A DNA stretch of 62,012 nt from contig JAMONX010000156.1 of assembly GCA_027066435.1 (NCBI GenBank), positions 1-62,012 on the forward strand, given 5' to 3'. The DNA comes from Campylobacterales bacterium (lineage in GTDB: Bacteria; Campylobacterota; Campylobacteria; Campylobacterales; QNZT01). The notes below the pieces were generated by a model that worked only from the letters and a program-made list of their open reading frames with translations, did not search any database and had not been told where the DNA came from. Shown here piece by piece: positions 1-62,012 of this stretch (positions within the stretch are counted from its first letter, which is position 1; each line of letters opens with the position of its first letter). Made by a program: the position numbers and the translations under genes.

Positions 1-76
1 ATAACTTTTTACTAAAATTTTAAATTTTTCAAGAAACAATAAGGAACTTTGAGTTAAAATCCACTCTCAAATTTGT

Positions 77-154
77 GGCAAGGTAGCTCAGCTGGTTTAG
101 AGCGCTGGTCTCATAAGCCGGAGGTCGTGAGTTCAAGTCTCACTCTTGTCACCA
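77..154 (+). tRNA. tRNA with CAU anticodon (elongator tRNA-Met or lysidine-type tRNA-Ile2), CCA encoded
   Basis: Cloverleaf folded by hand: acceptor GGCAAGG/TCTTGTC (two G-U pairs), D arm TAGCTCAGCTGGTTTAGAGC, anticodon stem CTGGT/GCCGG with loop CTCATAA, T arm GTGAG-TTCAAGT-CTCAC, discriminator A plus CCA. Confidence 0.85.
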
Positions 155-455
155 TTGAATTTGAATCTACATTACTTGTTTTCCAATAACTTTAAATAAC
201 TTTATTTTTTACTTGACTGAAACTTTTGTTTTTATAGGCTTGTGAGTTGGAGGTCTTTTGGCACGGTTTTGTCCCTCTTTCTACTTGTTGCAATTTTAGA
301 TTAATATTTTCAAATTTTAATGAGTAAAAAATAACCTCTTAAATATTGAATTATTTTTACTTTTATAAGTTATTAAAGATTAAATACCATTAATTCAATT
401 ATAAAGTAATACCAATACTCATAGTTTTTGGTTTAAGTTTTGAAATATTTTTAGA

Positions 456-461
456 TATAAT
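456..461 (+). promoter_or_regulatory. Possible -10 box (TATAAT) 9 nt upstream of the MBL gene start; would imply a near-leaderless mRNA
   Basis: Exact TATAAT at 456-461. No Shine-Dalgarno between it and ATG 471. AT-rich background makes chance matches common. Confidence 0.2.
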
Positions 462-470
462 CTTAATATT

Positions 471-1538
471 ATGGCTATTAAACCAAAGATTACATTTTTA
501 CCAGTTGATAACGGAGATAGTATAGTTATTATGATTGATGACTTTACTATAGTTATTGATGGTGGTTTGGCAAATAAATATAAAACTTTAAAGAGTTATC
601 TTGTTTCAAATAAAATAAAAAATATAGATTTATTAATTCTCACTCATTCAGACCGTGATCATATAGGAGGGATAATTTCCCTGATAAAAAACTCAGATTT
701 TAATGTAGAAAGCGTATGGTTTAATTCTTATGATAAGTTGTCTCAGATGTTTAATAAAATAAAAGACACATCACAAGATATTTCAATTGGAAGTTTTACT
801 AATGAAATTAGTTTTGCAAAAGCAAAAACATTAAGTAGTTTGCTAGACGAACAAAATAAAAACTACCTATCCATTTATAATGAAAAATTTGAAAAATTTG
901 AACATTGCATCGGAGATTTGAAATTTATATTTTTATCCCCAAGTAAAAAGGTTTTGTTTGATTTATATGAAAAATGGTCAATAGAAGATAGCAAAACTAG
1001 AAATAGAGAGATTTCTTATGCATCCAAAGAGTTTAGAACGATTGAAAACTATGCAAAAGACTTAGAAAGCTGTAAAGCAGATACTTCTATACAAAATGCA
1101 TCTAGTATTGCTTTTATTTTAGAGTACAAAAATAGTAGTTTTTTATTATTGGGTGACGCACATATAGATGTAATTGTAGAAAGTTTAAAAAATCAAAACT
1201 ATAGTCAAGATAATAAGCTTAAAGTTAATTTCGTAAAATTATCTCATCATGGAAGTAGCGCAAATATTAATCAAGATTTTTTAGATATTATAGAGACTAA
1301 TAAGTATGTTATCAGCACAAATGGAAAAAGCCATAATCATCCTGATATAGAAGCTTTATCTCTTTTGATAGTTGAAGCGAAATTAAAAAATAAGAAGATA
1401 GAGTTATGTTTTAATTACCCTAATCATGTATATGGTAATGAAAAAAATATACTAAAAGACAAAGATAATCAAGACTCATATGGTTACATATTGAATTTTG
1501 CGGCAAGCAGTAATGAAGGATATACAATTGAGTTTTAA
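471..1538 (+). CDS. ComEC-C-terminal-type metallo-beta-lactamase fold hydrolase (probable nuclease), stand-alone
   Basis: N-terminus ITFLPVDNGDSIVI, metal motif LTHSDRDHIGG (HxDxDH variant typical of ComEC/Rec2-type MBL domains), later GDAH and KLSHHGS motifs. 355 aa. Confidence 0.75.
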   Translation: MAIKPKITFLPVDNGDSIVIMIDDFTIVIDGGLANKYKTLKSYLVSNKIKNIDLLILTHSDRDHIGGIISLIKNSDFNVESVWFNSYDKLSQMFNKIKDTSQDISIGSFTNEISFAKAKTLSSLLDEQNKNYLSIYNEKFEKFEHCIGDLKFIFLSPSKKVLFDLYEKWSIEDSKTRNREISYASKEFRTIENYAKDLESCKADTSIQNASSIAFILEYKNSSFLLLGDAHIDVIVESLKNQNYSQDNKLKVNFVKLSHHGSSANINQDFLDIIETNKYVISTNGKSHNHPDIEALSLLIVEAKLKNKKIELCFNYPNHVYGNEKNILKDKDNQDSYGYILNFAASSNEGYTIEF

Positions 1539-4500
1539 TTGTGATGATGTAAAAGAATTGGCTGTCAAGATAAGCTATATTGCCAACAAAGAAAATGCAA
1601 GAGAAAGTTCTGGTGTTATTGTTAGACCTAAAAATGAGACAGATTACTTTTTTGTATTGACTGCTAAACATTCTTTTAAAGAGAATGATGAACAAGCTTT
1701 TAATGATGTCAATGTCGAGAAGTTGAAGTTAACTAATATTACAGTTATTCATGAAGAAAACAAGAATCTAAGACCTTTTAAAATTATCGATACAGAGTTT
1801 GATTTAGTAGTTTTAGTAATCAAAAATTCTTTTTGTGTAGAGAATAATCTAGCGACTACAAAAATCTTAGATGGACAATTTATAGAATGTGGATTATTTG
1901 GGTATCCAAACATAGCTGAAGGTGATTTAGATTGTCTTAAATGCACTTATTTGATGAGTCAAAATAACAATGAATACCAAATTGAGTCGAATAAGACACT
2001 TCATAGTTCCTATAAAGATGAAGTTGAAACAACTAAAGGATTCTCTGGTAGTGGGGTGTTTACACAAGTTAATGATAAATATTTACTTGCCGGTATTATA
2101 AGTGAGGTAGTTCCCCATAGAGGTTCTTTTAAGTGCATTAACCTTAGTTATGTATTAAGTAAAATATCTTTAGAAAAATATGGTGGCATTGAAACAATAT
2201 CATTAGAGTCACCAAGCACAAAGGTGCATATAAAACTACATCAAAGTCAAAACCATTTAGACATAGAACAACTTAAGATGATTATAGGAGAAGATGTCAC
2301 TAAAGAGCTCGAAAGATTCAAAGAAGAAAGTTTAAATGGAATAGAGAAAAGGATGAGAGAGTGGATTTCAGAAATAAAAAAATCACAAAAATGGAAATCA
2401 GTAGATGACACTATAAAGTCAGAAATACTTTATGAAGAGGTGAAACTATTAATCTCTGACAACAAGTTAGAAGATGCACACTTAACTATAAAAGAAATAA
2501 GAATATTGAATCCTTCAAGATATACAAATAGGCTTATGTCTTGGATTGAAATTCAGAATGGTAATTTGCCTAAAGCTGTTGCATTGCTAGATAATAATGA
2601 AACAAGTACCCTAAACCAAAAGGCAGCTATTTATATCGAAATGCGTGACTACAATAAGGCTAAGAGTGCTATAGGAAGTATTGCAATAGAAGACAGAGAC
2701 TATGAAACTTATAGAATTAAAGCAATATACGAACTCTATAAAAATGAAGAAAACCTCTTGCAGGCATTAAAAGAAATAAATAAGTCATTGGAACTAAACA
2801 CACATTACTTGGAGTCTATGAGGGTTAAGGCTATTATTCTTTTTTATCAAGCTACATTGTTTACTGTTGTTTCTAGTCTAGTTCCACCTATTGCTCAAAA
2901 AAATATGCTAAAAATTGATGCAAAAAGTCAAGAGAAGATACAGTTATCTAAAAAATTACTTAGTGAAGTTATAGAAAAATGCTCTGAGTATAGAGATAAA
3001 ACTTGGATAGTTACTATACTTATGTTATTAGATATAGATGAAGCTATAAAATATATTAAGCAAATATATAAGGATGAAACCTATAAGATAATTGCTCTTC
3101 AATTTATTGTAATGCACAATTTAGATATTGACATCGAAAAAGATATAAAAGCTATAGAGTCAGTAAAACCTTCTGATTTGCATATCATAGATACAATTAT
3201 TAAATATTATTATATTAAGCAAAATAAAGAAAAGTTATTTGATTTATTAAAAAAATATAAAGATGTTTATACTAAATATAATCAATTAGATAATTGGAAT
3301 GAAGTTTATTTTAATGCATTATTGAAATTTGAATTGTATTCAGATGCACATGATTTTATTGATAAAAATCAATTGATTGAAAAAGATGAAGCAAAAGCCA
3401 ATATTTACATGCTTACAAATGATTATAAATCTGCTTGTGCTATATATGAAAAACTATTTAAAGAAACTAGCAATCCTAATTATCGTCTGATTATTTGTGA
3501 AATAAAAGCATCGGAAAATGATTGGGAGTATATTACCAAATATACTGATTATTTGATAGAAAATTTTCAAACTGAAAAAGTTGTTGAGTTAGTTGTTTAT
3601 GCTGAAAGAAACTGTAATAATTGTAACAAAGCAAAAGAACTTATAGAGTTTTGGTCAACTAAAATAAAAAATTCATACATAATTAATAATTTTCATAAAA
3701 TTAAAGCATACTGTGAGGATAAAGCGGGTTTTCCTTATAAAGCTATATCTATATTTGAAAAACATGATTTAATAAAAACAAATCAAGATATATTGAGTTT
3801 GGCACAGCTTTATAAAAAAACAGGTTCTGATGAAAAGATAGAAAGTTTAATAATCAAACATAAAGATAATCAAGATATTGATATCAATACAAAAATTCAA
3901 ATTGCATCAATGACAAAGAATAGTCCAGTAATATTGAAAAGTATAATCAGACATAATGATATTGATAATATTGATAAATCACTAGCACTCACACTTTTAA
4001 TGGCAGATATTCAATTTGATGAAAGTATTTTCAATGCCGTTTTTGGGAAAAAAGTATCTCAAGATTTGCAAGATTTATCAAATGATGAAAATTCACAAAT
4101 ATGGATGATGAACACAAACGATATTATACCTTTTATTGCTGAACAAAAGAGACAAAGTGCCTACATGTATAATTTATATAGACAATCAAAAGTACCAGTT
4201 CACTTGGCAGAATATATCTTAGTACAGAATATGCATATATATATTAGGAGTGCAAAAAAGTTTCATTTTACTAATATAGAAAATATTAAAGATACAATAC
4301 TTTATTTGGATGTAACTTCTGTAATATTACTTTTTCAATTAAAAAAACTTGAAAAAGTTCTTAACACATTTTCAAAAGTATTCCTTCCAGCTAATATATT
4401 TTATATATTAGAAGACCTTCAAGTGAAAGAAGATTTAGTCAATATAATCAAAATAAATTTTGAACTAGGTAAATTGTTTTATTGTGAAGAGCTAAAAAAC

Positions 4501-7284
4501 CCTAAGGCTATTGATAAAGAAAATCCATCCAATACTTTATTGTCATTATTAAATATATTAGAAATAGAAGAAGATGCTATAGTTTGTGTTGATGATAGAC
4601 TTACTAATAATTTTCAAACAACGACAAATAGACAAACCATAATAGGTATAAATGATATCTTATTCTCTTTTTATAAGCAAAAAATAATTAATGAAGATGA
4701 CTACTATCTAACTCTTTTAGAGATGAGAAAAAAAGATTATCTTTATATTTTAATTACTTCAAAGGAAATTATATATCATCTTAAAAGATGCGATATTAGA
4801 AATGATGAATTAAAAGAGAGCGATAATCTTAAAATATTAAAAAAGTCATTATCCTTTATGGTAAAAAATTTTAAATATCTTAAATCATTTACACAAGAAG
4901 AAATGCAAAGTAGTCGATATGCAGAACCTTTTTTTGTAACAAATCAAGAAAGAGAGATTCATGACAGTATTATCCAACTATTTAATGAAAAATTTGAATA
5001 TAATGATGATAGATATATCTATTTAAACTGGATATTGAAAAATATATTTTCCGTAAATATGTCATATCTTACAATAAAAAAACTACCTCACAATATTGAT
5101 ATAACAAAGACGATGAGTGCAATAAGTATATCAAGTTTATTTGTACAAGCTATTCGAATTACATCTATATCTAGTCAGAAATCATATTTTGATTGGGTCT
5201 ATCATAATTATTTTGATATATTTTTTAGCATAAATCAAGATATATTTGAAGGGTCTATTAATTTTATACAAAATTTTATTACTCATGATCTTATTAAAGA
5301 AAACTCATCAAAAGAAGAGAAATTTATAGTAGGAAACCTTATTACAAATTTTCCACCAAGAATAAAAGAGCGAATAGTTGGTAATAATAAAATACTTGAT
5401 TCCCTAATGTTACATAAGATTATAAGCATTAGAAATCTAAAATTTGACGATAATGATTTTACTGCCAGCATAAAACAAGTAATTAATGGTGGTAGGCAAA
5501 AAACAATAAAAACAGTTGATGAGAAGAATGAAATAATTTTACTTAAAGCTAAAACAATAAAAGGAGAAGAAGAGATAGAGTTTATACATGATGGAAAAAT
5601 TGAATATATGGATGATGTATTTAAAATTTTATCAACATCGCCATTGAAACGAATAAAACTCTGTGAAAATAATCCTAAATGGTTTAATATGTCAGATAAA
5701 AATAAAGAAGTAAGCATAGAGAAACTAAATTCTATAAAAATTCATCAAGATCGACTTGAAGAGCTATACAAAGTAATTGATAACTCATACTTTTATAAAA
5801 ATATTGGTGATAAACTCAAATCTAAAAAGCTCGATTTTCAAGATCTATGCCCTGAAAATATTAATACTCTATTGAATCACTTTAGGTTAGATCAAGATTT
5901 ATCATTTGATAAAGCATTGGACTTGTCAATAGAAACGTTGTTAAGTGAGAAGCAAATTACTGAAGTTATTGATACAGTTCATCATTTTCCTGTATTATTT
6001 CCAAGTAAAATAATTGATATATTATCCAAAAAAAATAATCAGGAGCAGATGCAACTTATAAAACAATTCCTAAAGACATCTAATTCACCAATATCTATTA
6101 TTCAGATGATGCGAGTATTATTGGAAGTTGATGCAGAAAGATTCAGTTTTATTATAAGGTATTTATTAAAACAATTATTTTCGAAAAAATTCAAATTAGA
6201 AATCAGAGCTTTTTTTGAACTATTAAACTATATAAAACAAGAATTTAATAGAAGATATAGAGATTTAAATAATGAAATAAAATTAATTTTAATTTGGGCT
6301 CATACAAATAAGCTTATGAAATTTTTCAATGCATATAATGTGAGTTCTGAATGGATGATTAAAGAGTTTAAGCAACGATCAAGTATACCAACAATTGAGA
6401 TTTTTAAAACAGATTATGACTACAGTAAAGATGTTTTAAATGATACATTTAATTATGAGAGATTTTTAGTTTCATCTGTTTGCTATATCTACAATAATGA
6501 CTTTTCAAAAGCTCAAGGTACTTTTGCAAAAAACAAAATTGAAAAATTAGTTGATGGTTATAATAACAGTTTGGATTTTATTTGCCTAAATGTATCAATG
6601 CCAAATGCTACAGGTACATTCTTGCAAGTTGAAGATATGAGTATTTTATCTAGTTTTCCAACTTTAGAAAAATCCTTAAATGCAATAGATGATTTTGTCT
6701 TGAACTCTTGGGAACATAGTATAATCCCATTAAATTTAATGTCTTTAAAATATAATACAAATAAACTTAACAATATTATAGAAGATAAACTAGTTGAATA
6801 TATAAAAAACTATAGGTCAAATAATTCTAGATTTATAGATATCAAATTTAGTAAGTCAAAAGATATATATTTTCAAAATTACTATATTAAAAAATTTAAT
6901 ATACAAAAATGGAATAAAAATATTAACAGCACACATATGATTTTACTTGACTTATTATTTATGATAAAGCAGCTAAAAAATATTGAAGATAAAAATGTTT
7001 CAAAAAAGGTAGAAAAATCACTTATTGATATATCTAATGATATAAGGACAGAAAATGAAGCAGGTGCTTTATTTGAAGCACTTATATATTTATCCACCTA
7101 TCGAAAAGATGATCTAAAATCTAGAGTCAAATTATTTGTGAAATATATACATATTTGTAAAAAACTGCAAGAGTTTGATGCAATTTCACGAATAATAAAT
7201 GTACTTTTAACTCATCTTCCTATGGAATATGCTAATTGTTTTTTATTGGAAAAATTTGAAAATATGTATGAAAATACAATTTAA
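1513..7284 (+). CDS. Giant multidomain protein: N-terminal trypsin-like (PA-clan S1) serine protease, TPR-like helical repeats, possible PIN-like segment, long uncharacterised alpha-helical C-terminal region
   Basis: Uninterrupted ORF. The track start at 1498 is TTG; the first ATG is 1513. It overlaps the MBL gene end (1538). Protease triad motifs: VLTAKHSF (His codon 1669-1671), FDLVVLVI (Asp 1801-1803), GFSGSGVF (Ser 2044-2046). No GxxxxGK[ST] seen anywhere in the protein. Confidence 0.8.
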   Translation: MKDIQLSFNCDDVKELAVKISYIANKENARESSGVIVRPKNETDYFFVLTAKHSFKENDEQAFNDVNVEKLKLTNITVIHEENKNLRPFKIIDTEFDLVVLVIKNSFCVENNLATTKILDGQFIECGLFGYPNIAEGDLDCLKCTYLMSQNNNEYQIESNKTLHSSYKDEVETTKGFSGSGVFTQVNDKYLLAGIISEVVPHRGSFKCINLSYVLSKISLEKYGGIETISLESPSTKVHIKLHQSQNHLDIEQLKMIIGEDVTKELERFKEESLNGIEKRMREWISEIKKSQKWKSVDDTIKSEILYEEVKLLISDNKLEDAHLTIKEIRILNPSRYTNRLMSWIEIQNGNLPKAVALLDNNETSTLNQKAAIYIEMRDYNKAKSAIGSIAIEDRDYETYRIKAIYELYKNEENLLQALKEINKSLELNTHYLESMRVKAIILFYQATLFTVVSSLVPPIAQKNMLKIDAKSQEKIQLSKKLLSEVIEKCSEYRDKTWIVTILMLLDIDEAIKYIKQIYKDETYKIIALQFIVMHNLDIDIEKDIKAIESVKPSDLHIIDTIIKYYYIKQNKEKLFDLLKKYKDVYTKYNQLDNWNEVYFNALLKFELYSDAHDFIDKNQLIEKDEAKANIYMLTNDYKSACAIYEKLFKETSNPNYRLIICEIKASENDWEYITKYTDYLIENFQTEKVVELVVYAERNCNNCNKAKELIEFWSTKIKNSYIINNFHKIKAYCEDKAGFPYKAISIFEKHDLIKTNQDILSLAQLYKKTGSDEKIESLIIKHKDNQDIDINTKIQIASMTKNSPVILKSIIRHNDIDNIDKSLALTLLMADIQFDESIFNAVFGKKVSQDLQDLSNDENSQIWMMNTNDIIPFIAEQKRQSAYMYNLYRQSKVPVHLAEYILVQNMHIYIRSAKKFHFTNIENIKDTILYLDVTSVILLFQLKKLEKVLNTFSKVFLPANIFYILEDLQVKEDLVNIIKINFELGKLFYCEELKNPKAIDKENPSNTLLSLLNILEIEEDAIVCVDDRLTNNFQTTTNRQTIIGINDILFSFYKQKIINEDDYYLTLLEMRKKDYLYILITSKEIIYHLKRCDIRNDELKESDNLKILKKSLSFMVKNFKYLKSFTQEEMQSSRYAEPFFVTNQEREIHDSIIQLFNEKFEYNDDRYIYLNWILKNIFSVNMSYLTIKKLPHNIDITKTMSAISISSLFVQAIRITSISSQKSYFDWVYHNYFDIFFSINQDIFEGSINFIQNFITHDLIKENSSKEEKFIVGNLITNFPPRIKERIVGNNKILDSLMLHKIISIRNLKFDDNDFTASIKQVINGGRQKTIKTVDEKNEIILLKAKTIKGEEEIEFIHDGKIEYMDDVFKILSTSPLKRIKLCENNPKWFNMSDKNKEVSIEKLNSIKIHQDRLEELYKVIDNSYFYKNIGDKLKSKKLDFQDLCPENINTLLNHFRLDQDLSFDKALDLSIETLLSEKQITEVIDTVHHFPVLFPSKIIDILSKKNNQEQMQLIKQFLKTSNSPISIIQMMRVLLEVDAERFSFIIRYLLKQLFSKKFKLEIRAFFELLNYIKQEFNRRYRDLNNEIKLILIWAHTNKLMKFFNAYNVSSEWMIKEFKQRSSIPTIEIFKTDYDYSKDVLNDTFNYERFLVSSVCYIYNNDFSKAQGTFAKNKIEKLVDGYNNSLDFICLNVSMPNATGTFLQVEDMSILSSFPTLEKSLNAIDDFVLNSWEHSIIPLNLMSLKYNTNKLNNIIEDKLVEYIKNYRSNNSRFIDIKFSKSKDIYFQNYYIKKFNIQKWNKNINSTHMILLDLLFMIKQLKNIEDKNVSKKVEKSLIDISNDIRTENEAGALFEALIYLSTYRKDDLKSRVKLFVKYIHICKKLQEFDAISRIINVLLTHLPMEYANCFLLEKFENMYENTI

Positions 7285-7469
7285 ATCTTTGCCTTAGTGA
7301 CAGTTACTTTTATAGTTTAAAAACACTATTATAAATATGCTGATACATTTGATGAGCATGAATTTTTATCGTTTTAGAATATGTTTATTCTATGATTTGG
7401 AGAGTAGGGGAGTTTTTGTCATGATTTTGTCCCTTTTTTTAATACCCAATCCTAACTATCAAATTCAAA

Positions 7470-7478
7470 TGCTATAAT
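7470..7478 (+). promoter_or_regulatory. Candidate extended -10 promoter element (TGcTATAAT) for the hsdMSR operon
   Basis: TGCTATAAT at 7470-7478, 41 nt upstream of the hsdM ATG (7520). Confidence 0.35.
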
Positions 7479-7519
7479 AACTTAAAATAATTTTAATAAA
7501 ATGAAATGGTTTATCTCAC

Positions 7520-9634
7520 ATGACAACAAAAGAACTAAAAAAACTAGAAAATGATTTATGGGACACGGCAAATACTTTAAGAGCGACTGGCGGTATCAAG
7601 TCTTCTGATTATGCTGTGCCTGTTTTGGGGATTATATTTTTACGATTTGCGGACAATAAGTATGATCTTGTCGAAGCAGATATCTTAAAAGAGTTTGAAA
7701 AGAACAGAGGTACAAGAGCAGAAGTATCTATAGAAAAGATAGCAGTTCGTACATGTGGTATATATCTAAGTGAGAGTTCACGATATGAATATCTTTTAAA
7801 TCTTCCAAGTTCTCAGAGTATGGCAGAAGCTATCAAAAATGCTATGGAAGATATCGAGAAGCATCAAGATGAACAGTTTAAAGATATATTGCCAAAAGAT
7901 GCATATGCTGAGATAGAAAACAATAGTAGTGAAATCCTTCCTAAACTTATCAAAACATTTTCGGATATTCCCAAAGATGCATCTGGCGATGTGTTTGGAA
8001 AGATTTATGAATATTTTTTGGGTAAGTTTGCACTGAGTGAAGGTCAAAAGGGTGGAGAGTTTTTTACACCTACTTCTGTTGTAAAGTTTATCGTTGAGAC
8101 TATCGAACCTTATAAAGGAAAGATATTTGATCCTGCTTGTGGTAGTGGTGGTATGTTTGTACAGTCTGCGAACTTTTTGGAGAGAACAAAACATACAAGA
8201 GATGCTATATATGTCTGTGGTCAGGAAAATGAACAATCAACAGTGAAACTAGCAAAGATGAATCTACTTGTAAATAATTTAAGTGGTGAGATAAAAAAAG
8301 CAAACTCTTATGAAGAAAATCCTTATAACAGTAAAGGTAAGTTTGACTTTGTCATGGCAAATCCTCCTTTTAATGTCAAAGGTGTTAAAGAGAGTGCTGT
8401 AAAAAATGATGAACGATTTACGGAGTATGGATTGCCCAAAAATAAGGATAAAAAAGATGACAAAATCACCGATGCAAACTATCTGTGGATTTCACTGTTT
8501 GCTACATCACTAAATGATAAAGGTCGTGCAGGATTTGTCATGCCAAACTCTGCTTCGGATGCTAGAAATAGTGAAGGTGAGATACGAAAAAAGATAGTAG
8601 ATAGTGGTATAGTTGAAGTGATGGTAACGATACCCTCAAATATGTTTTATACTGTAACTCTTCCTGCTACACTTTGGTTTTTTGATAAAGAAAAAGTGAA
8701 CACTCCAAGAAAAGACAAGATACTTTTTATAGATGCAAGAGCAGTTTATAATCAAATAGATAGGGCTCATAGAGAGTGGACAGATGAACAAGTGCAAAAC
8801 TTGGCTTCAATCGTCAGGCTTCATCGTGGGGAAAAAGAGAGGTATCTGGAGCTTATCGCTAGATATATCGAAAGTTTTCAAGAAAATATAGAGGGTATTG
8901 AGAAACTGTTTGATACTTATCATGGTAGTCATGATGGCTTGATATTGGCGTTAAAAAGTTATCAAGAAAAAAGTGAAAGTAAAAGAAAAAAAGAGGCTTG
9001 TGAGAGACTAAAATCTTCTGGATTTTTAGAAGATTTAGAGAAACTCCAAACACTAGAAACTCCAAGTTTTCCTTCACTCAAAGAGATAAAAAGTTTTGAC
9101 ACAAATCATCATGATAACTCCTCTCAGATAAGTGTAGCAAAAAAGATAGGCGAGGTAGTACAAAGCTATCATGATAGGTTAAAAACAATACAAGAAAGAC
9201 ACTATTTTTTACTAGATACTTATAAGAGTAGTGAAAAATATCTCAAACTAAAAGCAGATAAAACATGGGGAGAGTTAGCCCTTGTGAAAAAGAAACTTTT
9301 TGTAGAACTGAACTTTAATCATATTCAAGAGAAGCTAGAGAGTATCTGTTATTGGTATCAAAACATAGAGTGGCTTCAAAGTAAGTTTCCAGATGCCAAG
9401 TATGTAGATATCGTAGGGCTTTGTAAAGTGGCTTTACGGGATGAGTATGTAGATGAAGAGGATTATTCGTTAAATGCTGGGCGATATGTGGGAATAACAC
9501 TTGAGGATAAAAATATCACTGAAGAGGAGTTTAAAGCATCTTTGCAAGAGAAACATCAAAAGTTACAAGTTTTAAATGAACAAGCACATGTGTTAGAGAA
9601 GTTGATTGATGAAAATATGAGTAAGGTTTTATAG
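7520..9634 (+). CDS. hsdM: Type I restriction-modification system methyltransferase subunit (N6-adenine), long form
   Basis: HsdM_N-like N-terminus (LWDTANTLRA), SAM motif FDPACGSGGMF, catalytic NPPF (VMANPPFN), C-terminal YSLNAGRYVG. Followed by hsdS and hsdR. Confidence 0.92.
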   Translation: MTTKELKKLENDLWDTANTLRATGGIKSSDYAVPVLGIIFLRFADNKYDLVEADILKEFEKNRGTRAEVSIEKIAVRTCGIYLSESSRYEYLLNLPSSQSMAEAIKNAMEDIEKHQDEQFKDILPKDAYAEIENNSSEILPKLIKTFSDIPKDASGDVFGKIYEYFLGKFALSEGQKGGEFFTPTSVVKFIVETIEPYKGKIFDPACGSGGMFVQSANFLERTKHTRDAIYVCGQENEQSTVKLAKMNLLVNNLSGEIKKANSYEENPYNSKGKFDFVMANPPFNVKGVKESAVKNDERFTEYGLPKNKDKKDDKITDANYLWISLFATSLNDKGRAGFVMPNSASDARNSEGEIRKKIVDSGIVEVMVTIPSNMFYTVTLPATLWFFDKEKVNTPRKDKILFIDARAVYNQIDRAHREWTDEQVQNLASIVRLHRGEKERYLELIARYIESFQENIEGIEKLFDTYHGSHDGLILALKSYQEKSESKRKKEACERLKSSGFLEDLEKLQTLETPSFPSLKEIKSFDTNHHDNSSQISVAKKIGEVVQSYHDRLKTIQERHYFLLDTYKSSEKYLKLKADKTWGELALVKKKLFVELNFNHIQEKLESICYWYQNIEWLQSKFPDAKYVDIVGLCKVALRDEYVDEEDYSLNAGRYVGITLEDKNITEEEFKASLQEKHQKLQVLNEQAHVLEKLIDENMSKVL

Positions 9635-10881
9635 TGTCAAAAATTGAATGGATTGAAAAAACACTTGGTGACTTGATTCATATTAAACATGGTTGGGCAT
9701 TTAAAGGTGAATATTTTGCTAGTGATGGTGAGTATATCGTAGTAACTCCTGGAAATTTTTTTGAAGAAGGTGGTTTTCGTCTTAGAATTGGTAAAGAGAA
9801 ATTTTATACTGATAAATTTCCAACAGAGTACCTTTTAAAGAAAAATGACTTGGTGATTGCTATGACTGAACAAGGAGAAGGATTACTTGGAAGTCCAGCT
9901 TTGATACCTTATGATGATGTATTTTTACATAATCAAAGAATTGGGCTATTTCAAGATTTTGATGAAGAGTTAGTATCTAAAGAGTATTTATATTATCTAT
10001 TTTTTACACAGTACATACGAGACACTATTGCTAACTCTTCAACAGGAACAAAAGTTCGACATACTGCACCTAAAAGCATTTATAAAATCAAAGTAAAATT
10101 ACCCTCACTAAAAACTCAAACAAAGATAGCTTCCATCCTCTCCTCTTATGATGAACTCATAGAAAACAACAACCAACGCATCAAACTCCTTGAAGAGATG
10201 GCGGAAGAGATTTATAAAGAGTGGTTTGTGAGGTTTAGGTTTCCAGACTTTCAAAATGTAAAAATGGTTGATGGGATACCTGAAGAGTGGAAAGAGAATC
10301 AAATGAAAGATTATGGAAAAATAGTAACAGGAAAAACACCATCAACACAATGTAGTGATAATTTTGGTGGCAATATCCCATTTATAAAAATTCCAGACTT
10401 TAAACAAGGTTTATTTGTAATTGATACTGATGAAACACTTAGTTTAAAAGGTGCAAACTCTCAGAAAAATCAATTTATTCCTGCTAATTCAATTTGTATT
10501 AGTTGTATTGGTAGTGTTGGGGAAGTTGCTATTACTATGGAACAATCACAAACAAATCAGCAAATTAATACTATAGAGTTGCAAAATATTAATAATTTAG
10601 AATATTTATATTTTGCATTAAAAAAATTAAAACCTATAGTAGAGGCATATGCTGCAACTGGTGCAACAATGGGTAATATAAGTAAAGGTAAATTTGAAAA
10701 ACTAAAACTTGTAAAACCTAATGATTTTCTTTTGGAAAAGTTTAGTGATATTGTAAAACCAATATTTGAAGAGATAAAAAATCTAATGCAAAAAAACCAA
10801 AACCTAAAACAAACAAGAGACCTACTATTACCACGACTTATCAGTGGCAAATTGGATATAGAAAAACTAAAGATAACCTAA
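9634..10881 (+). CDS. hsdS: Type I R-M specificity subunit with two target-recognition domains
   Basis: GTG start overlapping the hsdM stop by 1 nt (TAGTG). Central conserved region LPSLKTQTKIASILSSYDELIENNNQRIKLLEEMAEEIYKEWFVRFRFP and C-terminal conserved region QTRDLLLPRLISGKL. Confidence 0.9.
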   Translation: MSKIEWIEKTLGDLIHIKHGWAFKGEYFASDGEYIVVTPGNFFEEGGFRLRIGKEKFYTDKFPTEYLLKKNDLVIAMTEQGEGLLGSPALIPYDDVFLHNQRIGLFQDFDEELVSKEYLYYLFFTQYIRDTIANSSTGTKVRHTAPKSIYKIKVKLPSLKTQTKIASILSSYDELIENNNQRIKLLEEMAEEIYKEWFVRFRFPDFQNVKMVDGIPEEWKENQMKDYGKIVTGKTPSTQCSDNFGGNIPFIKIPDFKQGLFVIDTDETLSLKGANSQKNQFIPANSICISCIGSVGEVAITMEQSQTNQQINTIELQNINNLEYLYFALKKLKPIVEAYAATGATMGNISKGKFEKLKLVKPNDFLLEKFSDIVKPIFEEIKNLMQKNQNLKQTRDLLLPRLISGKLDIEKLKIT

Positions 10882-10891
10882 AGGAGCAGAC

Positions 10892-13800
10892 ATGGCATAT
10901 CTAAACGAATCACATATAGAAGATGCAGATATAGCATTTTTTTCAGAGCTTGGATATGCTCATATAAATGCTTGGAAAGATGAACTTTTGGGTAGAAAGT
11001 CTCTTAAAGAGGTTGTTTTAAGAGATAAGCTAGAGTCTGCTCTTGTCACCATAAATCCTACTTTGCCACTGATAGCCATACATGATGCTTTGGATATGCT
11101 CACAAAATCTCGTGCAAGTCAAGGTGAACTTGAATCAAACATGGAGCTTTATCATCTTATCAAAGATGGTGTACCTGTGACATTTACCAATGATGAAGCC
11201 AAAGAGGAAGTGACAAAAGTAAAAGTGATAGATTTTGAAAACAGTTCAAACAATGACTTTTTGATTGTCTCTCAACTTACCATTGAGTATAGAGATAGCA
11301 ATGCAAAGAGAAGACCGGATTTGATTTTATATGTCAACGGTTTACCGCTCATCATGATAGAGTTAAAAAATGCAACGATCAAAGTCAAGCAGGGTTATGA
11401 TAAAAATTTACAAGATTATAGGCAAGATATTCCTCAACTTTTTTACTACAATCTTTTTATCATTATCTCAAATGGCATACAGACAAGAGTAGGGAGTTTT
11501 AATGCTCCATGGGAGCACTTTTTTACTTGGAGTAAACTAGAAGACAATGTAAAAAATCATGACCAACAAACTCTTTTACAAGTAGAACAACAAAGCAAAG
11601 ATGAAAAATCAAGACTCTCTTTAAAGATAGTAACTGAAGGTTTATGTTCAAAAGATAAGCTTATTGATTATTGTGAGAATTTTGTACTTTATCATAGAAA
11701 CAAGGTAAAGATTATCGCAAAAAACCATCAATTTTTGGGAGTCAATGTTGCGATAGACTCTTTTAATAAGAGAGATGGTTCAGGAAAGCTTGGTGTATTT
11801 TGGCATACACAAGGGAGTGGAAAGTCCTACTCTATGATATTTTTCTCCAAAAAGATAAATCGCCGTATCGAGGGGAATTGGTCATTTTTGATATTGACCG
11901 ATAGAAATGATTTGGATGATCAGATATTTAGAAACTTTTTGGATACAAAAACTTTTGAGATATCAAGTAGTGAGCAACAGACAAAAAATCAGTACAGAGC
12001 AAAAGGGACTTCAAGTCGAAAACAGTTAGAAGAAGCGTTAAGTAAAAACAAAAGCTACTTTTTCTCAACCATCTTTAACTTTGCCGTAGCCAAAGGAAAA
12101 ACATACACACAAAAATCAGATAGAAATAACTGGATAGTCATCATCGATGAAGCACACCGAAGCCAATATAAAGGGTATGGAGAAAATATCAAGATAGCTC
12201 TACCAAATGCACAGTTTATAGCTTTTACAGGAACACCTATACTTAAAAGTGGATTGACTGAACAGTGGTTTGGCTCTTATATATCTGAATATAATTTTGC
12301 TCAAAGTATAGAAGATGGAGCGACTGTGCCATTGTACTATCGTAAAAGTGTACCTAGTGTTGAACAAGTCAATGAAGAGTTGGTAGGAGATGCAGCAGAG
12401 ATACTAGATAGTCATGATTTAAATGAAGAACAACAACAAAAACTTGATCGTGAGTATTCAACACTATTTGAAGTGGTTAAGCGTGATGATAGATTGGATG
12501 AAGTGGCAAAACATATCGTTAAACATTTTCCTTCACGCTTAGATGTTATAAATGAAGAGGGAGATAGAAAACCGATGAAAGCAATGGTTGTTTCTATCGA
12601 TAAGTTTACAGCACTTCGTATGCATGACAAAGTACAACACTTTTTGAAAGAAGAGTTAAAAGAGCTTCGTAAAGAAAAATCAAGATGTAGAGATAGTGAA
12701 CAAAAAGAGATAATCAGTCGTAAAATTGACTTTATCAATGAGACTAAAATGGCAGTTGTCATAAGTCAAGAGGGTGGTGATAGGCAAGAGAGGGAAAAGT
12801 TTGCAGAAGTAGGCTTAGATATCACACCTCATAGAAAACTTATGGATTCTCCTGATGAAGATGGGAGAGACATAGAAGACTACTTTAAAGACCCAAACAA
12901 TCCTTATAGAGTAGTGTTTGTAACAGCCATGTGGATGACTGGATTTGACGCTCCAAGTGTTTCAACACTTTATCTTGATAAGCCTATGAAAAACCATACT
13001 TTGATGCAGACTATCGCAAGAGCAAACAGAGTGTATGAGGGTAAGAAAAATGGGCTTATTATAGATTATTTTGGTGTTTTTAGAAGTTTAAAAAAAGCAT
13101 TGAGTGATTATGCTGAGGGTTCAAGTGGTACAAGTTCACCACTTGATATGCCTGTAAAAGAGTTTGGTGAACTTCTAAAACTCTTAGAACAAGGCATCAA
13201 AGAGTGCAAAATGTACCTAAATGATTTTGATGTCGACGTAGAGCGTATACATGCGTTGGGTGAAAAAGGGTTTAAAGAAGTTGTACTATTTCAAGACTTT
13301 GCAGATACTATCTTGGAAAATGATGATAGACGAAAGCGATTTAACCTTTTTGTCAACACTATCTCTTCACTTTATGATTCTGCAAAACCCGAAGTTTATG
13401 AATACCCACACATCAAAAAAGAGAGAGATCTGTTTTTATACCTCAAGGACATAGTAAACCGTAAACTTGACCGTGATGAAGAGATACAAAAGGCTCGAAA
13501 AGAGGTAGATGATTTGCTTGATAGTAGTGTACTTGGTAAAGGTGACTTGGATGATGGCAAGGTAAATATCACAGACTATAAAGAGATAAATCTTGGAAAA
13601 CTTAACTTTGAAAAACTACGAGAAGAATTTCCCAAAAAAGAGCATAAGAACATGAGCTTTACGGATTTAAAAGAGTTTATGGAGTTAAAACTAAAACAGA
13701 TGATGGCTAGAAATAAAACAAGAGGATCTTTTTTAGAAAACTTTGAAAGAGTCATCGATGAATATAACAATGGCAGTATAGAGATAGAAGAAGCATATGA

Positions 13801-14176
13801 AAAGCTTTTGAGAGAGGCTCAAAGGCTAAGTGATGAAGAAAACCGTGCTCTTTCTATGGGACTTAGTGAAGAGGAGTTAGAGATATTTGACTTGCTTAAA
13901 AAAGATAAGCTAACAAAAGATGATGAAAAAGAGGTACGAAAAGCATCAGTTTTGCTACTTAAAAAACTTGAAGATAAAAAACATGAGTTGTTTATGTATA
14001 AGTGGTATAAAGAGAAGCAGAAAAAAGAGAGAGTTCAAGATGAGATAAAAAAAGTGCTTGACCAAGCTTTACCTGCATCATATAAAAAAGACATTTTTAT
14101 GAAAAAGAATGAAGAAATTTTTGCTCATATTTACCATTTGGCAGAGGTAGGAAATAGCCGATATTTGAGTGCTTAG
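10892..14176 (+). CDS. hsdR: Type I restriction endonuclease/helicase subunit
   Basis: N-terminal nuclease-like RRPDLILYVNGLPLIMIELK, helicase motifs HTQGSGKS, IIDEAHRSQ, FTGTP, MTGFDAP, QTIARANR. 1094 aa. Confidence 0.93.
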   Translation: MAYLNESHIEDADIAFFSELGYAHINAWKDELLGRKSLKEVVLRDKLESALVTINPTLPLIAIHDALDMLTKSRASQGELESNMELYHLIKDGVPVTFTNDEAKEEVTKVKVIDFENSSNNDFLIVSQLTIEYRDSNAKRRPDLILYVNGLPLIMIELKNATIKVKQGYDKNLQDYRQDIPQLFYYNLFIIISNGIQTRVGSFNAPWEHFFTWSKLEDNVKNHDQQTLLQVEQQSKDEKSRLSLKIVTEGLCSKDKLIDYCENFVLYHRNKVKIIAKNHQFLGVNVAIDSFNKRDGSGKLGVFWHTQGSGKSYSMIFFSKKINRRIEGNWSFLILTDRNDLDDQIFRNFLDTKTFEISSSEQQTKNQYRAKGTSSRKQLEEALSKNKSYFFSTIFNFAVAKGKTYTQKSDRNNWIVIIDEAHRSQYKGYGENIKIALPNAQFIAFTGTPILKSGLTEQWFGSYISEYNFAQSIEDGATVPLYYRKSVPSVEQVNEELVGDAAEILDSHDLNEEQQQKLDREYSTLFEVVKRDDRLDEVAKHIVKHFPSRLDVINEEGDRKPMKAMVVSIDKFTALRMHDKVQHFLKEELKELRKEKSRCRDSEQKEIISRKIDFINETKMAVVISQEGGDRQEREKFAEVGLDITPHRKLMDSPDEDGRDIEDYFKDPNNPYRVVFVTAMWMTGFDAPSVSTLYLDKPMKNHTLMQTIARANRVYEGKKNGLIIDYFGVFRSLKKALSDYAEGSSGTSSPLDMPVKEFGELLKLLEQGIKECKMYLNDFDVDVERIHALGEKGFKEVVLFQDFADTILENDDRRKRFNLFVNTISSLYDSAKPEVYEYPHIKKERDLFLYLKDIVNRKLDRDEEIQKARKEVDDLLDSSVLGKGDLDDGKVNITDYKEINLGKLNFEKLREEFPKKEHKNMSFTDLKEFMELKLKQMMARNKTRGSFLENFERVIDEYNNGSIEIEEAYEKLLREAQRLSDEENRALSMGLSEEELEIFDLLKKDKLTKDDEKEVRKASVLLLKKLEDKKHELFMYKWYKEKQKKERVQDEIKKVLDQALPASYKKDIFMKKNEEIFAHIYHLAEVGNSRYLSA

Positions 14177-14281
14177 GTTTTTTAGATTGAGATCTGTTAC
14201 TATTCTAGGGATACAACCAAATATCAAACTAGCTTTTAATATGTCACAATAACAATATCACTCTAAAGGAACTACTTAATT

Positions 14282-14581
14282 ATGATTACATCAGTAAGCA
14301 AAAAAAATAGTCTTCACACCGTAAAACCAAAAGAACTTCTAAAAATTGGACTTGATCCAGCAGTTCTTTGGAATGTTGATAGAGATAGAGAAATTGAAAG
14401 TTCTATTTTTATAGTTGCAACACTTAAAAATGGTTACAATGAGAAAATTGTATTAACTCTAAAAGAGTATTTTGGTACAGATATGATTTTAACCTCGCTA
14501 AACAAACATAGAAGTAGAGTATCTGATAAACTATTTCAGAGTGTAAATAAATACCTTGAACAATCTTTATCTGTTGCATGA
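14282..14581 (+). CDS. Hypothetical small protein, possibly the antitoxin-side partner of the truncated downstream gene
   Basis: 99-aa ORF whose stop overlaps the next ATG in an ATGA junction (14578-14581). No recognisable motif. Confidence 0.4.
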   Translation: MITSVSKKNSLHTVKPKELLKIGLDPAVLWNVDRDREIESSIFIVATLKNGYNEKIVLTLKEYFGTDMILTSLNKHRSRVSDKLFQSVNKYLEQSLSVA

Positions 14582-14760
14582 TTTATCCAAAAGCATTTGC
14601 TCTTTTAGAAAGATTTAGTAAAGAAGATTTTTTAAAAGAGAATTGAGCAGCTCTTATTAGTGGTACTAAACTGCCACTAAATATTAAGATACATTATCCA
14701 CTGAACTCCATCCCTCCTTTGTATGGGGACAATAAAATTATTGCTATTAATCACATTTAA
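14578..14760 (+). pseudogene. Truncated gene remnant, tentatively the N-terminus of an AbiEii/DUF1814-type nucleotidyltransferase toxin
   Basis: ATG 14578 reads MIYPKAFALLERFSKEDFLKEN, then TGA (14644-14646). The same frame continues AALISGTKLPLNIKIHYPLNS... to TAA 14758-14760. This loosely resembles the F-L-x-GGTAL-x-L N-terminal motif of AbiEii proteins. The remainder of the gene is absent. Confidence 0.3.
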
Positions 14761-14808
14761 TGATATAATATAAAAACTATTAAATGCATTTAATACTAAA
14801 GGAGTTTC

Positions 14809-15996
14809 ATGATACCGATACTTAGTAAACTATCTAAGCGATTTTTGAGTGCAAAGCCATCCTCTTTCAAGAGATTTTTATATGAACAGATAGACTTTTC
14901 AGCAAAGATCATAGGTATAGTGGGTGGTAGAGGCTCAGGTAAAACTACCCTCATGCACCAGTATGCAAAAGCATCAAAATATAAAAGCTCTCAGATACTA
15001 TACATATCTTGTGATCATCCCTCTGTTATACAAACAGATATATATGAGATAGTGGATGATTTTTATGTTAGAGGTGGCAAACTGCTCTTGCTTGATGAAA
15101 TACACAAGATAAAAGAGTTTTCAAAACATCTCAAAGCCATCTATGACTTTACAGATCTTCAAGTTATCTTTTCTGGATCTTCTGCTATGAGTATCAAACA
15201 TGAGAGTGGAGATCTCTCAAGAAGAGCTTTGATATACGATATGCCTGTTCTCTCTTTTAGAGAGTTTTTAGCACTGAAAAATATCGCCCATCTAAAGTCA
15301 TTCACACTTGATGAGATACTATCTTCTCATGAGGATATAGTCGTAGATATACTAGAACATATAAAGCCGTTAGAGCATTTTGAGAACTATTTGGAGTATG
15401 GAGCATATCCGTTTTTCAAAGAGGGTATAAACTCATATAGCGATAGACTGTTAGAGGTAGTACATACCACTATAGACAGTGACTTAGCATCTATCTTTAG
15501 CATAAATCACGATAAACTTGATGCCCTGAAAAAGGTGCTATATATGCTCTGTAGCACCACTCCTTATGAGGTAAACAAATCAAAACTATCAAACAGTGCA
15601 GGAGTCTCATGGAGTACACTTTCAAAGTACTTAGAGTATATGCAAAAAGGATCACTGCTCAACATCATAAGAGGAAGCAAAGGGCATAAAACTATCCAGA
15701 CACCAAACAAGATACTACTAAACAATCCAAACCTTTTTAGTGTGCTTTGTGCCAAGGCTGACATAGGAGCTATAAGAGAGAGTTTTATCATCTCACAACT
15801 TTTGACTTCACATCAGGTACATTATCATCATCAGGGAGATTTTTTGATAGATGAGCGTGTAGTTTTAGAAGTGGGTGGCAAATCAAAAGATGCAAAACAG
15901 ATAGCAGGGATAAAAAATGCTTATCTAGCTATAGATGACATAGAGAGTGGATATGATGATGTTATACCTCTTTGGTTGTTTGGGTTTTTGTATTAA
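14809..15996 (+). CDS. AAA family ATPase (COG1373 / DUF4143-type)
   Basis: Walker A GGRGSGKTT and Walker B LLLDEIH. Size and C-terminal region are typical of the AAA_14 + DUF4143 architecture. AAGGAG RBS upstream. Confidence 0.75.
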   Translation: MIPILSKLSKRFLSAKPSSFKRFLYEQIDFSAKIIGIVGGRGSGKTTLMHQYAKASKYKSSQILYISCDHPSVIQTDIYEIVDDFYVRGGKLLLLDEIHKIKEFSKHLKAIYDFTDLQVIFSGSSAMSIKHESGDLSRRALIYDMPVLSFREFLALKNIAHLKSFTLDEILSSHEDIVVDILEHIKPLEHFENYLEYGAYPFFKEGINSYSDRLLEVVHTTIDSDLASIFSINHDKLDALKKVLYMLCSTTPYEVNKSKLSNSAGVSWSTLSKYLEYMQKGSLLNIIRGSKGHKTIQTPNKILLNNPNLFSVLCAKADIGAIRESFIISQLLTSHQVHYHHQGDFLIDERVVLEVGGKSKDAKQIAGIKNAYLAIDDIESGYDDVIPLWLFGFLY

Positions 15997-16059
15997 AAAA
16001 CATATAGATTTAAATTCATGGTAATAAACTACCTAAAATTATGATGTGATTAGGTATTC

Positions 16060-16248
16060 TCAAGCACTTTTTTTCTTTTCTTCAAATGGATTTTGCATGG
16101 TAATAGTTCCATCAGGAAGTTGAAAATATATTACTCCGTTTTTACTATAAACATTTGCTACACCATTCTCTAAACTTTTTTTCTGTGCTTTACGAACTGC
16201 ATTGTTAGCTATTTTTTGTATTGTTTTTCTATCAATTTTATTTTTCAT
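16060..16248 (-). CDS. Small basic hypothetical protein (62 aa), second gene of a decayed two-gene cassette
   Basis: The ORF start overlaps the end of the upstream reading frame (aaATGaaaaaTAA). No family recognised. Confidence 0.45.
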   Translation of the reverse strand: MKNKIDRKTIQKIANNAVRKAQKKSLENGVANVYSKNGVIYFQLPDGTITMQNPFEEKKKSA

Positions 16249-16477
16249 TTATATCCTTTAAAAACTCTTGATGTTTTTCATTGTCATATATCGTATTGTT
16301 ATCTGCTATTTTTTCAAATATTTCATTTGGCAGATTTACCTATATAAAGTCTCCTACAAATCTTTACTCCATTGGTATAACCATAAAAGAGAATGTTGAT
16401 GGCACTTCATATATTATTGTATTTGCAACTCCAACTTCACCCATAGCACTCACTAAGATATGCCTAAAATAATGCAT
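16238..16477 (-). pseudogene. 80-codon reading frame interrupted by two in-frame stop codons
   Basis: Hand translation of the minus strand from ATG 16477: MHYFRHILVSAMGEVGVANTIIYEVPSTFSFMVIPME*RFVGDFI*VNLPNEIFEKIADNNTIYDNEKHQEFLKDINEK*. The stops are TAA 16364-16366 and TAG 16340-16342. The end overlaps the start of the 62-aa gene. Confidence 0.5.
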
Positions 16478-16479
16478 CG

Positions 16480-17907
16480 TTAATTTTTGTTATTTGTAAG
16501 TTTTATATTATCTAAAAATCCTCCAGTTGCTACAAATGTATCAACTGAGATGATTTTATTTCCAGGCTCTAGTTGCTCTAAATAATCATTAAGATTTACT
16601 TTAAAATGTTCCCATTTGTTAAGATTATTTTGAAAACCATAACCTCTCACTAACTCTACAGGAGAAGGGTAATAGAGCCAAATATGTTTTCCTCCATAGT
16701 TAGCTTTAAATGCATCAATTTCATCATGGTTAAACCACGAATCCCAAGTCATAACTCTTAATCCAAATTTTGTTGTCACATACACTCCAATTGAGTAGTG
16801 GGGCATTGAACCTTTTATATTGTTAGCATGTATGCCACCTAATTCTCCACCCTTTTTTCCTACACCTCCGATATCTAATTCAAGAGTTGAGTGTGAATAG
16901 TTGTTTAAAGGTAGTTGATACTCTACAGCGTTATATACTTTAGATACCCAATTTGTTGTTAACTTAACTGAGCCTTTGCTTTTATAGCCAGTAGAGATTC
17001 TTTTTGGTTTATATTCTCCTATAACTACTTGCCAATTATCTGATATACCTTTTTCGGCATCTTCATATAGTATAAAATCATCACTCTCTTGGACTTCTAC
17101 AACAATAGGTTTTTTAGGCTTTTCTACTATAGTAGGTGAATTTTTCTTTTTTTCTGTAGTTATCTTCTCAACTACTGTAAATTTAGAAGTAGCAACATCG
17201 TCAAAAGAGTTTTCAAAAAATGCTTTTACTTCATATTCTCCTGCTTCAACAACATGGATATAAATTAATCCCTGTTTTATACCTTTTGTCCATCGCCAAT
17301 TTACAACATTTTTCCACTCATTAGTATCTTCTGTGCGATAAATACCTATCCAATCCTCTTTGTCACCCAACATACCTGCTATACTAACTTCTATGCTTTG
17401 ATTAACTTCATACACTTTTTTATCTGTACTTATTGTAGTCGTTTTATCTGTTGTACCAGTTGTTGTACCAGTTGTTGTACCAGTTGTTGTACCAGTTGTT
17501 GTACCAGTTGTTGTACTAGTTGTTGTGTTCCCGTCTGTTCTAATAGTTTTAATATCTTCAACAGACTTCTCTTTGAGTTGGATATTGAAATTTTGATTAC
17601 TATCTTTAGATATGAAAATTGTAGTGGTATCTTTTTTGATTTGTAAATTTTGCTCTTGTTTGATTACAAAGTATATATCTGGTTCTTGTTTTGCACTCTT
17701 TTGTGTATCTGGTAATGTTCTTGTTTGGTGATTTGGTATATTACTATCATACTCTCTAGTATGATTTTGGTTGATATATAAATATTCTGCTATTTTTTTA
17801 TCTTGGTAATCTTTTGTTAGTGATATATCACTTTCATCTACAACACTTCCGCATCCAGCTATCAAACTACTTAAAAGAGCAATATAGCATAAATTTCTCC
17901 ATTTCAT
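16480..17907 (-). CDS. Secreted lipoprotein with Thr/Gly-rich repeat linker and uncharacterised C-terminal domain
   Basis: Lipobox LIAGC in MKWRNLCYIALLSSLIAGCGS. (TTTG)n linker encoded by the 12-nt tandem repeat. Confidence 0.7.
   Translation of the reverse strand: MKWRNLCYIALLSSLIAGCGSVVDESDISLTKDYQDKKIAEYLYINQNHTREYDSNIPNHQTRTLPDTQKSAKQEPDIYFVIKQEQNLQIKKDTTTIFISKDSNQNFNIQLKEKSVEDIKTIRTDGNTTTSTTTGTTTGTTTGTTTGTTTGTTDKTTTISTDKKVYEVNQSIEVSIAGMLGDKEDWIGIYRTEDTNEWKNVVNWRWTKGIKQGLIYIHVVEAGEYEVKAFFENSFDDVATSKFTVVEKITTEKKKNSPTIVEKPKKPIVVEVQESDDFILYEDAEKGISDNWQVVIGEYKPKRISTGYKSKGSVKLTTNWVSKVYNAVEYQLPLNNYSHSTLELDIGGVGKKGGELGGIHANNIKGSMPHYSIGVYVTTKFGLRVMTWDSWFNHDEIDAFKANYGGKHIWLYYPSPVELVRGYGFQNNLNKWEHFKVNLNDYLEQLEPGNKIISVDTFVATGGFLDNIKLTNNKN
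17455..17526. repeat. In-frame 12-nt tandem repeat (ACCAGTTGTTGT x5 perfect, plus one ACTAGTTGTTGT variant)
   Basis: Read directly. Encodes TTGT repeats on the minus strand inside the lipoprotein gene. Confidence 0.95.
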
Positions 17908-18009
17908 TATCTTAATTTCTCCACTTTTTAATTATTTGTTTGCATTATAAAACAATAAGGTAAAAAATTAAATAACTTAATGAAATTAATCATAATTGAT
18001 TAAGGGGGT

Positions 18010-19065
18010 TTAATTATTTATGATTTTTTCAATAACTTTTTGATTAACTCTCTCTTTTGCAGGAAGCTCTTTATACTTTTGTTGTAACTCAATTGATAAC
18101 TTCTCAAATGTTTTGGCATATAGATTTTTGTATCTCTCTTTGATTGCCATTTTTTGTTCGTTTATTGTGTTTAAGATCTCTTTTTTAAACTCTTCTCTAT
18201 TTAGATACTCATCACCAGCTATAATAACAGCGTCTGTTCCAAACCACGCTAAAGTTGCAGCTACTGGAGCACAAATCCAAACAAGTGGTCCACAAACTCC
18301 ACCAGCAGTTGCAGCTCCAGCAGATGCAGTCACTTTTGCACCCATTTTTATTGCTCCTTTTGCTACTAATTTGCTCCCAGCTTTTGCCGCTAGTTTTACA
18401 GCTATGATATTGATAACTTTTGCACCAACTCCTACTGCTAAAAATGTACCTAGTTTTGTTTTTTGAATATCAAGATTTTTATCAAGTTCACTTTGCAGAG
18501 TTTGAAGTATTTTAGAATTTAACTCTCTGTCTACATCTTGTGTTGCAAGATAGTCAATTGTTTTTAGGTGTTTAGTGACACTTTGTTTATACTCATCACT
18601 GATAATTTGTGAAGCCGCTTCTATATATATAGGAAAATCTTCTCCAAAAAGTTTATCTTGTATAGTTTTTGCTATCTCTCCTGTAGCGGCTGCTCCGAGT
18701 TCTATATATTCACCTACGACTGAGTAGTGAAAATCTAAAAAACCATCTACATTGTTCTCAACATGTAAAAATGCTTTGTCTATATTTAAATCTATTACGG
18801 AGTCTAGATGCAAAAGACGGCTTTGATAATCTTTGTGTATGATATTTATATTTTTACTGTTTTCAAGGTTTTCCAAAATCTGTTTAGAATCAACTATAAC
18901 TTCTATCTCACGAACAACTTCTTTTAACAGTTTTTGAGATACTGGCTCTTTTTGCTCTTGATTTTGTAAAAGAACTCTATTTTTAGATGCTAATATTTGC
19001 AATACAATAAGTAAAACTACAAATATAGCAATAGTAAACCAAAATATTTTTTCAAATATTGCCAT
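18010..19065 (-). CDS. Membrane-anchored hypothetical protein with C-terminal Gly/Ala-rich hydrophobic region
   Basis: N-terminal TM (FWFTIAIFVVLLIVLQIL). Gly/Ala-rich segment GAKVTASAGAATAGGVCGPLVWICAPVAATLAWFG. Overlaps the upstream gene by 14 nt. Confidence 0.55.
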   Translation of the reverse strand: MAIFEKIFWFTIAIFVVLLIVLQILASKNRVLLQNQEQKEPVSQKLLKEVVREIEVIVDSKQILENLENSKNINIIHKDYQSRLLHLDSVIDLNIDKAFLHVENNVDGFLDFHYSVVGEYIELGAAATGEIAKTIQDKLFGEDFPIYIEAASQIISDEYKQSVTKHLKTIDYLATQDVDRELNSKILQTLQSELDKNLDIQKTKLGTFLAVGVGAKVINIIAVKLAAKAGSKLVAKGAIKMGAKVTASAGAATAGGVCGPLVWICAPVAATLAWFGTDAVIIAGDEYLNREEFKKEILNTINEQKMAIKERYKNLYAKTFEKLSIELQQKYKELPAKERVNQKVIEKIINN

Positions 19066-19843
19066 CTAACTCCCTGTTAAATTTTGTGTCAATTAAATAT
19101 GCAATTTGTGCAATTAGCCTATTTATCCCTAAAATTGCTAAAGTATTTATAATTAAAAATATAACCCATATTGCCAATTTTGTCAATTTATTGTCCAATG
19201 CATCTGTACTGTTTGATACAATCCACCAAAAAATACTATCTAACTCTATCTTTAGTTTTATGATATAGTTTGTAATCTCACAGCTAGATGCCACTGAATT
19301 TGACGCATTTATAATTGTTTGTGAAAGTGTCTGTTGCAGATATTTTGGTTCATAGCTATAAAGTGTTAGATAGAGAAAAACAGCTATTAAAAACAAAGAT
19401 GAGATATTTATAGCCCACTCTCTTGCAAAAATTGGCAAATAATCTTCTCTAACCGTATCTCTAAAGAGATAGTGAAAGTACCTATAAAAAAAGATAACTA
19501 ATCCAACATGAAATATAAGATAAAACCACAACTCCAAAGGATAAAATATAATTCCAAATAAAACAGTTATACTCATCAAAACAGATACAAAAATATAAAA
19601 TATAGTTACAAAAATCCTAGAAGATAAGATTTTAGCAAATATAGAATTCTCTTTAAAATAGCAATTTTTAAAACATATTCTCTCTCTCATTTTAAGTTCT
19701 ATAAAACTATGACTGATAAGTAAAAGTACAACAAATGGTAAGATTAAGATGTAGCAGGTTGAGTTGTATAAGTTATCCCAACCAAACAAAATTATAAAAA
19801 AAACAGTAGATGTTAAAGCAAATAGTTTTAGAAAAATTAGCAT
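19052..19843 (-). CDS. Polytopic integral membrane protein, unknown function
   Basis: Multiple hydrophobic helices throughout. Operonic overlap with 18010-19065. Confidence 0.55.
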   Translation of the reverse strand: MLIFLKLFALTSTVFFIILFGWDNLYNSTCYILILPFVVLLLISHSFIELKMRERICFKNCYFKENSIFAKILSSRIFVTIFYIFVSVLMSITVLFGIIFYPLELWFYLIFHVGLVIFFYRYFHYLFRDTVREDYLPIFAREWAINISSLFLIAVFLYLTLYSYEPKYLQQTLSQTIINASNSVASSCEITNYIIKLKIELDSIFWWIVSNSTDALDNKLTKLAIWVIFLIINTLAILGINRLIAQIAYLIDTKFNRELDGNI

Positions 19844-19908
19844 AATTTATAGTTCCAGTATTAAACAGATTTTCGTTATATTAGTATAACTTCTATTTAG
19901 GAACAAAC

Positions 19909-20784
19909 ATGCCATATTTTATACTAATAATTTTAACCATTTTAACTTTTTCAGGATGCACGACTTCAAAGGTCAATCACCCTGAACATTTTGCTTCATC
20001 TTGCCAAAAAGGAATCTTCTATCTTAAAGCTTCAAAGTGTATAGATTCTAATAAATTTATAAAAAAACTTGAACAATATCCTGTTATATTTATAGGAGAT
20101 CATCATAAAAGTAGTGAAGTTCATAATTTTACAAAAGAGATTATAGAAGAGCTTTCAAAAAGAGGGTATAAAATTCATCTTGCAAATGAGTGGTTTACGC
20201 CAAGTGACAATAAAACTCTTGCATCTTTGGCAAAAAAAGAGTTTAATGAAGATGAGTTTAAAAAACTTATAGAGTGGGATTCATACATGACGCTTGATTT
20301 TTCTCTTTTTTCGCCAATTTATAAAGCGGTAATTGAAAATGGTGGTGAGCTTTATGGTGTAAATTTGAGTAAAGTAGAGAGAAAAATGCTTACACAAAAA
20401 AGTATGCCTTTATATTTAGAACAATTTTATAATCAATTAGATGCAAATACCAAGGTTCATAAAGAGTATGTTAAGCCATATCTGCACTGTTTTAAACCCA
20501 GAGATGGCGAAAGTAAAGATGAGTGCTTAGATAGGATGTATTTAGTACAAGTTGCGTGGGATAGTATGATGGCAGGACAAAGTGCATATCTAGTTCATAA
20601 AAAGTTAAAAGCAAAAAGAGATAAATTGATAGTTTTTGTAGGTTCTATGCATTTAGCTTATGGATTGGGTGTAAATATGAGATTTGCTAGGATGAGTGAT
20701 AAGCCTTTTGTGACGGTTATGCCACAAAAAGCTCCGATTTCAAATATCCCTGTTGGATATTCTGATTTTATCTTTTTATATTAG
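19909..20784 (+). CDS. ChaN-family (haem-binding uptake, Tiki superfamily) lipoprotein
   Basis: Lipobox TFSGC. YPVIFIGDHHKSSEVHNF and FVGSMHLAYGLGV resemble ChaN family motifs. Confidence 0.55.
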   Translation: MPYFILIILTILTFSGCTTSKVNHPEHFASSCQKGIFYLKASKCIDSNKFIKKLEQYPVIFIGDHHKSSEVHNFTKEIIEELSKRGYKIHLANEWFTPSDNKTLASLAKKEFNEDEFKKLIEWDSYMTLDFSLFSPIYKAVIENGGELYGVNLSKVERKMLTQKSMPLYLEQFYNQLDANTKVHKEYVKPYLHCFKPRDGESKDECLDRMYLVQVAWDSMMAGQSAYLVHKKLKAKRDKLIVFVGSMHLAYGLGVNMRFARMSDKPFVTVMPQKAPISNIPVGYSDFIFLY

Positions 20785-21119
20785 CCTTTAGTTCCGACTA
20801 TGTAATAGACATCTTTTTTATCTACTTTTTTAAGCTCAACATTGTATTTTTCTGCCCACTTGTGGATAATATTTTTAGCTCCTTCAATGTGAAGCATTGA
20901 TGATATAGAGTCTGATTTTATTTTAAAAAAATCTTCTGAATTTGATAGTGTGATATATGATTTGTATGGTTTTAGCATATTGCTTAAGTTTACAATTCGT
21001 CTCTGGATTGAGTCGAAACCTCTTGTGTTCTTGATAACCTTTTTGATCTTCTCTTTTGATCCGCCGTTGGTGTTATATCCTAACTGTGTTAAAAGTGCCT
21101 CATTTCCAAAAATTCCCAT
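20781..21119 (-). CDS. Hypothetical protein
   Basis: 112-aa ORF, no recognisable motif. Convergent 4-nt overlap with the ChaN-like gene. Confidence 0.4.
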   Translation of the reverse strand: MGIFGNEALLTQLGYNTNGGSKEKIKKVIKNTRGFDSIQRRIVNLSNMLKPYKSYITLSNSEDFFKIKSDSISSMLHIEGAKNIIHKWAEKYNVELKKVDKKDVYYIVGTKG

Positions 21120-21199
21120 ATGTTATCCTTAATAATTGAGATTAGAAATTGTAACATATGAATCTTTTATCAATATTAAAAATGATTAAAATAATAAAA

Positions 21200-21625
21200 T
21201 TATTTATTTTTTATGTAGCTAATCGGAACCTTTATAATATTATGATTTAAGGGAGAAAAATTATCACAATCAAGCTCCAAATCACTCTGATATATTTTTA
21301 GTTGATCACTTAAACGAATCAACCAATCTATAAGCTCTACAGATGCACTTCCTTCGAGTATTCTACACTCTTCAAGAACCTCTTCACCTAAAGTGACTAA
21401 TTTATTTATAGGAGTTATCTTTAAATATCCTGAAGAAGATTTTATATTGTGAAAAATTCTAAATATTTCATTGATACTGTTTTTGTAATGCTCTTTGTCC
21501 TCTAATTTTATTATCAAAGGCTCAAGAGATTCTATCATAAATGAATAATGTGAAAAAAACTCTTCAACTATCTCAACATCATACTCTGCATCTAGATTAG
21601 AGTAAACACCTATAATTTCTTTCAA
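21200..21625 (-). CDS. Stand-alone Hpt (histidine phosphotransfer) domain-like protein
   Basis: FRIFHNIKSSSGYLKI matches the Hpt HxxKGxxxxxG phosphorylation-site pattern. Confidence 0.5.
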   Translation of the reverse strand: MKEIIGVYSNLDAEYDVEIVEEFFSHYSFMIESLEPLIIKLEDKEHYKNSINEIFRIFHNIKSSSGYLKITPINKLVTLGEEVLEECRILEGSASVELIDWLIRLSDQLKIYQSDLELDCDNFSPLNHNIIKVPISYIKNK

Positions 21626-21729
21626 ACTAACTCCTTGATACTATTATGATAAAGATATTAGCTTAATTGAACTAAAAGCTTTTTTTTTGCTTGTTAGGAT
21701 AAACCAATTTTTTATTTTCAAGTTCAGTC

Positions 21730-22308
21730 TCAATAAAGATTTTTCATCAGCATTCTCTCTTCTTCCAATGAAAGGTAACGCCATTTACCGCTTTTTATGT
21801 TGAGTTTAAAATTTCCAATGCTGACTCGGTTCAAGTTTAAGACCTTTAATGGCGTTCCAAATTTTGGGTCTTTTAGTGCCCCAAAAAGTCGTCGAATATG
21901 TCGGTTTTTTCCTTCATCAATTTTTACCCTAAGTTTTGTTTTTGCACCACCAATGCCTATTTTTTCAACATCAAGAGCTTTTAGTAGACCATGTGTACTT
22001 TCTACTCCTTTCATAGCTGATGCAATATGTTCATCTGTTACATGACCCCTAACCCATATCTCGTATACCTTTATACAATTCCCAGGTTTGGTCAACGCAT
22101 TGCCGATTTTACCGTCGGTTGTGAATAATAAAAGCCCCTTAGATTCTAGATCAAGGCGTCCAACCGGCATCCAATTGTCATGAAAAACCCAATCGGGCAA
22201 AAGATTATAAACTGTTTTTCGCCCAAGTTCGTCAGATCGTGTGACCACATAACCCTTAGGCTTATTGAGTGCTAATAGTTTTTTAGAATCGTTAGTTGTT
22301 CTATTCAT
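21730..22308 (-). CDS. Pseudouridine synthase, RsuA/RluB/E/F family, no S4 domain (RluE-like architecture)
   Basis: Catalytic motif GRLDLESKGLLLFTTDG, and KNRHIRR. Confidence 0.85.
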   Translation of the reverse strand: MNRTTNDSKKLLALNKPKGYVVTRSDELGRKTVYNLLPDWVFHDNWMPVGRLDLESKGLLLFTTDGKIGNALTKPGNCIKVYEIWVRGHVTDEHIASAMKGVESTHGLLKALDVEKIGIGGAKTKLRVKIDEGKNRHIRRLFGALKDPKFGTPLKVLNLNRVSIGNFKLNIKSGKWRYLSLEEERMLMKNLY

Positions 22309-22577
22309 TAGGTGTATTCCTTAAATTAAAATTATTTAAATACTAACAAGTTTTGAAACAGTTGTATACCATGTATGCTTCCTAAACTATTATCTAGTTT
22401 TATCTAGTTTTTTTGAGATAATAGTATTTATGGTTGATAGATTTATAATAAAATCTATCTTATTGAGTCTGTTCATAACTAGCTTTGTCAAGCCTTTTCT
22501 CATTTTTAATATTTTTGTGGAACTTTTTTTAAAAAAGTTTTGGAATAGAATTAAGATAGTAACATTTTTATTTTAAT

Positions 22578-22970
22578 TTAAAACCAATCTACTATTATTA
22601 ATTTATCAACTCTTTCAAACTCTTTTATATTATGAGTGACTAAAGTTAGATTGTTAGCTTTTGCACAACCAGCTATTAATGTATCCATTGGACCTATTGG
22701 GTTTCCTTTTATTTCCAAAGTAGCTTTAATTGTTGCAGATTCTCTAGCTTCTTTTGTACTAAAATCTATAATTTGAATTTGCTCTAATAATAAATTCAAC
22801 TGTTCTTTTCTTTTATTGGGATTATTAGATTTTGCAATTCCAATTTCTAATTCATATAGAACAATTGATGGAATAAAAACCTCTTTTGGAGAGTGCAAAA
22901 ACAGATTGTTAGAAATTTGACCTAAGCCTTTAAAAAAGTAAATAACAGTGTTTGTATCCAATAAATACAT
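22578..22970 (-). CDS. vapC: PIN-domain toxin, type II TA system VapC
   Basis: MYLLDTNTVIYF N-terminus, LYELEIG, LVTHNIKEF. Directly abuts the upstream small gene. Confidence 0.85.
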   Translation of the reverse strand: MYLLDTNTVIYFFKGLGQISNNLFLHSPKEVFIPSIVLYELEIGIAKSNNPNKRKEQLNLLLEQIQIIDFSTKEARESATIKATLEIKGNPIGPMDTLIAGCAKANNLTLVTHNIKEFERVDKLIIVDWF

Positions 22971-23201
22971 TCAGAATTCTTCTCTTTTTACATCATTTAC
23001 ATTGCATTTTCTAATCTCCTCAATTGTGGGAAAATCACTCCAACTTCCAGCTAAACTTTTAATCTTTGGATTCCAATTGTTATCGATGTTTTTTTCTATA
23101 ATGGTTGATATATATTTACTAATGGAAGTATCCAAAGAGGAGGCTATCTCTTTGACTTTGGATTCTAAATCATTGTTAATATAAATAGTTATTTGAGCCA
23201 T
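22971..23201 (-). CDS. vapB: VapB-type antitoxin (RHH/CopG-like N-terminus)
   Basis: 76 aa. ITIYINNDLESKVKEIASSLDTSISKYISTII. Its stop is immediately adjacent to the vapC start. Confidence 0.7.
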   Translation of the reverse strand: MAQITIYINNDLESKVKEIASSLDTSISKYISTIIEKNIDNNWNPKIKSLAGSWSDFPTIEEIRKCNVNDVKREEF

Positions 23202-23305
23202 GATTATCCTTTATTTATAAAATATATGTGTAATTATAAGTGTTCTTAGATTAAAATTTTATGAAAAAAGAAACTTTTAGAGGTTGAGAGAGAAGGATTT
23301 CTTAA

Positions 23306-23413
23306 ATACTTAAGTTATCCTTCTCCCAAAAACTATAACTGGAAGATATTTAAGACTCCAAACGATAAAGAGTGCAAGCCAAATTGCAATAGAGATATCA
23401 AATAGAAAACTGG
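23306..23413. repeat. Displaced duplicate of the nnrS 3' end (direct repeat copy A)
   Basis: Hand alignment to 24408-24515 gives 5 mismatches in 108 nt. Confidence 0.9.
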
Positions 23414-23543
23414 TAAAAGTTAAAGCCTGACACCTTTTTTCTGAGCAATTTTGCCCAATCAAGTTTTTTAAATTAGTTATTATGATAGCAAGATAAACTT
23501 TTAAAAACTCGTCGTGTTAGCTCATTCATCATCCAAAGTGTTG

Positions 23544-24272
23544 TTAGTTTTGAAGAGTAAAAATATTTTCAAATCCTTCATTTTTAGCTCTATTTAACAT
23601 CTCGTAAATAGGTGAATTCGAATATTGTTTTAATATCTTAGTGATGAGAGCTTTTGAAATTTGATAATTTCTAATAATTTGCTCTCTCGTATCAGAAAAA
23701 AAAGGGTTAATATTTATAATTTGAGAAGTTCCAGTTGATGTTACTCTATCAATCTCATTTTGATTTATAGAGCTAAAATCTATTAAATATTTTTTCCGAT
23801 AATCAACCTGCATAGCAACTCCTTCATCTATCCATACAGGTAGTTTAAATTGAGTTGTTATATACCCTAATCTATCTCCAACCTCTGCATGAAGCAACTC
23901 ATGAGCTACTATATCGATATTTTGCCCTTTAGGTCCAAAGACTACATATTGATTCCAAGGGAGTCTGATTGCTGAGCCAAAATCGTTTGTACCATACTCT
24001 TTTGCCATTTTGCTACTATTTGTAAAAATGATAATTGGAGTTGATTTAAAACTTCCAAACCTATCTATAATTCTTTGTTTTGCATCATTTATTAAAGAGA
24101 CAATATTCTTATATTCACTTTCACTTATCTTTGGATCTACATAAATATTTTTAGAAATTAATACAAAATCACTAAACTCTACTGTCATTCGCTTGATAAT
24201 GCTTGAATGTAGTAATGAACTGCTTAAAGCACAAAGTAATAACAATAATATAATTTTTTTAAAATGTTTCAT
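23544..24272 (-). CDS. Secreted HExxH zinc-metallopeptidase-like protein
   Basis: Signal peptide KKIILLLLLCALSSSLL. AHELLHAEVGD motif with downstream WIDEG. Confidence 0.55.
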   Translation of the reverse strand: MKHFKKIILLLLLCALSSSLLHSSIIKRMTVEFSDFVLISKNIYVDPKISESEYKNIVSLINDAKQRIIDRFGSFKSTPIIIFTNSSKMAKEYGTNDFGSAIRLPWNQYVVFGPKGQNIDIVAHELLHAEVGDRLGYITTQFKLPVWIDEGVAMQVDYRKKYLIDFSSINQNEIDRVTSTGTSQIININPFFSDTREQIIRNYQISKALITKILKQYSNSPIYEMLNRAKNEGFENIFTLQN

Positions 24273-24407
24273 CTTTTTCTCTTTTTTAATACTGCAATAA
24301 TATAATTTTAGACTAACTAGTTAATACAGGAACATTATAACCTAAACACAAACTAAGTTCAAAATTTAAGTAATATAAAAGTGTTCCAATAATACTAAAA
24401 AACATTA

Positions 24408-24515
24408 ATACTTAAGTTACCTTTCTCCCAAAAACTATAACTGGAAGATATTTAAGACTCCAAATGATAAAGAGTGCAAGCCAAATTGCCATAGAGATAT
24501 CAAATAGAAAACTAG
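24408..24515. repeat. Direct repeat copy B (the functional 3' end of nnrS plus 4 nt downstream)
   Basis: See copy A. Confidence 0.9.
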
Positions 24516-25572
24516 AACCTGTAAATGAGTATAGCATCCTAAAATAGATAACAATTTGTGTGAGATAAAAAAGAATTTTAGTTATTTTATCTATTTTCAT
24601 TTGATTGCCTGAGTGTCCAAGTGTTACTCTAGTTCCAAAGCCGATCATGACGGTTGTTAAAAATCCTAACATAACAAGATGAATTCCCAAAAATATAAAA
24701 CTCTGATCAAATATAAGTTCTCCAAGCCCTGTAAATGCCCCAATTATTAGTGCAGTTGGAAGCCAAAAGATAGCAAGATGAAGTATCCAAAGAATAGGCT
24801 CTGCTTTTTTAAATGGTAGCTTCCAGCTATATATCTCTTTTGCTAATAAAAAACCTGCAATCGCCATAAAAATAAAACCGATTTTTAAATTAGCAACATT
24901 GAAAATAATCATAAGTGAAAAAAGTGCAAAGATTATAGGGAGTAGTTTTTCATTTTTTTCTATCATCACATGTGAGAAAAATGGTATCATTCTCTGACCA
25001 ACTGTAAATGCTATAATTGTTAAAAAGAGATAAATTCCTATCTGTTTTGCTAACTCAAAAATCATTAAGCTATCACTTAAAAATCCAATTATAAAAAGTA
25101 TATTTGCAACTATACCAGATCCAAACCCAATCATAATCCATTTTTGATCATAAAGCTCAGGAAGAGGAGATCCTTTGTATATATTATAAAAAACTATCAT
25201 AGTATAAATCTGTGCTGCTAAAACAAATAAAACTCCGATATAAATAAAAAAGATAAAACTCAAACTTCCAATTAAAAAGAAAACTGTACCTATAAAAAGA
25301 AGTGCAAAGTTTGTTAAAAATATATTTTGTTCCAATGCTGGTGTTTGGCTAAAACGAGGAAAAGTAGTGAGTAAGAATCCTAGAAAAAATGAGGTAAAAA
25401 CTGCAAATATCAATGAGTAACTATGAAAAAGATTGGGCAATATTGAGAGCGTTATAACTCCTTTATAGCTAAGCATAAAAATTAACATAAAGAGTATTGC
25501 GTTTATAACTCCAAAGGCAAAAAATGGTTGATGTGGTTGTGAAAAAAAGTAGTCGTATTTTTTAGTGTTCAT
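24412..25572 (-). CDS. nnrS: NnrS family haem/copper membrane protein
   Basis: N-terminus FFSQPHQPFFAFGV and about 12 predicted TM helices, 386 aa. Confidence 0.75.
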   Translation of the reverse strand: MNTKKYDYFFSQPHQPFFAFGVINAILFMLIFMLSYKGVITLSILPNLFHSYSLIFAVFTSFFLGFLLTTFPRFSQTPALEQNIFLTNFALLFIGTVFFLIGSLSFIFFIYIGVLFVLAAQIYTMIVFYNIYKGSPLPELYDQKWIMIGFGSGIVANILFIIGFLSDSLMIFELAKQIGIYLFLTIIAFTVGQRMIPFFSHVMIEKNEKLLPIIFALFSLMIIFNVANLKIGFIFMAIAGFLLAKEIYSWKLPFKKAEPILWILHLAIFWLPTALIIGAFTGLGELIFDQSFIFLGIHLVMLGFLTTVMIGFGTRVTLGHSGNQMKIDKITKILFYLTQIVIYFRMLYSFTGSSFLFDISMAIWLALFIIWSLKYLPVIVFGRKVT

Positions 25573-26729
25573 TAAAAGTTTCCTAATTCTATATAAATTT
25601 GATTAAATTGTCCGCCTTGTTCAGCTACAAAAAGAAATATTCCAAGGATAGAGAGTCCTAATAGTATCGCTAAAATGATTTTTGTTTTAGAGTAGGGTCT
25701 CTCACCTTTTATAGCTCCACTTCTTGCATTTATAGCAAATCTATACTCTTTGCTTTTGTGTCTAAAGTGTGCTGTCCAAATTGGAAGTAAGATATATTTA
25801 AAAGTGCTTTTGTCATGATAGATCTTGAGATCTGTTATCTGTTGTTTGTCACCACCTATCTTGTATCTTACTGCTTCTTGAATTTCATAAGACATATACT
25901 CTTTGGCATAAGAAAATCCATCATCAAGGGCTACTTGATAGACTTCACTCTCAAATCCGCTCAAGAATTTATCATCATATACTTTGAGATTTTGCAAATC
26001 CCAAGGCTCTAATGAATCAGCTAATTTTCTTGGAATTGTCCTAGTTGCACCTATAAGTACATCATTAAAATCTCTTTGTACTTCTCCGCTAACAGGTGTC
26101 CAACGAATGCGAGGAACCATCTCATCTCTTCTTTGAGCTCTTCCATTTACATAAACAGTTCTTGATACTCTCTCATAGTAGGTATCTCCCCTAAGACCTT
26201 GAAATCTACTATGAGTTTGGCTATCGTATGTCCAATAAGGGAGGTAAATACCAGTAAATCTTGAGTCAGCTTCAGTAAATTTTTTAAGAGAATTTGGAGC
26301 AAACCACAAACTTCCAACCCACTTTTTAAAAACTATTTTTGCCTCTTTTTGATTTATTGAAAAGGGCAAAAGTGACTCAGGAGCCAAAGGCATAAAAATA
26401 TCAAGATTTGTAACAACAGGAGATGCACAAAAAGGGCATTTAGTGCTTCGTATATGAGAGTCTATCTCAAAATCAGCTCCACATGAAGGGCATTTTGCTT
26501 TTAAATCTTTACTTAAATCTACCTTTGGGGAAGTTTCAAGACTTTTTAGAGCATCATCAAGGCTATGCTCATAAATAGGAAGTTTTGGTGGATAAATATG
26601 ATTTATTGTATTGCAGTATTCGCATCTGAGTGCATTTTCATCTGCACAAAAAACCAAAGAAGCTCCACATTGTGAACATGGGAAACTTTTTTGAGTGAAG
26701 CGTTCACCCTCTTTTAGTTTTTTTATCAT
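25572..26729 (-). CDS. Zinc-ribbon protein with C-terminal membrane anchor (YdjG-like partner of SPFH proteins)
   Basis: Three CxxC-type pairs (CSQCGA...CEYCNT, CPSCGA...CPFCAS). C-terminal TM IILAILLGLSILGIFLFV. 1-nt overlap with nnrS. Confidence 0.5.
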   Translation of the reverse strand: MIKKLKEGERFTQKSFPCSQCGASLVFCADENALRCEYCNTINHIYPPKLPIYEHSLDDALKSLETSPKVDLSKDLKAKCPSCGADFEIDSHIRSTKCPFCASPVVTNLDIFMPLAPESLLPFSINQKEAKIVFKKWVGSLWFAPNSLKKFTEADSRFTGIYLPYWTYDSQTHSRFQGLRGDTYYERVSRTVYVNGRAQRRDEMVPRIRWTPVSGEVQRDFNDVLIGATRTIPRKLADSLEPWDLQNLKVYDDKFLSGFESEVYQVALDDGFSYAKEYMSYEIQEAVRYKIGGDKQQITDLKIYHDKSTFKYILLPIWTAHFRHKSKEYRFAINARSGAIKGERPYSKTKIILAILLGLSILGIFLFVAEQGGQFNQIYIELGNF

Positions 26730-26736
26730 TAAATCA

Positions 26737-27807
26737 CTAAAGTGGTGGAGGTGCTAAAAAATTAAAAAGAGATTCTATCTCTTCAAGTTCTTTGGCACTT
26801 TCCCATTTTTCCATGCCAGTTGCCCACATAAGTGTTTTAGAATTAATCTTACTCTCTTTGATAAACTCTTCTATCTCATCGATAGAAAATGGACCTTTTG
26901 GATCTTTTTCTTGTGCAAAATAGTACATTTTTTCATAAGGTTGGGGAATATAACTCTTCTTATTATCAAATTTATTGGCTAATTTTTCAGCCATTGCAAA
27001 TCCAACACCCATAGCTGCCATATCACCAGCGGCACTTCCTCCTCCTTTTGTCATAGACTCTGCAGTTTGGAAAGTTAGATAATCGCTCAAATCTTTGATA
27101 ATACCCATACTGCTTCTCTTATCAAGTGCCTCTTCAACAGCAGGAGGTACAGAAATGTTTTCTATAAGAACACCAGTGAGTTCTAGTCCATATTTTGAAA
27201 ATTCATCAGCTATCTTTTGGCTTATATATTCTCCTAATTGGTCATAATTTGAAGCTAAATCAAGAACAGGTATGTTTGAACTAGCCACAATATCTGTAAA
27301 ACGAGAAATTATATGATTTCTTAACTGATTTGAGATATCTTCAATACTAAAATGACCATTTGTTCCAACTATCTCTTTTATAAAAAGTGCAGGGTCATCT
27401 ATCCTTACCCCATAAGTACCAAATGCTCGAAGTCTTATCACTCCAAACTCTCTGTCTCGTAAAATTATAGGATTTTTAGTACCCCATTTTAGATCTAAAA
27501 ATTGTCGTAAGTTACAAAAATAGACTTCAGCCTTAAATGGTGAGTTAAAGTTATGATCCCAGTGTTGTAATGAAGTTAAAATAGGTAAGTTTTGAGTCTC
27601 TAGGGCATAAATACCAGGTCCTAAAACATCAGCTATCTCTCCCTCATTTACAAATACTGCAGCTTGAGCTTGACGAACTGTTAATTTTGCACCATATTTT
27701 ATCTCATTGTTATATCTTAAAAATCGATATACCATTGTATTGTTGCTCTCATCAAGCCAATCAATTACATCTATAAACTCACCAAATATTTTATCCCAAA
27801 AACCCAT
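26737..27807 (-). CDS. SPFH/Band-7 domain protein (COG4260, YdjI-like) with C-terminal GYF_2 domain
   Basis: N-terminus MGFWDKIFGEFIDVIDWLDESNNTMVYRF. C-terminus GPFSIDEIEEFIKESKINSKTLMWATGMEKWESAKEL. Confidence 0.75.
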   Translation of the reverse strand: MGFWDKIFGEFIDVIDWLDESNNTMVYRFLRYNNEIKYGAKLTVRQAQAAVFVNEGEIADVLGPGIYALETQNLPILTSLQHWDHNFNSPFKAEVYFCNLRQFLDLKWGTKNPIILRDREFGVIRLRAFGTYGVRIDDPALFIKEIVGTNGHFSIEDISNQLRNHIISRFTDIVASSNIPVLDLASNYDQLGEYISQKIADEFSKYGLELTGVLIENISVPPAVEEALDKRSSMGIIKDLSDYLTFQTAESMTKGGGSAAGDMAAMGVGFAMAEKLANKFDNKKSYIPQPYEKMYYFAQEKDPKGPFSIDEIEEFIKESKINSKTLMWATGMEKWESAKELEEIESLFNFLAPPPL

Positions 27808-27822
27808 ATTTAATATCCTATT

Positions 27823-29004
27823 TTATTTTCTAAGTCGTCCAGCTGCTAAAAGTGCATCGTGAAGTTGTGCTTCTACTTTTTCTAACTCTTGTGTAGCGGT
27901 GGCTCTTGCTTCTTTACCTTTGTTTGCTATCTCTAAACTCTCATTAATAGTATCTATAAGTGTTTGGTTTGCTTTTTTGATAGACTCGATATCATAAACA
28001 CCTCTTTCAACTTGCTCTCTTATCTCTCTGTTTGTCTCTTGTAGATTTTCTGCATTTTGTTCTAGTAGTTCATTTGTAAGATCTGTTGCTTTTTTAACAG
28101 ATTCTGCTGCTACACCACTTCTATAAATTGTGATAGTTTGTGCAAGTTGGTTTTTCCAAAGTGGTACAGTGTTTACTAAAGTTGAACTAATCTTACCAAT
28201 GAGTGCTTTGTCATTTTCCTGAACCAATCTGATACTTGGAAGTGATTGCATAGCGACTTGTCGTGAGAGTCTTAAATCGTGTATTCTTCTCTCAAGGTTA
28301 TCTCTTGTAGCTATGATATCTTTTAAGCCCAGAGCTTTTATCATCTTTTTGCTCTCTCCAGCTTCAATCTCTAGTTTTGGTATAATATCTCGATCAAGCT
28401 CTTCTAGCTTATGAACCCCCGCTGCTATATAGAGTTCTAACTCTTTAAAATATTCAAGATTTACATCATAAAGCCTATCAAGTGCTGTGATATCAGTTAA
28501 AAGTTGTGTTTTTTGTTGCTCTAAATCATCAGTTATGCCATCTATCTGTTCTCTTACATCTTCATATTGACCGATAAATTTTGTAATTGGAGATGCAAAG
28601 CCCATCATCTTAGATATAAAACCTTGTTTCTTATCTGCACCAAGTGCATCTATATCAAAACCTTTTATAACAGAAACAAGATTGTTAAGACTATGACCTA
28701 CTGTACCTAACTCTTTGTTTTTTACGCCTTCTAACATAGAGTCTGATACTGTGTTCATACTCTCTTGTGCTTTTGTTCCAAAGTATAAAACAGTACTTGG
28801 AATATTGATATCAATCTCTTTAGCGACTATTTCCATCTTTGTCTGATCAATTTGGCTAGAAGATTCATATGAAACTATACCATCTTCGCTAATAATTTCA
28901 TTTAAATCAACAACTGTAGTTTTTAGTTCAAACTTTTCATCTTTAATCTCTTCAACCTCTTTTTGTATCTCATCATTGACTACTTCTTCAGCTCTCTTTT
29001 CCAT
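27823..29004 (-). CDS. telA: TelA/YaaN-family toxic anion resistance protein
   Basis: LPSIRLVQENDKALIGKISSTLVNTVPLWKNQLAQ and ERGVYDIESIKKANQTLIDTI match TelA family conserved blocks as I recall them. 393 aa. Confidence 0.75.
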   Translation of the reverse strand: MEKRAEEVVNDEIQKEVEEIKDEKFELKTTVVDLNEIISEDGIVSYESSSQIDQTKMEIVAKEIDINIPSTVLYFGTKAQESMNTVSDSMLEGVKNKELGTVGHSLNNLVSVIKGFDIDALGADKKQGFISKMMGFASPITKFIGQYEDVREQIDGITDDLEQQKTQLLTDITALDRLYDVNLEYFKELELYIAAGVHKLEELDRDIIPKLEIEAGESKKMIKALGLKDIIATRDNLERRIHDLRLSRQVAMQSLPSIRLVQENDKALIGKISSTLVNTVPLWKNQLAQTITIYRSGVAAESVKKATDLTNELLEQNAENLQETNREIREQVERGVYDIESIKKANQTLIDTINESLEIANKGKEARATATQELEKVEAQLHDALLAAGRLRK

Positions 29005-29007
29005 AAC

Positions 29008-29853
29008 TCACACTCCTTCATTTTTGATTTGTTTTGTTAATGCTTCTATTTGCACATCTAGTCTTGTTATATCATCTTCATTTAACTTCTCTTTTTGTTC
29101 ATGGATAGTTCTTTCTACAGTTTCAAGAAGATGGATGTAATTTGTTCTCATCTTTTTGTCTATATTCTCCTTTAAAAGATTAACTTCATACTCTTTTGTT
29201 ATTTTTTGAGTTCTATCAAGATAGACATTAAAAAACTTTCTAGCACGAGAGAGGTCATTTGGGTTTTCTTCAACAGTTTTTATGACATGTTCAGTCTCTT
29301 TTATGATGCTGTCTAACTCTTTACTTATTTGTGGGTCATTTATAGAAATTTTTAGTTTTTTGATATCTGATATCTTATCTTTTGCTAAGCCTGTAATTCT
29401 AATAACTTCTTCAGCACTGACTCCGATATTTAACTCACCAACTTTATCAACTCTAGGATCCAATCCATAATACAGATAAAATCCAATAAAAGAGACCATT
29501 GCTAAAAGTATGCTTAAAAAGAGTCCATTTCCAGCAGCCATATATGAAGTAAAAAAAGTCGCAATAGTTATAATGACGGCTGAAATACTTTTATATTTTA
29601 TTTTTGGTGCTTTGGCTAAAATACTTTTGTTGTATTCAATCTCAAAAAGAAAACCTTTCCTTGCAATCGTAGCTCCAAGTATAAAAAGGGCATATGCTAT
29701 ACCATTTATAATAATACCTTGAAAATCTCCATTTAAAAGAGCAAAAAAGAGAGTCAATAAAATAGGCAGAGGTAAAATATAGAGTAAAATACCCTTGATA
29801 AAAAAAGGTTTTTTGCTATTTTGAGAAGGCTGATATTTTTTTGTTTTTACCAC
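29008..29853 (-). CDS. XpaC-like (5-bromo-4-chloroindolyl phosphate hydrolysis family) membrane protein
   Basis: Four N-terminal TM helices and a helical C-terminus. Positioned directly upstream of telA, as in the B. subtilis xpaC-yaaN arrangement. Confidence 0.5.
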   Translation of the reverse strand: MVKTKKYQPSQNSKKPFFIKGILLYILPLPILLTLFFALLNGDFQGIIINGIAYALFILGATIARKGFLFEIEYNKSILAKAPKIKYKSISAVIITIATFFTSYMAAGNGLFLSILLAMVSFIGFYLYYGLDPRVDKVGELNIGVSAEEVIRITGLAKDKISDIKKLKISINDPQISKELDSIIKETEHVIKTVEENPNDLSRARKFFNVYLDRTQKITKEYEVNLLKENIDKKMRTNYIHLLETVERTIHEQKEKLNEDDITRLDVQIEALTKQIKNEGV

Positions 29854-29857
29854 TATA

Positions 29858-29956
29858 TTAATCCTTCAAAAGATAAAAAAGTGCTTGCCAAGCTACAGCA
29901 CCAGTAGAACCAAGTAACAAAAGAAAACCTACAAACTTACTTAATGCAATATTCAT
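29858..29956 (-). CDS. Unannotated 32-codon hydrophobic small ORF leading the xpaC-telA operon
   Basis: Hand translation: MNIALSKFVGFLLLLGSTGAVAWQALFYLLKD*. GGAAGTGG lies 2 nt upstream of the ATG. The stop is 4 nt before the xpaC-like start. Shorter than every ORF listed in the track. Confidence 0.4.
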   Translation of the reverse strand: MNIALSKFVGFLLLLGSTGAVAWQALFYLLKD

Positions 29957-30046
29957 TACCACTTCCAATACATTCTAGTTTTCTCTTATTGTAACAAATA
30001 TTAATAGAAATGAAGCTAAAATTATAAAAATTGTTAAGGTTAAATT

Positions 30047-31228
30047 ATGTTTGAAAAAATGGATAAAGATTTTGTTCTTCACTCCTATGGTAGAAATTAT
30101 GTCAATTTCAAAAGTGCTAGTGGAGCTGTTATAAGAGATGATAAAGACAATAAATATATAGATTTATCAGCAGGAATTGGAGTTGTAAGTGTTGGGCATT
30201 CGCATCCTAGGGTCACAAAGGCTATTTGCGAGAGGGCTGAAAAAATTATACATGTATCAAATCTTTTTCTTATAGAACCTCAAGCAAAATTGGCGAAAAA
30301 GTTAGTAGAACTTAGCGGATATGATATGAGATGTTTTTTCTCAAACAGTGGAGCAGAAGCAAATGAAGGTGCTATAAAAATTGCTAGAAAATATGGTGAA
30401 GTTGAGGACAAACCAAAACGCTACAAAGTGATAACCCTAGAACACTCTTTTCACGGAAGAACTATTTCAACTCTAAAAGCTACTGGGCAAGAGTCTATGC
30501 ATAACTATTTTGGACCATTCCCTGATGGTTTTGTTTATGCAAAAGATATTGATGATATAGAGACTCTTTGTGATGATCATACTGTTGCTGTTATGATTGA
30601 ACTTATACAAGGGGAGGGTGGAGTAGAACCACTTGATAAAGATAAAGTTAAAAAGCTTGCAGAGTTTTTAAAGAAAAAAGATATTTTACTCATAGTTGAT
30701 GAAGTCCAAACAGGAATTTATCGAACTGGAGAGTTTTTGGCTTCAAATCTTTATGATATTGAACCTGATATTGTAACTATCGCTAAAGGGCTTGGTGGTG
30801 GGGTTCCTATAGGTGCTGTTATGACAACTCTTAAAGATATATTTAAACCAGGTGACCATGGGAGTACTTTTGGTGGGAATTATCTTGTATGTTCAGTAGC
30901 CCTTGAAGTGCTTGATATATTAGAAGAATATAAAAATAGTGGAGGACTTGATGAAGCTATGATAGCTTTTCATAACTCTTTGAAAAATATATCTAAACAA
31001 TATCCTCAAATTGTAGAGAAAGAGGTTGGTTTTGGTTTTATGAGAGGGCTTCGTATAAAAGATAGCGACACTTTGGCTAAGATTTTAGAAAGTGCATTTA
31101 AGGAAAGAGTTTTAGTTTTAAAAGCTGGACGAAATACACTTAGATTTTTACCTCCCCTTACAATTAGTAAAGAAGAGTTAGATGAAGGGATAAAAAGAGT
31201 TGAAAATGCTTTTTCTAGTATCTCTTAG
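30047..31228 (+). CDS. argD: Acetylornithine aminotransferase (class III PLP aminotransferase)
   Basis: GIGVVSVGHSHP, SNSGAEANEGAIKIARKY, DEVQTGIYRTG, TIAKGLGGGVPIGA (PLP lysine). Confidence 0.85.
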   Translation: MFEKMDKDFVLHSYGRNYVNFKSASGAVIRDDKDNKYIDLSAGIGVVSVGHSHPRVTKAICERAEKIIHVSNLFLIEPQAKLAKKLVELSGYDMRCFFSNSGAEANEGAIKIARKYGEVEDKPKRYKVITLEHSFHGRTISTLKATGQESMHNYFGPFPDGFVYAKDIDDIETLCDDHTVAVMIELIQGEGGVEPLDKDKVKKLAEFLKKKDILLIVDEVQTGIYRTGEFLASNLYDIEPDIVTIAKGLGGGVPIGAVMTTLKDIFKPGDHGSTFGGNYLVCSVALEVLDILEEYKNSGGLDEAMIAFHNSLKNISKQYPQIVEKEVGFGFMRGLRIKDSDTLAKILESAFKERVLVLKAGRNTLRFLPPLTISKEELDEGIKRVENAFSSIS

Positions 31229-32393
31229 TTTAGTTTTTACAAGCACTTTAGTAGCAAGTGAAGCATATAAGTATCTCAGTGATGAAAAAAAAGAGATACT
31301 AAATATTGAAAAAGAGGTAAACACTAAACAAGCAACCAATCTAAAGCTTGATTGGATAAATCCAATAGTTGCATCTTATAGCTACTCAAAAAGTGACCAG
31401 ATAGGAGCTTTTAGTACTTCAAAGTTTTTTCGCATCTCATTTGATCAACCTATTTTTAAAAGTGGCGGTATCTATTTTGCTATTAAATACTCAGATGCAA
31501 ATAAAAAATTTAAAGAGATAGCTCAAAGTACAAAAGAGTCAAATCTAATAAAAAGTTTATATGATAGTGTGCTAAATCTAAAAAAACTAGATGCACAAAT
31601 CCAAAAAGCAACTTTAAGCATTTTAAATGCAAAGATAGATATCCAAAGAAAAAAAGAACAATTTGATAGTGGGTTGTTAGATAGTAGTTTTTTAGACTCT
31701 GCAATCTTAAACAAGACAAAGCTAGAGCATCAGAGGCTATCTTTAGAGGCTTCAAAATTTGCCCTTCAAAAAAGTTTTGAAAATTTGAGTGATTATGACT
31801 ATAAAGAGGTAAATTTACCTCACTTTGAGAGTGTAAGCCAAGAGGTGTTTATAAAAAACAATATTGAAATTTCAAGTTCACACAGCAATAAAAACCAAGC
31901 AAAAGAGCTTAAAAATATGACTATTTCAAACTATCTACCAACATTTTCTCTCTATGGTGATTATAGCCATAAAGATGATGAAGTACAGTTTTTTAAACAG
32001 GCAAAAGAGTATAAAACTTATGGTGTACGAGTTAGTATGCCTATATTTGCAATTAACCGAGGTCGAGATATAGAGATTAGAAAGTTAGAGTATCTAAAAG
32101 CAAAAATTGCACTAAAAGATAGTAAAAAAGCTTCAATACATGAATTTCAAACTATAGAAAATACTATTTCTATTTTGAAAAAAAGAGTAGAGATTGCAAA
32201 AAGTGATTTACTTTTATATAACTCACTTGTAAAAAATGCACAAGATGGTTTGGCAGCAGGAGAGAAAACAATTCTTGATGTGGATACTCTTAAAAACTCA
32301 AAAGAGATTGCCTCACTTGATGAGAAAATTTATAATATCGATATAGAGTTAGAGCTTTTAAAACTATATGCAAAGATGAGTGATGCGATTTAG
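31200..32393 (+). CDS. TolC-family outer membrane efflux protein
   Basis: Signal peptide MKMLFLVSLSLVFTSTLVA and two-repeat coiled/beta architecture. The start is uncertain (31200 or 31206), and it overlaps the argD end. Confidence 0.55.
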   Translation: MKMLFLVSLSLVFTSTLVASEAYKYLSDEKKEILNIEKEVNTKQATNLKLDWINPIVASYSYSKSDQIGAFSTSKFFRISFDQPIFKSGGIYFAIKYSDANKKFKEIAQSTKESNLIKSLYDSVLNLKKLDAQIQKATLSILNAKIDIQRKKEQFDSGLLDSSFLDSAILNKTKLEHQRLSLEASKFALQKSFENLSDYDYKEVNLPHFESVSQEVFIKNNIEISSSHSNKNQAKELKNMTISNYLPTFSLYGDYSHKDDEVQFFKQAKEYKTYGVRVSMPIFAINRGRDIEIRKLEYLKAKIALKDSKKASIHEFQTIENTISILKKRVEIAKSDLLLYNSLVKNAQDGLAAGEKTILDVDTLKNSKEIASLDEKIYNIDIELELLKLYAKMSDAI

Positions 32394-33408
32394 TATTTTT
32401 ATGGAAAATTGGCTTTATAGCAAAGATGCATACTACTCAAAATATCGTGAAATTGGCAAAGGTGGAGATTTTTATACCGCTGTGAGTTCAAGTATGTTTT
32501 TTGGTGGAAGCATTGCAAATCGTTTGATTTATTCGATTGATGAAGGTTTTTTAGACTCAACTTGTTCTGTTGTAGAAATTGGTGCTCATCAAGGTTATAT
32601 GTTGGCAGATATTGTGCAATTTATCTATACTTTAAGACCTAAGTTATTGGATTCGTTGCAATTTGTTATCATAGAACCACATGAGGAAAATATCAAAGCA
32701 CAGATAAAATATTTTAAAGATTCTTTTGGAGATGTTGTAAACTTAAAACATTTTAACTCTCTTGATGCAGTTGAAATAGATAGTGCCTTTGTTGTAGCAA
32801 ATGAGATATTTGATGCCTTCTCTTGTGAACTTATAAAAGATGACAAGATGCTTTATATGGATGGGTTTAAACCAGAGTTTAGAGAGCAAAATGATGAGAT
32901 TAAAATTCATTGTGAAAAATATGGTATAAAGAGTGGAGAAGTTGGTATTGGTTATGAAATATTTGCAAAATCACTTGCGAGAGCTTTTAAAAAGTTTGAA
33001 TTTGTTACATTTGATTATGGCGAAAAAGAGAAACGGAGCGATTTTTCTTTGAGGATTTATCATAAACATAAAACTTATCCATTTTTTGCATTAACTGATT
33101 TTGTAGAAAATGACAAAGAGAAACCAAAAGATGTGAGTTTAAAGACGCTTTATAAAAAGAGTGATATTACTTATGATGTAAACTTTGAACACCTTATAGA
33201 TGCATTTAAAGAAAATGGTTCAAGATTGGTCTATTTCAAGACACAGATGGCAATGCTTGTAGAATTTGGTATAATAGAACTTTTAGACCAGCTCCAACAA
33301 AATGTTGATGAAAAAACTTACCAAAGTGAGATGAATAGGGCAAAAGTGCTTATTGATCCATCATTTATGGGTGAACGGTTTAAGGGTGTTGTGTTTAGAA
33401 AAGAGTAA
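32380..33408 (+). CDS. SAM-dependent methyltransferase, MidA/NDUFAF7 (COG1565, DUF185) family
   Basis: FMENWLYSKDAYYSKYREIGKGGDFYTAVSSSMFFG, VVEIGAHQGYM, ANEIFDAF. Confidence 0.65.
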   Translation: MMRFSIFMENWLYSKDAYYSKYREIGKGGDFYTAVSSSMFFGGSIANRLIYSIDEGFLDSTCSVVEIGAHQGYMLADIVQFIYTLRPKLLDSLQFVIIEPHEENIKAQIKYFKDSFGDVVNLKHFNSLDAVEIDSAFVVANEIFDAFSCELIKDDKMLYMDGFKPEFREQNDEIKIHCEKYGIKSGEVGIGYEIFAKSLARAFKKFEFVTFDYGEKEKRSDFSLRIYHKHKTYPFFALTDFVENDKEKPKDVSLKTLYKKSDITYDVNFEHLIDAFKENGSRLVYFKTQMAMLVEFGIIELLDQLQQNVDEKTYQSEMNRAKVLIDPSFMGERFKGVVFRKE

Positions 33409-33427
33409 AAAAATTTAGGAAGAAATA

Positions 33428-33631
33428 ATGATAAAGATAATAGTAAATGGGGAAAAAAGAGAAGTTTCTGAAAATATGAAGATAGGTACACTTTTAAGGG
33501 ATTTAGGAATTGAGGAAAAGACGATGGCAAGTGCTGTAAATACAGAAGTTGTTAAGAAGGAAAATTGGGATAGTCATGTTGTAAAAGATGGCGATAGGAT
33601 AGAGTTCTTACACTTTGTTGGCGGTGGATGA
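33428..33631 (+). CDS. thiS: ThiS/MoaD-type sulfur carrier protein
   Basis: 67 aa, ubiquitin-like pattern, C-terminal GG (HFVGGG). Confidence 0.7.
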   Translation: MIKIIVNGEKREVSENMKIGTLLRDLGIEEKTMASAVNTEVVKKENWDSHVVKDGDRIEFLHFVGGG

Positions 33632-34833
33632 TTTATCGTAAAAAAGTAGCAATTATTGGTGGAGGAGCTTCTGGGCTTGTCGCTGCTATTTGTGCTGCTA
33701 GACAAGGGATAAGTGTTGAGTTATTTGAAAAAAGTGCAAAAGTAGGGAGAAAAATCTTAGCTACTGGAAATGGTCGTTGCAATATCAGCAATGAGCATAT
33801 TTTGGTGGAGAATTATCACGGAAAAAATTTATTTTTTATAAAAGAGATATTAAAAAGATTTAGTACCCAAGATGCAAAAAAGTTTTTTTCAGGTATTGGT
33901 CTTGAGATAGTTGAAGGAACAAATGGTCGTCTTTATCCTATGTCACTGCAATCTTCTAGTGTAGTTGAGCTATTGCTTTATGAGTGTAAACGATTGGGCG
34001 TTAGTATAAATCTTTCATGTGAAGTTATAAAAATTATAAAAGAGAACTCTCTGTTTAGAGTTTTTACAGAATCTTTGAGTAAAACTTACGATAATGTAAT
34101 TATAGCGACAGGTTCTTTGGCTATGCCGTCCCTTGGTAGTAGCGAAAGTGGATATAAGTTTGCAAGAGCTTTTGGATTGGAAATAGAAAAACCTTTTGCA
34201 TCTTTGGTTCAATTGGTTTGTAGTGATAAATTTGTTTTAGATGCAAGCGGTGTAAAAATTGATGCTTATATAGAAGTTTTTGTAGATAGGGAAGTTAAAA
34301 ATTCTGCTAGAGGGGATTTGCTTTTTACAAATTATGGATTATCAGGTTCTGCAATTTTAGATATAAGTCGTAGTGTATCTGAAGCTATAGTAAAAAAATG
34401 TGAAGTTCTTTTAAAGATAGACTTGATGCCAAATTTATCTCTAAATGAGTTAAAATCACTTTTACAAAAAAGAGCAAAAAATCTACCATTAGAGCTTTGG
34501 TTAAGTGGCATAATCAATAAAAAATTGATAAAACTTATAGCAAATGTATCCAAAGTATCTCTCAAAAACCAAATAGATACAAAAGTGATTCATAAACTAA
34601 GCTTTGCAATTAAAAATTTAACAGTTAAAGTAGAAAATACAAAAGGTACAAAAAGCTGTGAAGTGATGGCTGGTGGGGTATCAACAAAAGATATAAATTC
34701 TAAAACCATGCAATCAAAGCAAGTTGAAGGACTTTTTTTTTGTGGAGAAGTTTTAGATGTAGATGGAGATTGTGGAGGGTATAATCTCCACTTTGCATGG
34801 GCTAGTGGATACTTAGCAGGTAAGAGCCTCTAG
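33628..34833 (+). CDS. HI0933/BaiN-like FAD-dependent flavoprotein (aminoacetone oxidase family)
   Basis: VAIIGGGASGL dinucleotide motif, TGNGRCN, GGYNLHFAWASG. Confidence 0.8.
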   Translation: MIYRKKVAIIGGGASGLVAAICAARQGISVELFEKSAKVGRKILATGNGRCNISNEHILVENYHGKNLFFIKEILKRFSTQDAKKFFSGIGLEIVEGTNGRLYPMSLQSSSVVELLLYECKRLGVSINLSCEVIKIIKENSLFRVFTESLSKTYDNVIIATGSLAMPSLGSSESGYKFARAFGLEIEKPFASLVQLVCSDKFVLDASGVKIDAYIEVFVDREVKNSARGDLLFTNYGLSGSAILDISRSVSEAIVKKCEVLLKIDLMPNLSLNELKSLLQKRAKNLPLELWLSGIINKKLIKLIANVSKVSLKNQIDTKVIHKLSFAIKNLTVKVENTKGTKSCEVMAGGVSTKDINSKTMQSKQVEGLFFCGEVLDVDGDCGGYNLHFAWASGYLAGKSL

Positions 34834-36462
34834 CTCTTTTTCATTTAAAAGTTCAGGGTTTGGTTTCCCTATAAAATAGCCTTGTGCATAGTCTATTCCT
34901 ATCTTTTTTACAATATTGAATATCTCTTCATCATATACATATTCAGCTACAGTTTTTGCACCAATTTTATCTGCAAAACTTTTTATAGCTTCTACTGTTT
35001 TTAGGCTAGAGTCACAGTGCTTTAGATTTTCAATCAAACTTCCGTCTATTTTGATTATATCTGGGTTAAACTCAATAATTCTAATAAAATTTGAGTATCC
35101 ACTGCCAAAATCATCAATTGCTATTTTAACACCAAGATTGCGGACTTTTTTAATAAAATTGTTTACATATTCATAATCTTGAGTCTCTTTATCTTCTAAT
35201 AGCTCTAAAATTACTTTATGTGTGATATCAGAATTTTGCTCAAGAAGAGTTAAAAGATACTCATTTGCAATACGATCTTCAATATCTAATGAAGAGAGAT
35301 TTATAGAGATTTCACATTGATTTTTTCTAATTTTTTCTAATGTTTTTCGAAAAAGAACTTTAGTTACCTCTGGATATAATCTACCTTTCTTTGCTACATC
35401 TAAAAAATATGGTCCTGGCGGTATGAGCTGTCCATTTTCATCAAACATTCTTACCAATGCTTCATATCTTTTTATTTCATCTGTGTTGATATTATAAATA
35501 GGTTGAAAATATGGCATAATTTTATTGTTTTTTAGTGCAATTTTTATACTTTTTAGCATTTGTAAGTTATTTTTTAGATTATCTTTAATTGAATCAATAA
35601 TATCACAAGAGAGTAAAAAATTCTTTTTTTGACACACGGCTGCTGTTAAAACCATATTTGCATCTTCATAAAGTAAATCTAAGCCTTGTGCAAAACTCAT
35701 CGTGACATTTACATCAAAATTATATTCGTTATAACTATACTTTGTTTTTTTGATTTTTTCAGTTAATTTTGTACAAAACTCTATAGCTTTGTTTTTATCT
35801 AGCTTGGAACCCAAGTTTAAAAGCAGTGCATATTTTCCACTTGAGAGATGATAAATATCAAAATCTCCTGCTATTTGAGTATATAAATTTAAATTTTTTA
35901 CAAAAATAATTTCTAACTCTTTTGCAATATTTACCCCATAAAAGTTTTCAATCATATCAAAATTATCAATTTTTATTAAAAATAGTTCTTGTTTTTGAGC
36001 TCTTGCTTTAATAACTTTTAAAAGAGCTATCTTGTTTGGAAGGTTTGTAACTTGATTTTTCGTTGCAAGTGTATATCTTTTATTTAATTGGCTAAATCCA
36101 GCATAAGATTTACACCTTGCTTTTAGTTCAAATTGGTCAAATGGTTTAGATATAAAATCATTAACTCCAGATGCAAGAGCTTTTATCTTATCCTCTTTTT
36201 GGTCAAGTGAAGTAATCATAAGAATAGGAACTCTTTGTATCTCTTCAATATTTCTTATCTCTCTTGTCGCTTCAAACCCATCTATTATTGGCATGAGTGC
36301 ATCCATCAAAATTATATCTGGTTTTATCTCTTCTGCTCTTTGAATAGCTTCTAATCCATTTGTTGCTTCAAAAAATTGATATCCCTCATTTTTAAGAGAT
36401 ATTTTTATTGTCATTCGATTGATTTGTAAATCATCTACAATGAGGATTTTTATATGTTTCAT
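34813..36462 (-). CDS. Response regulator: REC - degenerate GGDEF - EAL (c-di-GMP phosphodiesterase)
   Basis: REC (ILIVDD...DIILMDALMP...KP). The GGDEF position reads HLSSGKYALL. EAL motif YEALVRM, plus DDFGSGYSN and KIDGSLI. Confidence 0.8.
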   Translation of the reverse strand: MKHIKILIVDDLQINRMTIKISLKNEGYQFFEATNGLEAIQRAEEIKPDIILMDALMPIIDGFEATREIRNIEEIQRVPILMITSLDQKEDKIKALASGVNDFISKPFDQFELKARCKSYAGFSQLNKRYTLATKNQVTNLPNKIALLKVIKARAQKQELFLIKIDNFDMIENFYGVNIAKELEIIFVKNLNLYTQIAGDFDIYHLSSGKYALLLNLGSKLDKNKAIEFCTKLTEKIKKTKYSYNEYNFDVNVTMSFAQGLDLLYEDANMVLTAAVCQKKNFLLSCDIIDSIKDNLKNNLQMLKSIKIALKNNKIMPYFQPIYNINTDEIKRYEALVRMFDENGQLIPPGPYFLDVAKKGRLYPEVTKVLFRKTLEKIRKNQCEISINLSSLDIEDRIANEYLLTLLEQNSDITHKVILELLEDKETQDYEYVNNFIKKVRNLGVKIAIDDFGSGYSNFIRIIEFNPDIIKIDGSLIENLKHCDSSLKTVEAIKSFADKIGAKTVAEYVYDEEIFNIVKKIGIDYAQGYFIGKPNPELLNEKELEALTC

Positions 36463-36782
36463 AAAACTTCCTCAAATTGTGTTAATAAATCTAACTCATA
36501 TTTCAGTTCAAGATAGAGAGATTTATAATCTACATTTTTCTCTTTTTTAGCCAATAACTCAATCCTTTTAGCAATATTTGTAATATCTTCTAGCATAAGG
36601 TTTGATGCACTTCCAGCTATTGCGTGAGTTGCATTTTTAATTTGCTCATAATTATTTGTTCTAAGAGCAGCGTTAAATATCTCAAGAGACTCAGATGCAT
36701 TATCTAAAAATATTTCCATAAGCATAGAGACATCATCTATGTCAAAATCTAATTTATCAGCAATTTGTTGTAAATTTATCAT
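36459..36782 (-). CDS. Hpt domain phosphotransfer protein
   Basis: ATHAIAGSASNLML Hpt histidine motif. 4-nt overlaps with both neighbours. Confidence 0.65.
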   Translation of the reverse strand: MINLQQIADKLDFDIDDVSMLMEIFLDNASESLEIFNAALRTNNYEQIKNATHAIAGSASNLMLEDITNIAKRIELLAKKEKNVDYKSLYLELKYELDLLTQFEEVL

Positions 36783-38674
36783 GCTAATTCCTTTTTATAT
36801 GTGGATGTTAAAAAATAGTTTAATGTAAAAGCTAGTTTCTCTTTATTTAGTGGTTTTGTAAGATATTCGTCCATTCCAGCACTCAAAAATCTTTCTCTGT
36901 CACCTTTTAACGCATTTGCAGTCAATGCAATAATAGGAGTATGTTTTAAATTTTCTTCTCTCTCATACTCTAAAATCTGTTTAGTGGCTTCTATACCATT
37001 TAAATTTGGCATGTTTTCATCCATTAGGACAAGATCATAAAAATTATTTTTATAAGTACTTACTGCTTCTAGTCCGTCATTTGCTATATCAAAAATGATA
37101 CCAAATTTTTTAAGTATCAAACTCATAAACATTTGATTTGCTTTATTGTCTTCTACTAAAAGTATTCGTTTACCTTTTAAAGCTTCTGTATCAGATTTCT
37201 TAGCAATTATTTGTTCTTTAAATGTTCCAACTTCTACAGGTATCTCAAAATAAAATCTGCTTCCTGAGCCTTCTTTACTCTCAAGTTTTAGCTCTGCACC
37301 TAACATCTTAACTAGTTTTGAACTGATAGCAAGACCCAACCCTGTTCCACCATATTTTCTTGTTGTTGAACTTTGAGCTTGTGTAAAGGCTTTAAATATG
37401 TCAGCTTGTTTATCATAAGCTATGCCAATACCATTATCTTTTACAGAGATATGAAGCTTATTATCAGAGTATCTCATCAATAACTCTATACGACCATTTC
37501 TTGGTGTAAACTTAATCGCATTTGAGAGTAAGTTTGCCATAACCTGTTTTATTCTCAATGGATCAGATTTTAATGCTTTTGGTATGTTATCTTCCATCTT
37601 AAATGTTAGTGAAACACCTTTTTCAGAGGATTTTGCACGAAATAAATCAGCGAGAGAACTTAACTCATCTTTAGTATTAAAATCAACTTTTTCTATATTT
37701 AAATTGCCACTCTCAATTTTACTAAAATCTAAAATATCATTAATGATACTTAAAAGTGTTGTTGAAGAGCTTTGAATTGTCTGTATATATTTTAGCTTCT
37801 CTTTGTCACTTTCTCTCTCTTTTAAGATATCGATAAAACCTAAAATCGCATTTAATGGAGTTCTTATCTCATGAGACATATTTGCTAGAAATTCGGATTT
37901 TGTTTTACTAGCTTGTTTTGATTTTTCAACAAGAAGTTTTGCATTTTCATTTGAAGCTTCTAGAATTTCACTACTTTTTAGAATTTGTTTACTAATTAGG
38001 TGACTTAGATAAAGGAGTGAAGCGATAACAAAAATAACAGCTAACAGTTCATATCCAAGATATTTATCTTTTTGTGCCACAATCTTAGAATCTAGTCTAT
38101 TTATCTGATAAGTTATCTGTCTTAATAAATTATCATTGTTAGCTTTAATCTTTTCAAACTTTTCTATAATTTTCTTTATATCTTTGTTAGTACTTTTTTC
38201 TATATTGGTATAAAAATTTATTATGCTATTTTTGAGTAAAGTTAAATCTTGTCCAGATTTTTGAAGTGACAAGGTATTATAGTTGTCATATTGTAAACTA
38301 TATAGTTTTGGTTGGTAGTCTATATTTTGGTAGATATTTCCATCAAATTTCAATGAACCACCAAATCTTAAAACATTTAAGTATTTTTCTACTAATCCTA
38401 ATTTTTGATCTATATTTTCTTTGAAATAATCAAAGTTTTCGGCTCTATTTGAAATAGCAATTTGTAAAAAACTCTCTTGTGCATAACTTAAGTTTTGGCT
38501 AATTCTCTCTTGGATTGATTTTTTGACTTGAAGATTTTTTGTCTCTTGATCTAAATCATCGATTAATCCATTGAAAATATAATTTAAACTACCAATAATA
38601 AAGAGACTTGCTATAAAAAGACGAAGAAGTGCTTGTAGGTCTTTGTATGTTTGATTTTTTCTATTAGCAGACAT
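36779..38674 (-). CDS. Hybrid sensor histidine kinase / response regulator
   Basis: Start trimmed to ATG 38674 (MSANRKNQ...), because the longer track ORF runs into the divergent ybjQ gene. Two TMs, H-box SHEIRTPLNAILG, N/G boxes NLLSNAIKF and GGTGLGLAI, C-terminal REC (LLVEDN...LVLMDENMP...KP). Confidence 0.88.
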   Translation of the reverse strand: MSANRKNQTYKDLQALLRLFIASLFIIGSLNYIFNGLIDDLDQETKNLQVKKSIQERISQNLSYAQESFLQIAISNRAENFDYFKENIDQKLGLVEKYLNVLRFGGSLKFDGNIYQNIDYQPKLYSLQYDNYNTLSLQKSGQDLTLLKNSIINFYTNIEKSTNKDIKKIIEKFEKIKANNDNLLRQITYQINRLDSKIVAQKDKYLGYELLAVIFVIASLLYLSHLISKQILKSSEILEASNENAKLLVEKSKQASKTKSEFLANMSHEIRTPLNAILGFIDILKERESDKEKLKYIQTIQSSSTTLLSIINDILDFSKIESGNLNIEKVDFNTKDELSSLADLFRAKSSEKGVSLTFKMEDNIPKALKSDPLRIKQVMANLLSNAIKFTPRNGRIELLMRYSDNKLHISVKDNGIGIAYDKQADIFKAFTQAQSSTTRKYGGTGLGLAISSKLVKMLGAELKLESKEGSGSRFYFEIPVEVGTFKEQIIAKKSDTEALKGKRILLVEDNKANQMFMSLILKKFGIIFDIANDGLEAVSTYKNNFYDLVLMDENMPNLNGIEATKQILEYEREENLKHTPIIALTANALKGDRERFLSAGMDEYLTKPLNKEKLAFTLNYFLTSTYKKELA

Positions 38675-38759
38675 GTTATTCCTAAATATATTTATTATAA
38701 GCATATCGTCAAGTTTTAGAAAAAGTTTAATTTGATACAATATATCAAAGGGGTTGCAT

Positions 38760-39074
38760 ATGTTAATAACAAATATAGAGTATATACCAAATAGAGAAAT
38801 CATAGAACATTTTGGTATTGTTTCAGGCTCAACTGTCAGAGCAAAGCATGTTGGACGGGATATGATGGCTGGTTTTAAAAACATTTTTGGTGGGGAACTC
38901 AAGGGTTATACCGAACTCTTAACAGAATCTAGAGAAGAAGCGATGGATAGAATGATAGCTCAAGCCCAGTCTCTTGGTGCAAATGCTATTTTAAATGTCC
39001 GTTTTTCAACTTCTTCAGTAGCAGCTGGTGCATCTGAACTTTATGTCTATGGTACAGCGGTAGTAATTAGATGA
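38760..39074 (+). CDS. YbjQ/UPF0145 (DUF74) family protein
   Basis: MLITNIEYIPNREIIEHFGIVSGSTVRAKHVGRDMMAGFKNIFGGEL is typical of YbjQ. AAAGGGG RBS 6 nt upstream of ATG 38760. Confidence 0.8.
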   Translation: MLITNIEYIPNREIIEHFGIVSGSTVRAKHVGRDMMAGFKNIFGGELKGYTELLTESREEAMDRMIAQAQSLGANAILNVRFSTSSVAAGASELYVYGTAVVIR

Positions 39075-39511
39075 TTTTTGAAATATCAATTTTCTTAATC
39101 CTTTTACTGATAGGATATATTTCAGGAACCTTGATAGAAAAGAGACATTATAAAAGTATTAGAGAAAGGGAGGAAGAGTTAAAAGCTTTGCCAACAACTA
39201 CTCATAAAAGACCACTCTATGAAGAAGATATCAAATCATGTAAACTTGTAAATGGGAGCGTTGTTATATCAATTGATTATTTTAAAAAGTTTTTGGCTTC
39301 ACTTATTAACTTTTTTGGTGGAAATATATCCTCTTATGAGACACTCATCGACCGTGCAAGAAGAGAAGCAATCCTTCGTCTAAAAGAGGATGCAAAAGAT
39401 GCAAGTGAGATAATAAACTTACGAATAGAGACAAGTTCCATCACAAAAAATACAAAAAATAGTGTAGGTGCTGTTGAAGTTTTAGCTTTTGGAACTGCGA
39501 TATATAGATAA
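39071..39511 (+). CDS. Membrane-anchored YbjQ-like (DUF74) domain protein
   Basis: N-terminal TM, then VNGSVVISIDYFKKFLASLINFFGGNISSYETLIDRARREA, parallel to the YbjQ core. Confidence 0.55.
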   Translation: MIFEISIFLILLLIGYISGTLIEKRHYKSIREREEELKALPTTTHKRPLYEEDIKSCKLVNGSVVISIDYFKKFLASLINFFGGNISSYETLIDRARREAILRLKEDAKDASEIINLRIETSSITKNTKNSVGAVEVLAFGTAIYR

Positions 39512-40296
39512 TGAAATATCATGCATCTCTACCTGATGATAGAGTAAATATACCAAAAGATAATTTACTTTTTTTGGCATTCAAACTTCTATTTTCGTTA
39601 GCCATTTTAACGGCTATATTTTATGTTCTATTAAAATTAACTCTTGATACAATTGTTACATATTTACCAGCAACATATGAAAAGAAGCTAACTTCACTTG
39701 TTTCGTTTGACCTAAATATCACCGATGGTCGTTCATCTGATTACTTAGATGAGATAACTACCAAATTAGCTAAATGTGCCAATCTTCCCTATGATGTTAA
39801 AACTTTTATAATTTCCCAAGAGACTCCAAATGCTTTTGCACTTCCAGGAGGTATAATCTACATCACCGATGGGATGCTAAGAAAATTAAAAAACCAAAAT
39901 GAATTAGTGGCAATTTTAGGTCATGAAATGGGGCATTTTAAAAATCGTGACCATCTTAAAGGATTTGGCAATTCGATGATTGTTTCGGTAATATCTCTAC
40001 TATTAGGAGAAGGGTATGGAGGAGTTTTAAATGCTACATTAAACATCTCTAATGCAAAATTTTCTCAATCAGCAGAGTTTGGGTCGGATATCTTTGCACT
40101 TGATGTTATGCAGTGTGCTTATGGAAATGTTACAGATGCAACAAAACTTTTTGCTCGTTTAGATAAAGGTGAAGATTGGAAATACTTTTTAGCTTCGCAT
40201 CCAGCATTTAAAGATAGGATAGATAGGATGAATAACTATATACAAGAGCAAAACTACAACACTACAGGTGAAGTAATCCCACTCAAAAAGTTCTAG
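39511..40296 (+). CDS. M48-family zinc metallopeptidase (membrane-anchored)
   Basis: NAFALPGG...ILGHEMGHFKNRDH (HExxH), downstream E in SAEFGSD. Confidence 0.75.
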   Translation: MKYHASLPDDRVNIPKDNLLFLAFKLLFSLAILTAIFYVLLKLTLDTIVTYLPATYEKKLTSLVSFDLNITDGRSSDYLDEITTKLAKCANLPYDVKTFIISQETPNAFALPGGIIYITDGMLRKLKNQNELVAILGHEMGHFKNRDHLKGFGNSMIVSVISLLLGEGYGGVLNATLNISNAKFSQSAEFGSDIFALDVMQCAYGNVTDATKLFARLDKGEDWKYFLASHPAFKDRIDRMNNYIQEQNYNTTGEVIPLKKF

Positions 40297-40916
40297 TTAG
40301 ATAGTACCCTGATACTTCTACTGCCATTTTCACTTAGCTCTTCAATCTGTGCAACTTCACCAACTCCTTTTGCATAATATCCAGGTTTCCCATTACAATT
40401 TATCTCAATTGTATCTTTAAAATTTTTATTACCGATAGTTATAGTACTATGATATTTTTTTAGTTTACAAGTAGAATCTTCAACAGTAACAACATCACCA
40501 ATATCTGCTGTTAAATCTAAATCATACGAACCATTTTGTGTTCCATCTTTTGTAAATGTAATTGTTATACGATCACTCTTTTTTGTATAAGTTGTCTTCT
40601 CATTACTTGCATAATCTGAAACTTCAAGAACACTATCACCTGAAGTTGTATAAGTTGTCTTATAGCTATTTGTCTCACTTCCTGTTGTCTCAATAAAAAT
40701 ATTTGTTGTATCAGTAGATGGGATGATATACTCCCATAAATTATACTTTCCATCTGTTTTCCCAGACTTATTTTTTACAACAGTTTTCTTATCAGGAGTA
40801 GCAATAATCGTAGTATCATCACCACCAATAGGATCATCTCCTGTATCGCTAGCACCACCTCCACAGCCTGTAAAAAGTGCTAAAGCCAACAATATAGTAG
40901 GTATGTTTTTTTTCAT
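40293..40916 (-). CDS. Lipoprotein, unknown function
   Basis: Lipobox LFTGC in MKKNIPTILLALALFTGCGG. Confidence 0.6.
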   Translation of the reverse strand: MKKNIPTILLALALFTGCGGGASDTGDDPIGGDDTTIIATPDKKTVVKNKSGKTDGKYNLWEYIIPSTDTTNIFIETTGSETNSYKTTYTTSGDSVLEVSDYASNEKTTYTKKSDRITITFTKDGTQNGSYDLDLTADIGDVVTVEDSTCKLKKYHSTITIGNKNFKDTIEINCNGKPGYYAKGVGEVAQIEELSENGSRSIRVLSN

Positions 40917-41097
40917 GTTTTTTATCCTTAACTTATTCGTATATGATTATATCGTCACTTTTTTTATTTTATCTACTAAAAAGATAACTTATTATTACAT
41001 TTATTGCTAATATATATAAAAAGTGAAATAAAGTTACACAAGTGTTGATTGATATTCATTATAGCAAAATAAAAATAATTAGTAATATAAATTCAAT

Positions 41098-42837
41098 CTA
41101 TCTTTTACTGTTCCAATCATCAATAACACTATTTGTGGGTTTAGTCTGTGATGAGAGTAGGGCTTTTAATGAATCTAACTCTTTTTCAAACTTATCATCT
41201 TCAAAATTTTTAGCTCTTTTAGCAAAATCTGCTTGAAAAATTGATAAAAGTTTTTTATATCCTTGGCTTACTTTAAGTGGACATGATTTCCTCTCCCAAG
41301 TCTCTAGCATAGTAAATGAAGGACGATCTGGTGGATATATCATACATCTTTTTTTTAGTGGAACAATGTTGTCTCTTTTTGTGATTTTATCTTGACATCC
41401 CTCTCTCATATCAATCATCCAATTTTTCATAATAGTCACATAGTCAGTTAAAAGTATAGCTTTGGCAATACCACTTCCTTTTGTAGTATATTTTTTTTCA
41501 AATGAGATTTTTTGTATATTTTCATAACTTTTCCCTTCTCTATCTTTATAAGATACACTTAAAGTTAAATCTTTTGCATCTGTAGTTTTTATCAAAATTA
41601 TACCACCTTTGACTGCTCCATTTTCGCTTGGGCTTGGAAAGAGAGTATTTACATACATCACTTCTCCTGTTGCTTTATCTGCATCGGGTGAACCATAAAC
41701 AGCTTTTATCTTATTTGTAGTGCTTGTTAACTTTAGTGACAAATCAAAAACAAGCGGTGTAACCATAAAATCAAACTCTTCATCTAACCTTTTTTTAAAC
41801 TCATCTGCTGAATGAACTGCAAAATAGTTTGCTCCCTTAGTTTTAGAGACTGCTTCTACTAAATCATTGTTAAAATCAACTCCAATACCTATAAATGTAG
41901 TGTAAATTCCTTCTTTTGAAGCCTTATCTACAAGCCCAAAAAGACCTTCCTCTTTTAACTCTCCACGATTTGGCATAGCATCTGTCAAAAATATAACTCT
42001 ATTTTCATAAGTTTTTTTATCTTTTAATTGACTTTCAATCGTATTAAAAAGTTCCAATCCTCTTTTATATCCTTCACTCCAGTTTGTTCCACCTCTACTT
42101 TTGAGATTCAAGATATGTTTTTTTGTCGCATTTATATCTGTATTTTTTACAAGACGAAGTGGTTTAGCCAAGTAAGCTTGATTATCAAAGAGTACAACTC
42201 CGAGTCTGTCATCACTTCCTAAATGGTCAATCATACTTACAAGTGACTCATTTGCTACTTGCATCTTTGAAATTTGAGGTTCATTTGCATCTGGATTTTT
42301 ATCATAATAGTAACTATCAAATGATGAGTTCATAGAACCTGAAATATCCAAAACCACTACGATATTTAACTTTTTTCTCTTAAAATCACTTGGCTTGATA
42401 TTTGAATTTAACCCCACACTTATATAGAAATCTTGCTCTTGTGTATATGGGTTTTCTCTCTTATATGTTGTATAACTTGGACAAAAAAGATCTTTGCACT
42501 CCTGCTTTTTTTCTGTTTTAAAATAGTGATCATAAAATACCCCTTCATATGTAAGAGATTTTACCTTTGGCAAATAACCATTTTTGATATTTTCATAAAA
42601 ATTATCAGAATCCTTAGCCCCACCAACAGAAAAACCAAGACTATCAGTTGACATCTTCATAATAGGAGAAGCAAGAGTTGTTGACATTGGCATTGCTCTT
42701 GATTTTAAATTTTTATCAAAAGATTGACTTGAGGCATTATAGTCCCAATCATCAATTGTTTTATTATAATCTTGTTGTTTAGCAGACATCGCAAATAGGG
42801 TGATCGCAGTGATAGCTAATATAAATAAATTTCGCAT
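41098..42837 (-). CDS. Secreted von Willebrand factor type A (VWA) domain protein
   Basis: Signal peptide. MIDAS motif VVVLDISGSM, with downstream GGTN and FLTDAMPN. Confidence 0.75.
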   Translation of the reverse strand: MRNLFILAITAITLFAMSAKQQDYNKTIDDWDYNASSQSFDKNLKSRAMPMSTTLASPIMKMSTDSLGFSVGGAKDSDNFYENIKNGYLPKVKSLTYEGVFYDHYFKTEKKQECKDLFCPSYTTYKRENPYTQEQDFYISVGLNSNIKPSDFKRKKLNIVVVLDISGSMNSSFDSYYYDKNPDANEPQISKMQVANESLVSMIDHLGSDDRLGVVLFDNQAYLAKPLRLVKNTDINATKKHILNLKSRGGTNWSEGYKRGLELFNTIESQLKDKKTYENRVIFLTDAMPNRGELKEEGLFGLVDKASKEGIYTTFIGIGVDFNNDLVEAVSKTKGANYFAVHSADEFKKRLDEEFDFMVTPLVFDLSLKLTSTTNKIKAVYGSPDADKATGEVMYVNTLFPSPSENGAVKGGIILIKTTDAKDLTLSVSYKDREGKSYENIQKISFEKKYTTKGSGIAKAILLTDYVTIMKNWMIDMREGCQDKITKRDNIVPLKKRCMIYPPDRPSFTMLETWERKSCPLKVSQGYKKLLSIFQADFAKRAKNFEDDKFEKELDSLKALLSSQTKPTNSVIDDWNSKR

Positions 42838-42909
42838 AAAAAACTCCTTTTTTTGAATTATACATTAAAAAGGGGTAAAATTGTGAATTGTTATTATTAA
42901 AGGCTAGTA

Positions 42910-43671
42910 TTATTTACTCTCTAGCATCTCACCCAATTTATAAGATTTTTTATTTAACAATTCATCAAAATTTTCCTCTTTGTTTGGTGAATTGCTTTCA
43001 TATTTATCTAATAATATATTATTGCTTCCCAATATCACAAGATAGTTTGTATCATTAAACTCTAAAAGTACAGCTCTATTTTTTTGATCTAAGGCTTTTT
43101 GTTTTATCACTTTTATATCTTGTTTTTTATCTATATCTTTATGAAATAGCCAGTTATTTGAGGTTGTTTTTGAGTTTTCAATCCATTTTTTTAGAAAAAA
43201 TAGTAGCAGTAGTAAAAATATAAGAACAGCTATCACTTTGAAAAAACTACTGTATATATCACTCTCTTTTTTTGTTTGTAAAACCCTCTCTTTTATAGGT
43301 TCTACTTTTACTAGTTTTTCAGATTTTACACGGATTCTAAGACCATAATTATCAACTGTCTTAGATGCAGTGATTGTAAATGGCTTTTTTGCATCTACTT
43401 TTACAAATGTTTGATTTTCATATGGCAAGATGTGGATTTGTTGAAGGATATTTGAGTTTACTTTTTTAGTGATGCCTTTTTCAAGTTTTAATCCGCCAAG
43501 CATTAAAATTGTACTATTTTCATCTCTTTTTTGGGAAATTTTTCCAAGATATGGTGTGTCAAATGTAAGCATAAGATCTACGCTATCATCTTGTTTATAG
43601 ATATTGTGGTTTGAGATTGTTGTGGAAAATAGATAGGTTGTAAATGTCAGTAAAAGTAAAACTCTTATCAT
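42910..43671 (-). CDS. Single-pass membrane protein downstream of fliN; possible enlarged FliO as in Helicobacter/Campylobacter
   Basis: 4-nt overlap with fliN. Signal-like N-terminus, and a central TM FFKVIAVLIFLLLLLFFL followed by a conserved-looking LLEFNDTNYLVILGSNNILLL segment. Confidence 0.4.
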   Translation of the reverse strand: MIRVLLLLTFTTYLFSTTISNHNIYKQDDSVDLMLTFDTPYLGKISQKRDENSTILMLGGLKLEKGITKKVNSNILQQIHILPYENQTFVKVDAKKPFTITASKTVDNYGLRIRVKSEKLVKVEPIKERVLQTKKESDIYSSFFKVIAVLIFLLLLLFFLKKWIENSKTTSNNWLFHKDIDKKQDIKVIKQKALDQKNRAVLLEFNDTNYLVILGSNNILLDKYESNSPNKEENFDELLNKKSYKLGEMLESK

Positions 43672-43967
43672 TGACGCTCTTTTTTGAAGTATTGGATGAT
43701 TGCATCTGAATCTAAAATCTCATTTATCCTGATGGCTAGATTTTCTTCATAAACCATGACTTCACCTTTGCCAACTATCTTTTTATTGACATAAAGTTCT
43801 ACACTTTCACCTGCTGGTTTTTTAAGGTCAATTACTGAGCCCGTTTTTAGTTTTAAAAAATCTCTAAGTGTAACATTTGTAGAGCCAAGCTCTGTCACCA
43901 AAGTTACAGATATATCAATAAGTTTATCATAATTAACACTATTTGAATTTATTTCAATATTTTCCAT
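43668..43967 (-). CDS. fliN: Flagellar motor switch protein FliN (SpoA domain)
   Basis: LGSTNVTLRDFLKLKTGSVIDLKKPAGESVELYVNKKIVGKGEVMVYEENLAIRINEI. Confidence 0.8.
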   Translation of the reverse strand: MENIEINSNSVNYDKLIDISVTLVTELGSTNVTLRDFLKLKTGSVIDLKKPAGESVELYVNKKIVGKGEVMVYEENLAIRINEILDSDAIIQYFKKERQ

Positions 43968-44026
43968 AAGATATTATACCTTTATGTGACTTGATGTAAA
44001 ATCTAGTTAGTTGAAATTGAGGTATT

Positions 44027-44758
44027 ATGATTATAGAGTTAATGGTTGTTGGTTTGTTTACAGGGGTTATCTCTGGGTTTTTTGGTGTTGGTGGTGGGCT
44101 TATACTTGTGCCAATTTTGCTCTATTTTGGATTTGATATAAAAGAGGCTATTGGAATTTCTGTTGTATCTATGATGTTTAGTTCAATTTTTGGCTCTTAC
44201 TTGAACTTTAAAAAAGGGACACTTCACCTTAAAAGTGCAATTTTCTTTGGCTTTGGAGGATTTATTGGTGGGCTTGGTAGTGGGTTTATAGTTGAAAATT
44301 TATCCGCTAAAACTCTTACTATAATTTTACTTTTTGCAGTTGTTTTTGCAATTTATAAGTTTTTTATGTCACCTATAAAATCTGGTAAGAAAGAGATTGA
44401 AAATAGAGGGTTATTCTTTCTAATCGGTGCGGTTGTAGGGCTTTTGGCTACTAGTGTTGGGATTGGTGGGTCGCTTATTTTAATACCTATTATGGTTGGT
44501 TTTTTACATTTTGAACTGAAAAAAGCTATCTCTGCGTCTCTATTTTTTGTGGTTTTCTCTTCCATTTCTGCTTTTTTATCACTCTCATATTTTGGGCATA
44601 TTGACTATTTTCACGGTGTTATTATCGGTATTTCATCACTTCTTGGGGTCTTTTTTGGTATAAGTGTTTCGCAAAAGACCAATCCGACAAGACATAAAAC
44701 TCTTATATTGATACTAAACATTATAACGCTTGGTCTTATATTAAATAAAATAGTCTAG
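44027..44758 (+). CDS. TauE/SafE family sulfite exporter-type membrane protein
   Basis: Two internal repeats, each with a GVGGG / GIGGS motif. About 8 TM helices. Confidence 0.75.
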   Translation: MIIELMVVGLFTGVISGFFGVGGGLILVPILLYFGFDIKEAIGISVVSMMFSSIFGSYLNFKKGTLHLKSAIFFGFGGFIGGLGSGFIVENLSAKTLTIILLFAVVFAIYKFFMSPIKSGKKEIENRGLFFLIGAVVGLLATSVGIGGSLILIPIMVGFLHFELKKAISASLFFVVFSSISAFLSLSYFGHIDYFHGVIIGISSLLGVFFGISVSQKTNPTRHKTLILILNIITLGLILNKIV

Positions 44759-44765
44759 GAAAATA

Positions 44766-47573
44766 ATGGATACTATAAAAGTATATGGTGCTAGAGAAAA
44801 TAATCTAAAATCAATCAACATCGAACTGCCAAAAAACAAAGTAGTAGTTATAACAGGAATCAGCGGAAGTGGTAAAAGTACTTTAGCATTTGATACATTG
44901 TATGCAGAGGGGCAAAGACGCTATATGGAGTCTTTATCTTCATATGCTAGGCAGTTTTTAGATCGCATTGGGAAACCTGATGTTGATAAGATTGAGGGAC
45001 TTACTCCTGCGATTGCGATTGATCAAAAAACTACTTCTAAAAATCCTCGTTCAACCGTTGGAACTATCACTGAAATTTATGACTATTTTAGACTTCTTTA
45101 TGCAAGAGTTGGAAAACAGCATTGCCATCAATGCTCTAAACCAATTTCGCAAATGAGTGCAAGTGATGTTATTGAGCAAGTTTTAAAACTTCCAAATGGG
45201 GCAAAAGTAGTGCTTATGGCTCCACTTGTTAGAGAGAAAAAGGGTAGTTTTTCTGAGATGCTAGAGTCTCTTAGCCATAAAGGTTATGTAAGAGCTATGG
45301 TTGATGGTGTCATGGTTCGATTAGATGAAGAGATAGAGCTTAGTAAAACTAAAAAACATACGATAAAAGTGGTAATTGATAGAGTTGTTATCAAAGAGGA
45401 GAACCGTCAAAGAGTTGCTGAAGATGTTGAAAAAGCACTTAAAGAGAGTTATGGCGAACTTGAAATTGATATTTTAAATCACGAAGAGGTTGGTTTGGAA
45501 TCAAATCATATACATTATAGTGAGCATTTTGCATGTTTTGATTGTAAAATCTCTTTTGAACCGTTGGAGCCTTTATCATTTTCATTTAATTCTCCAAAGG
45601 GAGCTTGTAGTGTATGTGATGGTTTGGGGATTCGTTATGCTATTGATATGAAAAAGATTATTGATGAGCATTTAAGTATTGATAAGGGTGCGGTTAAACT
45701 CTTTTATGGTTTTAACAAAGGGTATTATGCCAAGTTTTTGAAAGCTTTTTGTGATGAAAACGATATAGATACCACAGTGCCTTTTGAGGAGCTTATGCCG
45801 CATCAACAAAAAGCGGTGCTTCACGGAGGGGCTAGTGAAGCTGAATTTATCTGGAAAAGACATAAACTGAAAAGAAGATTTGAAGGCGTTGTAAAAATCG
45901 CTTACAATATGATAAAAGATGAAAAAGAGTTAGCAGAATACATGAGTGAAAAAGTTTGTGACAAGTGTGAAGGAAATAGACTTTCTCTTGAATCTTTATC
46001 GGTAATTGTAGCAAAAACAGGTATTGCAAAGTTGCTTAAAATGCCTATTGAAGATTGTTATAAATTTTTTGCAAATGAGAAAAACTTTGAGTATTTTTCA
46101 AATCAACAAAAACTTATAGCCTCACCCATACTAAAAGAGATAAATGAGAGACTCTTTTTCTTATATGATGTAGGGCTTGGATATCTAGCTCTTGGCAGGG
46201 ATGCAAGAAGCATCAGTGGAGGAGAAGCCCAACGAATAAGAATAGCTTCACAAATTGGTAGTGGGCTTACTGGTGTTATGTATGTTTTGGATGAGCCAAG
46301 TATTGGACTTCATGAGAGAGATACCTTGAAGCTTATCAGAACTTTAAAAAATCTTCAAAATAAAGGAAATTCAGTCATAGTTGTAGAGCATGACAAAGAG
46401 ACTATTGAGGCTGCTGATTTTATCATCGATATCGGTCCAAAAGCTGGTAAGGGTGGCGGAGAGGTTATCTTTAGTGGCACATTGGAGGATTTAAAAAAGG
46501 CTGATACTTTGACAGCTGATTATCTTTATGGTAGAAAAAAGATAGATTATTTTTGTGCAAGAAAACAAGAGAGCTGGATAGAGATAAACAATGTTACGAT
46601 TAACAATATAGAAGATTTATCAGTTAAAATACCACTTAAAAATCTTGTAGCCATAACAGGCGTTAGCGGTAGTGGCAAAAGCTCTCTAATCCTTCAAACA
46701 CTTCTCCCCGTTGCAAAAGAAATTTTAAATCGTGCTAGAAAAGTCAAAAAAGTAGATGGTGTAGAGTGCATAGGACTTGAACAGTTAGATAAGGTAATCT
46801 ATCTAGACCAAAGCCCAATAGGAAGAACTCCAAGAAGTAATCCAGCAACTTACACTGGCATCATGGATGAGATAAGAGAGCTTTTTACAAAAACCAAAGA
46901 GGCACAAATAAGAGGATATAAGATAGGTCGTTTTAGTTTCAATGTAAAAGGTGGAAGATGTGAAAAGTGCCAAGGTGAAGGGCAGATAAAAATAGAGATG
47001 CACTTTTTGCCAGATATCTTAGTAAAATGTGATGCTTGTAATGGCTCAAGATACAATGCTCAAACACTTGAAGTTCACTATAAAGGTAAAAGCATCTCAG
47101 ATGTATTGCATATGAGTGTAGATGATGCAATGGACTTTTTTACAGCAATTCCTAAAATCCACCAAAAGCTAAAAACTCTTCAAGATGTAGGGTTAGGATA
47201 TATAACTCTTGGACAAAATGTAGTAACTTTGAGTGGCGGTGAAGCACAAAGAATAAAACTTGGAAAAGAGTTAAGTAAAAAAGATACAGGCAAAACACTT
47301 TATATACTTGATGAGCCTACAACTGGGCTTCACTTTGCAGATGTTGATAGACTTGTAAAGGTTCTTCACCACTTGACAGACCTTGGCAACTCAGTTTTAG
47401 TAATAGAACACAATATGGATGTAATTAAAAATGCTGATTATGTTATAGATATAGGACCAGAGGGCGGAGCAAAAGGTGGTAAGGTTGTAGATGTAGGAAC
47501 ACCTAAAGAGATTGCTAAAAATCATAAAAAAAGTGGGAGTTATACAGGAAAATATTTGCTAAATGAGATATAA
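44766..47573 (+). CDS. uvrA: Excinuclease ABC subunit A
   Basis: Two ABC modules (GISGSGKST, GVSGSGKSS, LSGGEAQR x2), zinc modules (CxxC pairs). 935 aa. Confidence 0.97.
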   Translation: MDTIKVYGARENNLKSINIELPKNKVVVITGISGSGKSTLAFDTLYAEGQRRYMESLSSYARQFLDRIGKPDVDKIEGLTPAIAIDQKTTSKNPRSTVGTITEIYDYFRLLYARVGKQHCHQCSKPISQMSASDVIEQVLKLPNGAKVVLMAPLVREKKGSFSEMLESLSHKGYVRAMVDGVMVRLDEEIELSKTKKHTIKVVIDRVVIKEENRQRVAEDVEKALKESYGELEIDILNHEEVGLESNHIHYSEHFACFDCKISFEPLEPLSFSFNSPKGACSVCDGLGIRYAIDMKKIIDEHLSIDKGAVKLFYGFNKGYYAKFLKAFCDENDIDTTVPFEELMPHQQKAVLHGGASEAEFIWKRHKLKRRFEGVVKIAYNMIKDEKELAEYMSEKVCDKCEGNRLSLESLSVIVAKTGIAKLLKMPIEDCYKFFANEKNFEYFSNQQKLIASPILKEINERLFFLYDVGLGYLALGRDARSISGGEAQRIRIASQIGSGLTGVMYVLDEPSIGLHERDTLKLIRTLKNLQNKGNSVIVVEHDKETIEAADFIIDIGPKAGKGGGEVIFSGTLEDLKKADTLTADYLYGRKKIDYFCARKQESWIEINNVTINNIEDLSVKIPLKNLVAITGVSGSGKSSLILQTLLPVAKEILNRARKVKKVDGVECIGLEQLDKVIYLDQSPIGRTPRSNPATYTGIMDEIRELFTKTKEAQIRGYKIGRFSFNVKGGRCEKCQGEGQIKIEMHFLPDILVKCDACNGSRYNAQTLEVHYKGKSISDVLHMSVDDAMDFFTAIPKIHQKLKTLQDVGLGYITLGQNVVTLSGGEAQRIKLGKELSKKDTGKTLYILDEPTTGLHFADVDRLVKVLHHLTDLGNSVLVIEHNMDVIKNADYVIDIGPEGGAKGGKVVDVGTPKEIAKNHKKSGSYTGKYLLNEI

Positions 47574-47602
47574 TATCATCTAAGAAAATAAAAGGATTTA
47601 AA

Positions 47603-48088
47603 ATGCGAGAAAAAAGTATAGAATTATTAAACAAATCAATAGCTGAAGAGATGTCAGCACTAAACCAATATATGTTTTTTCATTTTCATTGTGATGATCA
47701 AGATTATAGTTTATTGTCAGCACTTTTTAAGAAAGTTGCAATTGAAGAGATGATACATGTTGAAAACTTAGCTGATAGAATACTCTTTTTAAAAGGTGAA
47801 ATCGTTATGGAAGCTTCACAAAAAGTAAAGCAAATAACAGATGTCAAGGGAATGTTACAGTTTGCAATAGATTCAGAAGAAGAAGCAATAATAGATTATA
47901 ACAATTGGGCAATAGAGTGTTCAAAAAATGCGGATAGTGTTACTAAATCTCTGTTTGAGAGTTTAGTAGTTGATGAAGAGAGACACTATGGTATCTTTGA
48001 TAGCGAGATGGATAAACTTAAAAAGTTTGGTGATCAGTATCTTGCACTGCAATCAATAGAGGGAAGTAAAGCTTTAGGTCAAGTCTAA
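47603..48088 (+). CDS. bfr: Bacterioferritin / ferritin-like di-iron protein
   Basis: LLNKSIAEEMSALNQYMFFHF, EEMIHV, DEERHY ferroxidase-centre ligands. 161 aa. Confidence 0.7.
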   Translation: MREKSIELLNKSIAEEMSALNQYMFFHFHCDDQDYSLLSALFKKVAIEEMIHVENLADRILFLKGEIVMEASQKVKQITDVKGMLQFAIDSEEEAIIDYNNWAIECSKNADSVTKSLFESLVVDEERHYGIFDSEMDKLKKFGDQYLALQSIEGSKALGQV

Positions 48089-48203
48089 ATTCCTAACTTT
48101 TACTATTGTTTTTTTGTAAAAAACATTTTAATTTTATTTTCAAAGATAACTTAAATAAAAAAATGATAATATTACAAATATTTTTAACAAAAGGATTATT
48201 AGT

Positions 48204-48695
48204 ATGAACAAACTTAGTTTTAGGAAAGTATTTTTTACTTCAGCGGTAGCAGTAGCGGTTTTATTTTCAGGTTGTGGAAGTGATGATGATGATAAGGTGA
48301 GTGGTGATAGTAATATAACATCAGGAGAGCTTGGTAGTGTTGCAGCTGGCGCTGATGATGGAAGTGTTGCAGTTGGAGGTGACGATAATGGGAATGGAGC
48401 TACTTCAGGTGGTGTAGTTATTGGTTCATCTTTGGCAGTAGAACTTGCTGCAAATGCAGGTGCTAATTATTTTGTAACGAATCTTAATCCAAATGATACC
48501 GATTCAACTTACAAGAAAATTGGTGGTATAGATAAAAGTAAGTTTTATGTTTTTAAAACTGGAACAGTACAATTTACTGTTCAAACTAATACACCAAAAG
48601 ATGAAGATGGTGACAGTGTATATAACCTTATAGTTGAGGAAACAGCTGCAAGTGGAACAGTTACAAATATTGAGCTTAATGTAACAGTTAAATAA
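48204..48695 (+). CDS. Lipoprotein with Gly/Asp-rich linker
   Basis: Lipobox FSGC. Confidence 0.6.
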   Translation: MNKLSFRKVFFTSAVAVAVLFSGCGSDDDDKVSGDSNITSGELGSVAAGADDGSVAVGGDDNGNGATSGGVVIGSSLAVELAANAGANYFVTNLNPNDTDSTYKKIGGIDKSKFYVFKTGTVQFTVQTNTPKDEDGDSVYNLIVEETAASGTVTNIELNVTVK

Positions 48696-48707
48696 TATTT
48701 CTACAAC

Positions 48708-48740
48708 AAAGAGATTTCGAATTGAAATCTCTTTACTTTT
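48708..48740 (+). terminator. Rho-independent terminator-like hairpin
   Basis: AAAGAGATTTC (48708-48718), loop GAATT, GAAATCTCTTT (48724-48734), then ACTTTT. Confidence 0.6.
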
Positions 48741-48802
48741 ACTTCAAAATTTAAACCAATATAAGATAAAATCTATCTACTACAAAAGGGTTAATTTATA
48801 GT

Positions 48803-50158
48803 ATGCTTAAATGTTTTTTGATTTTGATTTTTCTCACCTTCTCTCTAAATGCAGTAGATGCAAACAGTTCACAAAAAAATGATTTTATAGAATCAATGTT
48901 AGAGCAAGGAAAAGAGTCCAATACTTCGATGGTAAAATCCCTTGAACTTAGTGGTGTTATTGAGCAAATAAATGCCTATCCACTTGTAGAAAAGATAAAT
49001 AATTATCTTGATTATATTCATACTGATATAGGGAGATTGGCACTTTTTATACTTGTTGTTATTCTCTCATATTTTCTAAAAGATATTGGTCAAATAATTT
49101 TTCCAACATTAAAGAAGATATTTAAAACTACAAAAGAGAATCCCCATGATACTGATGTTGATGATTTTAATGGACTCAAAGATCCATTAGCATTTTTAAT
49201 TAAAGTTTTTGGTATCAACCTCGCTGTTGATATACTTTTTTATCCATCAGATGCACATAAAATTATTGAAGTTGCTCTTTATATTGGTTATCTTGTTGGT
49301 TTCTCTCGTCTTTTTATGGTTTTTACAGATATCTTTTTTGACCTCTATTTTACAAATGCTTATAAAGAGAAAAATATTGAGTTTAGAAAAGAGCTTGTAA
49401 ATTTAGTAAAACAGATAATCAAAGCGGTCATTGTTATCATAGCTTTTTTACTATTTTTAAAAGAGCTTGATGTAGACATCACAGGTTTTGTTGCATCATT
49501 GGGGCTTGGTGGTTTGGTTATTGCTATGGCTTCAAAAGATACAATTTCTAACTTTTTTGGTTCGCTAAAGATTATATTTGATGAATCTTTCTCGCAAGGA
49601 GATTGGATAAAAGTTGCTGGAGTTGAAGGAACAGTTGTAGAACTTGGCTTTATAAGTACAAAAATCAGAACCTTTGACAACTCTCTTATCTCTTTACCAA
49701 ATGCAAAACTTGCAAATGAATCGGTACAAAACTGGAATAGAAGAGAGATAGGACGAAGAATCAAGATGCATATAGGTGTATCTTACGATGCTAAAAGAGA
49801 AGATCTTTTGAAAGCAGTGGATGAGATTAGAGAGATGCTAATAGTTCATCCACATATTGCAACACAGAGCAAGATTGGATTTAAAAGAAGAGAATCTACT
49901 TTAATTGAGAGTAATGATCTTTTAGGTGTTAAATCTACACTTTTAGTTAATATTGACTCTTTTGGAGAGTCTACTATCAATATCTTGATTTATGCATTTT
50001 CAACAACAGTAGATTGGGCAACATGGCTTAAAGTTAAACAAGATGTATTGATGAAGATTTGGGAGATATTAGATAAAAATAATTTAGAGATAGCATTTCC
50101 AACACGAACAATTCATCTTGAACAAAAAGAAATTAAAGAAAAAAAAGGGAGTATATGA
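48803..50158 (+). CDS. MscS-family mechanosensitive channel
   Basis: GDWIKVAGVEGTVVELGFISTKIRTFDNSLISLPNAKL is the typical MscS beta-domain motif. Several TM helices upstream. Confidence 0.8.
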   Translation: MLKCFLILIFLTFSLNAVDANSSQKNDFIESMLEQGKESNTSMVKSLELSGVIEQINAYPLVEKINNYLDYIHTDIGRLALFILVVILSYFLKDIGQIIFPTLKKIFKTTKENPHDTDVDDFNGLKDPLAFLIKVFGINLAVDILFYPSDAHKIIEVALYIGYLVGFSRLFMVFTDIFFDLYFTNAYKEKNIEFRKELVNLVKQIIKAVIVIIAFLLFLKELDVDITGFVASLGLGGLVIAMASKDTISNFFGSLKIIFDESFSQGDWIKVAGVEGTVVELGFISTKIRTFDNSLISLPNAKLANESVQNWNRREIGRRIKMHIGVSYDAKREDLLKAVDEIREMLIVHPHIATQSKIGFKRRESTLIESNDLLGVKSTLLVNIDSFGESTINILIYAFSTTVDWATWLKVKQDVLMKIWEILDKNNLEIAFPTRTIHLEQKEIKEKKGSI

Positions 50159-50457
50159 TTATTTTATTGCCACTATCTGCAAAGGTTAACGAGGGTGGAA
50201 AACTTATAAATTTAGATAAAGTTGTTATTTGGGGATTTTTTGTTTTAGAGGAGGGTAGAGTACAAAAAGTTGATTATTTTAAAGATAGAGCCGATTTTGA
50301 TGGATGGATAGATGTTGTTGTAGTTGCTGATAAAGGTGACTATATTTGGCCTTTTATGGAAGAATCTATACCCGTTTTAGAAGCACCAGTTCAAAGAGAA
50401 GTAGATGATGTTATAGAGGCTTTTTTATTTAAAGAGCTTTATGAAATTACAAATTAA
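50155..50457 (+). CDS. Hypothetical protein
   Basis: 100-aa ORF with a 4-nt overlap with the mscS-like gene. Confidence 0.4.
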   Translation: MIILLPLSAKVNEGGKLINLDKVVIWGFFVLEEGRVQKVDYFKDRADFDGWIDVVVVADKGDYIWPFMEESIPVLEAPVQREVDDVIEAFLFKELYEITN

Positions 50458-50466
50458 GGGATAATT

Positions 50467-50913
50467 GTGACTGGATTTGTATTATATATTCATGTTCTAG
50501 CAGCGGCTTCTTGGGTTGGTGGTGCAATGCTTTTGTTTGTACTTGGTGTTTTTATGCGTGATAAAGAGGCAATTCGTACTGTTTATCATCATATTGGTCC
50601 ACTGTATGGGTATTTTGAGTCAGTTGTACTTTTAGTGATATTGGCATCTGGGACTTATCTATATATGGCTTATGGTTTACATTATCTATGGAATGGTCCA
50701 GATGTTATGCTCTCCTATTATCTTTATACAAAAATATATCTTGTTTTGTTTATGGTTTTTATAACTGTTGTGCATATGTATATTTCACTTAAAGCCCATG
50801 GAAGAGAGAGAACTATTATAGAAAAAATTATCTCTCGTGGAACTTCACTTGGGATTTTTATATTAAATCTTATTGTTTTATATTTTGCTGTTCAAATAGG
50901 AACTATTTTATAA
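50467..50913 (+). CDS. Four-TM membrane protein, unknown function
   Basis: GTG start, hydrophobic helices throughout. Confidence 0.45.
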   Translation: MTGFVLYIHVLAAASWVGGAMLLFVLGVFMRDKEAIRTVYHHIGPLYGYFESVVLLVILASGTYLYMAYGLHYLWNGPDVMLSYYLYTKIYLVLFMVFITVVHMYISLKAHGRERTIIEKIISRGTSLGIFILNLIVLYFAVQIGTIL

Positions 50914-50914
50914 C

Positions 50915-51358
50915 TTATGATTTACTTTTTATGAGACTTTGATGATTTAGTTTTATACTAACAAAGTCTCCGCTAAAAGTAACTATATCGTTTACTTTTG
51001 CTATTACGCTTATATTCTTTTTGCCTGAGATATTTGTTGTAGCTGTTGCTTCAAAGATAACTTCCAAATCATTACTTTTTATGGGATTTAAAAAATCTAT
51101 TTTTGCTGAGAGCAGAAATATATTTTTCTCATTTACTGCTGCCATAGCACAAAAATTTGCAGCTGAAAATATTGAACCGTCATAAACCATACCACTATCA
51201 TCTACACTTTCACTCTTTTGAGAATTTATAGATATTTTAGCATAACCATCATCAAGTGCTAGTAGTTTATATGAGTGGTTTGCATGTATATTTTTATGCG
51301 TTCTTAGTTCATTTTTTGTATGTATCTCTTCCTCTTGTACTTCTAAATCTTCGACCAT
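50915..51358 (-). CDS. Possible hotdog-fold (PaaI-like) thioesterase
   Basis: Size and the pattern GMVYDGSIFSAANFCAMAAV...LSAKIDFLNPI are suggestive only. Confidence 0.35.
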   Translation of the reverse strand: MVEDLEVQEEEIHTKNELRTHKNIHANHSYKLLALDDGYAKISINSQKSESVDDSGMVYDGSIFSAANFCAMAAVNEKNIFLLSAKIDFLNPIKSNDLEVIFEATATTNISGKKNISVIAKVNDIVTFSGDFVSIKLNHQSLIKSKS

Positions 51359-51409
51359 TTAAATTCCTATATTTTATATCTAACAATATCGGGATTTTAT
51401 GCAAAAGCT

Positions 51410-52324
51410 TTAGAGATATCCTTTAATATAAACTCTTTTAGGAGCAGGATAACCTTCAACCGTTTTAAGTGGATTAGAAGGATCGAGAAAATTATTTAAA
51501 CTCTCTCCTTTTGCCCAATCTGTTCTTCTTTGTTCATTTAAATCAGTCTGTTTTATCTCTAGCACTTCTATCTTTTTAAAACCAGCTCTTTTACACCAGT
51601 TCCTAAGAGCTGGTAAAGTTGGTATAAAATAGATATTTGGGATTTTTGAATAAGTTTTTTGGGGAGTTAAACAAATCTCCTCTTCACCATCAATCATAAA
51701 TGTATCAAGATATAAAACTCCACCAGTGCTTAATCCCTTTTTCAAAGATTTCAGAGTTTTTATAGGGTCACTTCTATGATAAAGTACTCCAAGACAAAAA
51801 ATAATATCAAATTTCCGATTATATATATCAAGATGCTCAACTCCTAGCATCTCAAAAATAATATCACTTTTTATAAAATGATTTATAAAATCAAATTGTG
51901 TTTTATATAAAGGTGAAGGGTCAAATCCAACAATCTTTTTAGGATTTTGGCAAAGCATGCGAAACATATAGTAACCATTATTGCATCCAATATCAGCTAC
52001 AACTTTATCTTTTAAATCTATGTAAGGTTCTAAAAGATTATATTTCATAAAGCTTTGCCACTCACTATCGATAAATATATCAGATATTTTAAAAGGACCT
52101 TTTCTCCAAGGGGAGAGTGCTTTTGCAAAATTCTCTATCTCTTGAAGCTGTTTTATAGATGCATCTAGCGATATCTCTACAATATCACCAAGATTATATT
52201 TTACAGAGATTTCATCAAGAGCATCTAGCCTTTCTCTAAGTGGTGCTACATCTTTCCATGTAAGCCATTTTTCTCTACTTTTTTGAACATCTATTAGATT
52301 CAATTTGCCCCTTTTCGCACTCAT
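51410..52324 (-). CDS. cmoB: tRNA U34 carboxymethyltransferase
   Basis: SPWRKGPFKISDIFIDSEWQSFMKYNLL parallels the E. coli CmoB PWRKGPF...IDTEWRSDWKW block. SAM motif VADIGCNNGY. Confidence 0.85.
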   Translation of the reverse strand: MSAKRGKLNLIDVQKSREKWLTWKDVAPLRERLDALDEISVKYNLGDIVEISLDASIKQLQEIENFAKALSPWRKGPFKISDIFIDSEWQSFMKYNLLEPYIDLKDKVVADIGCNNGYYMFRMLCQNPKKIVGFDPSPLYKTQFDFINHFIKSDIIFEMLGVEHLDIYNRKFDIIFCLGVLYHRSDPIKTLKSLKKGLSTGGVLYLDTFMIDGEEEICLTPQKTYSKIPNIYFIPTLPALRNWCKRAGFKKIEVLEIKQTDLNEQRRTDWAKGESLNNFLDPSNPLKTVEGYPAPKRVYIKGYL

Positions 52325-52547
52325 TAGGATATTCTAAATATGATCCTATCTCTTTACCAATCTCTTTAATTCCCTCTTTTGCTTCACTATAATCTATGAT
52401 ATTTTCATCACAAGTTTCAATATAGTTTCCATCTTTGTCATAATAACTTCTGCAATTGTCATAAAGATTTGCAGATACTCCACGGTCGTTGAAGTATAAA
52501 CATCCTTGAAGTGATAAAATTATTAGTATAAATATAATCTCTCTCAT
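52275..52547 (-). CDS. Small Cys-rich lipoprotein
   Basis: Start placed at MREIIFILIILSLQGC (lipobox LQGC); the track ORF extends to 52589. The 3' end overlaps the cmoB start by 50 nt. Confidence 0.45.
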   Translation of the reverse strand: MREIIFILIILSLQGCLYFNDRGVSANLYDNCRSYYDKDGNYIETCDENIIDYSEAKEGIKEIGKEIGSYLEYPNECEKGQIESNRCSKK

Positions 52548-52636
52548 ATCTCTATTGTACAAAATTTTTACAAAATTAAAGCTATGCATAGTTAATCCGA
52601 TATTGTTTTTTGATTAAGCCAAATAGGAGTTAAAAA

Positions 52637-52969
52637 ATGTTAACTACAATACAAGATGCACTAAAACATATAAAAGAAGTTCAAACAAATGTAACACAGC
52701 TAAACCATAGCTCAATGACTATGCTTAGTGATTCTATCTTTGATTCTGGTATTGAAATCTGTGAAGATGGATATGTAGCCTTGCAACATCAAGATATTTT
52801 AACTCAACAGTTAAATGCTACAAGCGAGCTTTTAGAAATGATTTGTAAATATATAGATGAGAGTAAAGATGAGAATTTAAAAAAGAATATTGCTTCTGCT
52901 TTAACAGTTGCAAAAGCAAAAAAAGAGGCATTTAGTGGAAATGCATTTGAAAAAAAATATGAAGTTTAA
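52637..52969 (+). CDS. Hypothetical 110-aa protein with a CheZ-like DxxxQ motif (tentative)
   Basis: ALQHQDILTQQL resembles the FQDLTGQ active-site helix of CheZ-type phosphatases. Confidence 0.4.
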   Translation: MLTTIQDALKHIKEVQTNVTQLNHSSMTMLSDSIFDSGIEICEDGYVALQHQDILTQQLNATSELLEMICKYIDESKDENLKKNIASALTVAKAKKEAFSGNAFEKKYEV

Positions 52970-55900
52970 TACTCATTTTTATATAAAAAATCAATCCCAC
53001 TTGCATTTGGACTAAATGTAAAATCTGTCTCAAATTGTTTAGAGTGTTGATACTTTATTTTGATAGTTTGAACGATATCATTTATATAGATAATTGTCAT
53101 CTTTCTTGAAATCTTTTTACCAACTTCAAGTCCAAATTTTCCTTCATTGTTTGTAGTAAGCACAAGCTTATCTAATTTTATGCCAAAGTTTTCTACAAGC
53201 TCTTTTGCAAATACATTTCCAAACATAGAGATTGCGGCTTTTGAAGAGTCCCCTTCATTACTTAATAATTCTTCAGTTGTTGAGTTAAAAAGTAAAATTG
53301 AGAGGATATCACTTTGTGTTAAAAATGGAGTTGAACTAAAGTTTATAATAGGAGAATCTAATAATCCATTGATATTTATATCAATTAAATATGGGTCACT
53401 TTCGTGTTCAAGGTTGATATTTAAAAATGGATTTATGATAGGACCTGCAAAGATAATTTCGCCATTTTCTATTTTGAACTCTTTTTTACTCTCTATATGA
53501 GTACCTTTTATAAGTTTTACAAGACCTAAAAGCTCAAACTCTTTTTGTCTCTCTTTCCAAAGTTGCAAATCTAGCTTTAGCTCTATTTGTGTATTGTCAA
53601 CTTTATATAAAATTGGATTATTTGAATGAAGTGAAATATCAACAATGAGATTATTCTCTTTTTTTAGAGCTTTAAGTTCATTCTCTTTTTGTATTATTAT
53701 GATGTCATCATCTTGAACAAAATACTCTTTTTTGCTTTCGTAAGTTATAACTCCATTTAGTATGTCTACGGCTCCTTCTATATTAGTAGACTCAGGTTTG
53801 AGTGTTGCTTTTATCTTTGCATTAAAATTTATATCTCCCTCTTTCCCCTTATAATGATATTTTTTTGTATCTAAGTTAAAAATACCTGAGCTTTTTTTAA
53901 AATCATAATTTCCTGTAAGATTTGCTTTATTATTTATCAATAAATTTTTAATCTCTATTTTTTTATCTTTAAAGATAAAAGTTGATGGTTCATTTGCTAA
54001 AAAAACTCTATCATAATCAAGGTAGATGCTAAAATAATAATATTGAAGTTTATAAAATTCCTCTTTTTTAGTTAGATTGAATTTTATTTTTTCTGCAAAA
54101 AGGAACTTATTTTCTTGATATTCATATACAAACCATCTACTTGCAACATGAAAATCAAATCCCTTTTTATCATCATATGCACAAACAACTTCTACCTCAC
54201 CATCAATAGGTTCTTTAGTAAAGTTGTAAAACTGTAAAGCTTTTTCTTGAAAAGTTTTTAGTGAGTTTGTTGATAATTTGAGATAGAGTTTTTTATTTAA
54301 ATTACCTTTTAGGGTAAATTTTTCATCTGCTATAGTTAAAGTTGCATCTAAGGCTTTACTATTTAAATCATATTGTATAAAGCTTAAAAAATCTTTGTGC
54401 ATAATATTTGCATCTATATTTTGAGTAGTGAAAGATGTTTTTACTTTTATTGGGAAAAATGATTTTAATTTTATGTTTTTATCAAAGTTTTGCAATATTG
54501 AATTTTTTGCAAGTAATAAATCTGCATTTAGCATAAAGCCATCAACATAAGAGAGATTTCCCTTTGCAGATATAGCATTTGAATCAATCTCTATATCTGC
54601 ATCTAACTTTGTAATATTATGAAAATCAATAGGCACTTGTGCTTTTATAGACCCTTTAAGCGTTGCAAGTTCTTGTGGTAAAGCTGATATATATTCATTT
54701 ATATTTATGCTATTGCTTTTTATCTCTAAAACTCCTTTTTCATATATTTTTGAGATATATTCTGCTGTTAAGTTTCTATTTTCGAGTTTGGCTCCAATTT
54801 TATGTGTATCTCCATAGAAATCTATATTATTGTTTTGCATAAGTTTTATGATATTTTTATCTAAATTTTGTAAATTATCAAATTTTAGATTTCCAGTATA
54901 AGAAAAATTATGATCATAAAGTAGGGAGCTTTTAAGTGCTATAGATTTATTATATTTTGTACTTAAATTTCCATCAATCTGTACATCAAGATAGACTGGA
55001 TGAAAGCTCAAAGCAACATCAGCTTTTGCATTTTCAACTTTAAGATTTAAATCTTTTAAATTTCCACTTAGGAGGTTTGAAGATTGTAAATAGACGGTGG
55101 ATGAGAGTCCATCTTTGTTTACTTCTAGTGAAAGATTTATTGGTTTTATTTTATTGTGATCAAAAAATGGAATAAACTTTTTAAAATATTTATCATTTAA
55201 TATAACTTCGACCGAACTAATAAGAGTACTATCTACAAGTTTTCCTTGTGAACTTAAATCCCACATATTTGTTTTAGATGTTATAAAAGTTTGTGAAGCT
55301 GAGAATACTTTAAAATCTGTTTTTAGCTCTAAAGCTTTAATCTTTAATTTTTTGATATCGTATTTATGGTAATTATATGGTTTGATATTAGTCTGGAAAT
55401 CTTTGATTTTTAAAAGTGAAATAAGATTTGAAAAATTTTTCTCTTTTTTTGTTTTACTCTCATTTGATTCTTGGTTTTTTATTTTTGTAACATAAAACTC
55501 TTCTATTTTTTCAAGATCAATATTTGTAATCCAAAGGTGATTAAAATCCAAAATTTTATTTTTTAATGTACCATCAGCCGTGATATTTGTATAGTCATTT
55601 TCTGTATATAGTGAAAAACCTCCAATTTCTAGATTTGTTAAATTACCCTTGATATCATTTGCAGTAAATTTAAATTCATCCATATTTATATCATGCTTAT
55701 TATAGGGTTTTGTAGAGAAGAAGAGAGAAGTTATGGATATTGGTGGTAAAACATTGCTCTTATTTATCTCCTGTTTTTTCTCAAATTCATCTTTTATTAG
55801 TTGTTCGAGTACACTTAAATCAACTTTTTCGAGAGTGAGAACATCAACTTTTATCTGAGCAGTTAAAAGTGCTTTGAAATTGATATCAAGATGTGCTATT

Positions 55901-56115
55901 TCAGTTAAAACCTTCTCTTTATATCTAACATCTTTTAGTGTGATATTTGTAAGTAAATTTCCCTCAAGTTTACTATACTCTAACCCATAAGATGATGTTA
56001 CTTTTTCAATAACATAATTTAAGCTTTTTTGTGAAGATAGCAGAAAAAAAAGTAGTGTTGAAAAAAGGATTAAAAACTCCACAAAACCTAAAAAGTAGAT
56101 AGTCTTTATTTTCAA
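52966..56115 (-). CDS. tamB: TamB-like translocation and assembly module inner-membrane protein (DUF490 C-terminus)
   Basis: N-terminal TM anchor, about 1000 aa of beta-rich sequence, C-terminal LSNEGDSSKAAISMFGNVFAKELV...LEVGKKISRKMTIIY. Overlaps the upstream Omp85 gene by 4 nt. Confidence 0.6.
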   Translation of the reverse strand: MKIKTIYFLGFVEFLILFSTLLFFLLSSQKSLNYVIEKVTSSYGLEYSKLEGNLLTNITLKDVRYKEKVLTEIAHLDINFKALLTAQIKVDVLTLEKVDLSVLEQLIKDEFEKKQEINKSNVLPPISITSLFFSTKPYNKHDINMDEFKFTANDIKGNLTNLEIGGFSLYTENDYTNITADGTLKNKILDFNHLWITNIDLEKIEEFYVTKIKNQESNESKTKKEKNFSNLISLLKIKDFQTNIKPYNYHKYDIKKLKIKALELKTDFKVFSASQTFITSKTNMWDLSSQGKLVDSTLISSVEVILNDKYFKKFIPFFDHNKIKPINLSLEVNKDGLSSTVYLQSSNLLSGNLKDLNLKVENAKADVALSFHPVYLDVQIDGNLSTKYNKSIALKSSLLYDHNFSYTGNLKFDNLQNLDKNIIKLMQNNNIDFYGDTHKIGAKLENRNLTAEYISKIYEKGVLEIKSNSININEYISALPQELATLKGSIKAQVPIDFHNITKLDADIEIDSNAISAKGNLSYVDGFMLNADLLLAKNSILQNFDKNIKLKSFFPIKVKTSFTTQNIDANIMHKDFLSFIQYDLNSKALDATLTIADEKFTLKGNLNKKLYLKLSTNSLKTFQEKALQFYNFTKEPIDGEVEVVCAYDDKKGFDFHVASRWFVYEYQENKFLFAEKIKFNLTKKEEFYKLQYYYFSIYLDYDRVFLANEPSTFIFKDKKIEIKNLLINNKANLTGNYDFKKSSGIFNLDTKKYHYKGKEGDINFNAKIKATLKPESTNIEGAVDILNGVITYESKKEYFVQDDDIIIIQKENELKALKKENNLIVDISLHSNNPILYKVDNTQIELKLDLQLWKERQKEFELLGLVKLIKGTHIESKKEFKIENGEIIFAGPIINPFLNINLEHESDPYLIDININGLLDSPIINFSSTPFLTQSDILSILLFNSTTEELLSNEGDSSKAAISMFGNVFAKELVENFGIKLDKLVLTTNNEGKFGLEVGKKISRKMTIIYINDIVQTIKIKYQHSKQFETDFTFSPNASGIDFLYKNEY

Positions 56116-57833
56116 AATGATTGACCTATTTGAAAGTGTAACGCATATTGTGAATGGTTATTTACATCCATCGCCAAATCAAGCTTTACAGGACCAATTG
56201 GCGAAATATATCGAACGCCAATTCCTACAGAGTGGACAAAATCTATACTAAACCTATGGCTATCCTTACTTAAAAGTGTTGAATCCCAAAAGAGTGCACC
56301 GTCAAACTTTTTATAGAGTTGATGACTCATCTCAAGAGTTGTATCGATAAGTGTCTCGCCTCCTGTTTGTGGATACTTTGCATCAAATGCCCCTAGAGTG
56401 TTATATCCATATCCTCTATTGCTAAATGAACCTCCTGCAAAAAAGAGTTTAGATGCAGGAAGTCTGTTTGCATACTCCTGAATTAATCCTATTTTTCCTT
56501 TGGCGGCAAATGTATATAAACCTAAAGTATATATGGCTCTACCTTCAGTGATAGATTTTAGGTAAGTACTACTATCTTTTAAAAGGTCTATACCTGTTTC
56601 AATATATTGACTAAGATAAATACCATTTTTAGGATTGATTTTTGAATCTCTAAGGTCTAAACTAATTTTTCCAAAAGGGAAAAGAAGATTAAAATCTCCA
56701 TCTTGGAAATTATCTACATTTTTAAGTTTTTCTATATTAATTCTCTCTAATCCTACTCCAAAATCTACACTTATTACATCATAATCTTTTAAAAGATGTA
56801 GATAGTTGGAATATTTCCTCTCAACAAAGTTAAGAAATTCAAATTTTGAATATGAAAGGGTATTTTTTAGATCTAAGTAATAGTGACCTTTAAAAGGAAG
56901 TTTCACAAATGCTGGCCAATATATAGTATTTGTTGCATATTTCTCTTTTTGAGAATATTTAAAATCCATTGCAATTTTTCTAGCATTTCCTGCAAAGTTT
57001 CTTCTCTCCCAACGAAAAATACCTCTAGGACCGATATTTGTTTCATATCCAACCCCTAGCTCAATTCTGGTTTTTTTCTCTTTCTCTTTTAGATGAATTT
57101 TTACATCAACTAAATCTTCTTTCTTATCAAGGTCTATATTAATCCCATCAAATGCTTCAAGCCCTGAAATCGTACTGTAACTTCTATTTACATTTTTTAA
57201 GCTATATCTATCTCCTTGTTCAAAATTAAGTCGTGAAAAAATTATCTTTTTTTTAATATTTTGAGGTGTATCTACCATTATTTTACCAAAATAGCATGGG
57301 TTATTTCTCTTTAGTTTATAATCTAATGAGACAATATCTTTTTCTATATCTACTCTAGCTTTTGCATCTAACTGATAATTGCAATAACCTTCTTCTAGCA
57401 TTAAGTTTTTAATCTCTTTTTTTATTTCACTAAACTCTTTAGTACGAAACCTTTTTGATTTTTTAAATGTAATAATTTTATCTATATTTTCATCACTGTG
57501 TATTGAAATATCTTTTATAAGGATTGGCAATCCTTCATCAATTTTAAATATCACACTCTCATTTGTCTCAATTTTTTTAATAGTTGAGTTATAAAATCCT
57601 TCTGACTTATAGAAATAATCTAAAGACTCACTTATAGTTGGTATGATCTTTATGTTTATATCAGGGTTTTTATCTTTCCAAAATTTATACCAAGGTCTAG
57701 TCTCTATACCTAGAGCATCGTAGAGTTTTGAAGATTTTAGTTCACCGTTTATCTCAAATATGAGTTTTTTTTCTGAGTTAGCTTGAAGTAAAAAAGGTAG
57801 TAGAACGATTATAACAATAAAGTAAAATCGCAC
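56112..57833 (-). CDS. tamA: Omp85-family outer membrane protein (TamA/BamA-like)
   Basis: Signal peptide, POTRA-like N-terminal region, C-terminal beta-barrel ending ...YALHFQIGQSF (terminal aromatic). Confidence 0.65.
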   Translation of the reverse strand: MRFYFIVIIVLLPFLLQANSEKKLIFEINGELKSSKLYDALGIETRPWYKFWKDKNPDINIKIIPTISESLDYFYKSEGFYNSTIKKIETNESVIFKIDEGLPILIKDISIHSDENIDKIITFKKSKRFRTKEFSEIKKEIKNLMLEEGYCNYQLDAKARVDIEKDIVSLDYKLKRNNPCYFGKIMVDTPQNIKKKIIFSRLNFEQGDRYSLKNVNRSYSTISGLEAFDGINIDLDKKEDLVDVKIHLKEKEKKTRIELGVGYETNIGPRGIFRWERRNFAGNARKIAMDFKYSQKEKYATNTIYWPAFVKLPFKGHYYLDLKNTLSYSKFEFLNFVERKYSNYLHLLKDYDVISVDFGVGLERINIEKLKNVDNFQDGDFNLLFPFGKISLDLRDSKINPKNGIYLSQYIETGIDLLKDSSTYLKSITEGRAIYTLGLYTFAAKGKIGLIQEYANRLPASKLFFAGGSFSNRGYGYNTLGAFDAKYPQTGGETLIDTTLEMSHQLYKKFDGALFWDSTLLSKDSHRFSIDFVHSVGIGVRYISPIGPVKLDLAMDVNNHSQYALHFQIGQSF

Positions 57834-57882
57834 AACTACCTCCGTTAGATTATATTAGTGATTATAGCAGAAGAATCTTTGG

Positions 57883-58488
57883 TTAAAAACCAAAATCACT
57901 CCAACTCATTTTATATACAATCCCATCTATATTTTCATACTCATCATACAGTGTGATATCTATATAATACTCATCAACAACATCCAAGTATATAGTAATG
58001 CCATCATTGTCAGTAATTCTTAAGCTTCCAGCATAGGGGCTATAACGATATACTCCATAAAACTCTTTTACTGTTTCAAAATTTACTGATCCAATTATTG
58101 TATTACTTATAGTTCCATTGTAAGTATAGTGATAGTCATAGCTATCATCATAATATTCATATACCATATTTTTTAAAAGTATGGTTCTATAACCATCTTC
58201 ATATAACCAGAGTAGATTAGTAGCACTATATATATACAGTTTTTTACTATAACTATCAAAATCATATATTGAGCTGAGATGTCCATCAAGTTCTGCATAG
58301 TTTTGTGGTTCTTTTGAACTTGCATCTTCTATTATTAGTTGTGATCTCAAAACTGTACCAACAATATTTTTTACATTTTGTCTATCAAGTCTGTTATAAT
58401 CGTAATCGTAATCGTCAGAAATTATCACCCCACACCCAGAAAATGTAAAGGCAAGAAGTATTGATGTGATAAAATATTTTACTTTCAT
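57883..58488 (-). CDS. Tyr/Asp-rich lipoprotein
   Basis: Lipobox FSGC. Confidence 0.55.
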   Translation of the reverse strand: MKVKYFITSILLAFTFSGCGVIISDDYDYDYNRLDRQNVKNIVGTVLRSQLIIEDASSKEPQNYAELDGHLSSIYDFDSYSKKLYIYSATNLLWLYEDGYRTILLKNMVYEYYDDSYDYHYTYNGTISNTIIGSVNFETVKEFYGVYRYSPYAGSLRITDNDGITIYLDVVDEYYIDITLYDEYENIDGIVYKMSWSDFGF

Positions 58489-58547
58489 GACTATCTCCTT
58501 AAGTTAGTTTTACCTAAGTATAAAATAAAATCGTGAAAATATAGTGA

Positions 58548-59066
58548 TTAAAAATCTACCTCTTCACTTATGACATCCATCCCAGCACCGTGTTGAAAAA
58601 CTAATTCATGTCCTATTTTTACTTCATACCAAAGTGTTATTAATGCACCTATCATCAATGCAGTTACCAAATATCTAAGCCCCTCTTTTTTAATTGAAAT
58701 AGAAAAAGCTTTTAAAATCATTAAAAAAATGTAGATATAAACTAAATATTTACCAATATTTTGATGGCTATCGAGTAGATTTTGACCTGGGATTGATAAT
58801 ATAGGCTTTATATCAGGAGAAGCAGCAAAGCCAGAGATATATGCCAAAAGTATAAAACCTCCACCGAGGTAAAAGAGTACATTTGCAGCATTGTTGTAGC
58901 CTTTATCTGGACTAGTAAGTGAAATCCATTGAAGAACAAATGCGATTACAGGAAGAACAAAAGCAAAATGTACAAAAATATGGTGTTGATATGCTAAATC
59001 AAAAGGTAATTTATCTACATATTCATAAAATTTTAACTCCAAGCCTGCCATATCTATCATAAACAA
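58548..59066 (-). CDS. Four-TM membrane protein, unknown function
   Basis: Hydrophobic helices; the start may be the internal MIDM. Confidence 0.45.
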   Translation of the reverse strand: MFMIDMAGLELKFYEYVDKLPFDLAYQHHIFVHFAFVLPVIAFVLQWISLTSPDKGYNNAANVLFYLGGGFILLAYISGFAASPDIKPILSIPGQNLLDSHQNIGKYLVYIYIFLMILKAFSISIKKEGLRYLVTALMIGALITLWYEVKIGHELVFQHGAGMDVISEEVDF

Positions 59067-59164
59067 CTCCTAGTTTTAATTATCTAATGTTAGTTTAATC
59101 GCTCTTATAGGGTACTTACAAAGATATTTTGATAAAATGCCAAAAAAAAATTTAAGGTTAGAAA

Positions 59165-60697
59165 TTGAGAGCATTGATTAGTGTGAGTGATAAAGAGGGA
59201 ATAGTGTTATTTGCCAAAGAGTTAGAAGAGCTTGGTTTTGAGATAATCTCAACTGGCGGAACTTTTAGGCTGTTAAAAGAGGAGGGTATAAAAGCTCTTG
59301 AAATCAGTGAAGTAACAAAGTTTCCTGAAATGTTTGATGGCAGAGTAAAAACATTAAACCCTTATATTCATGGGGGAATTTTACACAAAAGAGATTCAGA
59401 TGCACATGTGCAAACAGCAAAAGAGCACAATATCAAAGCTATAGATTTAGTTTGTGTAAATCTATATCCATTTAAAGAGACCATTAACAAAACTGATGAC
59501 TTTGATGAAATCATAGAAAATATTGATATCGGTGGACCTGCGATGGTTAGAAGTGCTGCAAAAAATTTCAATGATGTTTTGATAGTTACAGATATAACCG
59601 ATTATGATGAAGTAATTAAAAGAGTAAAAGATGATTCCAATACGATGGAGTTTAGACGAGATTTGATGATAAAAGCATATGAGCATACCGCCGCTTATGA
59701 TTCAATGATAGCAAACTATATGAACAGAAGATTTAATAGTGGTTTTGGGGATAAACAGTTTATCGTAGGTAAAAAAGCATTTGATACAAGGTATGGCGAA
59801 AACCCTCATCAAAAAGGGGCATTATATGAGTTTGATAGTTTCTTTACAGATAACTTCAAAGCTCTAAAAGGTGAAGCTAGTTTTAATAACATGACAGACA
59901 TAAATGGAGCAATTAAAATTGCTGCCTCATTTGGTACAGATAAGGCAGTCTCTATCATCAAACATGCCAATCCTTGTGGTTTTGCTATAAAAGATACTCT
60001 ATACGATAGCTATGTTGAAGCTCTAAGATGCGATCCTATCTCTGCATTTGGTGGGGTAGTTGCTATAAATGGATTGTTAGATGAGAAATTAGCACTAAAG
60101 ATAAATGAGATTTTTACAGAGGTCATAATCGCAGCAAAGGTAAGTCCCAAAGCACTAAAAGTTTTTGAGAGTAAAAAGAGAATTAAGATATTTACTCAAG
60201 ATGCAGAGTATCTGACTCTTGCTAATGATCTGTATGATTTTAAACATATTGATGGTGGATTTGTCTATCAAGATAGTGACAAAGTAGGGGAGAGTGAAGT
60301 AAGAGATGCAAAAGTTGTTTCAAAACTAGAAGCATCCAAAGACGAGAAAAAAGATCTTGAAATTGCATATAAAGTTGCATCTTTAACAAAATCAAACTGT
60401 GTAGTATATGTCAAAAATGGCTCAATGGTAGCAATAGGAATGGGAATGACAAGCCGAGTAGACGCTGCTAAATGTGCCCTTAAAAAAGCAATAGAGAGCG
60501 GTTTGGATGTTAGCGGTTCTTCTCTTGCTAGTGAAGCATTTTTTCCTTTTCGTGACTCAATTGATGCAGCTGCCAAAGCAGGGGTAAAAGCTATTATCGA
60601 ACCAGGTGGAAGTATCAGAGATGATGAAGTAATACAAGCAGCTGATGAACATGGCATGAGTCTATATTTTAGTGAAGTTAGGCATTTTTTACATTAA
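59165..60697 (+). CDS. purH: Bifunctional AICAR transformylase / IMP cyclohydrolase
   Basis: TTG start. [57 protein letters not shown]. Confidence 0.97.
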
Positions 60698-60786
60698 CAT
60701 ATCATCAATCAAGATATACCAAAGCATTTGACATCGAGTAGCCTTAAAATATAATTTAAGTATAATAATTAATTAATTTAAAAAGG

Positions 60787-61518
60787 TTGATATTTATGCA
60801 ATACTTTGAACTCAAATGCACAGCATACTTAAAAAATAACATACACTTCAAAGAGAGTTTTGAAAAACTCTCAAAATATATCAGCTACTCAATGGCACAG
60901 GACAAAGAGTTAAAAATCATCCATGAGAGTAAAGGTTTTAAACACTACTCTTTTGGCGGACTTTTGCCCATAGAGAGAGAAAAAATCTACAAAAAAGGAA
61001 ATAACTACTCATTTACCATTCACTCTATTGGTGAAAAACTAATAGATACACTCTCACAAGAACTAAGAAAAAATATCAACAATCCAAATCTACTCATCGT
61101 TGAAACTCATAAAAAAACAGTAAAACAGTTTTTTGTCAACGAACTCTACTCAGCAACTCCTGTTATAGTCACCGTAGAAGATGGTTTTCACTGGACAATA
61201 GAAAAAGATGGAAATATCTTAAAGTTACAAAAACAGTTACATGATAACTTAGAGAAAAAATATCAAGATTTTTATGGAGAAAAACTAAAAGCAGAGCAAA
61301 ATTTTATACAACTGTTGGAGATAAAAAACAGAGTCCCACAAACTATACAGATAACTAAAAATAATAAAAAGATACGATTCTTTGGGAATAAGTTTAGGAT
61401 TGTGCCAAATGAAGATGAAGTTAGCCAGAAGTTGGTATTTTTGGCTTTGGGGTGTGGTTTGGGTGAGAAGAACTCGTTTGGTGGTAGTTTTTTGTTGGGT
61501 AAAGGGACGAGAGTATGA
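60787..61518 (+). CDS. cas6: CRISPR-associated endoribonuclease Cas6
   Basis: About 240 aa. N-terminal YFELKCTAYLKNNIHFKES pattern, C-terminal Gly-rich loop GCGLGEKNSFGGSFLLGKG (GhGxxxxxGhG-like). Probable start at MQYFEL (60796). Confidence 0.6.
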   Translation: MIFMQYFELKCTAYLKNNIHFKESFEKLSKYISYSMAQDKELKIIHESKGFKHYSFGGLLPIEREKIYKKGNNYSFTIHSIGEKLIDTLSQELRKNINNPNLLIVETHKKTVKQFFVNELYSATPVIVTVEDGFHWTIEKDGNILKLQKQLHDNLEKKYQDFYGEKLKAEQNFIQLLEIKNRVPQTIQITKNNKKIRFFGNKFRIVPNEDEVSQKLVFLALGCGLGEKNSFGGSFLLGKGTRV

Positions 61519-61907
61519 TTAAAGAGATTGTGGATATTGGAAGAGTATCAAATAGATTTGGTTCAGTTTTTACTTTTAAAGGATTGCCAGAATATTATGT
61601 TGAAATTCTATTAGAATGGAATGGTCAAGAATTTGATTTTAAATTAAATGAAAAAGTAAAACATCTGTCAGAAGATGAAGAATATTCTCATATAGGTCAG
61701 GAGCTTTATTTAAAATATGGAGTGCATAGAGGTAAAAAAAGTAATATTATCTATATTTTTCCTACTTCTTTTATTTATGAAAGCAAAGATAAAGTTATTG
61801 AACAGATATTAAATTTTTTAGTAACAGAGACAAAATATAATCAAATTTTTGATACTTTGAAGAAATTAGAATTTGGTGTTCTAGAATATGGCAGATTCGA
61901 CTCATAA
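61515..61907 (+). CDS. Short ORF translationally coupled to cas6; possibly the 5' fragment of a cas large-subunit (cas8b-like) gene cut by the IS30 element
   Basis: ATGA overlap with cas6. At 130 aa it is far shorter than any Cas8. Its stop is adjacent to the end of the convergent IS30 transposase. Confidence 0.3.
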   Translation: MIKEIVDIGRVSNRFGSVFTFKGLPEYYVEILLEWNGQEFDFKLNEKVKHLSEDEEYSHIGQELYLKYGVHRGKKSNIIYIFPTSFIYESKDKVIEQILNFLVTETKYNQIFDTLKKLEFGVLEYGRFDS

Positions 61908-62012
61908 GCGAATACCCTTAACCAAAACTATAGCATCTAAACCTGTAAGTTCCATAAAAGCCTCATAAGGAGTTGCATAATCAAGACACTTTCTAGGTCT
62001 TGAATTCAACCT
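61902..62012 (-). mobile_element. IS30-family transposase, 3' end (partial at window edge)
   Basis: Minus-strand hand translation: RLNSRPRKCLDYATPYEAFMELTGLDAIVLVKGIRL*. This matches the conserved IS30 C-terminal LNxRPRKxLxxxTPxExF block. Stop TGA at 61902-61904. Confidence 0.75.

Follow-up and report, generated by a model that had tools for sequence, protein, structure and literature searches.

A predicted protease-gated MBL pro-nuclease paired with an ATPase-free TGP-type protein in a Campylobacterales bacterium: a candidate phage-defence module

Introduction

What is the function, in a Campylobacterales bacterium, of a small MBL-fold gene and the giant gene that overlaps it, both lodged between a tRNA gene and the operon of a type I R-M system? 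A preliminary description of this DNA proposed an abortive-infection module unlike any named defence system, in which a protease and a nuclease act as two degradative effectors. Our analysis of the whole stretch of 62,012 nucleotides (hereafter the window) suggests that this is a real and probably functional defence pair, and that it very likely acts against phage, with the protease head of the giant protein cutting and activating a dormant MBL DNase.

Such a switch, in which a protease cuts an MBL, was described in 2025 for 'gated pro-nuclease' modules, whose MBL gene lies directly upstream of a gene encoding an N-terminal trypsin (Tuck et al., 2025, PMC12799240; Evans et al., 2025, PMC12642450; Huang et al., 2025, 10.1101/2025.09.03.673762). 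The modules known from these studies are HamMAB (Hachiman), Avs1a/Avs1b and Avs2/Avs4-MBL (AVAST), Lamassu-MBL, DRT-MBL and ABC-3C-MBL, and without exception the trypsin-MBL pairs characterised so far have an MBL that lacks activity before cleavage (PMC12799240, PMC12642450).

Results

The locus is laid out as follows.

77..154, + strand: tRNA-Met (CAT) (ARAGORN; Rfam tRNA, 63 bits)
471..1538, + strand: MBL-fold, ComEC-like gene, predicted gated zymogen of a pro-nuclease (355 aa, ATG start)
1513..7284, + strand: giant gene, putative sensor/activator (1923 aa from ATG 1513)
7520-9634: hsdM, type I R-M (PADLOC)
9634-10881: hsdS, type I R-M (PADLOC)
10892-14176: hsdR, type I R-M (PADLOC)

Open reading frames, ARAGORN and PADLOC agree with the earlier account of an overlapping, co-directional gene pair between a tRNA and a type I R-M operon. 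The longest frame of the giant gene (1498..7284, + strand) offers three possible starts, TTG 1498, ATG 1513 and TTG 1528; the overlap with the MBL stop is 26 nt from ATG 1513 and 11 nt from TTG 1528, the latter being preceded by AAGGA 7 nt upstream and agreeing with the start in three homologues (P0002, P0004 and P0005). The AT-richness previously judged by eye is real: GC content averages 33.7% in the R-M genes and 30.4% over the window, but the pair has 25.7%, the third lowest value among 276 sliding 6.8-kb windows. The tRNA-Met gene, 316 nt upstream of the MBL gene, bounds the island on its left side and lies outside the system. It is a possible integration hotspot; a search of the window for a second copy of its 3' end found none.

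The body of the giant protein comprises the following regions.

2260..4092, + strand: TPR-like helical repeats, residues ~250-860 (Pfam, relatives)
4105..4284, + strand: HTH module (Pfam HTH_upst_double_PIN-like), residues ~865-924 (direct match, relatives)
4285..4797, + strand: PIN-like nuclease domain, residues ~925-1095 (acidic residues, Pfam, AF2, Foldseek)
5410..5607, + strand: beta-rich module homologous to Pfam Permuted_GreAB-C, residues ~1300-1365, motif ...INGGRQKTIKT... (transitive)
5608..7281, + strand: C-terminal helical region, residues ~1366-1923 (profile matches of relatives)

The TPR-like repeats reported earlier hold up in part, with weak Pfam matches in the giant itself (E 0.02-0.06; best 0.0017 among seven members) and significant TPR/ANAPC3 matches in its aligned relatives (best 1.3e-12). 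More than 1100 residues had been called unassigned helical sequence; they contain the HTH, PIN and permuted GreAB-C-like modules. The HTH matches Pfam directly over residues 870-901 (E 0.034). Of 24 diverse relatives, 20 give a significant match (best 4.8e-18), among them P0014, which aligns with the giant over its full C-terminal length. The PIN acidic residues D933, D/E968, D1027, D1028 and D1048 are invariant in relatives at 24-49% identity, and the Pfam PIN-TPR-GreABC match strengthens from E 0.12 in the giant to as low as 3.2e-8 in relatives. Within a C-terminal AF2 model that is poor overall (pLDDT 50), the PIN is the sole confident part (pLDDT 65-88) and the only source of domain-sized Foldseek matches, to SMG5 (2hwy; prob 0.85, TMt 0.62), SMG6 and VapC4. 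The GreAB-C assignment is transitive, the giant having no direct Pfam match: a Permuted_GreAB-C match in the relative P0024 (5e-7, residues 1151-1190) maps by hmmalign to giant residues 1309-1350, where AF2 places six beta strands across residues ~1300-1365. The helical region beyond is conserved superfamily-wide to about residue 1710, and the profile matches of relatives cover profile positions ~150-850.

This body is a divergent member of the TPR/HTH/PIN/permuted-GreAB-C ('TGP') conflict proteins with swappable N-terminal heads, a family described computationally, with a trypsin head already listed beside REase, HNH, PNPase, GT4, SMEK and caspase heads (Kaur et al., 2021, PMC8195603). Its C-terminal profile retrieves 832 representative clusters with interchangeable heads, and the giant shares with TGP proteins a constant TPR, PIN and GreAB-C-type core, a swappable N-terminal effector, the absence of an NTPase, and superfamily matches to Pfam PF20698 (TGP PIN), PF24407 and PF24388; it differs in that its own PIN and GreAB-C matches are sub-threshold or transitive only. 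Agp of the Bab/Agp system is a TGP protein and an experimentally shown defence sensor (10.1101/2024.11.07.622273). Its order is TPR-GreAB-C-PIN in 1094 aa, whereas the giant runs TPR-HTH-PIN-(permuted) GreAB-C followed by ~570 residues.

As previously observed, the giant has no Walker A motif: GK[ST] is absent from all seven close members, with one chance match among 158 retrieved proteins. Because it lacks an NTPase, the giant is not an Avs/STAND protein. The order of an MBL followed by a protease with helical repeats recalls AVAST type 1 (Avs1a MBL, Avs1b protease-STAND-TPR, Avs1c), and the MBL matches Avs1a models (PADLOC 4.7e-43; NCBIfam 2.4e-52, 178 bits); however, we found no STAND NTPase, no Walker A/B, no third gene and no Avs1b/Avs1c match, and the NCBIfam score falls well short of its cut-off of 420. 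An AVAST/STAND identity was rejected on the missing NTPase and P-loop.

The PIN and GreAB-C parts open a two-tier reading, proposed by Kaur et al. (PMC8195603), in which the PIN RNase would act first, on transcripts of hijacked RNA polymerase engaged by GreAB-C, with the protease-MBL cascade as a suicidal back-up should that first step fail. The superfamily-wide invariance of the acidic residues suggests that the PIN is active or essential, a GreAB-C-like module is present, and Agp GreA/B-C mutants lose defence (10.1101/2024.11.07.622273); yet RNA cleavage by any TGP PIN lacks evidence, the Agp D762N mutant being unstable (10.1101/2024.11.07.622273), and the indirect detection of GreAB-C in the giant also tells against it. 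We regard this reading as a tentative possibility, one that is compatible with protease activation of the MBL and extends rather than excludes it.

The giant begins with a protease head.

1513..2217, + strand: chymotrypsin-fold serine protease head, residues 1-235 (triad, AF2, Foldseek)
1669-1671, 1801-1803 and 2044-2046, + strand: triad codons H53, D97 and S178, the last in G-F-S-G-S-G

The trypsin-like protease earlier read in the giant gene is borne out by its fold and by a triad invariant in homologues down to 24% identity. The AF2 model (pLDDT 78.5, pTM 0.83) gave 1009 Foldseek matches in the PDB at E<=1e-3, all of them PA-clan proteases, among them Esp (6tya; E 1.2e-8, TMt 0.66). In sequence the head has diverged beyond the reach of HMMs, with no match in Pfam, PADLOC or NCBIfam. 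Compared with the characterised PflHamA protease it shows no significant similarity in sequence, the serine motif alone aligning (hhalign E 0.077). It does share 28% identity (E 7e-14) with the head of a Priestia ABC-3C protein, which also has an MBL gene directly upstream.

The MBL protein carries two catalytic motifs and two predicted cleavage sites.

645..662, + strand: metal-binding motif H59-S-D61-R-D63-H64 (conservation in homologues)
807..812, + strand: predicted cleavage site 1, between I113 and S114, context N-E-I-S-F-A-K-A-K (alignment to mapped sites)
1011..1016, + strand: predicted cleavage site 2, between I181 and S182, context R-E-I-S-Y-A-S (P1 covariation with site 1)
1236..1256, + strand: motif K256-L-S-H259-H260-G-S262, second metal/active-site cluster (conservation)

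The motifs HSDRDHIGG (residues 59-67) and HHGS (259-262), on which a ComEC-like assignment had been based, are present and conserved: across 117 homologues D61, D63 and H64 are 99-100% conserved, and K256, H259, H260 and S262 100%. The assignment itself is upheld by Pfam Lactamase_B (5.5e-11, above cut-off) and by matches to ComEC MBL domains in the PDB, relative to which the protein has ~70 additional residues separating the HxDxDH and QN.SS strands. By sequence homology it belongs to the 'gated pro-nuclease' family of the HamM/Avs1a/Lamassu type. The claim that the pair resembles no named system survives for the giant, which no PADLOC or NCBIfam defence model recognises, but not for the MBL, which besides Avs1a matches PADLOC LmuA (PDLC03854, 7.9e-83, full length) and RTasMBL (6e-54).

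Cleavage sites have been mapped experimentally at PflHamM I118 and EpiAvs1a I134 (PMC12799240 and supplement), and I113 falls in the same MAFFT column as both; across the family, P1 at site 1 is I/T/V and P1' is S/G. Since loop length varies, site 2 does not align directly with HamM I218 or Avs1a I234. Its prediction is supported by covariation: among 114 homologues, 62% have the same P1 residue at both sites, versus 22 +/- 3.5% in shuffles and 0-5% for neighbouring columns. Both sites read E-I-S in the closest homologue (L002), and other MBLs duplicate different motifs, K-M-S twice in Priestia and F-T-G twice in L076. P1 is not always Ile: members of the P0004-P0007 subclade carry V at the first site with S/T at the second, and Thr is as frequent as Ile in the wider MBL family.

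Co-conservation of the two genes, proposed as a check in the preliminary description, is strict. The giant has seven full-length homologues (44-100% identity), and its clade is Campylobacterota-specific and very AT-rich. All 10 loci of the clade, including that of a 24%-identical Poseidonibacter homologue, have an MBL gene directly upstream of the giant, and an MBL also lies upstream of two more distant trypsin-headed giants. Among 62 loci of REase-headed relatives we found no MBL or trypsin match; in the 25 informative loci the MBL was absent from all. The MBL thus goes with the protease head rather than with the chassis, and this clade has an obligatory MBL partner, unlike TGP genes in general, which have been described as mostly stand-alone (PMC8195603).

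These observations bear on the original proposal of parallel effectors, in which the protease would attack host or phage proteins, the MBL would be constitutively competent, and a helical-repeat sensor would release both. Intact catalytic motifs in both proteins and the existence of effector-independent defence proteases (PMC12642450) are in its favour. We nevertheless judge it unlikely: the MBL resembles characterised zymogens in its loop insertions and aligned cleavage site, P1 of the two loops co-varies as it should if both are cut by a protease that evolves with them, the MBL follows the protease head, and characterised MBL partners of trypsins await cutting. Because the MBL-upstream-of-trypsin layout is that of the published gated module, the protease is most likely the activator of the MBL. 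Of the abortive-infection module first suggested, a conserved two-gene unit in defence islands remains, and the protease as a second, parallel effector probably does not.

Proximity to known defence genes was also found. Type I R-M and PDC-S01 (PADLOC) occur in the window, and Gabija, RADAR, DarTG, AbiEii (AbiE), Hhe, a resolvase and Fic neighbour homologous loci; the pair was absent from the phage collections searched. Three copies appear damaged, a frameshifted giant (L007), a truncated MBL (L004) and a split MBL (L075), which could be assembly errors or real decay. A role apart from phage, as an addiction/stabilisation module of the tRNA-Met island, a decaying remnant or a housekeeping nucleic-acid-processing pair, is very improbable: the adjoining tRNA, low GC, these disrupted copies, TA genes that often adjoin homologous loci and an integrase or resolvase close by in two of them (L002 and L009) speak for it, but the window holds no integrase or att repeat, a patchy, rare distribution with full-length conservation at 24-79% identity implies selection, the neighbours are chiefly bona fide defence systems, and the MBL family is a defence effector by experiment.

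Discussion

Taken whole, we consider it probable that the pair is an abortive-infection-type module consisting of a zymogen MBL DNase and an ATPase-free TGP sensor/activator. By analogy with published work on HamMAB, Avs1 and Avs2, the MBL would be made as an inactive zymogen whose two loop insertions block the active site. On sensing infection the giant would change state, most likely by oligomerising, and the protease heads so brought together would cleave the MBL behind I113 and I181, releasing a nuclease that would then degrade DNA and halt phage replication at a cost to the cell. Several results speak against this reading: the head's lack of sequence similarity to PflHamA, the varied P1 residues, the unaligned second site, the transitive GreAB-C assignment with its poor C-terminal model, the damaged copies, and the NTPase or helicase make-up of the published oligomerising sensors. 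More speculatively, the GreAB-C/PIN part may recognise phage-modified RNA polymerase or transcription complexes as the trigger, by analogy with the model of Kaur et al. and the Agp GreA/B-C mutants; the PIN RNase could then form a first tier of the response.

Protease-activated MBL pro-nucleases with TPR-containing proteins also occur in Canu (caspase-nuclease) loci (PMC12799240), which differ in having a caspase and not a trypsin-fold protease, an MBL downstream and not upstream, and three genes and not two. The closest likeness is to the gated pro-nuclease modules, in the ~355-aa ComEC-like MBL whose gene directly precedes and overlaps one for a protein that starts with a trypsin-like protease, in the loop insertions with a P1 Ile followed by Ser aligned to HamM I118/Avs1a I134, and in the strict co-occurrence of MBL and protease head in a defence-island setting. 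The published oligomerising sensors of those modules are NTPases or helicase complexes; the body described here matches none of the sensors named there (STAND NTPase, HamA/HamB, LmuB-SMC, RT, ABC ATPase, short Ago, Dsr2) and has no P-loop. It is possibly, though not necessarily, among the '20 uncharacterized types' of Evans et al. (Supplementary Fig. 2, PMC12642450). The protease-MBL switch module is thus already known, and the pair is not a categorically new system. What would be new here is the mounting of that switch on a rare, ATPase-free type of sensor.

Locus organization and gene starts

The pair consists of an MBL gene and, overlapping it on the same strand, a gene for a giant protein (1923 aa from ATG 1513), whose N-terminal trypsin-like protease is termed the head and whose remainder is termed the chassis. 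ORF, tRNA and PADLOC calls bear out the preliminary description of two overlapping, co-directional genes between a tRNA gene and a type I restriction-modification (R-M) operon. The features of this region are as follows.

77-154, tRNA-Met(CAT)
471-1538, forward strand, MBL ORF of 355 aa
1498 (TTG), 1513 (ATG) or 1528 (TTG) to 7284, forward strand, giant ORF
7520-14176, complete type I R-M operon called by PADLOC, directly after the pair
14282-14581, 99-aa ORF with no matches
14809-15996, AAA_14/DUF4143 ATPase shortly downstream of the R-M operon, PADLOC candidate PDC-S01 (1e-31)
16480-19843, reverse strand, three consecutive ORFs of 475, 351 and 263 aa with no Pfam match

Initiation at ATG 1513, which has no obvious ribosome-binding site, gives a 26-nt overlap with the MBL stop. 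TTG 1528 has AAGGA 7 nt upstream, agrees with the N-termini of several homologues and gives an 11-nt overlap like those at the homologous loci L002 and L003. Within 1498-1530 the initiation point of the giant gene is ambiguous. At 25.7% GC the pair lies below both the R-M genes (33.7%) and the window as a whole (30.4%), confirming its suspected AT-richness relative to the R-M genes, and it is in the top three for AT-richness when 276 sliding segments of 6.8 kb are compared. A structured RNA search of the window returned nothing beyond the tRNA, and a promoter and terminator scan gave hits at a frequency not above that of shuffled sequences. A search for integration scars found neither an att-like copy of the tRNA end nor any meaningful direct repeats.

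The upstream gene encodes a ComEC-like MBL

The MBL passes the Pfam Lactamase_B model above its cut-off, and its solved relatives in the PDB are ComEC nuclease domains. Its homologues conserve HxDxDH, D229, H259/H260 and H288/H290. Judged from these profiles and residues, the product is a ComEC-like protein of the MBL fold whose metal-binding motifs are intact; the MBL motifs and the protease triad quoted in the preliminary description are both present. Compared with ComEC, the window MBL has about 70 additional residues in the stretch from the HxDxDH strand to the QN.SS strand. Full-length matches to PADLOC defence models include ‘LmuA’ (PDLC03854, 7.9e-83), the RT-associated MBL (RTasMBL, 6e-54) and Avs1a (5e-43).

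Defence MBLs of this type are zymogens encoded just upstream of a trypsin-headed gene, whose protease cuts two gating loops (I118/I218 in PflHamM, I134/I234 in EpiAvs1a, I133/I232 in VcMBL) and thereby frees a Zn-dependent DNase (Tuck et al., PMC12799240; Evans et al., PMC12642450; Huang et al., 10.1101/2025.09.03.673762). The pair shares with this published trypsin-MBL module the ComEC-like MBL directly upstream, the protease head and their co-inheritance. The residue at the cut is isoleucine in HamM, Avs1a and VcMBL, and an isoleucine also stands at the predicted site 1 of the window MBL.

Two predicted cleavage sites with a matched P1 residue

The PflHamM and EpiAvs1a sequences were taken from the supplement of Tuck et al. 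(PMC12799240) and compared with the family in a 120-sequence alignment. I113 of the window MBL, followed by S114, falls in the same column as both mapped site-1 isoleucines. The second loop varies in length and allows no alignment to the mapped sites; the motif E-I-S recurs in the window MBL at residues 180-182. In 62% of 114 homologues the same residue precedes the predicted cut (P1) at both sites, compared with 22 +/- 3.5% when shuffled, with relatedness among the sequences as a caveat; among representatives below 50% identity the figures are 69% versus 25%. The columns beside site 2 show only 0-5% identity to the site-1 P1. The matched pairs (site 1/site 2) comprise T/T (32), I/I (22), M/M (7), V/V (5), R/R (4) and H/H (1), and other MBLs carry a duplicated site motif of their own, K-M-S twice in a homologue on a Priestia plasmid and F-T-G twice at locus L076.

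The likely cuts predicted for the window MBL thus lie between I113 and S114, because of the alignment with experimental sites, and between I181 and S182, because of the P1 co-variation, subject to the same caveat of relatedness. Two earlier candidates, ‘DISIGS’ (102-107) and ‘TSIQN’ (205-209), were dropped after the HamM/Avs1a alignment. In the MBL family alignment threonine is as frequent at P1 as the published isoleucine, which together with the co-variation suggests diversified, matched protease specificities. The co-variation constitutes a testable rule for which protease opens which pro-nuclease.

The giant protein begins with a chymotrypsin-fold protease

The head matches no model in any HMM library, and a direct HMM comparison with the PflHamA protease (hhalign) is not significant, with the serine motif alone aligned. 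An AF2 model computed from nine sequences (pLDDT 78.5, pTM 0.83) retrieved 1009 PDB chains at E<=1e-3 with Foldseek, all of them chymotrypsin-fold proteases, including Esp/V8-type, DegS/DegQ, factor B, factor XIa and 3C-like enzymes. The triad H53, D97 and S178 (in G-F-S-G-S-G) is unchanged down to 24% identity. As modelled, the head clearly has a chymotrypsin fold with an intact His/Asp/Ser triad. Among annotated proteins the head is closest to the N-terminal part of an ‘ABC-three component system protein’ (28% identity, E 7e-14) encoded on a plasmid of Priestia aryabhattai. Directly 5' of that gene lies one for an ‘MBL fold metallo-hydrolase’ with 31% identity to the MBL of the window. ABC-3C is among the published hosts of the trypsin-MBL module (PMC12642450, 10.1101/2025.09.03.673762).

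The chassis belongs to a superfamily with exchangeable heads

An exhaustive profile search with residues 861-1923 of the giant placed the chassis among 832 representative clusters (277 below 1e-30), mostly of 1600-2300 aa; word-indexed searches gave a narrow clade and fragments only. Among 24 diverse relatives scanned, 20 match Pfam HTH_upst_double_PIN (best 5e-18), four match PF20698 (‘PIN domain associated with the TPR-GreAB-C-PIN system’; best 3e-8), one matches Permuted_GreAB-C (PF24388) and several match significant TPR families. The heads of 106 relatives are REase-like (43), trypsin-like (12, plus divergent singletons), HNH-like (12) or PNP nucleosidase (2), with GT4-conflict, SMEK, NNH and caspase heads also present and some relatives headless. 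Kaur et al. described computationally the TPR/GreA/B-C/PIN (TGP) conflict proteins as a constant core joined to one of 13 heads, trypsin named among them (PMC8195603). On sequence grounds the chassis is such a constant core with a swappable N-terminal effector, as listed there.

In the window giant itself, residues ~925-1095 form a region in which D933, D/E968, D1027, D1028 and D1048 are kept across relatives. This is the sole confident part of the C-terminal AF2 model and the only part with domain-sized Foldseek matches, all to PIN domains; PF20698 scores E 0.12 on the giant. Support for a PIN domain of the TGP type is moderate. The Permuted_GreAB-C match of P0024, a relative, transfers to a beta-rich block at residues 1309-1350, a transitive assignment. 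TPR matches in the window giant are sub-threshold in Pfam. The PIN region and the GreAB-C-like block both fall in the long helical part first described as unassigned.

Modelling of residues 861-1923 from six sequences reached a pLDDT of 50, with no significant global Foldseek match; a PDB sequence search with the giant returned noise only, and PADLOC and NCBIfam gave no match to it. Neither G-x4-GK[ST] nor GK[ST] occurs in any family member, extending to the whole family the original report that the giant lacks a Walker A motif.

Agp, from the Bab/Agp system, is a TGP-class protein shown experimentally to be an anti-T5 sensor that requires its GreA/B-C domain (10.1101/2024.11.07.622273). The window giant differs from Agp in that PIN precedes GreAB-C and in size, and we accordingly place it in the broader class, as a divergent member outside the Agp family.

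A different protease occurs on the same chassis at L073 (2265-9805; Leptolyngbya boryana IU 594 plasmid p1), which encodes a 2213-aa ‘caspase family protein’ whose C-terminal part matches the chassis at E 1.6e-62. On the 5' side of its gene lie an ORF of 297 aa bearing the alpha/beta-hydrolase motif GHSLGS and a multiubiquitin/ThiF/DUF6527 trio. L073 may represent a second type of protease-effector module on this chassis, with an alpha/beta-hydrolase zymogen (compare Evans et al., PMC12642450).

The MBL is inherited with the protease head

Co-conservation of the MBL beside homologues of the giant was found at every locus of the clade: it lies directly upstream in 9/9 other loci and in 10/10 with the window. 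These nine comprise six metagenomic or MAG contigs, a Campylobacterales MAG, an uncultured Sulfurovum and Poseidonibacter lekithochrous, whose giant is 24% identical to that of the window and still MBL-paired. The MBL clade is tight and mirrors the giant clade. Beyond this clade, distant trypsin-headed giants also have an MBL upstream, intact at L076 and split into three ORFs at L075. Among 62 metagenomic loci of REase-headed relatives, 25 of them informative (a giant ORF >1500 aa and at least 1.1 kb of upstream sequence), no MBL or trypsin match was found even at E<10. From these sequence comparisons, MBL and protease are co-inherited. A third conserved gene was ruled out, as downstream genes are unrelated between loci. 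These unrelated downstream genes and the distribution of the MBL indicate a unit of two genes in which the MBL tracks the protease head, not the chassis.

At L074 (3481-11984) a trypsin-headed giant of 2327 aa, P0060, lacks an upstream MBL. The gene that overlaps its start, by 4 nt, encodes a metallophosphoesterase-like product of 507 aa that could be a different protease-activated effector. Several copies look damaged. The giant gene is frameshifted at L007 (10016-13979; Campylobacterales MAG BB8), the MBL 3' end is truncated at L004 (119-1090), and the L075 MBL occupies its three ORFs at 444-1685. Misassembly, or else the decay of a costly system, would account for them.

Only seven full-length close homologues of the giant occur among 5.8 billion clustered proteins, and every host identified for the close clade belongs to Campylobacterota, consistent with the low GC content.

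Defence neighbourhood and known systems

Known defence genes were likewise found in the neighbourhood of the homologues. In the window the neighbours are the type I R-M operon and the PDC-S01 ATPase. Elsewhere they are GajA/GajB, DarT/NADAR and AbiEii (L001), an integrase and RdrA/RdrB (L002), an AbiL/HEC-01-like ATPase (L003), Fic (PDC-S04; L004 and L008) and HepT/MNT and ParE toxin-antitoxin genes (L005 and L006). The middle (351-aa) ORF at 16480-19843 in the window has a weak PADLOC LeoBC match (6e-4), and the three ORFs there could be further island cargo between the defence genes and a ChaN-like gene at 19909. No copies were found in IMG/VR or INPHARED (GenBank phages) that would indicate a phage or viral origin.

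Downstream of the pair in Poseidonibacter lekithochrous A1R12 (L009, 7695-15788) are a resolvase, an AbiEii toxin and a Hhe-like helicase giant of 1945 aa (DUF4011/helicase/REase) with a match to PADLOC PDC-S37/Hhe. The strain is cultured, and its compact defence island is useful for experiments.

Two named systems were considered and rejected. Avs1/STAND is excluded by the missing P-loop, by the lack of Avs1b/Avs1c matches and by an NCBIfam Avs1a score for the MBL of 178, under the cut-off of 420. Lamassu is excluded since only the MBL matches the ‘LmuA’ model and no SMC gene is conserved beside the pair. The statement that the pair fits no named system thus holds for the giant, which has no PADLOC or NCBIfam match, and fails for the MBL, which belongs to a known effector cassette. 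PADLOC sees the MBL alone, under Lamassu, DRT and Avs names, creating a possible source of mis-annotation. By these searches the system is rare and missed by current defence HMM sets except for its MBL, and the locus illustrates how current defence finders overlook it.

Proposed mechanism and implications

We consider it probable that the pair forms an abortive-infection-type system in which a protease gates a DNase under the control of a TGP-like sensor without an ATPase. The observations behind this reading are the family to which the MBL belongs, the site 1 alignment, the fold and catalytic triad of the protease, the joint inheritance of the two genes and their setting in a defence island. 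By analogy with the published homologous systems, oligomerisation would activate the giant, its protease would cut the MBL at two loops, and the cut MBL would become an active DNase. More speculatively, the trigger may be phage-subverted transcription sensed by the GreAB-C/PIN part, the current hypothesis for the class, and the PIN RNase might act as a first tier.

The parallel action of protease and nuclease as two independent effectors, as first envisaged, is less well supported than this gated cascade. An addiction module of the island is also a less well supported account of the pair, as is a decaying remnant.

Both the effector cassette with its mechanism and, computationally, the chassis class are known, and the trypsin head is listed for the latter (PMC8195603), where TGP genes are described as mostly stand-alone. 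The main texts of PMC12799240, PMC12642450 and 10.1101/2025.09.03.673762 do not mention this sensor class; Evans et al. refer to ‘20 uncharacterized types’ (PMC12642450), and these may include it. Within the scope of those main texts, a known cassette combined with a known chassis class amounts to a sensor variant and falls short of a new category of system.

Work on the trypsin-MBL cassette has to date been confined to ATP-dependent sensors (Avs, Hachiman), in which ATP binding or hydrolysis together with oligomerisation controls the protease. Since the giant has no nucleotide-binding site, its switch must differ from those, and the gated protease-to-DNase pair offers a useful handle on how NTPase-free sensors can control the cassette. 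Among TGP proteins only Bab/Agp has been tested, and a proteolytic cut as output would open the TGP activation signal to experiment.

A fuller proposal, which we advance tentatively and think rather doubtful in all its parts together, is that an NTPase-free TGP-type sensor licenses the protease-to-DNase cascade, possibly reading phage-subverted transcription complexes via its HTH/PIN/GreAB-C core, and that the co-varying P1 code (I/I, T/T, M/M, R/R) insulates co-resident modules from cross-activation. If true, this would be the first trypsin-MBL system with a switch that is neither an ATPase nor a helicase, and cleavage of the MBL would provide a direct biochemical read-out of TGP sensor activation.
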